This document shows positions 1 to 64,000 of a stretch of 64,000 nt of DNA, piece by piece. Numbering within the stretch: position 1 is the stretch's first letter; each line of letters begins with the position of its first letter. The translations under genes and the position numbers were made by a program. Origin of the DNA: Squalus acanthias (Eukaryota); contig CM059432.1 in assembly GCA_030390025.1 (NCBI GenBank), forward strand, positions 3,844,001 through 3,908,000. Reading direction: 5' to 3'. The notes under the pieces are model-generated. The model had not been told where the DNA came from. It made no database searches and saw only the letters and a list, made by a program, of their open reading frames with translations.

Positions 1-1240
1 CCAGGACCACTCAGCCTCAGACCTCATTACAGCCTTGTTCCAACATGGACAAAAGAGCTGAATTCCAGAGGTGAAGCGAGAGTGACTGCCCTTGACATCA
101 AGGCAGCAGTTGACCAAGTGCGGCATCAAGGAGCCCTAGTAAAACTGAAGTCAATGGGAATCAGGGGGAAAACTCTCCACTGGCTGGAGTCATACCTAGC
201 ACAAAGGAAGATGGTTGTGGTTGTTGGAGGCCAATCATCCCAGCCTCAGGACATCGCGACAGGAGTTCCTCAGGGCAGTGTCCTCGGCCCAACCATCTTC
301 AACTTTTTCATCAATGACCTTTCCTCCATCATAAAGGTCAGAAATGGGGATGTTCGCTAATGATTGCACAGTGTTCAGCGCCATTCACAACTCCTCAGAT
401 AATGAAGCAGTCCGTGCCCGCATGCAGCAAGACCTGGATGACATTCAGGCTTGGGCTGATAAGTGGCAGGTAACATTCACACCACAGAATTGCCAGGAAA
501 TGACCATCTCCAATAAGAGCAAGTCTAACCACCACTCCTGGACATTCAATGGCATTACCATCGCCGGAGTCCCCACCATCAACATCCTGGGGGGTCACCA
601 TTGTCCAGAAACTTAACTGGACCAGCCACATAAATACTGTGGCAACAAGAGCAGGTCAGATGCTGGGTATTCTGCGGCGAGTGTCTCACCTCCTGGCTCC
701 CCAAAGCCTTTCCACCATCTACAAGGCACAAGTCAGGAATGTGATGGAATACTCTCCACTTGCCTGGATGAGTACAGCTCCAATAACACTCAAGAAGCTC
801 GACATCATCCAGGACAAAGCAGTCCACTTGATCGTAACCCCATCTACCACCTTAAACATTCACTCCCTCCACCACCGGCGCACCGTGGCTGCAGTGTGCA
901 CCATCTACAAGATGTACTGCAGCAACTCGCCAAGGCTTCTTCGGCAGCACCTCCCAAACCCGCGACCTCTACCACCTAGAAGAGCAGCAGGCGCATGGGA
1001 ACACCACCACCTCCAGGTTCCCCTCCAAGTCACACACCATCCTGACCTAGAAGTATATCGGCCGTTCCTTCATCTTCACTGGGTGAAAATCCTGGAACTC
1101 CCTCCCTAACAGCACCATGGGAGTACCTTCACCACACGGACTGCAGCGGTTCAAGGCGGCTCACCACCACCTTCTCAAGGGCAATTAGAAATGGGCAATA
1201 AAAGATGCCCATGACCCATGAGTGAATAAATTAAACAAAA
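1..1240 (+). mobile_element. CR1-group LINE ORF2 3' part (family B), frameshifted RT plus 3' UTR
   Basis: ALDIKAAxDxV, GVPQGSVLGP and FAND(=FADD) motifs are split over three frames (82-1109). The same 3' end recurs at about 12911-13255, 18598-19001 and 46245-46545 (minus). Confidence 0.85.
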
Positions 1241-1674
1241 ATTGATGTTGACCGGATAATCTTTTTTTTTGTGATGTTGGTTGAGGGATAAATTTTGGCA
1301 AGAACACCAGGGAAAACTCCCCTGCTCTTCTTCCAAAATACTGGCATGGGATCTTTTACATCCACCTGAGAGAGCCGATGGGTTTAACATCTCATCTGAA
1401 AGACGGCACCTCCACCAGTGCAGAAGTCTCTCAGCACTGCACTGGGAGTGGTGGCTTAGACTTTGCGCTCAAGTCTCTGGAGCAGGACTTGAACCCACGT
1501 CTTTCTGACTCAGAGGCGAGGGTGCTGCCCACGAAAGCACAACTGACTGTATTATAGCCAGTACATGATTCATGGCACTAGCTGTGTGGGTACAGGAGCC
1601 GAGGACAACACCACTGCTTTGAACACAGAGACATTGTGAGCCTTGTGCCTCCCGCTAATGCTTCAGACATAAGA

Positions 1675-2102
1675 AAAAAAGAAAGACTTGCATTTCTCCA
1701 GCGTCTTTCACGACCACCGGACGTCCCAAAGCGCTTTACAGCCAATGAAGTACTTTTTGAAGTGTAGTCACTGTTGTAATGTAGGAAACGCAGTAGCCAA
1801 TTTGCGCACAGCAAGCTCCCACAAACAGCAATGTGATAATGACCAGATAATCTGTTTTTGTTATGTTAGTTGAGGGATAAATATTGGCCCCAGGACACCG
1901 GGGAGAACTCCCCTGCTCCTCTTCGAAATAGTGCCGCGAGATCTTTTACATCCACCTGAGAGAGCAGACGGGGCCTCGGTTCAACATCCTATCCGAAAGA
2001 CGCCACCTCCGACAGTGCAGCGCTCCCTCAGTACTGCACTGGGAGTGTCAGCCTAGCTTTATGTGCTTCAAGTCCCTGGATTGAGTCTTGAACCCACAAC
2101 CT
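1675..2102 (-). mobile_element. Deu-domain tRNA-derived SINE (SacSINE1/AmnSINE1-like)
   Basis: Minus strand carries GCTGTGCGCAAATTGGCT...CCTACATTACAACAGTGACTACACTTC, the recalled Deu core, and a TCTTTCTT tail. A partial copy lies at about 1250-1548. Confidence 0.8.
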
Positions 2103-2189
2103 TAAGGGGAAGATGTTGGGTCAGTGTGATGATGCAGGGCAGTGGCGATGGGGAAAACTTGAAAAACGTCCAATTTCATTCAGATAATC

Positions 2190-3141
2190 TAGAGGTTCCC
2201 AAACTGTGGTACACGCACACCAGGGACTACGCGAGACATCTTTGGGGTGGGTGCACGGGAGAAATTGTCTAATGGTAGATTTCATTTAGTAATTATTTTA
2301 TTTATGTATTGCATTTTTATGATAGGCTACTCAGATGAAGCTTTAAAACTCTGTGGGAATTTGTCAGATAAAGTAGTTAATTTACTTCAAGATGTTCCAA
2401 TGAGAACACAGATAGACAGGGACAGTGAGATACCGAGCACTCACCTCCAATCACCTACGTAAACTTGAGGTCATCCAAAACTCTGCTGCCCCGTGTCCTA
2501 ACTCGCACCAAGTCCTGTTCACCCAGCACCCCTGTGCTCGCTGACCTACACTGGCTCTCGGTTAAGCAAGGCCTTGATTTCAAAATTCTCATCCTTGTTT
2601 TCAAATCCCTCCATGGCCTCACCCCTCCCTATCTCTGTAACCTCCTTCAGCCCTACAACGCGCCCCCCCCCCACCCCCACCCCGAGATCTCTGCGCTCCT
2701 CTAATTCTGTCCTCTTGAGCATTCCTGATTTTAATCGCTCAACCATTGGTGGCCTTGGCCCTAAGCTCTGGAATTCCCTGCCTAAACCTCTCCGCCTCTC
2801 CACTTCTCTCTCTCCTCCTTTAAGACGCTCCTTAAAACCTACCTCTTTGACCAAGATTTTGGTTCACCTGCCCTAATTTCTCCTTATGTGGCTCGGTGTC
2901 AAATGTTTTGTCTTTTAATACTCCTGTGCAGCGCCTTGGGACGTCTTACTGCGTTAAAAGCGCTATATAAATACAAGTTGTTGTTGTTGTACATTGTATA
3001 TGTGTATTATAGTTTGTACATTTTGAACAATGCTTGGGTATTAAAGAGGTTAAAATATTAAAACTGTGTGCCGATAGGGGTACGCGAGCAGCTGGCAGAC
3101 TTGGAAGGGGATACGCAATATGTAAAGTTTGGGAACCTCTG
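2190..3141. mobile_element. hAT-like non-autonomous DNA element interrupted by an L2 fragment
   Basis: Terminal inverted repeats (T)AGAGGTTCCCAAACT ... AGTTTGGGAACCTCTG. No clean 8-bp TSD. Confidence 0.6.
2452..2990 (+). mobile_element. L2 LINE 3' fragment
   Basis: TPVLADLHWL...DFKILILVFKSLHG motif, ending AGCGCTATATAAATACAAG(TTG)n. Confidence 0.85.
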
Positions 3142-3279
3142 ATTGATAATCGAACTGTAAAATAGCCTGCGGATTATCGCTTGGGTCTGAATTTCAAACT
3201 TTAAGCAGTCGGGGCGATTCCTTGAGGTATTACTCTTTTAATGGCAAGAAGGGAATCTATGTGAGAAATTCTCTTTTAA

Positions 3280-3680
3280 AAGAAGGCCAAGAGGAGATTT
3301 GATAGAGGTGTTTAAAATCATGAAGAGTTTAGACAGAATAAATAAAGAGAAACTGTTTCCAGTGGCTGAAGGGTCAATGACCAGAGGGCACAGATTTAAG
3401 GCGATTGGCAAAAGAACCAGAGGCGACATGAGGAAAAACCTTTTTATGCAACGAGTGGTTAGGATTTGGAATGCGCTGCCTGATAGGGCGGTGGATACAG
3501 ATTCAATTGTGGCTTTCAAAAGGGAATTGGATAAATACTTGGAAGGAGAAAAAATTGCAGGGATATGGGGAAAGAGCGGGGGGGGAGTGGGACTAACTGG
3601 ATTGCTCTTCGAAAGAGCTGGCACAGACTTGATGGGCTGAATGGCCTCCTTCTGTGTTGTACTGTTCTAGGATCCTATGA
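3280..3680 (+). mobile_element. CR1 3' fragment
   Basis: IEVFKIMK...TRGH...FMQRVVRIWNALP motif with CR1-type 3' tail. Confidence 0.85.
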
Positions 3681-4600
3681 AATCTAATCTGCAGTCTTAT
3701 TGTGACTTTTAACTAGATCAGTGAGCACAAGGTAATAATATTTTCTTTTAAGTGTACCTTTGGATTTCCACCGGCAATTCATCCACAGTCATTAATATTG
3801 TTGATATGTTCTACTTGATTTCTGAGTCACAATTTTTTTATTACGTCTCATAGACACTGAGGAGTTGAAAACCTTCACTGAGTCAGAGATACGACGCACA
3901 TATAATAGATTCTTCCATCGAGAGCCTGGCTCACCAGGAGGGCTGAATTATATAATTGACCCTTTGCAGCTAAAGCGGGGATTACGCGCTGCCTACACAT
4001 TTCAGAAGATGACTTCCTGCTGTTACCGCCTTTTACTAACATTAAAGAAAGAGCTTTGCATTTCACGGAATCATAGAATGGGTACAGCACGGAAGGAGGC
4101 CATTCGGCCTGTCGAGCCCGTGCCGGCTCTCTGCAAGAGCACTTCATCTAGTCCCACTCCACCCCCCCCCTTTCCCCATAGCCCTGCAAATCTTTTTCCT
4201 GCAGGTACTTATCCAATTCCCTTTTGAAAAAGCCACTATTGAATCTGCCTCCACCACCCTTTCAGGCAGTACATTCCAGATCATAGATACATAGATACAT
4301 AGAAGATAGGAGCAGGAGTAGGCCATCCGGCCCTTCGAGCCTGCTCCGCCATTTAATGAGATCATGGCTGATCCTTCAATTCAGTATCCCGTCCCCGCCT
4401 TCTCTCCGTAACCCTTAACCCCTTTTGCCTGTAGAAATATATCTAATTCCCTCTTAAATATATTTAATGAGCTGGCGTACACTGCCCTCTGTGGCAATGA
4501 GTTCCACAGGTTCACCACTCTCTGAGTGAAGAAATTCCCCCTCATAACCACTCGCTGCGTAAAAAAGTTTCTCCTCATGTCGCCTTTGGTTCTTCTGCCA

Positions 4601-6309
4601 TGTAAGGTTTCCAAAATTTACAGATCCCCAAAACCTAAGGAAAAAGGACTTTGGAACTACCTCAGAGTGATAAAAATGCATTTGGGCCTAACCTAAGGAA
4701 TATAAGACCAAAACCCAAGTTTGGGCATTTTAAAAACATGTCTGGGCCTGTAAAGGGAGAAAAGGCTGTGAAGGAAGGTGGGGCGACCTCTGTAAAAGCA
4801 GTTTTGGGTATTGCAGTTAATTGCAATGTCTGGGGAACCGGGATGACCTCACTTAAAAAGCCCCAGCATGCATTAACATTTTGACAATAGACCCTAGGAG
4901 GAGACAGTCCCACCCAAAACAACAGGTCCCATCAAACCGATTACAGGGCCCATCAGGAAACATGCATAATACAGAGCACCCAGGACTGGGCTATAGATCA
5001 GCCTAGGAACACAAAACACAAAACCAATCACCAGCAATCAGCCAAGAAGATCGACAGGATGCAAACCATCCCAAAAACCCATTTGACACTTACAGAGCAG
5101 TTACTGGTAGCAGGCCTGCCAAATTCAGACAATGAACTGAACAGATTTGGTGGGTAGATAAGGCCATATTCAATGGATCAGATTGAAGGCCTGTTAAAAC
5201 CCAGTTAACGTGCTAGTAAATCGTTACCGATTTATGAGCCCGCCAAAACTAGACAATGAACTGAACAGATTTGGCGGGTAGATAAGGCCACTTCAATTCT
5301 GTATAATTGAAGGCCCACCAAGCACACACCAAGCTAGCAAGAAGAGAGAGAAACACCACAGTTCAAAGTCGTTGGGTCGAGCAGTCAGTCGCAACCGATG
5401 GTCATCAGAAGGAGGAGAGACCAAGAAGAAGAAGGCCCGAGCTGGAAGCGAGTCGGCATCGCTCACCACTCAGACACACCTGAGTCCAGCTCGCGAAGAC
5501 ACCACCTCGACGGACCTCCAACAACGGTCCCAACACAGTCACCCGGAGCAACAAGCAGCAACCAGTCACCGACGGCTCCACGAAGTCGACCGACACACCA
5601 ACCAAGGCCTAAAGCCATCGCGGAAACGAAAGGCCTCACGAAACCAACAACCGCGCATTACCCCCAACTGACCGGGTAATCGCAGGCCACCGCGACCAAC
5701 AAAGACCAACTCCAGGGAAGAAAACCCGAAGAATCGCAAAGTTTCCACACTAAAAACTACTCCTGACTTACCCCTGGGTAAGATTTTCCCCAAAGACTCT
5801 CAGCCCTACTGCTGAACTAAAGAAATTGGGTACTCACCAGATAAATCCATAACGACATCCTACCGCATCAGCGGACTCACGAAGACTGACCAGAGACCCA
5901 GGTGAATTCCTCTACCGCGTACGGGGTACGGCAGACACTAACCGCCATAAACAGCGAACCCCAAAACCGCGATTTAGCCCAACTGTCAAAGGATTGGTGA
6001 GCATTATCCCTGGTCCTTCAAAACCTAACTTAGCTAGTAAAGTGGGGTTGGGAGGGGTGAAGTATTGTTCTACTGTCATTTCCCTCGCTTGTACCGAAGT
6101 GTTCCCCACCTTTAGAGTGATAAGAGTGTTATTATTTGTGTCTTACCTTTTAATAAAGATTGAAGTTCTTTCATCAAACTCAGTTGTCTGCTGCACTTTT
6201 TGTATCACAACCCCCAAATAAGTCCAAGGTCTAGAACCAAGGGAATGGGAGCGATTCGAACCGCTCGGAAGTCAGAGGTGAAGCTGACACAAAACCAACA
6301 CCCTCTACA
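4601..6309 (+). mobile_element. Solo LTR 1 (1709 bp; ERV or Gypsy)
   Basis: TGTA...TACA termini, 4-bp TSD GCCA (4597-4600 and 6310-6313), TATAA at 5302, AATAAA at 6152, and a duplicated 40-bp block upstream of the TATA. Confidence 0.8.
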
Positions 6310-6334
6310 GCCAATCACCTTAAATCTGTGTCCT

Positions 6335-7473
6335 TGTGAAGGAATAAGCCATATACCTATTCAGAAAAATACACCATTCTATGAAAGAATTCTGGCCTTA
6401 TTAAAACATGACAAACTGGGTTTGGAAATCTAAAAGCCTAACAATGGAGAAGTTGTATTGTTAACAGCATACAGGCTATTGAGATAAGATAGTTGTTGAC
6501 ACTGAATCAATAACCTTATTGAAGCGGAAGGTTGAAGGCTCCCGACGGTCTGAATCTTTGGGAGCAGACAATGGTTCACCCTGTATAAGGTGTTCTAATT
6601 TACACTTCGTAAAAAGAGCACAAACAGAAGGCCTTAGTAAAAATTACATCAAATAGAAACACCTGCTGTCACACTGTTTTTATGGTAAGCTTAGGGCACC
6701 TAGGGTAGAGACACGATTCTTAATGCTACCAGCTGAGGTGACTAAGAATTGCAGGGGTCAGCAGAAAAATGACTAGAGATAATTAGCTTACATCAGCAGA
6801 AAACCTTAAAGGAATACCACTGGAAAAGGGTATAAATATTGAACTCTCAAATAGGATACTAGATTCGCTGTAAAGGGGCAAAGCGATTCTCAGGCTTCAG
6901 AGGCGGCTCTGTAAGTCTACAACTCTTTGTACCTCAGGGATCAAAAAGGTACTGTATTTGATTTTGGTGGATATCCTGAATAAGACTAAGAACTGTAAAA
7001 CTGTAGCGAAGTTAAGATTTGAGAGTAAGGATCTCTGATAATAGAATTGTAAGCTTTCTGTTTTTGGAACTGTTAATGTTGCGATTGAATCACCAACTGT
7101 AAATTACATGTCGGTTCTTTAATAAATATATATATTTTTAGAATTGTCTCACATAATACTTCTGTATCAATCTCGCAAACTCAATCTCTGTACGCTCTTT
7201 GGTGAGGAGTTGCAGAATTCTGGGGGAGTTTTCTGGACCCTCATAATATCCGGAAGGTTACAGTCTAGTTAAACTTATTAAAAGTGCTATCTGGAGGACG
7301 GTAACATTTTCAGGTTGTCCCTTTCCTTTAGGGAGAGATGGTCCAGACCTTTAGACCCAATTAAGCGTCTTTAGGATTCGGCGACCTCAAACTTTCGTTG
7401 AAAGTGAACGTCTGGGGAATACGCCTGATCCGGGGTAGCCCTAAAGGGGCTAGGACTAGTAATTATCCCTTCA
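6335..7473 (+). mobile_element. Solo LTR 2 (1139 bp; apparently a different family)
   Basis: TG...CA termini with imperfect inverted repeat TGAAGGAATAA / TTATCCCTTCA, 4-bp TSD TCCT (6331-6334 and 7474-7477), TATAAA at 6831, AATAAA at 7121. Confidence 0.8.
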
Positions 7474-8078
7474 TCCTCTGGTTCTCGACCTTTACACCAA
7501 TGGGAACAGTTTCTCTATCTACCCTGTCTAGACCCCTCATGATTTTGAACACCTCTATCAAATCTCTTCTCAACCTTCTCTGCTCCAAGGAGAACAACCC
7601 CAGCTTCTCCAGTATAGCCATGTAACTGAAGTCCCTAATTCCTGGAATCATTCTCGTAAATCTTTTCTGCACCCTCTTCACATCCTTCCTAAAGTCCCAG
7701 AATTGGACACAATACTCCAGTTGAGGCTGGACCTGTGTTTTATAAAGATTCCTTTAGGAGCCTTGTTAACTGTTCAACAATTGAGTTAGTCACATTATTG
7801 CTGGTCTTTTCTGATTTGTGTTAGAACCAGAGCCGACATGAGGAAACATTTTTTACGCAGCGAGTTGTTATGATCTGGAACACGCTGCCTGAAAGGGCGG
7901 TGGAAGCAGATTCAATAGTAACTTTCAAAAGGGCAATTGGATAAATACTTGAAATGGAAATAATGTGCAGGACTATGCGGAAAGAGCAGGGGGGAGTGGG
8001 ACTAATTGGAGAGCTCGACCAAAGAGCCAGCACAGGCACGATGGGCCGAATGGCCTCCTCCTGTGCTGTGTGATTCTA

Positions 8079-8971
8079 GGGGGTAAAAATTCACTTGGTT
8101 GCGCCTCCCGTTAGCGCCTTAAGAGGGCGCTAATGGGGCGCAAAGCCGTTAACGCCCGGGCGCAGCGATGTTTGCGCCGCTCGAGAACTTAACTTGAGAT
8201 TGTGCGGCGGCGCTAAAACTTACCGCTGCGACCACCTGCGCGCGCAGATTGTGACGTCATTCCATGGTGCAACGCCCTTGTGGCGCCCCGTAGCGGAAAT
8301 TGAGTGGCGCCCCCTGCCTTACCGCCTGGCGCTTCCAACGACCAGAAGACTGGAACGCTATCAATCGCTGTGGGGCTGGGGGGGCGCTATTTAAAGGGGG
8401 CCTCTTCCTGTCTTTTATTGTTGGTGGCATTTTTGAACTACGCATTCTGAGAGAGAGAGGGAGAGACTTCTGGAGAGATTCAACGTTGTGTGAAGGAGTT
8501 TTGGGTACTGAGCAGCACTTTGCAGGTTCATTTTGATTTGCCATTCCTTGTATCGATTTAGCAGAGACTGTGGGAGCTGCACTCTGAGCTCTTTGCCTGG
8601 TACGCTCCATTGTTCTTTCCAGCACATTTGATGTGCAGGTCTCTCCAGGCCGAGATTCAAGGCAGCAATGAACAGGATGTGGATGGAAAGCAAGATTAAC
8701 CATCCCCTTTAAGAACTGGCCCGTGCCATTGTGTGTGTGTTCCATTGCTGACTGACATTACATGAGCTTCGCCAGCGCTCCGAGTTAGCGCCTCACTGCT
8801 CGGCCTTTGCGCCTTAAGAGAGGTGTGCAGCGCCTGCTTTAGCGCTCCACTCACCTCCCGGGGCGGTAAAAGTGAAGTTTCCTGTCAGTGCCGATAATTA
8901 GCGCCAGGCGCTAATATTTGCGTCCGGACGATATTTGCGCCCCAAATGGGGCGCGACCTAATTTCTACCCC
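8079..8971. mobile_element. Harbinger-like MITE, family H1
   Basis: TIRs GGGGTAAAAATT / AATTTCTACCCC with GGCGC-rich subterminal repeats. A colinear copy lies at 34595-35487. Confidence 0.75.
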
Positions 8972-9369
8972 ATGGATTATAAAAATTCCCATCTTGCAAA
9001 CGTCATGATGAAAATCACATGTTTCTAGGAACCTGTTAAAAAGTCAGTACAAAGCAAGTGTTACTCATCCCACTTACGATTTGCACAACGATTTGCACAA
9101 AGAAAAGGATTTCAATCCCGCTCACTACTCACCTTTAAAAAACCTTACACACCTTACTGATATTGAAACGCACAATGCATCGCAGAGATATTTGTTGCAC
9201 TATTTACCTATCGTCTTTTGAAACCTGTTCACATTGCAGATAACGCGGTTTGTTCTCCCCTCCCCAACACCTCTTATTCTCAATAACAACATTACAAATT
9301 ATTTTTTGTACCTCACAGGGCCAATTTACACCATTTGCTTAAGACACAGAAATTTTATTTGATTCTCGT

Positions 9370-10497
9370 TCTTGTTTTCAAATCCCTCCATGGCCTCGCC
9401 CCCTCCCTATCTCTATAACCTCCTCCAGCCCCACAACACCTCCCCCCCACCCCGAGATCTCGGCGCTCCTCTAATCCTGGCCTCTCGCGCATCCCCGATT
9501 TTAATCGCTCCACCATTGGTGGCCTTGCCTTCAGCTACCTGGGCCCTAAGCTCTGGAATTCCCTCCCTAAACCTCTCTACCTCTCTCCTCTTTTAAGACG
9601 CTCCTTAAAACCTACGGCCGGAATTTTCTCAAGGGAGGCTGGCTGGGGGTGGGGGGGGGGGGGGGGGGGGGGTGGGGGAGGCGGTGGGGGCGGGGGGTGT
9701 CTGAGGCGGGCGGGAAACGCGGGAAGCCGGGTTTCCCGCTGGCCCTGCCGACTTTAACGGCAGGGCCTCATGTGAGGCCTTGGTTTCCTGCCCGCAGCCA
9801 GCCAGATGGAGAGGCTGGCCGCGGGCGGGTAGGCCTGCAGCTGCAGAGAGGGAGCGAGGATTCGGTCCGGGGGAAGGATGGGGTGTGGGGAGCAGGGGGG
9901 AGGGCCATCGGGGCTGGCCTCAGCATCATCGGTGGGGTTGGGGGGTGGGGGGCGTTGGGGAGGCTTCATAGTGGGGATCGGAGGCCTCGTGGTGGGGTCT
10001 CCGATTGCTGGGGGCAGGGACCCTGGATCCAGGAGGTAGGTATAAAGCCACTTACCTCCTGGGTGCAGCAGACCCTGCCTTGGGTTAACTGCTGGGAAAC
10101 CCGTCTGCATGCAGTTAAATTCAAAACGGGGGGGAAAAATGGGATTTCCAGCCTCATTACAATAATTAAATGGACGTCCCGCCTCCTGGGAGCGGGTTGG
10201 TCGCCCGCCCCCCGTCCCGCCTCCGTTAAAACCGGAAGTGGGTGGGTTGGAGGCGGGAATCCCATTTTTAACAATTTAACTAAACCCCACACTCCAAACC
10301 AACCCCTTTTGTGGTTGGGGGAGCGGGGGGGGAGGAAATTCCTGCCTACATCTTTGACCAAGCCTTTGATCAACTGTCCTAACATCTCCTTCTGTAACGG
10401 CTCATGTAAGATGTTGTTTGATAATCGCTCCTGTGAAGAGCCTCGGGATGTTTTACAACAGTAAAGGTACAATATACATGGAAGCTCTTGTTGTTGT
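9370..10497 (+). mobile_element. L2 3' fragment split by a MITE
   Basis: L2 sequence aaaacctac|...tctttgaccaagc rejoins across 9616-10346. Confidence 0.75.
9616..10346. mobile_element. Harbinger-like MITE
   Basis: TIRs GGCCGGAATTT / AAATTCCTGCC and 3-bp TSD TAC. Confidence 0.75.
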
Positions 10498-10499
10498 TC

Positions 10500-10820
10500 A
10501 CAGCCAATGAAGTACTTTTTGAGTGTAGTCACTGTTGTAATGTAGGAAACGCGGCAGCCAATTTGCACACAGCAAGCTCCCACAAACAGCAATGTGATAA
10601 TGACCAGATAATCTGTTTTTAGTGATGTTAATTGAGGGATAAATATTGGCCCAGGACACTGGGGGAGATCTCCCCGGCTCTTCTTCAAAATAGTGCCGTG
10701 GGATCTTTTACGTCTACCTGAGAGAGCAGACGGGGCCTCGGTTTAACGTCTCATCTGAAAGACGGCACCTCCGACAGTGCAGCGCTCCCTCAGCGCTGCA
10801 CTGGGAATGTCAGCCTAGCT
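10500..10820 (-). mobile_element. DeuSINE fragment
   Basis: Matches the other SINE copies in the window. Confidence 0.8.
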
Positions 10821-11269
10821 GTAAGCTCCAGTTAAGAGATAGGATCATTAGTGACCAATCCAAGATGATCAATTCTATCATGGGTATCCTTTCCAAGGTG
10901 CCATTCAACTGGACGTATATGTGTCAGAATGTATAATTGTCAGACGTCAATTAATTTGATGAAAGGCAGAAATCCAATTACTTTCTACACTTTCCTTCTT
11001 GCTAGTGTCCAGGTCATTACAAGGACAGCAGGATTTTCTTCATCGTTAGTTTTATTTGCAAGATCTAAAGCACATTCATCAATCCGCTTGTCTACAATCT
11101 TGACAGGTTTACAAGTCATTCAGACTCAAGTAGAATCTGGCATTACTATCTTGAGTCTTAAGCTAGTCCCTCAAGCTCCTAACCATCTCTGAAGCCCTTG
11201 ACTTTAACTTTGCAAGCACCAGCACAGATAGAATTACAAAGAGACCCCTAGATAGCTCTTTTCAGGGAA

Positions 11270-12230
11270 AAGCAAGAGCTTACATTTATATAGCGCTTTT
11301 CACAACCTCAGGACTTCCCAAAGCGCTTTTCAAGTGTAGTCAGAGGCAGTTCAGAGACGATTCACTAGGTTAATTCCAGAGATGAGGGGGTTGACTTATG
11401 AGGAAAGGTTGAGCAGGTTGGGCCTATACTCATTGGAATTTAGAAGAATGGGATGTGATCTAAACGAAACATATAAGATACTGAGGGGGCTCGACAAGGT
11501 AGATGCAGAGAGGATGCTTCCCCTCGTAGGGGAAATCTAGAACTCGGGGGCATAGTTTCAGAATAAAGGGTCGCCCTTTTAGAACTGAGATGAGGAGGAA
11601 TTTCTTCTCTCAGAGGGTCGTAAATCTGGGGAATTCTCTGCCCCAGAGAGCCTGTGGAGGCTGGGTCATTAAATACATTTAAGGTGGAGATAGACAGATT
11701 TTTGCAAGATAAGGGAGTGAAGGGTTATGGGGAGCGGACTGGGAAGTGGCTTTGAGCCCAAGATCAGCCACGATCTTATTGAATGGCGGAGCAGGCTTGA
11801 GGGGCCAAGTGGCCTATTCCTGCTCCTATTTCTTATGTTATATTCTTATGTTCACTGTTGTAATGTAGGAAATGCGGCAGCCAATTTGCGCACAGCAAGT
11901 TCCCACAAACAGCAATGTGATAATGACCAGATAGTCTGCTTTAGTGATGTTGATTGAGGGATAAATATTGGCCAGGAAACCGGGGATAACCCCCCCTGCT
12001 CTTCTTCGAAATAGTGCCATGGGATCATTTACGTCCACCTGAGAGAGCAGACGGGGCCTCGGTTAAACATCTCATCCAAAAGACGGCACCTCAGACAGTG
12101 CAGCGCTCCCTCAGCACTGCACTGGGAGTGTCAGCCTGGATTTTTGTGCTCAAGTCTCTGGAGTGGGACTTGAACCCACAATTTTCGGAATCAGAGGGAA
12201 GGGTGCTACCCACTGAGTCACGGCTGACAT
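11270..12230 (-). mobile_element. DeuSINE interrupted by a + strand CR1 3' fragment (about 11342-11852)
   Basis: SINE sequence gtgtagtca|...|ctgttgtaatg rejoins, and the insert has CR1 motifs and a TTCTTATG tail. Confidence 0.75.
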
Positions 12231-14159
12231 ATTGGGATTTTGGTTACAATATTTCTTACATATTTTATGGGACTCAGCATTTATGCATTTTACAAGGTTG
12301 TCCCTTATAATTTATCTCATCTCTGGCCTATAACATTGCAGAGTACAGCTTACCAAAACCAACAACAACTTGCATTTGTATAGCACCTTTAACGTAGTTA
12401 AACGTCCCAAGGCGCTTCACAGGAGCGATTATCAGACAAAATCTGACATAATAAGGAGATATTAGGACAGATGTGTAGGTTTTACGGAGCATCTTAAAGG
12501 AGGAGAGAGAGGTAACGAGGTGGAGAGGTTTAGGAAGAGGGAATTCCAGAGCTTAGGGCCCAGGCAGCTGAAGGCACGGCCGCCAGTGGTGGAGCGATGG
12601 AAATCGAGGATATAACAAAATCCAAGGGAGCTGGTAATGTTGCGTGATCGATTAAGTGTTAACGGTTACAGAGATAACCCTGTAAACACTGTCTTCATGG
12701 TATTAGCTAAAATTGAAGCCATCCAATCAGATGTTCCTTTCTATTATACGAATGTAACATGCTTCGTCATGTACTGATGTGACGTGACCTATGCAAACGA
12801 TGTGACGAGTTGTACAGATGGCAGCAAATGTGCAAAAATAGCAGATGAGAAATTTCAAAAGTGGTTGCAGTTTCGAGAAATGGAACATTTATACACCTGT
12901 TACCGACAATATGCACTGCAGCAACTCGCCAAGGCTTCTTCGGCAGCACCTCCCAAACCCGCGACCTCTACCACCTAGAAGGACAAGGGCAGCAGGCGCA
13001 TGGGAACACCACCACCTCCTAGTTCCCCTCCAAGTCACACACCATCCTGACTTGGGAGGATATCGCTGATCCTTCATCGTCGCTGGGTCAAAATCCTGGA
13101 ACTCCCTCCCTGACAGCACTGTGGGAGCACCTTCACCACACGGACTGCAGCGGTTCAAGGCGGCGGCTCACCACCACCTTCTCAAGGGCAATTAGGGATG
13201 GGCAATAAATGCTGGCCTCGCCAGCGACGCCCACATCCGTGACTGAATAAAAATGTTTTTAAAATGATAGAAATAGGCAGCAGCCACACCCCATGCCTAT
13301 AATAAAGCCTGCGTCAGTATTATTCCACGATTGAACCTTTCACTGGGTGTAAGGTACTCAGAAATGCTTGTCACGGGGATTATCACGAGGATCAAAGACT
13401 TGTAAATCGGAATACAAGAGAAAGATCAAGACTGCACCATAGGCTGCCAAAGGGCGCCAAGAAAAGCGCCGACAGGCCAAAGTAAATAATCACGCAGATA
13501 TTGAACCGATTGCTATGTGATATTAGCTCATCCTCAAGGCGGCTGAGGAATCTGGTAAATGGCAGAATAATTTCCTTTGTCGTTCACAATCATAAATGCA
13601 TCTCCTCATTGTAAAGTCGATAAAGCCCACTTCATATGCACAACAGGAACAGGGAATAAAATCCTACTAGTCCTTGGCTGACAACATCCTGTGTCCTTCA
13701 GCGTGGTCCAACTAAATAATTTAAGTACCATTCTCTGTTTTATGCATTGATATTATCGTAGAAGACTTTGCACAGAGGGTTTCTGTCCAATATTGTAAAT
13801 TGTCTCCCATCTTCACAGATCAGTCAGCCTCTGAGTCGCTGCAGGAGCTCATAAGAATTAGGATCAGGAGTCGGCCATACGGCCCCTCGAGCCTGCTCCG
13901 CCATTCAATAAGATCATGGCTGATCTTCGACCTCAAATACACTTTCCCGCCCGATCCCCATATCTCTTGATTCCCCTAGAGTCCAAAAATCTATCGATCT
14001 CAGCCTTGAATATACTCAATATACTCTTCTCTCTCCCACAGAGCGGTCGGCAGCGGGGAAGGAGGGGCGGACCTGGTTGGAGCGGCAGAGGCCTGAGGTG
14101 AGTCATTAAACTCACCTACGTGGCCTTTTTCCCCAGCGGGGAAAGAGCTTCGCGGGCTT

Positions 14160-14205
14160 TTTCAAAGGCAGGGGGCGGGGCCAATTCATTGGTACCCGTA
14201 TATAG
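14160..14205 (+). promoter_or_regulatory. Candidate internal Pol II promoter motifs in the CR1 5' UTR
   Basis: Clustered GGGGCGGGGC (GC box), CCAAT and TATATA; TGAGTCA at about 14098. Motif match only. Confidence 0.35.
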
Positions 14206-14395
14206 GTGGAGCGGTTGCTAAACCCGAGACACTACACTAGTAGTGACTCCCACCCTCCCACCTCCTCTAACCTTTAGGGGTAGAGGGAATTTAAAAGGTA
14301 GGTTCGATTTTATATTTTGTTTTCAGGGACTTAACTCCTGGACCTAAGATAAATAAGTTTAAATTTTAGTAATAAAGTAACATAAGGGTTAAGTC

Positions 14396-15340
14396 ATGAC
14401 AGGAAGTCTCGGACCCGTTTCATGCTCCTCCTGTGCCATGTGGGAAACCAGGGACACTTCCAGTGTCCCTGACAACTACTTGTGCGGGAAGTGTGTCCAG
14501 CTGCAGCTCCTGACAGCCCGCATGGCGGTGCTGGAGCTGCGGGTGGACTCACTCTGGAGCATGCACGATGCCGAGAACTCGGTGAATCGCTCATTTAGTG
14601 AGTTGTCCACACCGCAGGTAAAGGCTAGGACAGACAGTGAATGGGTGACCAAGAAGCAGGGCAATATCAGGAAGGTAGTGCAGGAGTCCCCTGTGGTCAT
14701 CTCCCTCCAAAACAGGTATGCCGCTTTGGATACTGTTGGGGGAGATGGCCTACCAGGGGAAGGCACTAGCAGCCAGGTTCATGGCACCATGGCTGGCTCT
14801 GCTGCACAGCAGGGCGGGAAAAAGAGTGGTAGGGCTATAGTGATAGGGGACTCAATTGTAAGGGGAATAGACAGGAGTTTCTGTGGCCGCAACCGAGATT
14901 CCAGGATGGTATGTTGCCTCCCTGGTGCAAGGGTCAAGGATGTCTCGGAGCGGCTGCAGAACATTCTGAAGAGGGAGGGTGAACAGCCAGCTGTCGTGGT
15001 GCATGTAGGTACCAACGATATAGGTAAAAAGCGGGAAGAGGTCCTACAAGCAGAATTTAGGGAGCTAGGAGCTAAATTAAAAAGTAGGACCTCTAAGGTA
15101 GTAATCTCTGGATTGCTACCAGGGCCACGTGCTAATCAGAATAGAGAGAACAGGATAGTGAGATTGAATACGTGGCTTGAGCAGTGGTGCAGGAGGGAGG
15201 GATTCAAATTCCTGAGGCATTGGAACCAGTTCTTGGGGAAGTGGGACCTGTACAAAAGGGACGGTCTGCACTTGGGCAGGACTGGAACCGATGTCCTCGG
15301 GGTAATATTTGCTAAAGCAGTTCGGGAGGATTTAAACTAA
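14396..15340 (+). CDS. CR1 ORF1p: Cys-rich zinc finger/leucine zipper plus SGNH esterase domain
   Basis: CxxC...CxxC followed by heptad leucines; GDSIVRG, HVGTND and DGLH esterase blocks; 314 aa with no stops. Confidence 0.92.
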   Translation: MTGSLGPVSCSSCAMWETRDTSSVPDNYLCGKCVQLQLLTARMAVLELRVDSLWSMHDAENSVNRSFSELSTPQVKARTDSEWVTKKQGNIRKVVQESPVVISLQNRYAALDTVGGDGLPGEGTSSQVHGTMAGSAAQQGGKKSGRAIVIGDSIVRGIDRSFCGRNRDSRMVCCLPGARVKDVSERLQNILKREGEQPAVVVHVGTNDIGKKREEVLQAEFRELGAKLKSRTSKVVISGLLPGPRANQNRENRIVRLNTWLEQWCRREGFKFLRHWNQFLGKWDLYKRDGLHLGRTGTDVLGVIFAKAVREDLN

Positions 15341-15387
15341 TATGGCAGGGGAATGGGAACCTATGTAGCGAAACAGGGGGAAGTAAT

Positions 15388-18324
15388 ATGCAGTCAGAAA
15401 CAAATGTTAGAAGGGTGAGAAACAATAGGGGAAGGCCGAGTAAACAAAGGCAAGAAACACAAAGGGCCATACTAAATCATAAGTCTAAAAGGACAAAGGA
15501 TGTTAATAAAACAAGCCTAAAGGCTCTGTGTCTTAATGCAAGGAGTATCCGTAATAAGGTGGATGAATTGACTGTGCAAATAGATGTTAACGGATACGAT
15601 GTGATTGGGATTACAGAGACGTGGCTCCAGAACAATCAAGGCTGGGAACTGAACATCCAGGGGTATTCAACATTCAGAAAGGATAGAATAAAAGGAAAAG
15701 GGGGTGGGGTAGCATTGCTGGTTAAAGAGGAGATTAATGCAATAGCTAGGAAGGACATCAGCTTGGAGGATGTGGAATCAATATGGGTTGAGCTGCAGAA
15801 CACCAAAGGGCAGAAAACGTTAGTGGGAGTTGTGTACAGACCTCCAAACAGCAGTAGTGAGGTGGGGGAGGGTATGAAACAGGAAATCAGAGGAGCATGC
15901 AAAAAAGGCACGGCAGTTATCATGGGTGACTTTAATATGCATATAGATTGGGCTACTCAAACTGGAAGCAATACGGTGGAGGAGGATTTCCTGGAGTGTT
16001 TAAGGGATGGTTTCCTAAACCAATATGTTGAGGAACCAACTCGAGGGGAGGCCATCCTGGACTGGGTGTTGTGTAATGAGGAGGGACTAATCAGCAATCT
16101 TGTGGTACGAGGCCCCCTGGGGAAGTGTGACCATAGTATGGTGGAGTTCTACATTAGGATGGAGAAGGAAACAGTTAAGTCAGAGACCATGGTCCAGAAC
16201 TTAAATAAGGGCAACTTTGAGGTTATAAGGCGTGAATTGGCGAGGTTAAATTGGCAAGCGATATTTAAGGGGCTATCAGTGGAAGGGCAATGGCAGACAT
16301 TTAGAGATCGCATGGATGAACTACAACAATTGTACATCCCGGTCTGGCGTAAAAATAAAAAAGGGAAGGTGGCTCAACCATGGCTAACAAGGGAAATCAG
16401 GGATAGTATTAAAACCAAGGAAGTTGCATACAAATTGGCCAGAAGTAGCAGCAAACCCGGGGACTGGGAGAACTTCAAAACTCAGCAGAGGAGGACGAAG
16501 GGTTTGATTAGGGCAGGGAAAATAAAATATGAAAGGAAGCTTGCAGAGAACATTAAAATGGACTGCAAAAGCTTCTATAAATATGTAAAAAGAAAGAGGT
16601 TAGTAAAAACAAACGTAGGTCCCCTGCAGTCGGAAACAGGGGAAGTCGTAATGGGGAACAAGGAAATGGCAGATCAATTGAACAAGTACTTTGGTTCGGT
16701 GTTTACTGTGGAAGACACACACAACCTGCCGGAAATAAAAGGGGTCAGAGGATCTGGTAAGAGGGAGGAGCTGAGGGAAATCCTTATTAGTCGGGAAAAG
16801 GTATTGGGGAAATTGATGGGACTGAAGGCTGAAAAATCCCCGGGGCCTGATGGTCTGCATCCCAGAGTACTTAAGGAGGTGGCCTTGGAAATAGTGGATG
16901 CATTGACGATCATTTTCCAACATTCCTTAGACTCTGGATCAGTTCCGATGGAGTGGAGGGTGGCCAATGTAACCCCTCTTTTTAAAAAAGGAGGGAGGGA
17001 GAAAGCAGGGAATTATAGACCGGTCAGCCTGACATCGGTCGTGGGTAAAATTATGGAAGCAATTATTAAAGATGTCATAACAGACCATTTGGAAAGTGGC
17101 GACATGATAGGTCCAAGTCAGCATGGATTTGTGAAAGGGAAATCATGCTTGACAAATCTTCTGGAATTTTTTGAGGATGTTTCCAATAGGGTGGACAGGG
17201 GGGAACCAGTAGATGTGGTGTATTTGGACTTTCAGAAGGCCTTCGACAAGGTCCCACACAAGAGATTGGTGAGCAAAGTTAAAGCACATGGGATTGGGGG
17301 TAATGTGTTGACGTGGATTGAGAACTGGTTGGCACACAGGAAACAAAGAGTAGGAGTAAATGGGTACTTTTCAGAATGGCAGGCAGTGACCAGCGGAGTA
17401 CCGCAGGGTTCGGTGCTGGGACCCCAGCTGTTTACATTATATATTAATGATTTGGACGAAGGGATTAAATGTAATATCTCCAAATTTGCGGATGACACTA
17501 AATTGGGAGGCAGTGTGAACAATGAGGAGGATGCTAGGAGGCTACAGAGTGACTTGGACAGGTTGGGTGAATGGGCAAATGTATGGCAGATGAAGTACAA
17601 TGTGGATAAATGTGAGGTTATCCACTTTGGTGGTAAAAATAGAGAGGCGGACTATTACCTGAATGGTGGCAGATTAGGGAAAGGGGACGTGCAACGAGAC
17701 CTGGGCGTCATGGTACATCAGTCACTGAAGGTGGGAATGCAAGTGCAGCAGGCAGTCAAGAAAGCAAACGGAATGATGGCCTTCATAGCAAGGGGATTTG
17801 AGTACAGGAGTAGGGAGGTGATGCTACAGTTGTACAGGGCCTTGGTGAGGCCACACCTGGAGTATTGTGCGCAGTTTTGGTCTCCTAACTTAAGGAAGGA
17901 CATTCTTGCTATTGAGGGAGTGCAGCGAAGGTTCACTAGATTGATTCCTGGGATGGCCGGACTGACATATCAAGAAAGATTGGGTCAACTGAACTTGTAT
18001 CCTCTGGAGTTCAGAAGAATGAGGGGGGATCTTATAGAGACATTTAAAATCCTGACTGGTTTAGACAAATTAGATGCAGGCAGAATGTTCCCAATGGTAG
18101 GGAAAACTAGAACCAGGGGTCACAGTCTAAGGATTAAGGGGAAGCCATTTAGGACTGAGCTGAGGAGGAACTTCTTCACCCAGAGAGTGGTGAATCTATG
18201 GAATTCTCTTCCACAGAAGGTTGTTGAGGCCAGTTCGCTAAATATATTCAAAAGGGAGTTAGATATAACACTCACAACTAAGGGGATCAAGGGGTATGGC
18301 GAGAAAGCAGGAATGGGGTACTGA
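15388..18324 (+). CDS. CR1 ORF2p: APE endonuclease plus reverse transcriptase (frame open from at least 15331)
   Basis: NARS, ITETW, GDFN, CDH (APE); YRPVSLTS, LDFQKAFD, GVPQGSVLGP, KFADD (RT); 978 aa with no stops. Confidence 0.95.
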   Translation: MQSETNVRRVRNNRGRPSKQRQETQRAILNHKSKRTKDVNKTSLKALCLNARSIRNKVDELTVQIDVNGYDVIGITETWLQNNQGWELNIQGYSTFRKDRIKGKGGGVALLVKEEINAIARKDISLEDVESIWVELQNTKGQKTLVGVVYRPPNSSSEVGEGMKQEIRGACKKGTAVIMGDFNMHIDWATQTGSNTVEEDFLECLRDGFLNQYVEEPTRGEAILDWVLCNEEGLISNLVVRGPLGKCDHSMVEFYIRMEKETVKSETMVQNLNKGNFEVIRRELARLNWQAIFKGLSVEGQWQTFRDRMDELQQLYIPVWRKNKKGKVAQPWLTREIRDSIKTKEVAYKLARSSSKPGDWENFKTQQRRTKGLIRAGKIKYERKLAENIKMDCKSFYKYVKRKRLVKTNVGPLQSETGEVVMGNKEMADQLNKYFGSVFTVEDTHNLPEIKGVRGSGKREELREILISREKVLGKLMGLKAEKSPGPDGLHPRVLKEVALEIVDALTIIFQHSLDSGSVPMEWRVANVTPLFKKGGREKAGNYRPVSLTSVVGKIMEAIIKDVITDHLESGDMIGPSQHGFVKGKSCLTNLLEFFEDVSNRVDRGEPVDVVYLDFQKAFDKVPHKRLVSKVKAHGIGGNVLTWIENWLAHRKQRVGVNGYFSEWQAVTSGVPQGSVLGPQLFTLYINDLDEGIKCNISKFADDTKLGGSVNNEEDARRLQSDLDRLGEWANVWQMKYNVDKCEVIHFGGKNREADYYLNGGRLGKGDVQRDLGVMVHQSLKVGMQVQQAVKKANGMMAFIARGFEYRSREVMLQLYRALVRPHLEYCAQFWSPNLRKDILAIEGVQRRFTRLIPGMAGLTYQERLGQLNLYPLEFRRMRGDLIETFKILTGLDKLDAGRMFPMVGKTRTRGHSLRIKGKPFRTELRRNFFTQRVVNLWNSLPQKVVEASSLNIFKRELDITLTTKGIKGYGEKAGMGY

Positions 18325-19093
18325 GGTAGCATGTTTAGCCATGAACGCATTGAATGGCGGTGCAGGCTCGAAGGACCGAATGGTCTACTCCTGTACCTAT
18401 TTTTTCTATGTTTCAACGACTGAGCATCCACAGCCCTCTGGGGTAGAGAATTCCAAAGATTCACCACCGTCTGAGTGAAGAAATTCCTCCTCATCTCTGT
18501 TCTAACTGGCCGACCCCTTATCCTCAGATTATGCCCCCTGGTTCTAGACTCTCCAGCCAGGGGCAACAGCCTCTCAGCATCTACCCTGTCAATCCCCATC
18601 CACCACCTTAAACATTCACTCCCTCCACCACCGGCGCACCGTGGCTGCAGTGTGTACCATCTACAAGATGCACTGCAGCAACTCACCAAGGCTTCTTCGG
18701 CAGCACCTCCCAAATCCGCGACCTCTACCACCTAGAAGGACAAGGGCAGCAGGAGTATGGGAACACCACCACCTCCAAGTCACACACCATCCTGACTTAG
18801 AAATATATCACCGATCCTTCATCGTCGCTGGGTCAAAATCCTGGAACTCCCTCCCTAACAGCACTGTGGGAGCACCTTCACCACACGGACTGCAGCGGTT
18901 CAAGAAGGCGGCTCACCACCACCTTCTCAAGGGCGATTAGGGGATGGGCAATAAATGCTGGCCTTGCCAGTGACGCCCACATCCCGTGAATGAATAAACA
19001 GAATCCCCCTCAGAATCTTAGATGTTTCAATGAGATCACCTCTCAGTCTTCTAAAATGAATGCATGCACCAGCGAAAATTCCCAGCTTAAGTC

Positions 19094-20176
19094 GGGTCGC
19101 CAACTCTGGTTGGACGTATTCCAGGAGGTTTCATCACATGACCTCCTGCATCCAACAGCCCCGCCCCCCACTCTCCCACCATTAGTCGCTCGACACGTCC
19201 ATCCTCGCGGCGTTCCGCCTTCCCACGGCCAATCGGAAAGTGAACAGATTCTTTCTTATCCGCAGCATAACAAAGACCGCCTATTTCCACCGCCGTAACA
19301 TCGCTCGTCTCCGCCCCTGCCTCAGCTCATCCGCTGCTGAAACCCTCATCCATGCCTTTGTTACCTCTAGACTTGACTATTCCAACGCACTCCTGGCCGG
19401 CCTCCCACATTCCATCCTACGTAAACTTGAGGCCATCCAAAACTCGGCTGCCCGTGTCCTAACTCGCACCAAGTCTTGTTCACCCATCACCCCTGTGCTC
19501 GCTGACCTACATTGGCTCCCAGTTAAGCAGCGCCTCGATTTCAAAATTCTCATCCTTGTTTTCAAATCCCTCCATGGCCCTCGCCCCCTCCCTATCTCTG
19601 TAACCTCCTCCAGCCCCACAACCCCCTGAGATATCTGCGCTCCTCTAATTCTGCTCTCTTGAGCATCCCTGATTATAATCGCTCCACCATTGGCGGTCGT
19701 GCCTTCTGCTGCCTGGGCCCTAAGCTCTGGAATCCTCTCCCTAAACCTCTCTGCCTCGCTACCTCTCTCTCCTCCTTTAAGACGCTCCTTAAAACCTACC
19801 TCTTTGACCAAGCTTTTGTTCATTGGCCCGAATTTCACCTTATGTGGATCGGTGTCAAATTTTTTGTCTTATCATGTGAAGCGCCTTGGGACGTTTTACT
19901 ACGTTAAAGGCGCTGTATAAATACAAGTTGTTGTTGTTGTTGTTGATGATTGGATAATTCCATGACTGTCAGTCAAACAGCCTTTTTTCTAAACCTCGTC
20001 TGATATTATTATAACTTATAAACAAAAGTGCTCAAAGAAAATGATTAAAATAAACCCCCCACGGTTTTTTTCACACCCCAATGAGTTTTCTGTCAGGGTG
20101 TTGCTCGGAGCCGTGTCCAGGAGATTAATCTTCAATTCCTGGAAGCTGCAGGGCAAGACTGGAGGGCTGGCGACCA
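19094..20176. mobile_element. TIR element with GGGTCGCCAAC-type ends, containing an L2 insertion (about 19250-19945, +)
   Basis: Ends GGGTCGCCAACTCTGG ... GGGCTGGCGACC. The insert encodes L2 motifs (RLDYSNALLAGLP, LHWLPV). A sister copy lies at 20470-21038. Confidence 0.6.
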
Positions 20177-20469
20177 TAACATTAAGGCAGAAAAATCTAA
20201 CGCTTCAATAATTAAAAAGTGATGCCTGTATGAAGGCAGGCCTGGCAAGCAGCCGTAGCTGTGAGAACGTGGCAGGAAAAAGCACTCAATTCCCTGTGGG
20301 ACCAATTTAAATTTCTTTTGAATTCTTCATTAGACCCGTGTTGGGTCACTGGTGCAGTTCTCCACGCGCTGTCATTTTTCTTCACTGTGAAATGCACAGC
20401 ACTGCGATCCGGCTGCGTTGTTCTGTGCGCCCAATTTTGTAACCCACTCTTGCCCTGCTATAAGGCTTC

Positions 20470-21038
20470 GAGTCGCCAACTCTGGTTGGGCGCATTGCTG
20501 GACGTTGCATGAGATGACCTCCCGCCTCAGTCAACCTTTCCCCACTCTCCTCCAATACATTTATAACGTCTTTCGGATGAGACGTTAAACCGAGGCCCCA
20601 TCTGCTCTCTCAGGTGCACATAAAAAATCCCACGGCCACTATTTCGAAGAAGAGCTGGGCAGTTCTCCCCAGTGTCCTGGGGCCAATATTTATCCCTCAA
20701 TCAACATCACTAAAAAAACAGATTATCTGGTCATTATCACATAGCTGTTTGTGGGAGCTTGCTGTGCGCAAATTGGCTGCCATGTTTCCCACATTACAAC
20801 AGTGACTACACTTCAAAAGTACTTCATTGGCTTTAAAGCGCTTTGAGACGTCCAGTGGTCGTGAATGGCCCTATATAAACGCAAGTCTTTTCATTTAATA
20901 AACAAGGAAAATTTATAAAACACACTTTTTTTTTGAAATGGCTCTGAGTTTTCTCCTGGGTGTTGCTCGCTGCCATGTCCTGGAGATTAATTTTCATTTC
21001 CTGGAGACTCCCGGGCAATCCTGAAGGGTTGGCGACCT
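20470..21038. mobile_element. Second copy of the same TIR family, with a DeuSINE insert (about 20570-20892, +)
   Basis: GAGTCGCCAACTCTGG ... GGGTTGGCGACC; internal similarity to 19094-20176. Confidence 0.6.
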
Positions 21039-21299
21039 TAGTAAGGCTTGGTACTACTAATGGTATTTTACAAATTCAGAGCTGTATGACACAGAGGAAT
21101 CTTTCCTTTACAGTCTTCACCACACACACCGTCCCCGCTTATAGACAACCACCTATATCGGGCCCCGCTCATCCCAGGCAATCACCTCTATCGGGCAAAT
21201 GGCGCTAACCATTTGCTATTGCATTAGGCATCAATTACAACCGCGCCTCTTAAACCGTATTATATCGGGCGGTTCGAGCAACTGTTTGGGGGTCACCTC

Positions 21300-21880
21300 C
21301 CATCGACCCCCTTCCAACCCCCATCGACCCCTGTCCAATCCCATCCACCAGCAACGACTCCCATTCACCCACACCCACCCCCCCATCCACTCCCGTTCTC
21401 CCCATCCACTGCTTCTCGACCCTCCATCCACTGCCCCTCGACTCCCATCCACTGACCCTTGACCCCCATCCACTGACCCTCAACCCCATCCACTGCCCCT
21501 CGACCCCCATCCACTGACCCTCGACCCCCATCCACTGACCCTCGACCCCCATCCACTGCCCCTCGACCCCCATCCACTGACCCTCGCCCCCCATCCACTG
21601 CCCCTCGACCCCCCATCCACTGCCCCTCGACCCCCCATACACTGACCCTTGCCCCCCATCCACTTCCTCTCGCCCCCCATCCACTGCCCCTCGACCACCA
21701 TCCACTGCCCCTCGACCCCCCATCCACTGCCCCTCGACCCCCCATCCACTGCCCCTCGACCCCCCATCCACTGCCCCTCGCCCCCCATCCACTGCCCCTC
21801 GACCCCCATCCACTGACCCTTGACCCCCATCCACTGCCCCTCGCCCCCCATCCACTGCCCCTCGCCCCCCATCCACTGCC
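21300..21880. repeat. Minisatellite with unit of about 20-22 bp (CCATCCACTGCCCCTCGACCC)
   Basis: Direct tandem copies with variable C-run length and no unique spacers. Confidence 0.95.
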
Positions 21881-21910
21881 GCTCACCATCCATCTTTTAG
21901 CCTTTTTCTT

Positions 21911-22335
21911 AAGAACATAAGAATTAGGAGCAGGAGTCAGCCATTCAGTCCCTCGAGCCTGCTCCACCATTCAATAAGATCATCGCTGATCATTGACCTC
22001 AACTCCACTTTCCCGCCCAATCCCCATATCCCTTGATTCCCTTAGAGTCTTAAAATCTATCGATCTCAGCCTTGAATATACTCAAAGACTGAGAATCCAC
22101 AGCCCTCTGGGGCAGAGAATTCCAAAGATTCACCACCCTCAGTGAAGAAATTCCTCCTCATCTCAGTCTTAAATGGCCGACCCCTTATCCTGAGACTGTG
22201 CCCCCTAGTTCTAGACTCTCCAGCATCTACCCTGTCAATCCCCCTCAGAATCTTTTATGTTTCAATGAGATCACCTCTCATTCTTCTAAACTCCAGAGAG
22301 TAGAGGCCCAATCTACTCAATCTTCTCATAGGACA
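21911..22335 (-). mobile_element. CR1 3' fragment
   Basis: AAGAACATAAGAA tail and the CR1 3' UTR shared with other copies. Confidence 0.85.
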
Positions 22336-22854
22336 AATGTGCTGAATTTTTTTTTGGAATATTCTGATGCTGATGGCAGCAATTTTCCTTGAGTTCAACT
22401 TGGATATCGAGGGTGACAGCGATGATGTAGCGTGCGTGTATTTGTTGCACTATTTTTAGATGCGTACTGACAGAAGACTCCCCTGAAGTCAAAATGTGTC
22501 ATAATATCTGCTGCATAACATTAGACGAAACAATTTGGACTGTTTACTTCAAAGGATAATTCAATTAAATATGACAGTACTTTGCATATTTTAGTTAGGA
22601 GAGAAAGAGATTGATCGACAAGCTAAGTGGAACTAATCCAGTCTGATTGCTCTCTGTAGTCCAGTTTATAGGGTGGATCTGAGGCAGAGTTTATCAGGCA
22701 AATACCTAGATCATTTCTAATATTAAAATATTACTGCAAATTAAAACTTCAAATAGCAACCAATTTTAACTTGGAATGAGATGGTTACAACACTTATTCC
22801 TCAGTGAAGATATTTACACGCCATCTGACCTTTCCAAGTCCCTTTTATAATGAA

Positions 22855-23310
22855 ATAAGAACTTACATTTATATCGTCTCACGACCACCAGATGTCCCAT
22901 AAGCGCTTTACAGCCAATGAAGTGTAGTCACTGTTGTAATGTGGGAAACGCGGCAGCCAATTTGCACACAGCAAGCTCCCACAAACAGCAATGTGATAAT
23001 GACCAGATAATCTGTTTTTTGTGATGTTGATTGAGGGATAAATATTGCCCAGGACACTGGGGACAACTCCCCTGCTCTTCTTCAACAATAGTGGCCATGG
23101 GATCTTTTACATCCACCTGAGAGAGCAGACGGGGCCCCGGTTTAATGTCTCATCCGAAAGACGGCACCTCCGACAGTGCAGCACTCCCTCAGCACTGCAC
23201 TGGGAGTGTCAGCCTAGATTTTTGTGCTCAGGTCTCTGGAGTGGGACTTGAACCCGCGATCTACGTTGTCCTCAGAGGTGAGGGTGCTACCCACTGAGCC
23301 ACTGGCTGAC
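22855..23310 (-). mobile_element. Near-complete DeuSINE
   Basis: tRNA-like head (GGCTCAGTGG A box, GGTTCAAGTCC B box), Deu core and tail. Confidence 0.85.
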
Positions 23311-23734
23311 ATTCACAGCCATCAAAGCCAATAACTTCTTTAATCAGAGAATGGTGAGAATGTGGAACTCGCTACCGCAAGGAGTAGTTGAGGCAAATAG
23401 CATAGATGCATTGAAGGGTGAGCTAGAAAAGTACATGAGGGAGAATATATAGAAGGATATGCTGATAGGGTGAGATGAAGAGGGGCGGGAGGAGGCTTGT
23501 GTGGAGCATAAACGCCGGCACGGACCAGTTGGGCCGAATGGCCTGTTTCTGTGCTGTACATTCTATGTAATTTTACGTAAAGTACTTATGAAGTGTGTTC
23601 ACTATTGCAATGTAGGGAATGCAGCAGCCAATTTGCGCACAGCAAGCTCCCACAAACACCAATGTTATAATGATCAGATGTTGATTGTAGGATAAATATT
23701 GGTCAGGATACCAGGGAAAACTCCCCTGCTCTTT

Positions 23735-24180
23735 AATATAGTAAATCATCCCAAGGCGCTTCACAGGAGCGATTATCGACAGAATTTGACACCGAGCCAC
23801 ATAAGGAGATATTAGGGCAGGTGACCAAAAGCTTGGTCAAAGAGGGAGGTTTTAAGGAGTGTCTTAAAGGAGGAGAGAGCAGTAGAGAGGTGGGGAGGTT
23901 TAGGGAGGGAATTCCAGAGCTCAGGGCTTTGGCAGCTGAAGGCACGACCGCCAATGGTGGGGCGATTATAATCAGAGATGCGCAAGAGGCCAGAATTGGA
24001 GGAGGGCAGAGATCTCGGGGGGTTGTGAGGCTGGAGGAGGTTACAGAGATAGAGGGGGGGCGAGGCCATGGAGGGATTTGAAAACAGGGATGAGAATTTT
24101 AAAATTGAGGCGTTGCCAGACCGGGAGTCAATGCAGGTCAGCGAGCACAGGGGGTGATGGGCGAACAGGACTAGGTGCGA
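23735..24180 (-). mobile_element. L2 3' fragment
   Basis: IGGRAFS...LWNSLP...SFKTLLKT motif. Confidence 0.8.
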
Positions 24181-24749
24181 GGTTCGGGTTCCCAACCGTC
24201 CCGGAATGACTGCGGGTTTCCCTCCCGCCCCCCCACTGTTGCCTCCAGCAGCCCGGGGAATCAGATTTAAATTTCCCGCTGCAGGGCGCCCCCCAGCTCC
24301 GTGATGTCACCCGTCGTGAGCCGGGACCGTGGGAAGTGCAGTCAGGAATCAGGAGGGCTCGGGAATCTTGGGCAAACCCGTCTCAGGAATCGGGGAGTCT
24401 CGGCGTGACTCACAAGGTCAACTCACTGTTGTGTTTATGGGACTCGCACAGCTGACTGCCACTAAAACTACATCATTACAGAGCAGTGATCAGAGGCAGG
24501 AGCAAGAGCAGGTTGTCGTCTGTGGGTTAAATCACTGACACCAGGCTCGGAACTCTCCAATCGGGTCAGGGCGGCTACCGCCAGCTTTCGCACCCGACAG
24601 TCTGGTTTGTGTGAGCACTGCTTGGAAATCAGACACGGAACTTCGTCACCAACAGGGTCAGCTCTTGATGTGTTATCCTGATGTACCCCTGGAGTCACAT
24701 GGGGCTCTGAAATGGGGGGCTTCCTCAGTTACCTCTATTCCCTTACTCG

Positions 24750-25280
24750 ATCTCCCCTCGGTTTCCCCTTCTACCCCCCTCGGTTTCCCCCTCTCCCCCC
24801 CTCGGTTTCCTCCTCTCTCTCGGTTTCCCCCCCCGCTCTCTCTCTCTCTCGGTTTCCCCCCCCGCTCTCTCTCTCTCTCGGTTCCCCCCCCCCGCTCTCT
24901 CTCTCTCTCTCGGTTCCCCCCCCCCGCTCTCTCTCTCTCTCGGTTCCCCCCCCCCGCTCTCTCTCTCTCTCTCTCTTGGTTCCCCCCCCCCCCCCGCTCT
25001 CTCTCTCTCTCTCTCGGTTTCACCCCCCCCGCTCTCTCTCTCTCTCGGTTCCCCCCCCCGCTCTCTCTCTCTCTCTCGGTTTCCCCCCCCCCCCGCTCTC
25101 TCTCTCTCTCTCTCGGTTTCCCCCCCCCCGCTCTCTCTCTCTCTCGGTTCCCCCCCCCCCCCCGCTCTCTCTCTCTCTCGGTTTCCCCCCTCGCTCTCTC
25201 TCTCTCTCTCGGTTTGCCCCCACGCTCTCTCTCTCTCTCTCTCTCGTTTCCCCCCACGCTCTCTCTCTCTCTCTCGGTTT

Positions 25281-25313
<33 letters not shown>

Positions 25314-25656
25314 CGGTTTGCCCCCACGCTCTCTCTCTCTCTCGGTTCCCCCCTCTCTCTCTCTCTCTCGGTTCCCCCCCCCGCTCTCTCTCTCTCTCTC
25401 TCTCTCTCTCGGTTTCCCCCCCCGCTCTCTCTCTCTCTCTCGGTTTCCCCCCCCCGCTCTCTCTCTCTCGGTTTCCCCCCACGCTCTCTCTCTCTCTCTC
25501 TCGGTTTCCCCCCCCCGCTCTCTCTCTCTCTCTCGGTTTCCCCCCACGCTCTCTCTCTCTCTCTCTCTCTCCCTCTCGGTTTCCCCCCCCGCTCTCTCTC
25601 TCTCTCTCTCTCGGTTTCCCCCCACGCTCTCTCTCTCTCTCTCGGTTCCCCCCCCC

Positions 25657-25690
<34 letters not shown>

Positions 25691-25692
25691 TT

Positions 25693-25725
<33 letters not shown>

Positions 25726-26115
25726 CGGTTTGCCCCCACGCTCTCTCTCTCTCTCGGTTCCCCCCTCTCTCTCTCTCTCTCGGTTCCCCCCCCGCTCTCT
25801 CTCTCTCTCTCTCGGTTTCCCCCCACGCTCTCTCTCTCTCTCTCGGTTCCCCCCTCTCTCTCTCTCTCTCAGTTCCCCCCACGCTCTCTCTCTCTCTCTC
25901 TCTCTCGGTTTCTCCCGCTCTCTCTCTCTCTCTCGGTTCCCCCCCCCCCACTCTCTCTCTCTCTCTCGGTTCCCCCCTCTCTCTCTCTCGGTTTCCCCCC
26001 ACGCTCTCTCTCTCTCTCTCTCTCGGTTTCTCCCGCTCTCTCTCGCTCTCTCGGTTCCCCCCCCCCACTCTCTCTCTCTCTCTCGGTTCCCCCCTCTCTC
26101 TCTCGGTTTCCCCCC

Positions 26116-26154
<39 letters not shown>

Positions 26155-26288
26155 TTCCCCCCCGCTCTCTCTCTCTCTCTCGGTTTCCCCCACGCTCTCT
26201 CTCTCTCTCTCTCTCGGTTCCCCCCTCTCTCTCTCTCTCGGTTTCCCTCCACGCTCTCTCTCTCTCTCTCTCTCTCGGTTCCCCCCCC

Positions 26289-26326
<38 letters not shown>

Positions 26327-27061
26327 TCCCCCCCCCGCTCTCTCTCTCTCGGTTTCCCCCCACGCTCTCTCTCTCTCTCTCTCGGTTCCCCCCCCCGCTC
26401 TCTCTCTCTCTCTCGGTTTCCCCCCACGCTCTCTCTCTCTCTCTCTCGGTTCCCCCCTCTCTCTCTCTCTCTCGGTTGCCCCCCCCGCTCTCTCTCTCTC
26501 TCTCTCGGTTTTCCCCCACGCTCTCTCTCTCTCTCGGTTCCCCCTCCGCTCTCTCTCTCTCTCAGTTCCCCCCACGCTCTCTCTCTCTCTCTCGGTTTCT
26601 CCCGCTCTCTCTCTCTCTCTCTCGGTTACCCCCCCACTCTCTCTCTCTCTCGGTTCCCCCCTCTCTCTCTCTCTCTCTCGGTTTCCCCCCACGCTCTCTC
26701 TCTCTCTCTCTCTCTCTCTCGGTTTCCCCCCCGCTCTCTCTCTCTCTCTCTCTCTCTCGGTTTCCCCCCCGCTCTCTCTCTCTCTCTCGGTTGCCCCCCA
26801 CGCTCTCTCTCTCTCTCTCTCGGTTCCCCCCTCTCTCTCTCTCTCGGTTTCCCTCCACGCTCTCTCTCTCTCTCTCTCTCTCTCTCGGTTCCCCCCTCTC
26901 TCTCTCTCTCTCTCTCTCTCGGTTTCCCCCCACGCTCTCTCTCTCTCTCTCTCTCTCTCGGTTTCCCCCCCCGCTCTCTCTCTCTCTCTCGGTTTCCCCC
27001 CACGCTCTCTCTCTCTCTCTCTCGGTTCCCCCCCCTCTCTCTCTCTCTCGGTTTCCCTCCA

Positions 27062-27099
<38 letters not shown>

Positions 27100-27224
27100 T
27101 TCCCCCCCCCGCTCTCTCTCTCTGTCTCGGTTTCCCCCACGCTCTCTCTCTCTCTCTCGGTTTCCCCCCCCGCTCTCTCTCTCTCCGGTTTCCCCCCCGT
27201 TCTCTCTCTCTCTCTTGGTTTCCC

Positions 27225-27256
<32 letters not shown>

Positions 27257-27457
27257 GTTTCCCCCCTCTCTCTCTCTCTCTTGGTTTCCCCCCTCTCTCT
27301 CTCGGTTTCCCCCCACTCTCTCTCTCTGTTTCCCCCCTCTCTCTCTGTCTGTTTCCCTCCTCTCTCTTTCTCTCTGTTTCCCCCCTCTCTCTCTCTCTCT
27401 CTCACTTGGTTTCCCCCTCTCTTTCTCTCTGTTTCCCCCCTCTCTCTCTCTCTGTTT

Positions 27458-27488
<31 letters not shown>

Positions 27489-27742
27489 CGGTTCCCCCCC
27501 CCCCCCCGCTCTCTCTCTCTCTCTCTCTCGGTTTCCCCCCCGCTCTCTCTCTCTCTCTCTTGGTTTCCCCCCTCTCTCTCTCTCTGTTTCCCTCCTCTCT
27601 CTCTCTCTCTGTTTCCCCCCTCTCTCTCTCTCTCTGTTTCCCCCCTCTCTCTCTCTCTCTGTTTCCCCCCTCTCTCTCTCTCTCTCTTGGTTTCCCCCTC
27701 TCTCTCTCTCTCTGTTTCCCTCCTCTCTCTTTCTCTCTGTTT

Positions 27743-27785
<43 letters not shown>

Positions 27786-27975
27786 CCCCCCCCCCCCTCT
27801 CTCTCTCTGTTTCCCCGGCTCTCTCTCTCTCTCTCTCGCTCGGTTTTCCCCCTCTCTCTCTCTCTGTTTCCCCTCTCTCTCTCAGTTACCCCCCTCTCTC
27901 TCTCTCTGTTCCCCCCCCTCTCTCTCTCTCTCTCTCTCTCGGTTTCCCCCCTCCTCTCTCTCTCTCTCTCGGTTT

Positions 27976-28018
<43 letters not shown>

Positions 28019-28050
28019 TTCCCCCCTCCTCTCTCTCTCTCTCTCGGTTT

Positions 28051-28082
<32 letters not shown>

Positions 28083-28313
28083 TTTCCCCCCCACTCTCTC
28101 TCTCTCTCTGTTTCCCCCCCCCCTCTCTCTCTCTCTGTTTCCCCCTCTCTCTCTCTCTGTTTCCCCCCTCTCTCTCTTTCGGTTCACCCCCGCCCCCCCC
28201 CCGCTCTCTCTCTCGGTTTCCCCCCCGCTCTCTCTCTCTCTCTCTCTCTCTCGGTTTCCCCCGCGCTCTCTCTCTCGGTTTCCCCCCCGCTCTCTCTCTC
28301 TCAGTTTCTCCCC

Positions 28314-28350
<37 letters not shown>

Positions 28351-29405
28351 CCCATCCCGCTCTCTCTCTCTCGGTTCCCCCCCCTCTCTCGCTCTGTTTC
28401 CCCACCCCCCGCCCTCTCTCTCTCTGTTCCCCCCCTCTCTCTCTCTCGGTTCCCCCCCCCCCCACTCTCTCTCTCGGTTTCCCCCTCTCTCTCTCTCTCT
28501 CTCTCTGTTTCCCCCCCTCTCTCTCTCTCTCTCTCTCTCAGTTTCCCCCCCTCTCTCTCTCTGTTCCCCCCTCTCTCTCTCTCGGTTTCCCCCCCCCACT
28601 CTCTCTCTCGGTTTCCCCTCTCTCTCTCTCTCTCTCTCTGTTTCCCCCCCTCTCTCTCTCTCTCTCGGTTTCCCCCCCCACCCATCTCTCTCTCTCTGTT
28701 CCCCCCCTCTCTCTCTCTGTTCCCCCCTCTCGCTCTCTCTGTCCCCCCCTCTCGCTCTCTCTGTTCCCCCCCCTCACTCTCTCTGTTCCCCCCCCCCCCC
28801 CCGACTCTCTCTCTCGGTTTCCCCCCCTCTCTCTCTCTCTCTCGGTTTCCCCCCCCCCTCTCACTCTTGGTTTCCCCCCTCCCTCTCTCTCTCTCTGTTC
28901 CCCCCACCCCCTCTCTCTCTCTCCCCCCGCTCTCTCTCTCCCCCTCTCTCTCTCCCTCCCCTCTCTCTCTCTCTCTCTCTCTTCCCCCCCTCTCTCTCTC
29001 TCTCTCTCTCTTCCCCCCCTCTCTCTCTCTCTCCCCTACCTCTCTCTCTCCCCTCCCTCTCTCTCTCTCTCTCCCTCTCTCTCCCCCCTCCCTCTCTCCC
29101 TCTCTCTCCTCTCTCTCTCTCTCTCCCCCCTCTCTCTCTCACCCCCTCCCTCTCTCTCCCCCTCCCTCTCTCTCTCTCTCTCTCCCTCTCCCTCCTCCCT
29201 CTCTCCCCCTCCTCCCTCTCTCCCCCTCCCCTCCCTCTCTCCCTCTCCTCCCCCTCCCCTCCCCCCTCTTCCTCCCTTTCCCCCTCTCCCCCATCTAGCC
29301 CCCTTCCTTCCCCCTCCCCCTCCTTCCCCCTCCCCCCACCCCCCTCCTCCATCCCTTCCACCCTCCCTTTCCCCCCTTCCTCCCCCTGCCCCTCTCCTCC
29401 CCCCC
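24750..29405. repeat. About 4.65 kb polypyrimidine compound satellite [CGGTTT-Cn-G-(CT)n]
   Basis: Directly visible; the + strand is almost entirely C/T. Confidence 0.97.
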
Positions 29406-29442
29406 CATTGATAACACTCCCATGAAGCACCTTGGGACATTT

Positions 29443-29860
29443 TACTCTCTGGAGTTTAGAAGAATGAGAGGTGATTTTGTTGAAACATACAAGATTCTGA
29501 GGGGGATTGACAGGGTAGATGCTGAGAGGTTGTTTCCCCTGGCTGGAGAGTCTAGAACTAGGGGGCATAGTCTCAGGATAAGGGGCGGCCATTTAACACT
29601 GAGATGAGGAGGAATTTCTTCACTCAGAGGGTGGTGAATCTTTGGAATTCTCTGCCCCAGAGGGCCGTGGGTGCTCAGTCATTGAGTATATTCAAGGCTG
29701 AGATCGATAGATTTTTGGACTCTAGGGGAATCGAGGGATATAGGGATCGGGCGGGAAAATGGAGTTGAGGTCGATGATCAGCCATGATCTTATTGAATGG
29801 CGGAGATAGGCTCGAGGGGCCGAATGGCCGACTCCTGCTCCTATTTCTTATGTTCTTATG
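29443..29860 (+). mobile_element. CR1 3' fragment inside an L2 tail
   Basis: YSLEFRRMRGD...SRTRGHSLRI motif. The L2 tail flanks it at about 29410-29445 and 29862-29900. Confidence 0.8.
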
Positions 29861-30083
29861 GTTTTATGTTAAAGGCACTATATAAATGCAAGTTGTTATT
29901 CTCTAAATTCAAGTTCTTTCTTTCTATGCATATATATCAGATGAGACGTTAAACTGAGGCCCCGTCTGCTCTCTCAGGTGGACGTAAAAGATCCTCATGA
30001 CACTATTCGAAGAGGAGCAGGGGAGTTCACCCCGGTGTCCTGGGCCAATATTTATCCCTCCATCAACATCACTAAAACAGATT

Positions 30084-31479
30084 GGCCCAGATATTCCGAT
30101 CGCAGGCGGAGGGCTGCAATCTGGAAAAATCTGTGCCCTTACCTGACGGGCTCCCGGGAGGTGCACAGTTCCGTTGCTGGGCCTCTCCAAACTGCCGGTG
30201 CGCAGGGCCCACGTATCCCAGAGGCGCAGGTAGTTCGCAGCATCCCTGGGATCACGTGGGCCATGGGGAGCCAATCACAGAAGGGAATCTCCCTTCATAC
30301 ATTTGACAGGAAGACCTGTCAAATATATGAATGGAGATCATCCCCAAAACATAGTAAAACTTCAAATAATTAAAAAAAAAAATCACATTTTTAAAATGAC
30401 TTGAAATTACATAAATTAACTATTTTAAACAAAAATTTAAATTTTTGAAAAAATAATTAAAGCTTTTAACAGGACTAAAAATAAACTTACCTTTCTTTAA
30501 AGTATTTTTAAATGATAAATCAGTGGAAACATTTTTATTCTTTTACTTTTTTCAACTCTTATCCTGGTAAAAGCAAGCCTTATGCCTGCTTTTACCAGGC
30601 GCAAGAATTGTAAGGGCTGGATTTTCATTGACCCGTGGAGGCGGGTTTGGAGGCGTGTGGGGGGTTAAAATTGCGAAAACTGGCGGGTGGGCACAAGTCC
30701 GCCTCCATCCCGCCTCCACGCAATTTTAATGAAATCGTGTCTGCTGGTCCCGACTCCGTCCCGCCTTTAAGAGGCGGGATAGGCTGTTAAGGCCCTTAAC
30801 AAGCACTAAATTGTCTCTATAATGCCATTTTGAAAGGCCTTTGTGATTTTAACCCTTGATCTGCGTGAAGCACGTCTGTTCTGAACCACAATTGTGAAAC
30901 CTGGCGGGAGCACATCTGGCTGGCTATGTGGATGGATGTATATATGGATGGAGAGGAGACATATCTGGGAGTGGTAGTGTAAAAATATCTGGGAGCAGAC
31001 TTAGGACTGCTGCTGCTCATTTTGCAGGTCCTCTCACAGCAAAGGCCAGGCAGTCTCTGAAGACCTTCAATGCAGCAGCAATGATGACATCATCAGAGGC
31101 GACTTTCAGACTGAAAACACTAATTGGTTCATGGGTTCCCACATGCTGGAACTCAATTGCCCAATTAGGTGAAAATTGCATCAATCTCCCACATCCAATT
31201 GCAGTCGGGTGGATAACACGAAAAGTGGATGACACGACCCCAACCCGCCCCAGTATCAAAATCCAGCCCTAAGTGTTTTCTGCGGGCGGAGTGTCTCCAA
31301 AAAGCGGAACTATCTGCCCGCAGAGGCCCTTCTCCCGGGCAGCCGAAGGATCTGTCAAGAGCTTTCTTGACAGATCGGAAATGCCGGTTTCCAGCGCATG
31401 CCTGAAACCAACATTTCCAATGTCCCTACAGGTGGGTACACAGCACGTACACACCCGTAGGGATCGGAATATCCGGCCC
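30084..31479. mobile_element. Harbinger-like MITE (outer)
   Basis: TIRs GGCCCAGATATTCCGATC / GATCGGAATATCCGGCCC and TSD ATT. Confidence 0.85.
30614..31269. mobile_element. Harbinger-like MITE, family H2 (inner)
   Basis: Perfect 12-bp TIR GGGCTGGATTTT / AAAATCCAGCCC and TSD TAA. A related copy lies at 52160-52900. Confidence 0.88.
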
Positions 31480-31553
31480 ATTATCTGGTCATTATCACAT
31501 TGCTGGTTGTGGAAGATTGCTGTGTGCAAATTGGCTGCCGCGTTTCCAACATT

Positions 31554-32565
31554 CTTCTTCTTAGGCAGTCCCTCGGAACCGAGGATGACTTGCTCCCACA
31601 TTAAAAATGAGTTCTCAGGTGACTGCTGAGTCCAATGCGGGACCTACAGTCTCTGTCACAGGTAGGGCAGATGGTGGTTGAAGGGGCGGGTGGGTGGGGT
31701 GCTTGGGTTTACGTGCGCTCCTTCCGCTGTTTACGCTTGGCTTCCGCTTGCTCCCGGCGAAGAGACTCGAGGTGTTCGGCGCCTTCCCGGATGCTTCTCC
31801 TCCACTTTGTGCAGTCTTGGGCCAGGGATTCCCAGGTGTCAGTGGGGATGTTGCACTTTTTCAAGGAGGCTTTGGGGTGTCCTTGAAGCGTTTCCTCTGC
31901 CCACCTGGGGCTCTCTTGCCGTGCCGGAGCTCCGAGTAGAGCGCTTGTTTTGGGAGTCTCGTATCGGGCATGCGGACGATGTGACCTGTCCATCGGAGCT
32001 GATTGAGCGTGGTCAAAGCTTCCATGCTGGGGATGTTGGCCTGAGCGAAAACAGTGACGTTGGTGCGCCTATCCTGCCAATGGATTTGCAGGATCTTGCA
32101 GAGGCAGCGTTGGTGGTACCTCTCCAGAGCTTTGAGGTGCCTGCAGTACATGGTCCATGTCTCTGAGGCATACAGCAGGGCGGGTATCACTGCTGCTCTG
32201 TAGACCATGAGCTTAGTGCCGGGTTTGAGGTCCTGGTCTTCAAACAATCTCTTCCTCAGGCGACCGAAGGCTGCACTGGCACACTGAAGGCGGTGTTGGA
32301 CTTCGTCATCGACGTCTGCCCTTGTTGACAGTAGGCTCCCGAGGTATGGAAAGTGGTCCACGTTGTCCAAGGTCTTGTTGTGGATTTTGATAATCGGGGG
32401 GCAGTACTGTGTGGTGGGGGCAGGTTTGTAGCGGACCTTTGTCTTACGGATGTTTAGTGTAAGGCCTATGCTCTTGTACGCTTCGGTGAAGGTGTTGACG
32501 GTGGTTGGAGTTCGACCTCCGAGTGAGCGCAGACGCAAGCGTCGTATGCATACTTTAATTCTGTA
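31554..32565 (-). mobile_element. RTE-clade LINE, 5'-truncated
   Basis: YAYD (=YADD) remnant; FPYLGS, LLYASETWT, QLRWTGHIVRM, GGQRKRFKDT motifs; (AAG)n tail; 38-bp TSD. Confidence 0.9.
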
Positions 32566-33384
32566 ATTGCTGTGTGCAAATTGGCTGCCGTGTTTCCAAC
32601 ATTACAACAGTGACTACACTTCAAAAAAGTACTTAATTGGCTGTAAAGCGCTTTGTGACATCCTGAGGTCATGAAGGGGGTTATATAAAGACGTTCACCC
32701 ATCATCCCCTGTGCTCGCTGACCTTCATTGCCTCCTGGTTGAGCAACGCCTCGATTTTAAAATTGTCATCCCTATTTTCAAATCCCTCCATGGCCTCACC
32801 CCTCCCTATCTCTGTAACCTCCTCCAGCCCAACAACCCTCCGAGATCTCTGCGCTCCTCCAATCTGGCAGCTTGTTGTTGCGATTTTCTTTGATAACTTA
32901 ATTCTCTGAAGGCAGCAAATCTGAGATCAGCAGAGCGGGCCAATTCCAAGCTGAACTTTTTTACTCCTGCGATTGAATTCTGAAGACAGAAAGGACCGTT
33001 CTTCGGGGGGACACAAGCGACCTTTTCAAAAGCACGAGGAACCAGCCAAAGTCTGGCTTGAGTGTCGTTTGGAAAGTTAGCAGTTATTCAAAAGCATGCA
33101 GCCAACTTTCAGATTGTCAAAAGATGCATTAATGGCCTCAAAAGATCAGCAAAAAGGCAAATTGGCAACGCATTGCAAAATTCAAAACATCCCCAGGCGG
33201 ATTTCCAGAAAAAAAAAGCTTGAGAACATCAGAACCCATCTCAGCAGACGGAAGTGTGACAACAACAACCCGGTCCCCTCATCTCAGTCTGCTGAGGAAT
33301 CCAGCACGTCACACGGTGAGCTGCATGACCTCAGTTAGGTGGAGAGACTAGAGAAGCTGGGATTGTTCTCTTTTACAGTGTATT

Positions 33385-34190
33385 TTTCAAGTCCCACTCC
33401 AGAGACTTGAGCAAGTAGTCTAGGCTGACTCTCCCAGTGCAGTACTGAGGGAGCGCGGCACTGTCGGAGGGGCAGTACTGAGGGAGCGCCGCACTGTCGG
33501 AGGGGCAGTACTGAGGGAGCGCCGCACTGTCGGAGGGGCAGGACTGAGGGAGCGCCGCACTGTCGGAGGGGCAGGACTGAGGGAGCGCCGCACTGTCGGA
33601 GGGGCAGGACTGAGGGAGCGCCGCACTGTCGGAGGGGCAGTACTGAGGGAGCGCCGCACTGTCGGAGGGGCAGGACTGAGGGAGCGCCGCACTGTCGGAG
33701 GGGCAGGACTGAGGGAGCGCCGCACTGTCGAAGGGGCAGTACTGAGGGAGAACTGCACTGTCGGAGGGGCAGTACTGACGGAGCGCTGCACAGTCGGAGG
33801 GGCAGTACTGAGGGAGTACCGCACTGTCGGAGGGGCAGTACTGAGGGAGTGCTGCACTGTTGGAGGGGCCATTCTTCGGATGAGACGCTAAACTGCCCTT
33901 TCAGGTGGATGTAAAACATCCCACGGGCACTGTTTCGAAGAAGAGCAGGGGGAGTTCTCTCCAACGTCCTGGCCAATTTTTATCCCTCAATCAACATCAC
34001 TAAATAAACAGGTTATCAGGTCATTATCATGTTACTGTATGTGGGAGCTTGCTGTGCACAGCAAGGCTGCCACGTTTCCTACATTACAGCAGTGACTACA
34101 CTTCAAATAAGTACTTCATTGGCTGTGAAGCGCTTTGGGACGTCCTGAGGTTGTGAAAGGTGCTATAGAAATGCAAGTCTTTCTTTCTTT
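33385..34190 (+). mobile_element. DeuSINE with an internal tandem expansion
   Basis: B-box remnant, Deu core and tail flank the array. Confidence 0.8.
33440..33870 (+). repeat. 33-bp tandem array (about 13 units) derived from the SINE body
   Basis: Unit CAGTACTGAGGGAGCGCCGCACTGTCGGAGGGG; the segment is single-copy in the other SINEs. Confidence 0.92.
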
Positions 34191-34594
34191 TAGAGCAGAG
34201 AAGGTTATGGGGAGAGTGAATGGAGATGTTCAAAATTCTGAAGGTTTTTGATAGAATGGATAGGGAGAAACAGTTTCCAGTGGCAGGAGGGTCGGTAACC
34301 AGAGGACACAGATTGGCAGAAGAACCAGAGGGGGAGATGAGGAGAAAGTTATTTTTACGCAGCGAGTTGTTGTGATCTGGAATGCGCTGCCTGAAAGGGC
34401 GGTGGAAGCAGATTCAATAGTGACTTTCAAAAGGGAATTGGATAAATACTTGAAAAGGAGAAATTTGCAGGCTGTGGGGAAAGAGCAGGGAAGCGGGACT
34501 AATGGGATAGCTCCACAGGTACGATGGGCCAAATGGCCTCCATCAGTGCTGTAAGATTCTACGATTCTATGTTCTGTGCAATCATAAACACATA

Positions 34595-35487
34595 GGGGGA
34601 AAAATTCAGTTGGTTGCGCCTCCCGTTAGCGCCTTAAGAGGGCGCTAATGGGGCGCAAAGCGTCTAGCGCCCGGGTGCGGCGATGTTTGCGCCGCTCGCG
34701 AAATTAACTAGACATTTTGCGGCGGCGCTAAACACTACCACCACGATCTCCTGCGCCGGCAGATCGTGACGTCAGTCGAGTGCGCAACGCCCCGGTATCG
34801 CCCCGGAGCGGATATTGAGTGGCGCCCCCTGCCTTACCGCCTGTCGCTAGCAACGACAGGTTGAGGGGAGCGTTTTGCAGTCAGGAAGGGACTGGGGGAG
34901 CGCTATTTAAAGGTGACCGCTTCCTGCCTTTTATTGTTGGTGACATTGTAGAACCACGCATTCTGAGAGAGAGAGAGAGAGACTTCTGGAGAGATTCAAC
35001 GCTGTGTGAAGGAGTTTTGGGTACTGAGCAGCACTTTGCAGGTTCATTTTGATTTGCCCTTCCTTGTAACGATTTAGAAGAGACTGTGGGGGCTGCACTC
35101 TGAGCTCTTTCCCTGGTATTCTCCATTGTTCTTTCCAGCAGATTTGATGTGCAGGTCTCTCCAGGCCGAGATTCAAGGCTGCAATGAGCATGATGTGGAT
35201 GGAAAGCAAGATTAACCATCCCCTTTAAGAACTGGGCCACGCCATTGTGTGTGTGTTCCATTGCTGACTGACATCACATGAGCTTCGCCAGTGTTCTGAG
35301 GTAGTGCCTCGCTCCTCGGCCTTTGCGCCTTAAGACAGGTGTGAAGCGCCTGATTTAGCGCTCCAATCACCTCCAGGGGCGATAAAAGTCAAGTTTGCAG
35401 TCGGTGGCGATAATTAGCGCCAGGCGCTAATCTTTGCGCCCGGCCGATAATTACGCCCCAAATGGGGCGATACTGAATTTCTCCCCC
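34595..35487. mobile_element. Harbinger-like MITE, family H1
   Basis: TIRs GGGGGAAAAATTCAGT / ACTGAATTTCTCCCCC; flanks ATA / ATT; colinear with 8079-8971. Confidence 0.8.
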
Positions 35488-36237
35488 ATTGTGTTATTAT
35501 AAGGCTCTCCTGCCAAATGCATGTCAATTTTAAGTGGTGAACAGTTAAAAATCCTCTTGAGCATCCTTGATTATAATCGCTCAACCTTTGGTGGCCGTGC
35601 CTTCTGTTGCCTGGGCCCTAAACTCTGGAATTCCCTGCCTAAACCTCTCGGCCTCGCTACCTCTCTTTCCTCCTTGAAGATGCTCCTTAAAACCTACCTC
35701 TTCTTGCCCTAATTTATCCTTATGTGGATCGGTGTCAAATTTTTTTGTCTTAAAATACTCCTGTGCAGCGCCTTGGGACGTTTTACTATGTTAAAGGCGC
35801 TATATAAATACACGTTGTTGCTGTAGGTTGTTGATAGTAATGTCCTATGTCCTTCATTGTTTGTTGTCTTCCAAGTAAATAACTAGATTCCCTTATCTTC
35901 AGTAGTGTTACAGCTTTCCCATCAGATATCCATGTGCAGTTCAAAGTCTGATCATACACTTATATGTCTCTCACAGCTCAATCCATCAGATTCAGCTCTG
36001 AGTAAAAGTAGGAAACTATCCCCACCTCACGTGACGATGGCATCGCCAATACAGATTCTGAAGTCTAACACGTTGCAGTGCCATCGCAACCCTCCGCGGG
36101 ATTAAGGTTTCAGACAGGCTAATTAATGGGCAGCAGACCGGAACTAGCAGCTGGATTATCCCAACAAAGCTTACTCTAAATTCCGTAGAGTTTAGCTAAG
36201 TTCCGCTCGGAAGCCTGAGGGTCACCCATGGAAGAAG

Positions 36238-36705
36238 TGTCAGCCAGTGACTCAATTGGTAGCACCCTCGCCTCTTGAGTCCAGATGGTTGTGGGTTCAA
36301 GTCCCACTCCAGAGACTTGAGCATCAAAAGCTGGGCTGACACTCCCAGTGCGGTGCTGAGGGAGTGCTGCACTGTCGGAGGTGCCGACTTTCGGATGAGA
36401 TGTTAAACCAAGGCCCCGTCTAACCTCTCAGGTGGATGTAAAAGATCCCACGGTGCTATTTCGAAGAAGAGCAGGGGAGTTCTCCCCGGTGTCCTGGGGC
36501 CAATATTGATCCCTCAATCAACATCACAAAAAAACAGATTATCTGGTCATTATCACATTGCTGTTTGTGGGAGCTTGCTGTGCGCAAATTGGCTGCTGTG
36601 TTTCCTACATTACAACACTTCAAGAATTACTTCATTGGCTGTGAAGCGCTTTGGGATGTCGGAGGTCGTGAAAGGCGCTATAGAAATGCAAGTCTTTCTT
36701 TTTTT
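36238..36705 (+). mobile_element. Full-length DeuSINE
   Basis: tRNA-like head with A and B boxes, Deu core, tail GGCGCTATAGAAATGCAAGTCTTTC. Confidence 0.88.
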
Positions 36706-37279
36706 TGGCTGAGTCCAGTTGGTGGAATGGGCTGATTTTTTGCATCACTTCACTCACTGAGTTAATGTCAAACCAGCAGTCTCCTCCGTGTAACAGCGGG
36801 GTGTGGCTATCCACAGCTCATTGGTGTCAGTTGGGGCAGCCCATGGTGGGTGATGGGGGACAGTATTTGGGTTAATGTGAACTAGAAAGGCAAGCTTGTC
36901 CCATGGAGACATCTTCTGAGTGACGGATCCTTTCACAACCTGGCAGCCGGTCCAAACATCGCCAACCATCGTTATTAAAAATGATAGAAAGAAAGAATCA
37001 GGGATTCAAATGGGAAATTGGATAAATACTTGTAAAGGAAAAAAATTGCAGGACTTTGAGGGACGTGCAGGCGGAGCGGGACTAATTGGAGAGCTCTTTC
37101 AAAGAGCTGGGACGATGGGCCGAATGGCCGCCTTCTGTGCTGCATCATTCTATGATTCTATGAAAGAACCTGCATTTATGTAGTGTCGTATTGTAACCTC
37201 AGGATGCCTCAAAGTGCTTCTCAGCCAGTGAATTACTTGAGAAGCGCTGTCGCTGTTGTTGATGCAGGCAAATGGGGAA

Positions 37280-37760
37280 AAAAAGACTTGCATTTCTATA
37301 GCGCCTATCATGACCTCAGGACGTCCCAAAGCGCTTTACAACCAATGAAGTACTTTTTGAAGTGCAGTCACTGTTGTAATGTAGGAAACGCAGCAGCCAA
37401 CTTGCGCAAGCAAGCTCCCACAAGCAGCAATGGGGTCATGACCAGATAATCTGTTTTTGTGATGTTGGTTGAGGGATAAATATTGGCCCCAGGACACCGG
37501 GGGATAACTCCCCTGCTCCTCTTCGAAATAGTGGCCATGGGATCTTTTACATCCACCTGAGAGAGCAGACGGGGCCTCGGTTTAACGTCTCATCCGAAAG
37601 ACGGCACCTCCGACAGTGCAGCACTCCCTCAGCACTGCACTGGGAGTGTCAGCCTAGCTTTTTTGTGCTCAAGTCTCTGGAATGAGACTTAAACCCACAA
37701 CCTTCTGACTCAGAGGCGAGAGAGAGAGAGAGAGTGCTACCCACTGAGCCACGGCTGACA
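37280..37760 (-). mobile_element. Full-length DeuSINE
   Basis: Same structure. Further copies at about 38455-38872 (+), 39180-39635 (-), 45470-45916 (-), 54835-55290 (-), 60235-60658 (-) and 62355-62790 (+). Confidence 0.88.
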
Positions 37761-39832
37761 CAATGTGGCAGCCAAGATGTAATATAATTTACGAACAGTT
37801 TAAATACGAACAAGGAGAGTCACTGATTAGCATTGGTATTATTTTGACTCCGCCAAGTGCAAAGAATTCAAAGGGGCGATAAATGCCTGACATAATCGTA
37901 GCTTCTTTCAGAGTTTATTTCTTTTGTGCCTCTCTGAATATGCTTCATGTAACAAGGCGTATCTGTGTTATAAAAGTGACACACTGGGAATTCGTATTAA
38001 AGCGTCACAGACTGCAGCAGATGGGTTTGATTAAAGAAACTCCCTGTCTGTACGAATAAATTAAATCTACTTCACGGAGTTTAATAGCAGATGCCTTGTG
38101 ACAGGTCAGTTTACGTACAAGCTCACAGCTAAATTGATGCATTCTCTAGTCAAATGATGTTAAATCTCACAACACAGCACTTCAGCGACGCACAATACAA
38201 AACAACAATCAGCGCAGGACCTGAGTTTCCAACGTAGGGGGTCATTTGCCGAGTTTGTGCTGCCGTCAGGGAACTGCGTACGGTTTTCTACCAGTTTTCT
38301 TTAGAAAATCATGCAGGGTGCGTGCCTCAGTTTTCAATGTGAATTGTAAGCAGGTGAGGCTCCGCACTAGCAGGGCAACGTCGGAAAATGATCCATTATA
38401 TAATCCCTGAATTTACCGTGAACAACTTAATCATATTGCCATCAGCTGTGGAGGCACTCTCGCCTCTGAGTCAGAAGGTTGTGGGTTCGAGTCCCACTCC
38501 AGAGACTTGGACACATAAAGCTAGGCTGACACTGCAGTGCAGTGCTGAGGGAGTGCGGCACTGTCGGAGGTGCCGTCTTTCGGATGAGGTGTTAAACCGA
38601 GGCCCCGTCTGCTCTCTCAAGTGGACGTAAAAGGTCCCACGGGACTATTTTGATGAAGAGCAGGGGAGTTCTCGCTGGTGTCCTGGGCCAATGTTTATCC
38701 CTCAACCAACATCACTTTTAAAAAAAAACAGATTATCCGGTCATTATCACACTGCTGTTTGTGGGAGCTTGCTGTGCGCAAACTGCCTGCCGCGCTTCCG
38801 ACATTGCTACAGTGACTACACTTCAAAAAAAGTACTTCATTGGCTGTAAAGCGCTTTGGGACACTCTGAGGTCCTTTGGTTCCCTGCACAGCAAGCTCTG
38901 TACTTCAAATTAATTCATTGTATGTACAGCACTTTGAGATGTTTCTGAGAGTCGTGATCAGGAGCTGCATTAATCAAAGTCTTTTTCTTTGTTTTAGATC
39001 AAATAATGAGAAGAATTATTTAACGGTATACAGTAAATATTTTCCCATTATTTTCTGTCCCTCTGCGGGGACTCCAATTATACAGTTGAAGGGGAGGATG
39101 GTTCGATGCTAGTTGAATGCGGAGCAATTCTTATCCCAGACCAATTCCGAGCCGAAATAGAAGATGTTTCAGAAATAAAGAAGAAAGTCTTGCATTTCTC
39201 TAGCACCTTTCATGACCACTGGACATCCCAAAGCGCTTCACAGCCAATGAAGTACTTTTTGAAGTGTAGTCACTGTTGTAATGTAGGAAACGCGGCAGCC
39301 AATTTGCACACAGCAAGCTCCCACAAACAGCAATGTGATAATGACCAGATAATCTGTTTCAGTGATGTTGGTTGAGGGATAATTATTGGCCCCAGGAATA
39401 ACGCCCCTGCTCTTCTTCGATAATAGTGCCATAGAGTCTTTTACATCCACCTGAGGGAGCAGACAGGGGCCTCGGTCCAAGGTCACATCTGAAAGACGGC
39501 ACCGCTGACAGTGTAGCACTCCCTCAGCACTGCACTGGAGTGTCAGCCTAGATTTTTGTGCTCAAGTTACTTGGAGTGGGACTTGAACCCACAACCTTCT
39601 AACATCAGAGGCGAGAGTGCTACCCACTGAGCTACAGCATGTCTAGGATGTATTAACCTGATGCTTAATGTACTGAAGTTCCCTTTTCAAGTTGTTCTGT
39701 GCAAATGCCTGTTTTGTGTCCACTTACTGATTAGAATGGGCATAGAATTTTACCAGGACTGCAAGCAGAGCGTTGATTACGGTGACTGAACAAGGGATCC
39801 CATGATTATTACTGGGACAATCCATGATTCTG

Positions 39833-42255
39833 CCCTGCTGCACCTGCATGCTAACCTTCAGCGACTGGTGCACAAGGACATCCAGGTCTCGTTGCACTTC
39901 CCCTTTTCCCAATCTATTGCCGTTCAGATAATAATCTGTCTTCCTGTTTTTGCCACCGAAGTGGATAACCTCGCATTTATCCACATTACACTGCATTTGC
40001 CATGCATCTGCCCAATCACACAACCTGTCCAAATCATACTGGAGTTTCTCAGCATCCTCCTCACAGCACACACGCCCACCCAGCTTTGTGTCGTCTGCAA
40101 ACTTGGAGATATTACATCTAGTTCCCTCGTCTAGATCATTTATATATATTGTGAATAGCTGGGGTCCTAGCACCGATCCCTGCGGTACCCCACTAGTCAC
40201 TGCCTGCCACTCGGAAAAAGATCTGTTTATTCCAACTCTTTGCTTCCTGCCTGCCAACCAGTTCTCTATCCAAGACAGTACCTTACCCCCAATCCCATGT
40301 GCTTTAACTTTGCACGCTAATCTCTTATGCGGGACCTTATCGAAAGCCTTCTGAAAGTCCAAATACACCACATCCACTGGTTCTCCCTTATCTATTCTAC
40401 CAGTTACATCCTCAAAAAATTCCAGTAGATTAGTCAAGCATGATTTACCTTTTGTAAATCCATGTTGACTTTGTCCGATCCTGTCACTGTTTTCCAAGTG
40501 CTCTGCTATTACATCTTTTATAATGGACTCTAGCATTTTCCCCACTACCGATGTCAGGCTTACCCGTCTATAATTCCCTGTTTTCTCTCTCCCACCTTTT
40601 TCAAATAGTGGGGTTACATTAGCTACCCTCCAATCCATGGGAACTGTTCCAGAGTCTATAGAATTTTGGAAGATGACCAGCAATGCATCTACTATTTCTA
40701 GGGCCACTTCCTTAAGTACCCTAGGATGTAGATTATCAGGCCCTGGGGATTTATCGGCCTTCAATCCCGTCAATTTCCCTAACACTATTTCCCTACAAAT
40801 ACTGATTTCATTCAATTCCTCCCTCTCATTAGACCCTATGTTCCCCGACATCTCTGGGAGGTTATTTGTGTCCTCCTTTGTGAAGACAGAACCAAAGTAT
40901 GTATTTAATTGGTCTACCATTTCTTTATTCCCCATTATAAATTCCCCTGATTCTGACTGCAAGGGACCTATGCTTGACTTCATCAATCTTTTTCTCTTCA
41001 CATATCTATAGAAGCTTTTACAATCAGTTTTTATGTTCCCTGCAAGCTTACTCTCATAATCTATTTTCCCCCTCTTACTTAATCCCTTTGTCCTCCTTTG
41101 CTGAATCCTAAACTGCTCCCAATCCTCAGGTTTGCTGCTTTTTCTGGCCAAATTATATGTCCTCTCCTTGGATTTTATGCTATCCCTAATTTCCCTTGTT
41201 AGCCACGGTTGAGTCACCTTTTTTGTTTTATTTTTATGCCAAACAGGGATGAACAAATTCTGTAGTTCATCCATGCGATCTTTAAATGTTTGCCATTACC
41301 TATCCACCGTCAACCCTTTAAGTAACGTTCCCCAATCCATCCTAGCCAACTCGTGCCTCATACCATCATAGTTTCCTTTATTTAAATTCAGGACCCTAGT
41401 CTCTGAGTCAACTACTTCACTCTCCATCTTAATGAAGAATTCTATCATATTATGATCACTCCTCCCCAAGGGGCCTCGCACAACAAGATTGCTAATTAAT
41501 CCTTTCTCATTACATAATACCCAGTCTAAGATGGCCTGATCTCTAGTTGGTTCATCGACATATTGGTCCAGGAAACCATCCCGTATACACTCTAGGAATT
41601 CCTCCTCCACAGTATTGTTACTAATTTGGTTAGCCCAATCTATATGTAGATTAAAGTCACCCATGATAACTGCTGTGCCCTTATTGCACGCGTCTCTAAT
41701 TTCCCGTTTAATGCCATCCCCAACCTAAGCATTACTGTTTGTGGGTCTGTATACACCCTCCACTAACGTTTTCTGCCCTTTGGTATTTCTCAGCTCTGCC
41801 CATACAGATTCCACATCATCAGAGCTAATATCCTTCCTTACTATTGTGTTAATCTCCTCTTTAACCAGCAATGCTACCCCACCTCCTTTTCCTTTTTTCC
41901 TGTCCTTCCTGAATATTGAATACCCCTGGATGTTGAATTCCCAATCATGCTCACCCTGGAGCCATGTCTCCGTAATCCCAATTATATCATATCCGTTTAC
42001 ATCTATTTGCACAGCTAATTCATCCACCTTATTACGAATGCTCCTCGCATTAAGACACAAAGCCTTCAGGCTAGATTTTTTAACACTCTTAGTCATTTTA
42101 GAATTATTATTTACTGTGGCCCTGTTTGATTTACATCCTTGATTTCTCTGCCTTCCACTTTTGCTTTTCTCCTTCCTGTCTTTTGTTTCTATCCTTGCTT
42201 CCCTTTCCTCTGTCTCCCTGCACAGGTTCTCAACCCCCTACCATTTTAGTTTAAA
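39833..42255 (-). pseudogene. CR1 ORF2 (APE-RT) pseudogene
   Basis: Closely similar to 15388-18324 but with in-frame stops and C-terminal loss. Confidence 0.9.
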
Positions 42256-43196
42256 CCCTCCCCAACAGCACTAGCAAACACTCCCCCTAGGACATCGGTC
42301 CCGGTCCCGCCCAGGTGCAAACCGTCCAGTTTGTATTGGTCCCACCTCCCCCAGAACCAGTTCCAATGTCCCAGGAATTTGAATCCCTCCCCCTTACACC
42401 ATTCCTCTAGCCACGTATTCAGCTGAAATATCCTTCTATTTCTACTCTGACTAGCACGTGGCACTGGTAGCAATCCTGGGATTACTACCTTTGAGGTCCT
42501 ATTTTTTAATTTACCTCCTAACTCCCTATATTCAGCTTTTAGGACCTCATCCCGTTTTTTACCTATATCATTGGTACCTATATGCACCACAACAACTGGC
42601 TGTTCACCCTCCCCCTCCAGAATGCCCTGCAGCCGCCCCGAGACATCCTTGACCCTTGCACCAGGGAGGCAACATACCATCCTGGAGTCTCGTTTGCGGC
42701 CGCAGAAACGCCGATCTATTCCCCTTACAATAGAATCCCCTCTCACTATAGCTCTCCTGCTCTTTTTCCTCCCATCCTGTGCAGCAGGACCACCCATGGT
42801 GCCAGGAAGTTGGCTACTGCTGCCTTCCCCCGATAATCCATCTCCGTCAACAATATCCAAAGTGGTATATCTGTTTGAAAGGGGGATGGCCACAGGGGAC
42901 CCCTGCACTACCTGCCTGCGCCTACTACTCTGCCTGGTGGTCACCCATTCCCTTCCTGCCTGTGCAGCCTTTACCTGCAGTGTGACCAACTCCCTAAACG
43001 TGCTATCCATGATGTCCTCAGCATCACGAATGCTCCAGTATGTATCCATTCGCAGCTCCAGCGCCGCAATGCAATCTGTCAGTAGCTGCAGCTGGATACA
43101 CTTCCCACACACATGGCCGTCAGGGACACAGGAAGTGTCCCTGATTTCCCACATAGTGCAGGAGGAGCATGCCACGGGGCCGAGCTGTGCTGCCAT
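42246..43196 (-). CDS. CR1 ORF1p (zinc finger/leucine zipper plus SGNH esterase)
   Basis: 316 aa, colinear with 14396-15340; GDSIVRG, HIGTND and DGLH. Confidence 0.88.
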   Translation of the reverse strand: MAAQLGPVACSSCTMWEIRDTSCVPDGHVCGKCIQLQLLTDCIAALELRMDTYWSIRDAEDIMDSTFRELVTLQVKAAQAGREWVTTRQSSRRRQVVQGSPVAIPLSNRYTTLDIVDGDGLSGEGSSSQLPGTMGGPAAQDGRKKSRRAIVRGDSIVRGIDRRFCGRKRDSRMVCCLPGARVKDVSGRLQGILEGEGEQPVVVVHIGTNDIGKKRDEVLKAEYRELGGKLKNRTSKVVIPGLLPVPRASQSRNRRIFQLNTWLEEWCKGEGFKFLGHWNWFWGRWDQYKLDGLHLGGTGTDVLGGVFASAVGEGLN

Positions 43197-44436
43197 GACT
43201 TACCCTTTAATTAATTCAAATTAAATTAAATCAAATCAATACCACTAATTACACTATAATTAAATGATATACTCAAGGGCCCTTGTTTACTAGCACTCCC
43301 CGCTACACAACAGAGACCCTAGAAACTATAAACCACAAAAATTAAGTTTGGAAAAAAGCAAGAGAGAGAGAAATACTCACCAACCAATCACTTACCTGCT
43401 TTCTGGTGACGTTACATTTCGATTACTTTTTATTTCTTGCTGCTGCCGAGTCTTGGCCGCTCTCTCTCTGCTCGCTCTTTAACTCCTCGGTCTCCGCTCT
43501 CAGTCTTCACCCAGGACCGCTCTCGCTGCTGCTGCCGGTGAGTCTGGGCCGCTCTCTCTCTCCCCGCTCTTTAACTCCTCGGTCTCTGCGCTCAGTCTCC
43601 ACCCAGGGCCGCTCTCGCTCTCTCTTAATCCAATCTTTCGTTCTCTCTCTTCATTTCTCTTTCTGTACATGATTTGACTCTAATTCACCTGACTTCCTTC
43701 TCCGTCGTTCCTCTGTTTCTTTCTCACTCCTGAAATCTCATTGGTTAAGGAGATAGACTGTCGGTCCCGTCGTTCACCGGGGTCCCAGATGCCCTGTTAT
43801 CGGCTCGCACTCCCAGCAAGTTACAGCGCAAGTAGATTTCGAGCTGAAGGCTGCAGGAAGTAGTCTAACTAACGAGGCATGTCGCGAGAGGCCCCACTCC
43901 AGCAAGATCTGGTCCAATTAGTGCGACTAGCTTGTAGCAACTGAATTATCAAATTCCATTTTCACGATGTGGTTTTCCCAGACTTATTTCCTGTGTTTGA
44001 GAGACTGAATCCTGTGACAGAAAGGTGCTAGCTGTGTGGCACTCTCTCCCACAAAAAGCAGCAGATGCTGGGGCTCAATTATTAATTTCAAATCTGCGAT
44101 CAATACATTTTTGCTCGACAAGGAGATGGACCCAAGGTGGGTGGATGGAGTTCAGATGCAGATCAGCCATGATCTCATTGAATGGCGGAACAGGCTCGAG
44201 GGGCTGAATGACCTCCTCCTGCTCCGATATTCCTTTGATTCCATGCATTTTTCCATGAAAACTGAAAATCAGTAATCTTCACTAGAAGGAACACTCCTTT
44301 GGGTAGATACGAAGAGAGGCTAAAACAGTGCCATACCTTTTGATTAACAAAAGAAACAGGCAGGATTGGATCAACCTGAAACCTTTTAATTTTCCAAAGT
44401 CCCTTTGTAATGTAATTTTTCGATCTGAAAGCCACT

Positions 44437-45112
44437 GGGGGAAAAATTCGGTTGCTTTGCGCCTCCCGTTCCAGGGCGCAAAGCCACTAGCGCCCGGGCG
44501 CGGCGCCGCTATCAACTCCCGCGAAATTCAGCGACATCATCGGCGTGCGCAGTGACCTGCTCGCGCCCCGGCCGCAAACTTGTCTCACACCCCCTGACCT
44601 ACCGCCAGACGCTGTGTCCATCAGGGTCGGGGGGGGCGTACTTGCGGCCAGGGCGGCGCAAATTAAAGGGCAGGTGCCGTGCGGTCATTTTCTCTTTGGG
44701 CCACCTGCCAGCACCGCACCCCGCCCCCCCCCCCCACCCGGCCTCCTCCTGCGGGGTGCTGGCTGCGATCCATCAGCCCCGGCGCGCCTTTTGAGTGCCA
44801 GGCTCGTGTGCCGGCACCCCGCTCCCTGGTGGGCCAGCAGGGCCCCGGTGCACGCTGCGCTAGGCCCCACCCCTTTAATCAGGGGAGGGAGGCCTGTAAT
44901 ACCGCGGCGCTACGTGCCGACGCGTGTGGCGCTGCTGCAAGTAGCGCCGCGATATTGAACGGGAGTGCTCCAAGAGGGAGGGGGAGCGCTTCCAGTAGCG
45001 CCCCACCTCCTGCTTGGGGCGCTACCATTCAATTTCGGGCGCGGGGGGCGCTAAAAGTAGCGCCCTGGCGAAGTTAGTGCCCCAAAAGGGGGCGCGAGCC
45101 AATTTTTCCCCC
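44437..45112. mobile_element. Harbinger-like MITE with H1-related ends and a different interior
   Basis: TIRs GGGGGAAAAATT / AATTTTTCCCCC; flanks ACT / ATT. Confidence 0.7.
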
Positions 45113-46118
45113 ATTGACTCTAACAGTGTTTATCACTTGACGCTGATGGACATTAGTAGTGCTTTAACAAGTATCCTGTTACGCTGGGTGAAAAATTACA
45201 TGGTAAGGTTGAAGAGACCACTCACATTCTCAAACCTCACTCCTGATAAGTTGTGATAAATACACCGAGGATCGTTACCATTCCCTGGTTTCAGCTCAGC
45301 GAAGAATCTCATCAACTCTCGCCTTGTAATCCAAAATGTTCCAACTCTTCACTGCCTGTGAAGTGTTTCATTGGAAATCAGTCTCTCCCCTGAATAGTAA
45401 TTGCGCACTATATTAGAAACAGTAAAAGGGAGGGGGCAATTTCCATGGGGATTCTCCCGATCATAAAGAAAGAGAAAGAGCTGAATTTCAATCGCACCTT
45501 TCACGGTCTCAGGACGTCCCAAAGCATTTTACAGGCAATAAGGTACTTTTTGAAGTGTCGTCATTGTTGTAATGTAGGAAATGCAGTAGCCAATTTGGGC
45601 ACAGCAAGCTCCCACAAACAGCAATGTGACAATGACCAAATAATCTGCTTTTTTTTTAGGGATAAATATTGGCTCCAGGACACGAGGGATAACTCTCCTG
45701 CTCTATCTTCGAAATAGTGCCATGGGATCCTTTACGTCCACCTGAGAGAGCAGACGGGGCCTCCAAAAGACGGCACCTCTGACAGTGCAGCGTTCCCTCA
45801 GCACTGCACTGGAGTGTCAGCCTCGATTTTTTGTGCTCAAGTCTCTGGCGCGGGACTTGAACCCACAACCTTCTGCCTCGGAGGCGAGGGTGCTGCCCAC
45901 TGACCCACAGCTGACACTCTGCCATGTATGCTATTTTCTGGGTTTGCTACAACTCTTCCGCTAAGGACTCAGTGCAACAGAACACCCCATGGAAAATCAC
46001 TTGCTGTATGTGTATGCCAATAGCTCTTACACAACTTCATGCGAAAAAATCATAATTTATAATTCATTTCTTGACGTACTGTAGTTGATAAGAAAATAAA
46101 CAAAACATGTATCTTTTA

Positions 46119-46218
46119 AAATAAAGACAGAAAATGCTGGAATACTCAGCAGCTCAGACAGCATCTGTAGAAAGAGAAACAGAGTCAACGGTTTAGGTCG
46201 ATGACCCTTCGTCAGAAC
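46119..46218 (-). mobile_element. Penelope terminal-repeat fragment with a degenerate hammerhead
   Basis: Matches 58458-58556; 11-bp TSD TGTATCTTTTA (46108-46118 and 46219-46229); the GAAA core is mutated. Confidence 0.75.
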
Positions 46219-47009
46219 TGTATCTTTTATATCTTTCTAAAAATTAATTCACGGGATGTGGGCATCACTGGCAAGGCCAGCATTTATTGCCCATCCCTAA
46301 TCGCCCTTGAGAAGGTGGTGGTGAGCCGCCACCTTGAACCGCTGCAGTCTGTGTGGTGAAGGTGCTCCCACAGTGCTGTTAGGGAGGGAGTTCCAGGATT
46401 TTGACCCAGCGACGATGAAGGAACGGCCGATATACTTCCAAGTCAGGATGGTGTGTGACTTGGAGGGGAACTTGGAGGTGGTGGTGTTCCCATGCACCTG
46501 CTGCCCTTGTCCTTCTAGGTGGAAGAGGTCGCGGGTTTGGGCGGTCTAATATAAATAAACAAAGCCGGTATCTTTTATATCCAATAACAATATCCAAAAG
46601 TTAACGACATGCAGCCACAGAGAAGCTGCTTGGACCAACTTTACACCTAGGGCTTTGAAGTTCTTATTTCACTAATCTTGGCAAAAAGATAGACATGAAC
46701 AATGAGTGGTCGAACATCAGGAGAAAGCACCAATTGTCCATGGTGCACTACCTCTTCAAAAGAGGATTAAGAACAGCTAGTGGAAAATGAGGGGAAGAAA
46801 AGCACAAATTAACTTGTTAAAGGATCTTTATGATGTACTTGTGAAGAAGTAATCTGCAGCTATAAAATATTCACTCCAGATCAGTACTATAAACAATTAC
46901 ATAGAAATTACAGCACAGAAACAGGCCATTCGGCACAATTGGTCCATGCTGGTGTTTATACTCCACACGAGCCTCCTCCCACCCTACTTTATCTCACCCT
47001 ATTTAAAAA

Positions 47010-47457
47010 AAAAGAAAGACTTGCATTTCTATAGCGCCTTTCACGACCTCAGGATGTCCCAAAGCGCTTTACAGCCAATGAAGTACTTTTTCAAGTGTAG
47101 TCACTGTTGTAATGTAGGAAACTCGGCAGCCAATTTGCGCACAGCAAGCTCCCACAAACAGCAATGTGACCGGATAATCTGTTTTTAGTGATGTTGATCA
47201 AGGGATAAATATTGGCCAAGACACCGGGGAGAACTCCCCTGCTCTTCTTCGAAATAGTGGCCGTGGGATCTTTTACGTCCACCTGAGAGAGCAGACGGGG
47301 CCTCGGTTTAACGTCTCATCCGAAAGATGGCACCTCCGACAGTGCAGCGCTCCCTCAGTACTGCACTGGAGTTTCAGCCTAGAATTTTGTGCTCAAGTCT
47401 CTGATGTGGGACTTGAACCCACAACCTTCTGACCCAGAGGCGAGAGTGCTACCCACT
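47010..47457 (-). mobile_element. DeuSINE whose tRNA head is interrupted by the Tx1-like element
   Basis: The SINE runs to ...gagagtgctacccact, then polyT. Confidence 0.85.
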
Positions 47458-49502
47458 TTTTTTTTAATATATTATTTATTGAACATTAAAAATATTTACA
47501 ACATCGTGATCATTCCATTGTATCATACAAATCCATTCTGCCGCTCTGCACAGCCATTCCTCCACCACATATTAACATCAAAACCTGAAGTTTAATTTGT
47601 CTCCCATAACATATATTAATCTATTGTACTTTAAAAATTGATCAGTAATCATGGCTCCGAATAAGGGAAGTGTGCCTGATAATCCCCCCATCATTTAATC
47701 TCCGGCCCTTCCCTCCTCTCATGCTCCTTCCCAACTTTTCGGGCAGCTGTTGCTTTCTCCTGCAGCCTCCGGCTCTTTTTCACCTCCTGTTTGAACCTTT
47801 CCTGCAGTTTCAGCCTCTTCCTTACATTAGGTTTGGGCCGAGGAGCTGCCCCTTCTCCCTCCTTCTGCCCCTCACTAACCTTTCCCTTTCCACACGATGC
47901 CACCCCACCCCCCACTTCCATGTCTCTGTCCCCCTCTGACTCCTCACTCTCGAGCTCTTCTGTAACCTCCCATCCCTGCTCCCCATCAGATACATAATCT
48001 CCCTTAGAGAGTCTTCCTGCTATCATGGTTTTTCCAACAGTGCCACTCCCTTTGGCTTCATCTCCACCATTGACCGTTGCTCTCCGTTTCTTCTCTCTCT
48101 GGGACAATGGCGCGTCTGCACCTATTTTGCTCCCTTCTGGCGTCTTTGTCTTCCCGCTCCCATCCTGTTGCCCCTTTAAGGCTCCTGCCTATTGCACCCT
48201 CTCCTTGTCTTGCCCCCTCCTGCTCCCCGAGATGTCCAAATCACCATCTTTCTTTGGAATACTTACACTTACCCCGCACCCCGCTCCCGCCTCCTCTCCC
48301 CCCGCGGACACCAGATTCTTTAGGGAGATCTGAGCCGTATTATGGCTCTACTCTGCCCTTGACCCGTGCTGCCCTCTACTGTCTTTGTCCTTTTCCACCG
48401 TACTTGGTGTGTTTTCCACCATCTTCATCCTGTTCTCTGCTCCGCAATTTTCTGCCTCTTCCTGCGCTCTTTTCTCCTTCCATTCACCAGCTGTGTCCTC
48501 TGCCTGCTCTGCTCCTCCAGCCGCTCCACTCACACCTCCTGCTCCTTCTCTCATCTCCTCGTCAGTCAAGGGGCTTCCTTCTGCCGCACACTCACAGCGG
48601 GTGGGGCCTTTGTGACACACCCCACAGCTCTCCGCCTTGCAGCTCCGAGCAATGTGTCCAGACTCGTCGCAGTTCTAACAGTACAAGTCTGGTCAGCTTC
48701 TTACAAGATGGTCGTGTCCAAAACAATAATAACAAACCTTCACCTGGTTACCATGCAGTACCCGGAAGTACTGTACTCCTTCCATTGTCTCGAATTTCAT
48801 GCTATACGGCAATGACTTCACCCCCTCTGGGAACCGCACCTTTACATAACGGGTTCCATCTGCTACCCGTGTTCCTGGATAGTATCTCCTCTTTATTGCC
48901 GAGCAAATTTTAATGTCCCATGACTCCAACTTTTTGATTAGCTCATCGTCCTCAATATAAACCGGCAGGTTTAAGAATGAGACCACCACCTCTTCAGAAT
49001 ATAGCAGAGATGCTTCCAAGAACTTATCTCCAACTTCAAACTCAGTAAAAGTCTTTCCACCTCCTCTCGGCCACTGACCGTCACCTCGAACCCAACATTC
49101 GGCTTTGGTCGGCAGGCAAAGCAGCTTCCCTCGCCGCAGTCCTCATGTACCGCCTGGATAATATCCCAAGCTCGTATCTCCTTATCCTCACACTGAACCA
49201 CCACCGTGTTTTCTTTTCCAAACCTCCTGGGGGCCCGACCCAAATCTTTGGGCTTTTTTTTCTCCCTTCCCCCAACATTTTCTCCCCTGATTAAACTCAT
49301 CCTGGGAACATTGTCCTCTTAGGGGCCGGGCACTCTGGGCCTTTCAGCAGCCATCTGGCTGCTATTTAAGGACCAAAAAGGCCCTAAAATCTGAAAAAAA
49401 AAACCACCACCAACTTTATACATACTCACTCCAACCCCCTGCAGTAATCAAGCATCCAGCAGCACCTGCTCACTCCTAGCCCCTCCCACCGAGAGAGAGC
49501 CG
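47458..49502 (-). mobile_element. ORF1-only Tx1/L1-like non-LTR element (half-L1-like)
   Basis: 5' UTR, decayed ORF1 (ATG 49354 to TGA 47691), about 230 bp 3' region, AATAAA, polyA, TSD CCCACT; no EN/RT sequence. Confidence 0.75.
47691..49354 (-). pseudogene. Tx1-type ORF1 (gag-like) with CCHC zinc knuckles
   Basis: VVVSFLNLPVYIEDDEL...DGTRYVKVRFP...SLPYSMKF...QVKVCYYCFGHDH and CDESGHIARSC, followed by a charged low-complexity tail; stops and frameshifts present. Confidence 0.8.
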
Positions 49503-49544
49503 CCCACTGATGCTAGCATATGTTTCTATTCCTTGCTCCCTCAG

Positions 49545-49643
49545 GTACTTGTCTCACATCAGTTGGTGAGCTTTATGAAAACCGAATGTTGAAGTCTCAC
49601 CACAGCAGTAAATGGTTACTGAGAAGTTTTCTGTACCAAGAGC
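49545..49643 (+). other. Candidate 99-bp host exon (unassigned)
   Basis: Pyrimidine tract plus CAG acceptor, GTAAGT donor, one open frame (phase 1-1). Confidence 0.25.
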
Positions 49644-50084
49644 GTAAGTACTGGCCGCTGACGGGCAGAGCGGGGGCAGAAGGAGGAGGAGATGGTTCAG
49701 AAACACCAGAAGGAGCCCCGCAACTCACAGGTGCTACTGAATCTACTGTCACAGCATCAGCTCCCTGTGCATGTCAAGTGCATGAGGAGGTCGGTATAGG
49801 CTGACCATGGAGAATGTGACTGACTGTGCTCTGCTACCTGGCCCATAAAAACCTGCCGAGAGTCAATAGCCTGCAATGCCGGATAGGTGGCAGTCAAGAT
49901 CACCACTGTCCTCATTTTTTATGCTGCAGAGAACCTCCAGCCACTAACGGGAGACATCACAAGAGTCAACTAGTCTCTTTGGTTGGTTTATGGACAACTT
50001 ATTTCCTGCACAGAACAACGGAATAAAAAGCAACTTGCATTTATACAGCACCTTCCACGACCTCAGGACATCCCAAAGCGCTTT

Positions 50085-50787
50085 ACAACAATAACTTGTA
50101 TTTATATAGCGCCTTTAACGTAGTAAAACATCCCAAGGTGCTGCACAGGAGTATTTTAAGACAAAAAAAATTTGACACCAAGCCACATAAGGATAAATTA
50201 GGGCAGGTGACCAAAAGCTTGGTCAAAGAGGTAGGTTTTAAGGAGTGTCTTAAAGGAGGAGAGAGAGGTAGCGAGGCGGAGAGGTTTAGGGAGGGAATTC
50301 CAGAGCTTAGGGCCCAGGCAACAGAAGGCACGGCCACCAATGGTTGAGCGATTATAATCAGGGATGCTCAAGAGGGCAGAATTAGAGGAGCGCAGATATC
50401 TCGGGGAGGTTGTGGGGCTGGAGGAGATTACAGAGATAGGGAGGGGCGAGGCCATGGAGGGATTTGAAAACAAGGATGAGAATTTTGAAATCGAGGCACT
50501 GCTTAACCGGGAGCCAATGTAGGTCAGCGAGCACAGGGGTGATGGGCGAACGGGACTTGGTGTGAGTTAGGACACGGGCAGCCGAGTTTTGGATGACCTC
50601 AAGTTTACGTAGGGTGGAATGTGGGAGGCCAGCCAGGAGTGTGTTGGAATAGTCAAGTCCAGAGGTAACAAAGGCATGGATGAGGGTTTCAGCAGCGGAT
50701 GAGCTGAGGCAAGGGCGGAGACAGGTGATGTTACGGAGGTGGAAGAAAGCGGTCTTTGTTATGCTGCGGATATGTGGTCGGAAGCTC
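50085..50787 (-). mobile_element. L2 3' fragment inserted in a DeuSINE (about 50030-51115)
   Basis: TAFFHLRNI...LDYSNTLLAGLP...LHWLPV motifs; TTTACA occurs at both junctions. Confidence 0.85.
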
Positions 50788-51652
50788 ATTTACAGCCAAT
50801 GAAGTACTTTTTGAAGTGTAGTCACTGTTGTAATGTGGGAAACGCGGCAGCCAGTTTGCGCACAGCAAGCTCCCACAAACAGCAATGGCCAGATAATTCA
50901 CTTTTATTTAGTGATGTTGGTCAAGGGATAAATATTAGCCAGGACAACAGGGAGAACTCCCCCTGCTCTTCTTCGAAATAGTGGCCATGGGATCTTTTAC
51001 GTCCACCTGAGAGAGCAGACGGGGCCTCGGTTTAACGTCTCATCCGAAAGACGGCATTTCAGTCCTGCACTGGGAGTGCCAGCCTAGATTTTGTGCTCAG
51101 GTCTCTGGAGTGTGACTGCCGCGCTTCCTACATTACAACAGTGACTCCACTTCAAAGGTACTTCATTGGCTGTAAAGCGCTTTGGGATGTCCTGAGGACA
51201 TGAAAGGCGCTGGAGAAATGCAAGTTCTTTCTTTTATATTAATGGGCGGCGATCATTGCCCGTTTTACACCCAGGCAACAAGTTAAAAACCTACCCCAAC
51301 ACCTGTCATTATTGCTCCCTCTCTTTGCTTGCTGGGGATCAGTCCTCTTGCACCAATAATGGGTTTGCATTGTTCTGTTACTGTACTCACCAACACTCGC
51401 AGGGCCTCAATGCTAAATCAACTTTTTTTATGTTGTCATTCAGACATTTTTTACGTAGAAACTTACAGCACAGGAACAGCTCATTTGGCCCAACTGGTCT
51501 GTGCCGGTGTTTATGCTCCACACCAGCCTCCTCCCACCCCTGTTCATCTTACGCTATCAGCATAACCCTCTATTCCTTTCTCCCTCATGTGTTTATCTAG
51601 CCTCCCCTTAAATGCATCTCTGCTATTCGCCTCAACCACCCCCTGTGGTAGC

Positions 51653-52038
51653 TGCTGCTTCTTCTTTCTTTCGTGTGGTGGTAGCAAAGCAAATCAGATG
51701 TCAGTATCTAAGTTGGATATTCAGGCCAAAGCTTCCAGTGTAACAGCGTGGATATCTCGTAGGCTGCCTGTGAACTTCCTCTGAGGGCAGTGCTCAATGA
51801 TGTGCTCCAGGGTCTGATTAGGGGCTCCACAGTCGCATGGTAGGGATGCTTCAATCTTCCATCTGTGGAGAAGGTGCAGCATCCAAAATGGCCTTCTCGA
51901 TTTGAGACAGGTTGGCGGTAGGTTGTTCAAGTCAGCCTGGATCGGCATGTCTTTGCTGGTGTAGCGGTTGTATTCTCTGGAGACTGCATATTCGCAGCGT
52001 AGGTGTGGTGGTGCGATGTTTGCAAGCACGGGCAGCCA
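51653..52038 (-). mobile_element. Vingi/Ingi-like LINE 3' fragment inside a CR1 fragment (about 51458-53115)
   Basis: WLPVLANIAPPHLR...LKSRRPFW and CDCG..QTLEHIIEHCP (C-terminal CCHC) motifs; (AAG)n tail. Confidence 0.7.
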
Positions 52039-52159
52039 AGCGAGTTCCACATTCTAACCACTCTCTGAGAACTTCCTCCTGAGTTTGCTATTGGATTTAT
52101 TAATGACTCTCTTATATTTATGGCCCCTAGTTTTGGTTCTCCCCACAAGCGGAAACATC

Positions 52160-52900
52160 GGGCTGGATTTTCAATGACCCGTGGAGTTGGGTTTGGAGGC
52201 GTGTGGGGGGTTAAAGTTGCGGGGTCGGGGGTCCCGACCCCATCCCGACTCCATTCCGCCTCTACGCAATTTTGACAAAATCGGTCGCGGGGTTCCCGAC
52301 TCCGTCCCGCCTCCAAGAGGCGGGAGAGGCCATTAAAGCCCTTAACAAGGCCTAAATTGGCTCTGTAATGCATTTTGAAACGTTTTAGCTAGTTTAACCC
52401 TTTTCTGACGTGAAGTGCGCCTGATGTGAAACACGCCAGTGAATCCTGGCGGGAGCACAAGTGGATAGCTGACTATCAGCTGCAGGTCCACTATTACAAC
52501 GGAGATGTGATGAAGGTAGTAGTAGTATTAGGTTGAAAGTCGCCTCTGATGCAGCAGCATCGAATGTCTTCAGAGACTGCCTGGGAGGACTTGGTTGCAA
52601 AAAAAATTCTCTCTCTCTCTCTCTCTCTCTCAGATGCTGCTCATTTTGCATCCAGGTCCTCTCACAGCAAAGGCCAGGCAATCTCTGAGACCAGGCCGTC
52701 TCTGACCTGCAATGATGACATCATCAGAGGCGACTTTCAGACTGAAAACACTAATTGGTTCATGGGTTCCCACATGCTGGAACTCAATTGCCCAATTAAG
52801 TGAAAATTGCATCAATCTCTCACATCCAATTGCAGGCGGGTGGATAACACGAAATGCGGATGACACGACCCCAACCCGCCCCAGTATCAAAATCCAACCC
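52160..52900. mobile_element. Harbinger-like MITE, family H2
   Basis: TIRs GGGCTGGATTTT / AAAATCCAACCC and TSD ATC. Confidence 0.85.
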
Positions 52901-54189
52901 ATCTTCTCTCCGTCTACCCTATCAAACCCTTTCATAATCTTGAAGACCTCTATCAGGTCACCCCTCGGTCTTCTCTTCTCTCGGGTAAAGAGTCCCAGCC
53001 TGTTCAGTCTTTGATAGTTATAACATCTCAGTTCTGGTATCACCCTGGTAAATCTTTTTTGTTTGCACTTTCTCCAGAGACCAGAGCTGTGCAGAGTACT
53101 CCAGGTGCGGTCCAGCCGCACTTTTTTCTCTCTCCTATTTTTCCCAACAACTGCGCACTTCACAGTCAATTATCGAACGTTTCGACATTCATCGCAGCCA
53201 AGTGGCTCTTTAGCTCCTTGAGAAGTGATCATTACTGCAGGTACATTGTGATTCACCGCTACTTTACCGTGCTGTTAACAAAAGCCCATAATCACAAACT
53301 ATGTATTTGAAAGTTGCACACTCCCATGATTTTGAGTGTGCGTTCAATTTGGAAGAAAACTTTTTTTTAAGCAAATAAAGGAATGTTGGAGCCGAGATGA
53401 GTAATCGCTCATGTGGTGGGTAGACTGGTGTGGCAGTATCTGATCACATCTGGCCAGCAGATTTGACCAGGCCCAGGTAGGCTACACATTTTATGAGCGT
53501 GGACTCCAAGCTGTACAACTTTAGAGGTATTACAGGCTCTACCTTCAAAGGTTTGACATCTTGTTCGAATTTTCTTTGGAATGGATTTGGCAGCTACTAT
53601 CTGGTTTTACATGATCAAAGAACCTTGTCTGATGCCATTCCATAGTGAGACTGGGTTCGCTGTTCCTCGTTACCATCTCTCCCTCTCCCTCTCCCTCTCT
53701 CTCTCTCTCCTGCTGTCTGTAATAGAAAAAATCTTTCTTTAACCTTCAAGCTTTTTTGTTTCCATTTCTTTATTTCCTCTACCTCTATTTTTCTTCAGCT
53801 GGGTGTCCTATTTTATCTCCTCTCTTTCTCTGTGTAGGTCTCATTATACTTTCTTTCTCCAGCTCAGTCTGTTGCTGTCTTCCTCCTTTTATGGCCTCAC
53901 ATTTTTTCTTTGTTTCAACTACTTTGACATTTTTCATTTTCTCACTTTTTTTGCCTGGTTTTTATTTGTCATTATTCCGTGATCAACACTTTTCCTTTAA
54001 CCTCCCTTTCCTTTGCAAGCACCTTGTTCTCCTTCTTTAAATTCAAACGTTCTCTATATCGTGTCCATGCAATGGCTACGAACCTATCCTCTAGGAACTG
54101 GAGGAGGCCGTTCAGCCCCTCGAGCCTGTTCCGCCAGTCAATGAGATCACGGCTGATCTGCGAGCTAACTCTATTCTCTCTGCCCTAAA

Positions 54190-54580
54190 ATCTCTCACTA
54201 TTGTCCCTCCGTGGCCATCGCCCCCCCCTCCCTATCTCTGTAACCTCCTCCAGCCCGACAAAAACCCTCCGACATCTCTGCCCTCCTCCGATTCTGTCCT
54301 CTTCCGCATTCCTGATTTCCTTCGCCCCACCATTGGTGGCCGTGCCTTCAGCTGCCTGGGCCCTAAGCTTGGGAATTCCCTCCCTAAACCTCTCCGCCTC
54401 TCTACCTCTCTCCTTTAAGACGCTCCTTAACACCTACCTCTTTGACCAAGCTTTCGGTCACCTGTCCTGATATCTCCTTGTGTGGCTCGGTGTCAAATTG
54501 TGTCTGATAATCGCTCCTGTGAAGCGCCCTGGGAGGTTTTACTACGTTAAAGGCGCTATATAAATACAAGTTGGTGTTAT
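54190..54580 (+). mobile_element. L2 3' fragment
   Basis: Same L2 3' end as other copies. More at about 12360-12610 (-), 32693-32866 (+), 35550-35820 (+) and 61168-61652 (-). Confidence 0.8.
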
Positions 54581-55921
54581 TTTAGAGCTCATGTGTTACT
54601 TCCGCAATAAGCCTGGAGCAGCCCACGAACACCAACAGATTCAGGGTTGCATCTGCTGCGACTCCACCTGTTGCTATGGTATCAATTAACATAAGCCAGA
54701 AACATTACAGTACATTTTAACTATGCTAGACTGTATTTTTTTAATTATTCCAAAACAACGCTATAAAATCAGTGGTTCCAATACTTGGAGATATCAAAAG
54801 CAGGCGTTAGCTCGTGGGCTGTGATGGTGTTTTAAAGAAAAAGAAAGACTTGCATTTCTATAGTGCCTTTCACGACCACCGGACGTCCCAAAGCGCTTTA
54901 CAGCCAATGAAGTACTTTTTGAAGTGTAGTCACTGTTGTAATGTAGGAAACGCAGCAGCCAATTTGCACACAGCAAGCTCCCACAAACAGCAATGTGATG
55001 ATGACCAAATCATCTACATTTTAGTGATGTTGATTGAAGGATAAATATTGGCCCAGGGACAAATCTTGTTTGAAATAGTGGCCGTGGGATCGTTTGCGTC
55101 CACCTGAGAGGGCAGACGGGTCCTCGGTTTAACGTCTCGTCAGAAAGACGGCACCTCTGACAGTGCAGCACTCCCTCAGCACTGCACTGGGAGTGTCAGC
55201 CTAGATTTTTGTGCTCGAGTCTCTGGAATGGGACTTGAACCCACGACCTTCTGAGGCAAGAGTGCTACCCACTGAGCCACAGCTGACACAGCTATGAAGA
55301 AGAGCGCGTTAGCAAAAATAACAGCAAATGATTCTGTTTCCATAAATCCAAGGTGCGCTTTGGCCGTTAAAGGATTCGTACACATTTGCCGACACTTAAC
55401 TTTGGGACAACTAACATTCTCCGCTTTGAAAATGCAAACACCGCTGAAGGACAGGCTAAATCACAGCGCAATCAGACAGGCTATTTTGATGTAGTGAACG
55501 GGTAAACTATGATTCAGTTCAAACAGGGTAATTGTTACCATCGGTTACCTGCTGTGTTCCTTCTTTTGAACGCTTCCTTATGCAGTCGGCATGCAAACTC
55601 ACTCTTGCAAAGAAAATACATTACAGTGCTTTGAAAAAAAAAATCAGACCGTTAGCAGACTTCGGCTAATCCAAAAAAGGTAAATTCTGTGTTGGCCTGT
55701 GGCGCTAATGTGTTGCACATGGTGAATGGAATTCAGCATTGCTTATCAAACATCTTTCTTGTAAAGAGATCTATCAGGTCTGGTAATATTGATGTAACAC
55801 GTTCGGCACTGTGAAAATTTAGAGTTAGTTAGTAGTTAGCATTCAATTTCATTCACAACAGTTGCTCAACAACCCTCCACGGTAATTGTAAATCTAATTG
55901 TAAATATAAAACTGTATCAGT

Positions 55922-56371
55922 GGGGGAATCTTAACCTTAAAAACAACGGGTGGGTTGGGGTCGGGTGGGAAGTTAAAGTGTTAAAGATCTGAATCCCGAC
56001 CAGATCCCGCCTCCAACCCGCCCACTGCCGGTTTTAATGGAGGTGGGATTGGGGGCGGGTCGTCTATTTAAATATTATAATGAGGCTAGAAGCCTCTGCT
56101 TCAACCTCCATTTTGATTTTAACTTTAGCCGGTCGGGTTTTGCACGCCTGGTGAAACCCGCCAGCTGATGTAAGGCGAAGACTGCTGGGTCCAGGAGGTA
56201 AGTGCTGTAATCCCTTCCCGCCTCCAAGGAGATGGGACCCGGCGCGGGACGGCTACCCGCCTCCTGGCAAGATGGCATGGAGGCGGGTTGGGCACCCGCC
56301 CCCAAATTCTGCCATTTTCCCGGTAGTCCCGCCTCCAAACCCGCCTCCTCAGGGCTGGCAAGATCGCGCCC
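55922..56371. mobile_element. Harbinger-like MITE
   Basis: Imperfect TIRs GGGGGAATCTT / AAGATCGCGCCC with CCCGCC subterminal repeats; related to 63575-64000. Confidence 0.6.
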
Positions 56372-57234
56372 TGTGACTCTAGTCCTAGACTCCCCAACCA
56401 GCGGAAATAGTTTCTCTCGATCCACCCTATCAGTTCCCCTCAATAGCTTGAAAACTTCGATCAGATCACCCCTATCTTCTAAATTCCAGGGAATACAACC
56501 CTAGTTTGTGTAATCTCTCCTCGTAATTTAACCCTTGAAGTCCAGGTAACCCCAATCCCCTGTTCTTTCCCCGCAGCCCTTCAAATTTCTCCTTTTCAAG
56601 TATTTATCTGATTCCCTTTTGAAAGTTACTATTGAATCTGCTTCCACCGCCCTTTCAGGCAGCGCATTCCAGATCACAACAACTCACCGTGTACAAAAAA
56701 TTCTCCTCATCTCCCCCTCTGGTTCTTTTGCCAATGACCTTAAATCTGTGTCCTCTGGTTACCGACCCTCCTGCCAGTGGAAACAGTTTCTCCCCATCTA
56801 CTCTATCAAAACCCTTTTACCAATTTGTTCTTGTGTGTCCGGAGATTTCCTTTGTATGGTTAAACAAACCAGATAGGGAAAGTGGCTGGGACTGGGCAAG
56901 GTGGGAGTCTAGACATTGCTGATACCTGGTCACGAAAATCAGAAAAACCTTCGACTCCCCATCCATCATCTTGATAAGAACCACATTCCCCCATCCCCCT
57001 AAAAACGAAATATAGCTTATAAAGTATGAGGACACTCCAGTTGTGCTGCAATACTATTAAATAAATTACAAAAATAAATTCTTCTCAATTCCTAATGATG
57101 ATTCACACAGAATTTAAACAGAGAAAATACTTTCATTCCAGAATGCCTATAACATGATGGACTGCTCACATCTGCCAAGCAGCATACTTAGAATAGTCAT
57201 GTTTGGAGAACGGTGTTGATCTTTTTGGTTGGAC

Positions 57235-57430
57235 AAACACAAATTTACTGTAAATCAATTAAAACTTTAAATGAAACTTAACAAATCAAATCAAAATTTG
57301 GAAGTCCGGGGTGACGATGCACTCCAGTCCCCGCGGCGCCCACCGGTCGCGGAAAAACTCAAGCGTGCCGGCGGACACCGCGTGCTCCATCTCCAGGGCC
57401 ACCCGGGCGCGAACATGGCCGCGGAAGAGT
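57235..57430 (-). mobile_element. Tx1/L1 ORF2 extreme 3' fragment
   Basis: Minus frame reads LFRGHVRARVALEMEHAVSAGTLEFFRDRWAPRGLECIVTPDFQILI*, followed by a T-rich UTR; assignment recalled. Confidence 0.6.
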
Positions 57431-58457
57431 GTTGTGCCCATGCAGAGTAAGTTGTACAGCTAGCAACATAGGAACCGAAGGAGGTCATTCAGCCCCTCGA
57501 GCCTGTTCCGCCATTCAATTAGATCGCGGCTGATCTGTATCTCCACTCCATCCACCCGCCTTGGTTCCATAATCCTTAATATCCTTGCCTAACAAAAATC
57601 TATCGATCTCAGATTTGAAATTTTCAATTGACGTCCAGCCTGAACAGCTTTTCAGGGGGAGAGAGTTCCAGATTTCCGCTCCCCTTTGTGTGAAGAAGTG
57701 CTTCCCGACATCACCCCTGAACGGCCTGGCTCTAATTTTAAGGTTGTGCCCCCTTGTTCTGGACTCCCCCACGCCAGAGGAAATAGTTTCTCTCTCTCTA
57801 CCCGAGCAACTCCTTTAATCATCTTAAACACCTCGATTAGATCACCCCTTAATCTTCTACACTCGAGGGAATACAAGCCTAGTCTGTGCAACCTCTCCTA
57901 ATAATTGAACCCTTTTAGCCCCGGTGGGTATTGTCTGTGGGATTTGCAAGCACGCTAATGCAGGAATTCTAATTTGCTGCGAGCTGTATGTTGCCAGTAT
58001 CCTTCATATTGTTCAGCTGAACAACAGTGGGACGTCACTGTAGCAACGAAGGACCTATCAGTTAAGCCATTTATAATGTAAAACTGACTTGCTGGCAACC
58101 AATTATTTTCATGTCGACACCAAATAGTAGACCCAGTCCTTGCTCAAATCGCTACTTGTGCCCCGAGTCCAGCAATTGCAAAAGTGTTTTGGGACATGTT
58201 CAATCTGAATCTCAGTGTGCAAGCTTACTCCACCTTTTAATCATGAACGTACTGAATCATAGAACGGTTACAGCACAGAAGGAGGCCATTCGGCCCGTTG
58301 AGCCGGTGCCGGCTCTCTGCAAGAGCACTTCAGCCAGTCCCACTCCCCCGCCCTTTCCCCGTAGTCCTGCAAATTCTTTTTCCTTCAGCCACTTATCCAA
58401 CTCCCTTTTGAAAGCCACGATTGAATCCATTACTGCTCTAATGGATAGACAGAGTTA

Positions 58458-59105
58458 ACAACAGAAAACGCTGGAAAAACTCAGCAGGCGAGGCAGCATC
58501 CGTGGAGAGAGAAACAGAGTTAACGTTTCAGGTCGAAGACCTTTCGTCAGAACTGGAAATAGCAGGAAATGAAATAGATTTAAAGCAAGGATAAAGCTGG
58601 GAAAGGGGGAGGGGATGAAAGAACAAAAGGAGAGATTAAGAGACATTGAGAGACATTAAGAGATAATCAAGGCAAGAGGAGGTGTTAATGTGACAGGTTG
58701 AGGCTAAAAGAAGTGTGAAATGCATTGGCAGAATGAAGGACAGCTGCCAGCATCTAGGAGGGAAAAAAAAGAGGGGGTGGCAAACAAAAGGGTGGATGAA
58801 AAAATAAAATATAAATGTGATAGGGGCTGAGGTTATGATCTAAAATTGTTGAACTCGATGTTGAGTCCAGAGGGCTGTAGGAAGCCTAAACGAAAGATGA
58901 GGTGCTGTTCCTCGAGCTTACGCTGCGCTTCCGTGGAACAGTGTAATAGGCCGAGGACGGTGAGGTCAGAGTGGGAGTGAAGCGGTGAATTAAAATGACA
59001 GGCCACCGGGAGCTCGGGGTCCCCCTTACGGACTGAACGGAGGTGTTCCGCAAAGCGGTCACCCAATCTGCGTTTGGTCTCCCCAATGTAGAGGAGACCA
59101 CATCG
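58458..59105 (-). mobile_element. Penelope-like element 3' fragment (GIY-YIG C-terminal part plus terminal repeat)
   Basis: CGLLYIGETKRRLGDRFAEH...PVACHFN...GLNIEF; 12-bp TSD TAGACAGAGTTA (58446-58457 and 59106-59117). Confidence 0.9.
58518..58555 (-). ncRNA. Minimal type I hammerhead ribozyme
   Basis: AGTT-CTGACGA-AAGGTC TTC GACCT-GAAA-CG-TT-AACT: core boxes, stems I and II, palindromic stem III. Confidence 0.75.
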
Positions 59106-59209
59106 TAGACAGAGTTATTTGGTTACAACATTGAGGGGCAGGAAAAGAGCAGCTGGTCCATCAAGCCTGCCCCACAATCATGGGGCCAGAGCATCATAAC
59201 TAGACACTT

Positions 59210-59990
59210 CCACTTTGGTAGGAAAAATAGAAAAGCAGAGTATTTTTTAAATGGTGAGAGATTGGGAAATGTTGGTGTTCAGAGGGACCTGCGTGTCCTT
59301 GTACACGAATCACTGAAAGTTAACATGCAGGTACAGCAAGCAATTAGGAAAGCAAATGGTATGTTGGCCTTTATTACAAGAGGATTTGAGTATAAGAGTA
59401 AAGACGTCTTACTGCAATTATAATAGGGCCCTGGTGAGACCACACCTGCAGTACTGTGTACAGTTTTGGTCTCCTTACCTAAGGAAGGATATACTTGCCA
59501 TAGAGGGAGTGCAACGAAGGTTCACCAGACTGGTTCCTGGGATGGGGGGATTGTCCTATGAGGACAGATTGAGTAGACTAGGCCTATATTCTCTAGAGTT
59601 TAGAAGAATGAGAGGTGAGCTCATTGAAACATACAAAATTCTTACAGGGCTTGACAGGGTAGATGCAGGGAGGATGTTTCCCCTGGCTGGGGAGTCTAGA
59701 ACCAGGGGTCACAGTCTCAGAATAAGGGGTCGGCCATTTAGGACTGAGATGAGGAGAAATTTCTTCACTCAGAGGGTGATGAATCTTTGGAATTCTCTAC
59801 TCCAGAGGGCTGTGGAAGCTCAGTCATTGAGTATATTCAAGACAGAGATCGATAGATTTTTTAATATAATAAGGGAATCGGGCAGGAAAGTGGAGATGAG
59901 GTAGAAGATCAGCCATGATCTTATTGAATGGCGGAGCAGGCTAGAGGGTCCAAATAGTCTACTCCTGCTCCTATTTCCTATGTTCTTATG
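59210..59990 (+). mobile_element. CR1 3' fragment
   Basis: RPHLQYCVQFWSP...RNFFTQRV motifs and TTCTTATG tail. Confidence 0.9.
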
Positions 59991-60688
59991 TTCCTCTTCC
60001 CCGCCCCATCCCCCCACTCCTCCGACAATCAAACCCAGTCCAGGAGATCACACGGGCCAAGTGTTATCGATAAAGACACTTACCATCTTACTTTGCTTTT
60101 AACTTTCTCCACGAATACCCATGCCATGAAGTCCCTCACTTCAATGTGTGTGCAATATGGCTGCCGCATTATCCCAGAATTAATTTCACGTGCAGAGGTC
60201 TGAGACGTTTTTGGCAAACATGATTAGCGCTCAGAAGAAAGAACTTACATTTCTATAGCTGCCTTTCACGACCTCAGGACGTCTCAAAGCGCTTTGAATT
60301 ACTTTTTGGAGTGTAGTCACTGTTGTAATGTAGGAAACGCGGTGGCCAGTTGCGCACAGCAAGCGCCCACAAACAGCAATGTGATAATGACCAGATAATC
60401 TGTTTTAGTGATGTTGATTAAGGGATAAATATTGGCCCCAGGACATCGGGGAGAACTCCCCTGCTTTTCTTCGAAATAGTGACCGTGGGATGTTTTATGT
60501 CCACCTGAGAGAGCAGACGGGGCCTCGGTTTAATGTTACATCTGAAAGACGGCACCTCCGACAGTGCAGCACTCCCTCAGCACTGCACTGGAGAGTCATC
60601 CTAGATTATGTGCTCGAGTCTCTGGAGTGGGACTTGAACCCACAACCTTGTGACTCAGGTACTCTGGGTGTGGGGTGCACTAGCACTC

Positions 60689-61058
60689 GGGGGCAATTTT
60701 AACCCAACTCGTCGGGCGGGAATCCCACAGGATCGGGTGGATCGCCGGTTTTGCCCCCTGCACAATATTGCTCACCATTGACTTCAATGGAGAGTGAAAT
60801 CGGGCGGGATGTATACCCAGCGTTGCCTCCCGAAACTTGCTTTTTCATCTGTTTCATTTCCTGCTTTTTTCTCAGTTCTGACGAAGGGTCTTCGACCTGA
60901 AACGTTAACTCTGTTTCTCTCTCCACGGATGTTGCCTGGCCTGCTGAGTTTTTCCAGCACTTTCTGTTGTTATTTCAGTTTTCCAGCATCCGCGGTATTT
61001 TGCTATTGCTCCCGATCCAGTCAGTCTCCCGATGGGTGGGTTACGGTAAAATTGCCCC
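60689..61058. mobile_element. Harbinger-like MITE containing a Penelope terminal fragment (60834-61008)
   Basis: TIRs GGGGCAATTTTA / TAAAATTGCCCC; the insert is flanked by CTCCCGA duplications. Confidence 0.75.
60873..60912 (+). ncRNA. Minimal type I hammerhead ribozyme
   Basis: AGTT-CTGACGA-AGGGTC TTC GACCT-GAAA-CG-TT-AACT. Confidence 0.75.
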
Positions 61059-63134
61059 GCAGTCCTCCTGGGATCTGTGCGCGCTCCACCTGCCGATACA
61101 TCCCAAGACCCAATTGGCTTTCTTCGCGGCTGTCCTACAATGTGTTGTTGGTTTCAGTAACCTCTCAGCAACAACAACAACTTGCATTTATACAGCGCCT
61201 TTAACATAGCGAAATATACCCAAGGCGCTTCACAGGAGCGATTATCAAACAAAATTTAACACCGAGCCACATAAGGAGATATTAGGACAGGTGACCAAAA
61301 GCTGGGTCAAAGAGGGAGGTTTTATGGAGTGTCTTAAAGGAGGAGAGAGAGGCGGAGAGGTTTAGGGAGGGAATTCCAGAGCTTGGGGCCCAGGCAGCTG
61401 AAGACACGGCTCCAATGTTGGAGCGATTAAAATTGGGGATACAGAGGAGGCCAGAATTGGAGGAGTGCAGAGATCTCGGAGGTTTGTAGGGCTGGAGGAG
61501 GTTACAGAGATAGGGAGGGGCGAGGCCATGGAGGGATTTGAAGACAGGGCTGAGAATTTTGAAATCGAGGCATTGCCGGACCGGGAGCCACAGGGGGTGA
61601 CGGGTGAATGGGACTTGGTGCGAGTTAGGATACGGGCAGCAGAGTTTTGGATGAATACCCACAGATGTCTCTCCTATGTTGTGTCATGTAGCCGACAGCC
61701 ATTTAATCTTTGTTTTATCTGGGAAGCCAGGGGAGGGGATCTAGTCTCCGAGATCCTCCACAATTGCTGGTCGTGTTCTGTGATTAGCTGATAGGAGGCC
61801 TATTCATAGCAGGTATGATACAGAATTCAGCTAAAACTGTTATCATAGAACGATACAGCACAAAAGAAGTCCATTCGGCCCATCGTGCCTGTGCCGGCTC
61901 TTTGAAAGAGCTCTCCAATTAGTCCCACTCCCCCCCTGCTCTTTCCCCATAGCCCTGCAAATTTTTCCTTTTCAAGTATTTATCCGATTCCCTTGTGAAA
62001 GTTACTGTTGAATCTGCTTCCACCGCCCTTTCAGGCAGCGCATTCCAGATCACAACAACTCGCTGCGTAAAGTTTTTCCCCCCTCAGTTTACCTTTGGTT
62101 CTTTTGCCAATTAACTTTAAAAAAAAATGAGGAAATATTCCACCCAGCAGCCCTCCTGGAAAGGAATGAAATGATTGCCAAAACGCAACAGCCAACCTAA
62201 GTGAGAAAGCTGGAGCCACTGCCAAATCCGACTCCAACTGAGAACTATATTGATTCCAAGAAGCAAACAGAATGACTGATCAAATTGGCTTCCTGAGTAA
62301 ATGCAGTTGCTGGAGGCCTCCTTAGTTCGGAGTTAAAGCCATTCCACATGGTTCATAGCCGTGGCTCAGTGGGCAGCACTCTCGCCTCTGAGTCAGAAGG
62401 GTTCTGGGTTCGAAAGTCCCACTCAACAGACTTGAGCATAAAAATCTAGCCTGACACTCCCAGTGCAGTACTGAGGGAGTGCTGTACTGTCGGAGGTGCC
62501 GTCTTTCGGATGATACGTTAAACCGAGGCCCCGTCTGCCCTCTTATCAGGATGCAAAAGATCCCACGGCCACTATTTCAAAGAAGAGCAGGGGAGTTCTC
62601 CTGTCCAATATTTATCCCTCCATCAACATCATTAAAAACAGATTATCTGGCCATCGTCACATTGCTGTTTGTGGGATCCTGCTGTGCACAAATTGTGACT
62701 ACACTTCAAAAAGCACTTCATTGGCTGTAAAGCGCTTTGTGACGTCCGGTGGTCGTGAAAGACGCTATATAAATGAAAGTCTTTCTTTCTTCTCCACTGC
62801 CCTTTCCCCAAAGACCTGCAAAATGTAAGCGTTTTCCTCCTCTGGACTCTGGTTCTTTTGCCAGGTTTGTCAGGACAGCCTGAAAACCTTCCTTCATACA
62901 GCCAGGAATGGGATCATTACCACTAATATTGCAACTGAACAGTTCCATATAGCATTAAGGGATTAATGAAGCTCCATTGCTTCCAACATTACAGTTCAAA
63001 GGCAAACCAACTATAGGAAAATACTTTGGAACTGAACAGTACATGTCATTGAATCAACGTTCTTCATAGTTACGTTTGGGATCAAAACAATGGGCCATCA
63101 ATTTAAGGTCCAGTGGGGAACACCCCTGTATACC

Positions 63135-63574
63135 ACAGTTGTTTTTCAGACTGGAGGAAGGTATACAGTGGTGTTCCCCAGGGGTCGGTACTAGGCCCAC
63201 TACTTTTCTTGATATATATTAATGACTTGGACTTGGGTGTACAGGAAACAATTTCAAAATTTGCAGATGACACAAAACTTGAAAGTATAATGAACAGTGA
63301 GGAGGAGAGTGATAGACTTCAAGAGGACACAGACAGGCTGGTGAAATGGGTGGACACGTGGCAGCTGAAATTTAACGCAGAAAAGTGCGAAGTGATACAT
63401 TTTGGTAGAAAGAATGAGGCGAGGCAATATAAACTAAAGGGTACAAGCCTAAAGGTGGTGCATGAACAGAGAGACCTGGGGGTATAGGTGCACAAATCGT
63501 TGAAGGTGGCAGGGCAGGTTGAGAAAGCGGTTAAAAAAGCATACGGGATCCTGGGCTTCATGAATAGAGTCATA
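63135..63574 (+). mobile_element. CR1 RT fragment interrupted by a MITE
   Basis: GVPQGSVLGP and KFADD motifs. Confidence 0.88.
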
Positions 63575-64000
63575 GGGTTGGATTTTCCAAGCCCCGAGGA
63601 GGCGGGCATGGAGGCGGGACAGCCGGTAAACTCGGAGAAAGTGGGAGCGGATGGCAAACCCGCCCCCATCCCGCCTCCGTGCCCTTTTGCCAGGAGGCGG
63701 GAAGATGTGCAGCTTCGGGTCCCGTCTCCTGGAGGCGGGAAAGGCATTTAATCCTTTTAACTGCCTGTTAACAGGTAGGTAACAGGCAGAAAAAAGGATT
63801 AGTGCCATTTTACCTTCACAGGTGAAGGCTTCCCGACCTCGGAGAACCCCGCCGGGTTGGAGGAGATGTGGAGGAGGTCTGCGGCGGTCGGAGGCACCTG
63901 GAAGTAAGGTGTAGAGGTGAGTGATGGGTGCAAGTGTGGAGTGGTAAGTATGTAAGGTGAGTGATAAGTTTAAAAAAGTGTTCACTTACCTTGTTTTCCT
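63575..64000. mobile_element. Harbinger-like MITE running off the window end
   Basis: Starts GGGTTGGATTTT exactly where CR1 homology stops; only one TIR is visible. Confidence 0.6.

What the first reader, a model, noticed from the sequence alone, without database searches (positions are those of the whole stretch)
42096..42255. Second, diverged CR1 keeps the same heptamer and an equal-length ATG-less linker
Seen: on the minus strand ORF1 ends GGT TTA AAC TAA (heptamer 42255-42249), and the -1 frame is again the ORF2 frame. The linkers are colinear without indels: FKLIWQGNGNLCSETGGSNMQSET...KRTKDVNKTSLKAL versus FKLKW*GVENLCRETEEREARIET...KMTKSVKKSSLKAL. The first in-frame Met is codon 20 in one copy and codon 54 in the other, so there is no shared start codon. 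Inference: peptide similarity upstream of any ATG suggests the linker is translated by frameshift. The TAG at 42240-42238 corresponds to CAG in the intact copy and fits decay of this multiply stopped copy.
Basis: partly seen in the sequence, partly recalled or inferred. Interest (0 to 1): 0.7.

Follow-up and report, generated by a model that had tools for sequence, protein, structure and literature searches.

The report
Slippery junction in shark CR1 retrotransposon
A decayed copy of a common vertebrate jumping gene keeps the same virus-like slippery sequence between its two genes as intact shark and bird-type copies do, which suggests, without direct proof yet, that its copying enzyme is made when ribosomes slip back one base.

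Summary
Observation confirmed. Copy B (minus strand) is a decayed CR1 LINE. Its esterase ORF1 ends T TTA AAC TAA (heptamer 42255-42249), ORF2 continues in the -1 frame, and the linker is colinear with intact copy A. The TAG at 42240 is private decay: family contigs read CAG at 99.4-100% of depth. Met54 is private too. The heptamer is exact in 15 of 22 bird-type CR1 junctions found through mid-ORF1 motifs, and 21 of 22 begin TTTA, although TTA makes up only 13 of 158 Leu codons. ORF1 ends in LN in 79 of 120 homologues from sharks to reptiles. Best reading (0.7): programmed -1 frameshifting gives an ORF1-ORF2 fusion. Reinitiation therefore remains possible (0.2). Not found in print for CR1 in nine searches; -1 frameshifting is reported for Dictyostelium LINEs. 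The scan noted the same idea elsewhere in this genome (e1-8041403).

The parts
42246..43196 (-). Copy B ORF1: N-terminal Cys-rich part plus SGNH/GDSL esterase, ending ...GEGLN-stop
   Evidence: 70% aa identity to copy A ORF1; Pfam PF13472 E 2.6e-13
42249..42255 (-). Slippery heptamer T TTA AAC in X XXY YYZ phase with ORF1
   Evidence: no variant row at 42246-42255 among the 40 rows shown (24 rows hidden)
42246..42248 (-). ORF1 stop TAA directly after the heptamer (read as CTA, Leu, in the -1 frame)
42238..42240 (-). TAG at linker codon 6: private decay of family CAG
   Evidence: 790910/795912 (X1), 537789/538836 (X8) and 3683/3683 (X16) of depth carry the other letter
42229..42238 (-). G-rich element (two G runs, coding G-x-G) starting about 10 nt 3' of the heptamer; candidate stimulator; second run broken privately in copy B at 42230
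   Evidence: (G at offsets 17-20 in 18, 20, 19 and 20 of 21)
42070..42255 (-). 62-codon linker in the ORF2 (-1) frame, colinear with copy A
   Evidence: 0 gaps, 71% nt identity, dN/dS 1.14 over codons 4-62
42121..42123 (-). Codon 45: AGG in both window copies, ATG at 37-82% of family depth
42094..42096 (-). Codon 54 ATG: private change of copy B (family AGG, as in copy A)
   Evidence: 97.2%, 99.9%, 100%
39834..42069 (-). Copy B ORF2 body (APE endonuclease and RT), stops at 41727 and 41298, broken off at 39834
14396..15340 (+). Copy A ORF1 (esterase), ending ...REDLN-stop
15331..15337 (+). Copy A heptamer T TTA AAC, followed by TAA
15331..18324 (+). Copy A ORF2 frame, open from the heptamer to its stop; first ATG at 15388 (codon 20)

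Best explanation
These are CR1 LINEs of the esterase-ORF1 type. Most ribosomes end ORF1 at the UAA. A minority, with tRNA-Leu and tRNA-Asn on U UUA AAC, slip back one base to UUU AAA, read the stop's first letters as CUA (Leu) and go on through a fast-evolving linker into the endonuclease and reverse transcriptase. This makes a small amount of ORF1-ORF2 fusion protein, like retroviral Gag-Pol. The slip may be helped by the adjacent stop and by a G-rich element about 10 nt downstream rather than by a classical pseudoknot. Shown: the sequence layout, its conservation, and that copy B's TAG and Met54 are private decay. Inferred: the slip itself, the fusion protein and any role of the G-rich element.
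For: (1) DNA-level conservation. In 49 metagenome loci found through mid-ORF1 motifs (41 of 49 closest to a gull CR1 ORF1), 22 reach the ORF1 end. 15 of 22 have exact TTTAAAC, 6 more begin TTTA and 1 has the junction deleted. In the registered set (20 loci plus 2 window copies) all 22 have T-TTA, whereas TTA is 13 of 158 Leu codons and T is 185 of 730 four-fold third positions in the same ORF1s. Shark and bird-type endonucleases are only 37-49% identical. (2) 79 of 120 ORF1 homologues end in LN, among them named sharks, rays, coelacanth, a bony fish, frogs, turtles, lizards and a snake. The residue before LN is one whose codon cannot end in T (K, E, Q, M, W) in only 3 of 79 (1 of 26 dereplicated), against 9 and 12 of 26 at the two positions before it (Fisher p 4.5e-4). 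(3) Four database proteins run from ORF1 straight into FKL plus Gly-rich residues (P0011, P0014, P0043 and the distant P0282). (4) Stop-free linkers of 40, 54, 69, 91 and 98 codons all keep the -1 phase from the heptamer. L016 (98 codons) and P0128 (69) have no Met before the endonuclease Asn. (5) With the private changes set aside, copy B's linker has no ATG before codon 198. (6) U_UUA_AAC is named among the most shift-prone heptamers on mammalian ribosomes (PMC5009743, passage).
Against: There is no direct evidence of slippage. Linker dN/dS is 1.14-1.34 between the window copies; in bird-type linkers pN/pS is 0.51-0.70 in the ORF2 frame against 0.61-1.08 in the other frames. The open frame is not significant on its own: P(no stop) is 0.063 in a neutral simulation, 0 of 26 segregating variants make a stop (p 0.24), and 7 of 26 are synonymous (p 0.20). 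No stimulatory hairpin: z-scores of 10 downstream 80-mers run from -1.99 to +1.95 with no shared fold. In-frame AUGs exist: codon 45 at 37-82% of depth, codon 20 in copy A, and codon 5 in 8 of 20 bird-type loci, including 4 of the 6 with a stop-free linker. The endonuclease is in phase in 9 of 15 loci; the other 6 are decayed copies with stops (register of L009 and L037 corrected by hand). Most loci come from one assembly and are not independent. Positions -6 and -7 also avoid K/E/Q/M/W (2 and 3 of 26), so helix geometry may add to the residue test.
Confidence: 0.7

Rival explanations
1. Termination-coupled reinitiation. Ribosomes stop at the ORF1 UAA/UAG and restart within a few bases in the -1 frame, at an AUG where there is one (bird codon 5) and AUG-independently elsewhere, as proposed for mammalian L1 and shown for SART1. 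ORF2p is then a separate protein.
For: Codon 5 of the -1 frame is ATG in 8, TTG in 5 and GTG in 2 of 20 bird-type loci. It explains the conserved phase and open linker as well as a frameshift does. L1 ORF2 is thought to start independently of its AUG (PMC5009743 passage); SART1 uses UAAUG coupling (PMC3708506 passage). No pseudoknot is needed.
Against: It does not explain why synonymous positions upstream of the stop are fixed as T-TTA (22 of 22 against 8% TTA usage). Codon 5 is TGG in both window copies and TCG in 3 of 20 loci. Codon 4 in the shark family is mostly AAA, with the letter needed for ATG at 1.0% and 0.7% of depth in X1 and X8 (17% in X16).
Confidence: 0.2
2. The C-terminal Leu-Asn is needed by the ORF1 protein, the heptamer is a by-product, and ORF2 starts at whichever linker AUG a subfamily has (codon 20, 45 or 5) by leaky scanning, reinitiation or a sub-genomic RNA.
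For: Linker dN/dS near 1. ATG45 has A at -3 and G at +4 and is common in the family. 6 of 7 stop-free linkers hold at least one Met.
Against: A protein constraint leaves Leu codon choice and the preceding third position free, yet both are fixed. About one Met per linker is expected by chance (70% in simulation), and positions are not shared (5, 19, 20, 23, 36, 44, 45). L016, P0128 and copy B's inferred source have none before the endonuclease Asn. LN stays terminal when the distance from the DGLHL motif changes (27, 31, 32, 39 residues).
Confidence: 0.07
3. The frames are joined at the RNA level, by splicing or by polymerase slippage that adds one base in the T or A run.
For: Database proteins with ORF1 fused to FKL exist.
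Against: The runs are only three bases long. No insertion or deletion row was listed for any run and no joint for the presumed RNA run X16 (tables 4 and 5). The fused proteins are single gene calls, best read as copy-specific indels or predictions.
Confidence: 0.03

Closest known systems
Vertebrate CR1 LINEs with type IVB esterase ORF1 (CR1 subgroup 7, PMC4120745; esterase structure PMC3905857)
   Same: ORF1 with Cys-rich N-terminus and SGNH esterase; ORF2 with APE and RT; abundant in sharks and rays (PMC13343379 passages).
   Different: No mechanism for ORF2 expression appears in the passages searched: 0 hits for 'frameshift' in PMC13343379, PMC3905857 and PMC4120745.
Dictyostelium TRE5-A / TRE3-A (APE-type LINEs)
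   Same: Two-ORF non-LTR elements said to require a -1 frameshift for ORF2 (PMC5911963, figure legend passage).
   Different: Unrelated ORF1, amoebal host and tRNA-gene targeting. I did not see the primary papers, their shift site or whether the shift was measured.
Viral -1 frameshift at U_UUA_AAC (coronavirus IBV) and retroviral gag-pol
   Same: Same heptamer in the same phase, upstream structural gene and downstream polymerase (PMC5009743 passages).
   Different: The stop follows directly, and no pseudoknot or stable hairpin is predicted. A conserved G-rich stretch lies about 10 nt downstream, at the spacing of the protein-bound CCCANCUCC motif of PRRSV (11 nt); that is an analogy only.
Mammalian L1 and silkworm SART1 ORF2 translation
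   Same: Bicistronic LINE RNA with low ORF2 output.
   Different: These use AUG-independent initiation (L1) or UAAUG stop-start coupling (SART1), and no slippery heptamer is named for them in those passages.

Membership tests
CR1 LINE, esterase-ORF1 type | ORF1 with SGNH esterase | tested here: met
   PF13472 in both copies; best homologues are shark and ray proteins
CR1 LINE, esterase-ORF1 type | ORF2 with APE endonuclease and RT | tested here: met
   PF03372 and PF00078 in both copies
CR1 LINE, esterase-ORF1 type | RT phylogeny places it in CR1 rather than L2 | not tested
   No tree built; the label rests on architecture, homologue list and recalled CR1 features
Programmed -1 ribosomal frameshift | X XXY YYZ heptamer in phase with the upstream ORF | tested here: met
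   T TTA AAC in both copies; 15 of 22 bird-type loci exact
Programmed -1 ribosomal frameshift | Downstream ORF open in the -1 frame from the heptamer | tested here: met
   Copy A and L001, L002, L003, L009, L012, L016; family CAG at codon 6
Programmed -1 ribosomal frameshift | Heptamer conserved beyond amino-acid need | tested here: met
   T-TTA in 22 of 22 against TTA in 13 of 158 Leu codons; residue test 1 of 26; loci not independent
Programmed -1 ribosomal frameshift | 3' stimulator (pseudoknot, stem-loop or bound protein) 5-11 nt downstream | tested here: inconclusive
   No shared stable hairpin in 10 junctions; pseudoknots and G-quadruplexes were not modelled; conserved G runs at offsets 17-20 and 24-27
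Programmed -1 ribosomal frameshift | No usable start codon for the downstream ORF | tested here: inconclusive
   None in L016, P0128 or copy B without its private change; present at codon 45 in part of the shark family and codon 5 in 8 of 20 bird-type loci
Programmed -1 ribosomal frameshift | Trans-frame product measured | not testable with these tools
   Needs reporter assay, ribosome profiling or mass spectrometry
Stop-start coupling (SART1 type) | Conserved AUG overlapping or next to the ORF1 stop in the ORF2 frame | tested here: not met
   Absent in both window copies; the ATG one base after the stop is in the third frame and varies; present at codon 5 in only 8 of 20 bird-type loci

The most novel reading that the evidence does not exclude
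The esterase-type CR1 LINEs of jawed vertebrates have for over 400 million years (recalled shark-bird divergence) made their reverse transcriptase as a Gag-Pol-like ORF1-ORF2 fusion. They do it by -1 frameshifting at U UUA AAC plus stop, stimulated by a short G-rich element (protein-bound or quadruplex) instead of a pseudoknot. This would be a new class of natural frameshift signal, and it would tether the enzyme to the membrane-binding esterase.
Probability: 0.3. Interest if true: 0.85.

Novelty: new variant of a known kind. Interest (0 to 1): 0.66.

Why it matters
How LINEs translate ORF2 is called unclear in print (PMC3708506), and CR1-group elements are the dominant retrotransposons of most vertebrates (PMC13343379 abstract). 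A conserved frameshift would give a precise, testable answer for this clade. It would change the predicted ORF2 protein from a free enzyme into an esterase-endonuclease-RT fusion, and it would mean that CR1 ORF2 annotations starting at the first Met are often cut inside the endonuclease. If the G-rich stretch is the stimulator, it would be a natural case of a signal that PMC5009743 (2016) lists as anticipated but not known.

Tried and rejected
No genome is held for the window, so no copy-by-copy survey with phasing was possible. A homologue search with the first 110 ORF2-frame residues scored none of 18 candidates. Scans of viral contigs found no relative; scans with the two-sequence shark alignment found none in metagenome or prokaryote contigs; a 38-sequence alignment was too diverse to search with. 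A codon-unbiased pattern scan for the ORF1 end was not run, so DNA-level conservation in amphibians, bony fish and reptiles is open; only protein ends were seen for them. Peptide similarity as proof of translation is rejected (dN/dS 1.14-1.34). Absence of stops among family variants is not significant. The ATG one base after the shark stop is rejected as ORF2 start: it lies in the third frame, opens 8 codons (A) or 4 (B), and varies in the family. A conserved stimulatory hairpin was not found. Raw-read run X22 laid only 6 reads and carries little weight. No structure or complex prediction was run, as it would not decide the question. Paper searches. PMC1356112 (Alisch 2006) is not held. The first CR1 sequence papers (Haas 1997, Kajikawa 1997, both recalled) and Repbase notes were not seen and may mention the overlap. 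No supplements were read.

Full report
Observation. The window holds two long copies of one LINE. Copy A is intact (ORF1 14396-15340, ORF2 frame open to 18324, + strand). Copy B is on the minus strand (ORF1 43196-42246, ORF2 broken off at 39834). Both ORF1s carry an SGNH esterase and both ORF2s an APE endonuclease and RT. The closest named ORF1 homologues are from a sawshark, skates and rays, so the host is taken to be a cartilaginous fish; no genome is held. Both ORF1s end T TTA AAC TAA, and the -1 frame is the ORF2 frame. The 186-nt linkers align with 0 gaps at 71% identity, against 11 gaps at 47% for 300 nt of 5'UTR. Met stands at codon 20 in A and 54 in B, and next at 182 or 198, beyond the LNARS (68) and ITETW (94) motifs. 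Copy B has three stops (42240, 41727, 41298).

I laid 4 of the 24 listed runs on 42020-42340 at 80% likeness. Depths are sums over contigs, not copy numbers; variants cannot be phased; 24 of 64 variant rows were hidden; the runs may include the window's own source. At 42240 the letter giving CAG holds 99.4% (X1), 99.8% (X8) and 100% (X16) of depth; X22 laid only 6 reads, and both reads at that place agree. So the TAG is private decay. Met54 is private too (AGG at 97.2%, 99.9%, 100%), as is the change at 42230 that breaks a G run. No row was shown for the heptamer or stop (42246-42255). Loose ends at 42246-42247 show further subfamilies that keep heptamer and stop and then diverge, reading by hand FKLIWQGDGH and FKLVCQGAGN (table 7). 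The linker is therefore AUG-free in some subfamilies only.

Is the linker under coding selection? Weakly at best. dN/dS between A and B is 1.14 (codons 4-62) and 1.34 (codons 4-53) in the ORF2 frame, against 0.14 in the endonuclease and 0.46 in the end of ORF1. Staying stop-free over 54 differences has probability 0.063 under a neutral model. 0 of 26 segregating variants make a stop (p 0.24) and 7 of 26 are synonymous (p 0.20). Three bird-type linkers give pN/pS 0.51-0.70 in the ORF2 frame and 0.61-1.08 in the others.

The heptamer is conserved as DNA. 25 lack the ORF1 end, 2 stop before the stop codon and 22 reach it. 15 of 22 have exact TTTAAAC (L009 and L037 after a hand correction of register), 6 begin TTTA with a decayed end, and L020 has the junction deleted; 12 of 22 have heptamer plus TAA or TAG. 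For per-position counts I dropped L020 and L037 and added the two window copies: all 22 have T, T, T, A, and 20, 18 and 18 have A, A, C. In the same ORF1s TTA is 13 of 158 Leu codons, AAC 20 of 42 Asn codons and T 185 of 730 four-fold third positions. Shark and bird-type endonucleases are 37-49% identical, so synonymous sites should be saturated (inference). At protein level, 79 of 120 listed ORF1 hits end in LN; 70 of the 102 with a DGLHL-like motif do so at a fixed distance, and five more at other distances. Named sources of LN-ending proteins include sharks, rays, coelacanth, a mormyrid, frogs, turtles, lizards and a snake; sturgeon and gull names come from their clusters. If the heptamer's first T is required, the residue before LN cannot be K, E, Q, M or W. 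It is one of these in 3 of 79 (1 of 26 dereplicated), against 9 and 12 of 26 at the two preceding positions (p 4.5e-4), though positions -6 and -7 are also low (2 and 3 of 26). The three exceptions are Glu, and PMC5009743 lists G_UU(A) as a tolerated start in equine arteritis virus. Four proteins run from ORF1 into FKL and a Gly-rich stretch, including the distant unnamed P0282, which shows the same overlap in further lineages.

Phase and start codons. Stop-free linkers put the endonuclease Asn at codon 40 (three loci), 54, 69, 91 and 98, all in the -1 phase. The endonuclease is in phase in 9 of the 15 loci that hold it; the other 6 are decayed and have stops, which an indel would itself cause. 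In the 7 stop-free linkers the first Met is at 5, 5, 5, 5, 20, 23 and absent (L016); P0128 has none in 69 codons. Codon 5 is ATG in 8, TTG in 5, TCG in 3, GTG in 2 and other in 2 of 20 bird-type loci, and TGG in both shark copies. This is the best evidence for the reinitiation rival, but it is not conserved. The -1 frame is closed a few codons upstream in both window copies, with no ATG between, so ORF2 cannot start before the heptamer there.

Stimulator. Ten downstream 80-mers show no shared hairpin (z -1.99 to +1.95). What is conserved is a pair of G runs: G at offsets 17-20 in 18, 20, 19 and 20 of 21, and at 24-27 in 14, 17, 18 and 16 of 21. They code G-x-G mostly with GGG. The first run starts about 10 nt after the heptamer, near the 11-nt spacing of the protein-bound PRRSV motif; G-quadruplexes stimulate frameshifting in synthetic constructs (PMC5009743 passages). 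A role here is conjecture. If the constraint is instead on the peptide, it lies upstream of every shark AUG seen and still implies translation from the junction.

Mechanism. Most likely (0.7) a -1 slip on U UUA AAC yields a low-level ORF1-ORF2 fusion ending ORF1 with Leu-Asn and going on Leu-Ile/Lys-Trp-Gln-Gly. Rivals are termination-reinitiation (0.2), incidental heptamer with internal AUG starts (0.07) and RNA-level joining (0.03). Slippage was not observed.

What is known. Nine searches (listings seen) found no paper proposing this for CR1. I read passages only. PMC5009743 (first 300,000 of 449,034 characters held) has no 'CR1' and describes L1 ORF2 initiation as AUG-independent. PMC13343379, PMC3905857 and PMC4120745 have no 'frameshift'. 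PMC3708506 calls the ORF2 mechanism unclear and cites UAAUG coupling in SART1. PMC5911963 says TRE5-A and TRE3-A need a -1 frameshift. PMC5405496 suggests +1 frameshift, reinitiation or readthrough for Paramecium LINEs. PMC7175516 and PMC5006619 added nothing on this point. Subscription papers on the first CR1 sequences and Repbase notes were not seen, and no supplements were read. This scan noted the same idea at another place in this genome (e1-8041403) and for a Penelope element (e1-7814081); these are unchecked notes, not support. I had reached the reading before seeing them and took the TRE lead from the first.

Verdict. The feature is real, and copy B is an ordinary decayed copy that serves as a useful second witness. 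The family is known and the recoding type is known; their combination is not found in print and is directly testable. New variant of a known kind; interest 0.66.

Noticed in passing
window 24539-29425: About 5 kb of CT-rich low-complexity tandem repeat with extreme strand skew; it gives long spurious ORFs.
   Followed up: no
window 43400-43640 (-): The 5'UTR of copy B holds GA-rich repeated units; the 300 nt before ORF1 do not align with copy A (47%, 11 gaps), suggesting leader replacement between subfamilies.
   Followed up: partly
window 14383-14398 (+) and 43209-43194 (-): Similarity between the copies starts about 13 nt before the ORF1 ATG, with a shared short motif resembling a splice donor (recalled consensus) just upstream of the start.
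   Followed up: no
window 39834 (-): Copy B breaks off inside the RT C-terminal part and runs into unrelated sequence; the 3' end is not next to it.
   Followed up: partly
window 18413-18900, 504-1109, 31861-32601: Fragments of other LINE types abut or lie near the CR1 copies, including an inverted CR1 3' piece right after copy A.
   Followed up: no
P0099, P0101, P0109: Cyprinid esterase ORF1s with a DGIHP/DGLHP motif (probably the L2 branch; label recalled) end in AET or VCT instead of LN, so that branch may couple ORF2 differently.
   Followed up: no
P0094, P0096, P0097, P0100, P0282: Distant unnamed esterase ORF1s on long ENA contigs end in LN at other distances from the catalytic motif, and one runs into FKL; the signal may be older than vertebrates, but the sources give no taxon.
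   Followed up: partly
P0012, P0014, P0048, P0076, P0089: Several database host-gene isoforms (RPS24, HAO2, steryl-sulfatase and others) are gene models that have taken in CR1 ORF1.
   Followed up: no

What the first reader, a model, noticed from the sequence alone, without database searches (positions are those of the whole stretch)
47458..49502. ORF1-only Tx1-like retroelement with intact ends (half-L1 architecture)
Seen: a 2.04-kb minus-strand unit with 5' UTR, zinc-knuckle ORF1, only about 230 bp of 3' sequence, AATAAA, polyA and a TSD. There is no room for EN/RT. LINE copies normally lose the 5' end, not the middle. A short frame in the 3' part (MITDQFLKYNRLIYVMGDKLNFRF*) might be a remnant of an ORF2 C-terminus. 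Established: HAL1 elements are ORF1-only L1 derivatives. Inference: a non-autonomous Tx1-clade family mobilised in trans, possibly uncatalogued in sharks.
Basis: partly seen in the sequence, partly recalled or inferred. Interest (0 to 1): 0.7.

Follow-up and report, generated by a model that had tools for sequence, protein, structure and literature searches.

The report
ORF1-only LINE family, shark-like genome
This is an old, broken copy of an abundant 2-kb jumping gene that carries only the RNA-binding first gene of a LINE and most likely borrowed its copying enzyme from a complete relative, a known way of life that I did not find described for this LINE lineage.

Summary
The anatomy is real: a 2.04-kb minus-strand unit with a ~140-nt leader, one LINE ORF1 (RRM fold plus CCHC knuckles), 233 nt of tail, AATAAA, A8 and a target duplication (6 bp exact, 13/16 imperfect). 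It sits in the tRNA-like head of a SINE. This copy's ORF1 is dead (one frameshift, five internal stops). The unit is a high-copy family. In three DNA runs of three coded organisms, summed contig depth over its whole length is 2,300-10,600 times the unique flank, and it drops at the 5' end. Tail/ORF1 depth is 0.5-1.4, with no 3' excess, which favours a 2-kb family over a one-off deletion. The ORF1-to-tail junction was not seen in a second copy, so this remains indirect. Relatives of this ORF1 sit directly before an EN-RT ORF2 of the L1 group. A 38-codon frame overlapping the ORF1 stop may be the fused ends of ORF2, but similarity tests were not significant. It works like HAL1 but is not HAL1. 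Tx1 membership is likely but could not be tested without an RT. No helper element was identified, and Repbase/Dfam could not be checked.

The parts
49509..49524 (-). Possible decayed 5' remnant of the host SINE head (left half of the target)
   Evidence: Weak: 3-8 of 16 ungapped matches to six SINE heads of the window; alignment
49493..49508 (-). Upstream copy of the target-site duplication (exact core AGTGGG 49508-49503; 13/16 over the full length)
49355..49492 (-). 5' leader, about 140 nt (5' end uncertain, 49502-49492)
   Evidence: Summed depth falls from 23,000-151,000 in bin 49424-49524 to 78-528 in bin 49525-49625 in X3, X4, X9
49010..49354 (-). ORF1, N-terminal piece (one internal stop; frame change near 49033-49004)
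   Evidence: 41% identity over 68 aa to P0099, E 1.5e-12 in a local 155-protein set
48588..49004 (-). ORF1 conserved core: RRM-fold domain (49004-48744), then CCHC knuckles and a cysteine cluster; two internal stops
   Evidence: the 50 top rows are almost all RRM-titled entries; best Z 7.4, rmsd 2.4, 74 aligned
47691..48587 (-). ORF1 low-complexity charged tail with a basic C-terminal helix and the ORF1 stop; two internal stops
   Evidence: a PKPNV-like motif lies near the C-terminus in 7 of 148 relatives (pattern chosen after seeing the data)
47578..47694 (-). 38-codon frame whose ATG overlaps the ORF1 stop; candidate in-frame fusion of the ORF2 start and ORF2 end, suspected junction near 47650
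   Evidence: open in 2.6% of shuffles; GC 0.51 in codons 1-15 against 0.24 after; no significant similarity to known ORF2 ends
47466..47577 (-). 3' UTR with AATAAA at 47480-47475
47458..47465 (-). A8 tail
47442..47457 (-). Downstream copy of the target duplication, equal to positions ~17-32 of the SINE head
47007..47457 (-). Host SINE (tRNA-like head, about 463 bp when complete), lacking its first ~16 nt here; SacSINE1-like by recall
   Evidence: 81-90% to long window copies; the missing 16 nt appear as the loose end at 47457 in all four runs

Best explanation
A decayed copy of an old, high-copy, non-autonomous non-LTR retroelement family that encodes only ORF1p. Shown: the 2-kb anatomy, the ORF1 type, the multi-copy status and the 5' boundary. 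Inferred steps: (1) an L1-group LINE, probably Tx1 clade, lost almost all of ORF2 by one internal deletion that left ORF1, the first ~15 and last ~23 ORF2 codons and the 3' UTR; (2) the derivative was transcribed from its own leader, probably by Pol II, and polyadenylated at AATAAA; (3) its ORF1p packaged the RNA, and ORF2p of a complete relative copied it in trans by target-primed reverse transcription; (4) this copy landed in the A-box region of a SINE head, leaving a ~16-bp duplication, before organisms A and D diverged, and has decayed since.
For: Depth over all 20 bins of the unit is 2,333x, 10,561x and 4,517x the median unique flank in X3, X4, X9 (ORF1 bins). Tail/ORF1 depth is 0.50, 1.44, 1.12; my toy truncation model gives 1.2-3.4 for a 2-kb unit and 1.7-15.2 for a unit with 3.7 kb of ORF2. 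19 listed contig pieces inside the unit differ from this copy by 10-16% (693 of 5138 letters), so these are many old paralogues. At 3 of the 4 internal stops of P0001, 85-100% of the depth in the three DNA runs reads another letter, so the stops are private decay (table 3; the other two stops are not among the 40 rows shown of 444). 2 of 2 ORF1-bearing loci with DNA (L001, L002) have ORF2 starting 1-2 nt after the ORF1 stop, with a short hydrophobic leader. L002 ORF2 has EN, RT and zf-RVT, nearest solved structure human L1 ORF2. A-tail, AATAAA and TSD fit TPRT. Sense-strand T runs of 4-10 argue against Pol III. ORF1-only LINEs are an established class (PMC5786205).
Against: No listed contig spans the junction region 47700-47600. 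The joint and loose-end tables were swamped by the SINE that I included in the laid stretch. The tool warns that summed depth is no copy number. Bins vary up to 8-fold, X3's ratio (0.5) lies below both models, and an autonomous family with half its copies full length predicts 1.7-1.8, close to X4's 1.44. The short frame shows no significant similarity to two ORF2 leaders or one ORF2 C-terminus (p 0.17, 0.16, 0.09; 96 of 733 windows score as well). No helper with this 3' end was found. The bases upstream of the TSD match the SINE head poorly.
Confidence: 0.62

Rival explanations
1. One-off deletion: the family is an autonomous ~6-kb LINE, and this copy alone lost ORF2 during or after insertion.
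For: Both ORF1-bearing loci with DNA carry ORF2. The junction was never seen in a second copy, and equal depth on both sides of a junction does not prove contiguity. A mostly full-length family predicts a ratio of 1.7-1.8.
Against: No 3' excess in 3 of 3 DNA runs (0.50-1.44), although 5' truncation is the rule for LINE copies (established; PMC4494074, for Tx1-mobilised SINEs). The break spares all of ORF1 and leaves an open frame at the ORF2 position.
Confidence: 0.2
2. ORF1-only family, but not born by internal deletion: the tail is a cryptic poly(A) site or a captured sequence unrelated to the parent's 3' end, and the 38-codon frame is chance.
For: No significant similarity of the short frame to ORF2 ends; no Pfam hit; best Atlas score 0.88, uninformative.
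Against: The ATG overlaps the ORF1 stop where relatives start ORF2. The frame is open in only 2.6% of shuffles. A GC step lies near 47650.
Confidence: 0.13
3. Retrocopies of a domesticated, intronless host gene derived from a LINE ORF1 (ZCCHC3-like), not a mobile family in its own right.
For: Leader-ORF-3'UTR-AATAAA-poly(A) is also the anatomy of a processed pseudogene. A relative's ORF1 scores 0.93 to ZCCHC3-like clusters. X18 (RNA is a guess) holds contigs 96-99% identical to this copy.
Against: Depth thousands of times the flank and 21-99 contigs per variant site in ORF1 exceed a usual pseudogene family. The nearest relatives with DNA context are LINE ORF1s. No RBD_ZCCHC3 Pfam hit in 95 aligned proteins.
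Confidence: 0.05

Closest known systems
HAL1 (half-L1) of mammals (PMC5753468, PMC3627910, PMC5786205: passages; Bao and Jurka 2010 not held)
   Same: ORF1 only, poly(A) tail, both ends kept, presumed use of ORF2p in trans.
   Different: ORF1 is RRM + CCHC (type I), not the Transposase_22 type of mammalian L1 (PMC5203782). Different host lineage and independent origin.
HeT-A (Jockey clade) and Ag-Sponge (CR1 clade) (PMC5786205, passages)
   Same: ORF1-present, ORF2-less non-autonomous LINEs.
   Different: Other clades. This element is dispersed with a TSD, not telomeric, and its relatives carry an L1-group ORF2.
Tx1-clade LINEs: Keno, Kibi, Koshi, Tx1-Mar, Tx1L (PMC4494074 parts 1-3 of 5)
   Same: RRM/CCHC ORF1 consistent with Tx1; relatives in teleosts and molluscs; insertion into another repeat with a ~16-bp TSD, as for Tx1-Mar-mobilised SINEU-3.
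   Different: No ORF2. Target preference not shown (one site). No sequence comparison with any named Tx1 family was possible.
SINEU of crocodilians (PMC4494074)
   Same: Non-autonomous element thought to use Tx1 machinery.
   Different: SINEU is snRNA-derived and non-coding; this unit keeps a full ORF1.

Membership tests
ORF1-present non-autonomous LINE (Kojima 2018 class) | Encodes a LINE ORF1p and no EN/RT | tested here: met
ORF1-present non-autonomous LINE (Kojima 2018 class) | Retrotransposed as a unit (A-tail, TSD) | tested here: met
   the TSD is imperfect (13/16)
ORF1-present non-autonomous LINE (Kojima 2018 class) | The ORF2-less structure is shared by many copies | tested here: inconclusive
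   Flat depth favours it; junction not seen in another copy
ORF1-present non-autonomous LINE (Kojima 2018 class) | 5' and 3' parts both derive from one autonomous LINE | not testable with these tools
   No genome held; short-frame tests not significant
HAL1 | ORF1p of the mammalian L1 type (Transposase_22) | tested here: not met
   No such Pfam hit in P0001, P0002 or 95 aligned proteins; CCHC knuckles instead
Tx1 clade | RT groups with Tx1 in phylogeny (RTclass1) | not testable with these tools
   The element has no RT and no named Tx1 reference was available. The relative's RT is L1-group; its DQEKAF motif looks Tx1-like by recall only
Tx1 clade | Type I ORF1p (RRM + CCHC) | tested here: met
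   PMC5203782 passages. Consistent with Tx1, not exclusive to it
Tx1 clade | Target preference (common, not universal) | tested here: inconclusive
   One site only; the SINE family covers 11.9% of the window, so a hit in it is unremarkable
SacSINE1 / Deu-SINE (host repeat) | Sequence match to the SacSINE1 consensus (tRNA head, Deu domain, L2 tail) | not testable with these tools
   Recalled resemblance; completed length about 463 bp equals the longest whale-shark copies in PMC5499810 (passages)

The most novel reading that the evidence does not exclude
A Tx1-derived ORF1-only family, with thousands of copies shared by several cartilaginous fishes, that inherited its helper's target specificity and homes into the A-box of the genome's most abundant tRNA-derived SINE, splitting its Pol III promoter. 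It also kept an in-frame ORF2 stub behind ORF1. This would add a fourth clade to the three known sources of ORF1-only LINEs and be a protein-coding non-autonomous element that targets a SINE.
Probability: 0.15. Interest if true: 0.6.

Novelty: new member of a known kind. Interest (0 to 1): 0.38.

Why it matters
ORF1-only LINEs test the idea that ORF1p is needed in cis while ORF2p can be borrowed. The review passage I read lists them from L1, Jockey and CR1 only. A high-copy family from the RRM/CCHC-ORF1 lineage would be an independent origin with an unrelated ORF1p, and thousands of old copies would allow a test of selection on ORF1 between master elements. The insertion shared by organisms A and D could serve as a phylogenetic marker. 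The principle itself is known.

Tried and rejected
No whole genome is held, so the decisive BLASTN could not be run. Self-BLAST and a 21-nt pattern found no second copy in the window. Read laying was laid on 47000-50000, including the SINE, whose depth swamped the joint, loose-end and piece tables (4 of 20 listed runs laid). No RNA holder is listed, which is no evidence on expression. Search for full ORF2 relatives with the L002 C-terminal piece: 0 of 530 candidates. Viral contigs: 0 relatives among 41 and 6 candidate stretches and 0 matches to a 27-nt tail pattern. Rfam: one chance-level tmRNA fragment. Short frame: no Pfam hit, Atlas best 0.88, shuffle tests not significant. Foldseek gave no match at E<=0.001, though the weak rows are mostly RRMs. 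Earlier notes by sequence and relatives: none. Rejected: an LTR-retrotransposon or retroviral gag (HIV nucleocapsid hits cover the knuckle only; no terminal repeat; relatives precede EN-RT). Rejected: the 6-bp TSD as evidence by itself (about 4% by chance). Rejected: one insertion in a SINE as evidence of target specificity. Literature searches listed no ORF1-only Tx1 family and no such shark element; the library lacks subscription journals and Repbase Reports. The supplement of PMC4494074 could not be read and may list Tx1 targets that bear on this.

Full report
Observation. The minus strand of 49508-47442 holds the unit described. ORF1 starts at ATG 49354 and ends at 47691. It changes frame between about 49033 and 49004 and has five internal stops, so this copy is dead. 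Behind the stop lie 233 nt with AATAAA at 47480-47475 and A8 at 47465-47458. ORF2 pieces of a relative find nothing in the unit by tblastn. There is no terminal repeat and no second copy in the window.

Ends and target. The sequence after the A-tail is a SINE, 81-90% identical to the long copies in the window; the family covers 11.9% of the window (25 hits). Here the SINE lacks its first ~16 nt, which other copies have and which appear as the loose end at 47457 in all four runs laid. The exact duplication is AGTGGG, a match that about 4% of control windows give. It extends to 13 of 16, a score reached by 7 of 3977 control windows (23 SINE-head windows dropped) and 21 of 5000 shuffles. I read this as an aged ~16-bp TSD, which moves the 5' end to about 49492. 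One X4 contig stops aligning at 49490 with 12 letters left over, which fits weakly. Against a clean insertion, the 16 nt upstream match SINE heads at only 3-8 of 16. The SINE looks like SacSINE1 by recall, and its completed length of about 463 bp equals the longest whale-shark copies in PMC5499810 (passages). The shark assignment is otherwise untested.

ORF1. Pfam gives zf-CCHC at E 0.0029. A profile search found 2,851 relatives at E<=0.001; the best are about 55% identical over 139 aa. Of 20 looked up, 4 carry an organism name: two teleosts and two molluscs. The model of the second piece is confident for residues 1-140, and residues 1-87 match RRM domains (best Z 7.4, rmsd 2.4, 74 aligned). 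That Z is middling, but the list is almost all RRMs; Foldseek had no match at E<=0.001. 79 of 95 aligned proteins hit zf-CCHC and none hits Transposase_22. This is the type I ORF1p that PMC5203782 (passages) calls consistent with Tx1 in non-mammalian animals. Both loci that give DNA context have ORF2 right behind ORF1: L001 and L002 with EN, RT and zf-RVT. The L002 RT is nearest to human L1 ORF2 (E 5e-22) against R2 (5e-8) among solved structures. The parent was therefore an L1-group LINE. Tx1 is likely but is defined by RT phylogeny, which I could not run.

Family or one-off. No genome is held. Twenty public runs from eight studies and six coded organisms hold part of the stretch, seven at half of its words or more; I laid four. 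In the three DNA runs, summed depth in the ORF1 bins is 2,333, 10,561 and 4,517 times the median unique flank, stays high through tail and leader, and collapses beyond 49524. The tool warns that this is no copy number, so I take it as 'very many copies'. Nineteen listed pieces inside the unit (of 32 listed; SINE, X18 and flank-bridging pieces left out) differ from this copy by 10-16%. At three of the four internal stops of P0001, 85-100% of the depth reads another letter. Tail/ORF1 depth is 0.50, 1.44 and 1.12. A toy model gives 1.2-3.4 for a 2-kb unit and 1.7-15.2 for a full LINE. This favours an ORF1-only family but does not prove it: bins vary up to 8-fold, a mostly full-length LINE family comes close, and no listed contig spans the junction because the SINE swamped those tables.

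Age. Single-copy-depth contigs cover the 5' junction and unique flank in X3 (49468-49863, 5 differences in 396) and X9 (49407-49718, 37 in 313). The insertion thus predates the split of organisms A and D, and the orthologue distance (12%) is close to the paralogue distance (13.5%). The burst is old (inference).

The short frame. It begins at 47694, overlapping the ORF1 stop, and has 38 codons. L001 and L002 start ORF2 1-2 nt after the ORF1 stop with an uncharged hydrophobic leader. The frame is open in 2.6% of shuffles, and GC falls from 0.51 to 0.24 near 47650. This suggests an in-frame fusion of the ORF2 start and end. Direct similarity is not significant: p 0.17 and 0.16 to the two leaders, and 0.09 to the one ORF2 C-terminus available, where 96 of 733 windows score as well. 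Pfam and the Atlas add nothing. It stays a hypothesis.

Mechanism. Most likely (0.62): internal deletion of ORF2 in an L1-group, probably Tx1, LINE, then Pol II transcription, ORF1p made in cis, ORF2p borrowed in trans, and TPRT into this SINE head. The anatomy and family status are shown; deletion, polymerase, helper and cis role are inferred. Rivals: one-off deletion 0.20, ORF1-only with a foreign tail 0.13, retrocopies of a domesticated gene 0.05. Earlier notes report young autonomous Tx1 families in this genome; they are unchecked and nothing ties them to this family.

Comparison and novelty. PMC5786205 (passages) names HeT-A, HAL1 and Ag-Sponge as ORF1-bearing non-autonomous LINEs and no Tx1 case. 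PMC5753468 and PMC3627910 (passages) describe HAL1; Bao and Jurka 2010 was not held. PMC4494074 (parts 1-3 of 5 and passages), PMC4640811 (passages) and PMC3747384 (passages) cover Tx1 targeting; PMC7140322 (passages) was read for ORF base composition. Ten searches listed no ORF1-only Tx1 or shark family, but Repbase and Dfam were out of reach. The scan's own unchecked notes list ORF1-only elements in several other genomes, so the architecture recurs. It works like HAL1 and is not a HAL1. Verdict: real, probably a family, new member of a known kind, interest 0.38.

Noticed in passing
window 14393-18324 (+): LINE with open ORF1 (315 aa, GDSL esterase) and open ORF2 (1002 aa, EN + RT); looks young and possibly complete; CR1/L2-type by recall. 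A broken relative lies at 39724-43199 (-).
   Followed up: partly
window 33439-33869: 33-bp minisatellite (13 copies, 94% match) whose unit comes from the SINE interior (47330-47364). A 33-nt step-back at that SINE position is seen in all four runs, so such arrays are widespread.
   Followed up: no
window 24754-29400: 4.6-kb C/T-rich tandem array, 31-bp period, about 138 copies; it produces long spurious ORFs.
   Followed up: no
window 21400-21884: 21-bp tandem array, 23 copies, 90% match.
   Followed up: no
window 47007-47457: Contigs of three runs join position 47457 back to 47007-47011, suggesting head-to-tail SINE pairs (table 5).
   Followed up: no
window 47704-47981 and 48244-48480: Run X18 (organism E, RNA only guessed) has contigs 99.3% and 95.8% identical to this very copy; may be the orthologous locus, transcription not shown.
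   Followed up: no
L002 and L004/L006 (G001): Two contigs of a bacterial genome bin are eukaryote-type LINEs (ORF1 + EN-RT), probably host contamination.
   Followed up: partly
window 50085-50800: Another repeated element upstream, with several window copies and a tail like the SINE's; ORF 50382-50789 looks like a LINE RT C-terminus by recall.
   Followed up: no
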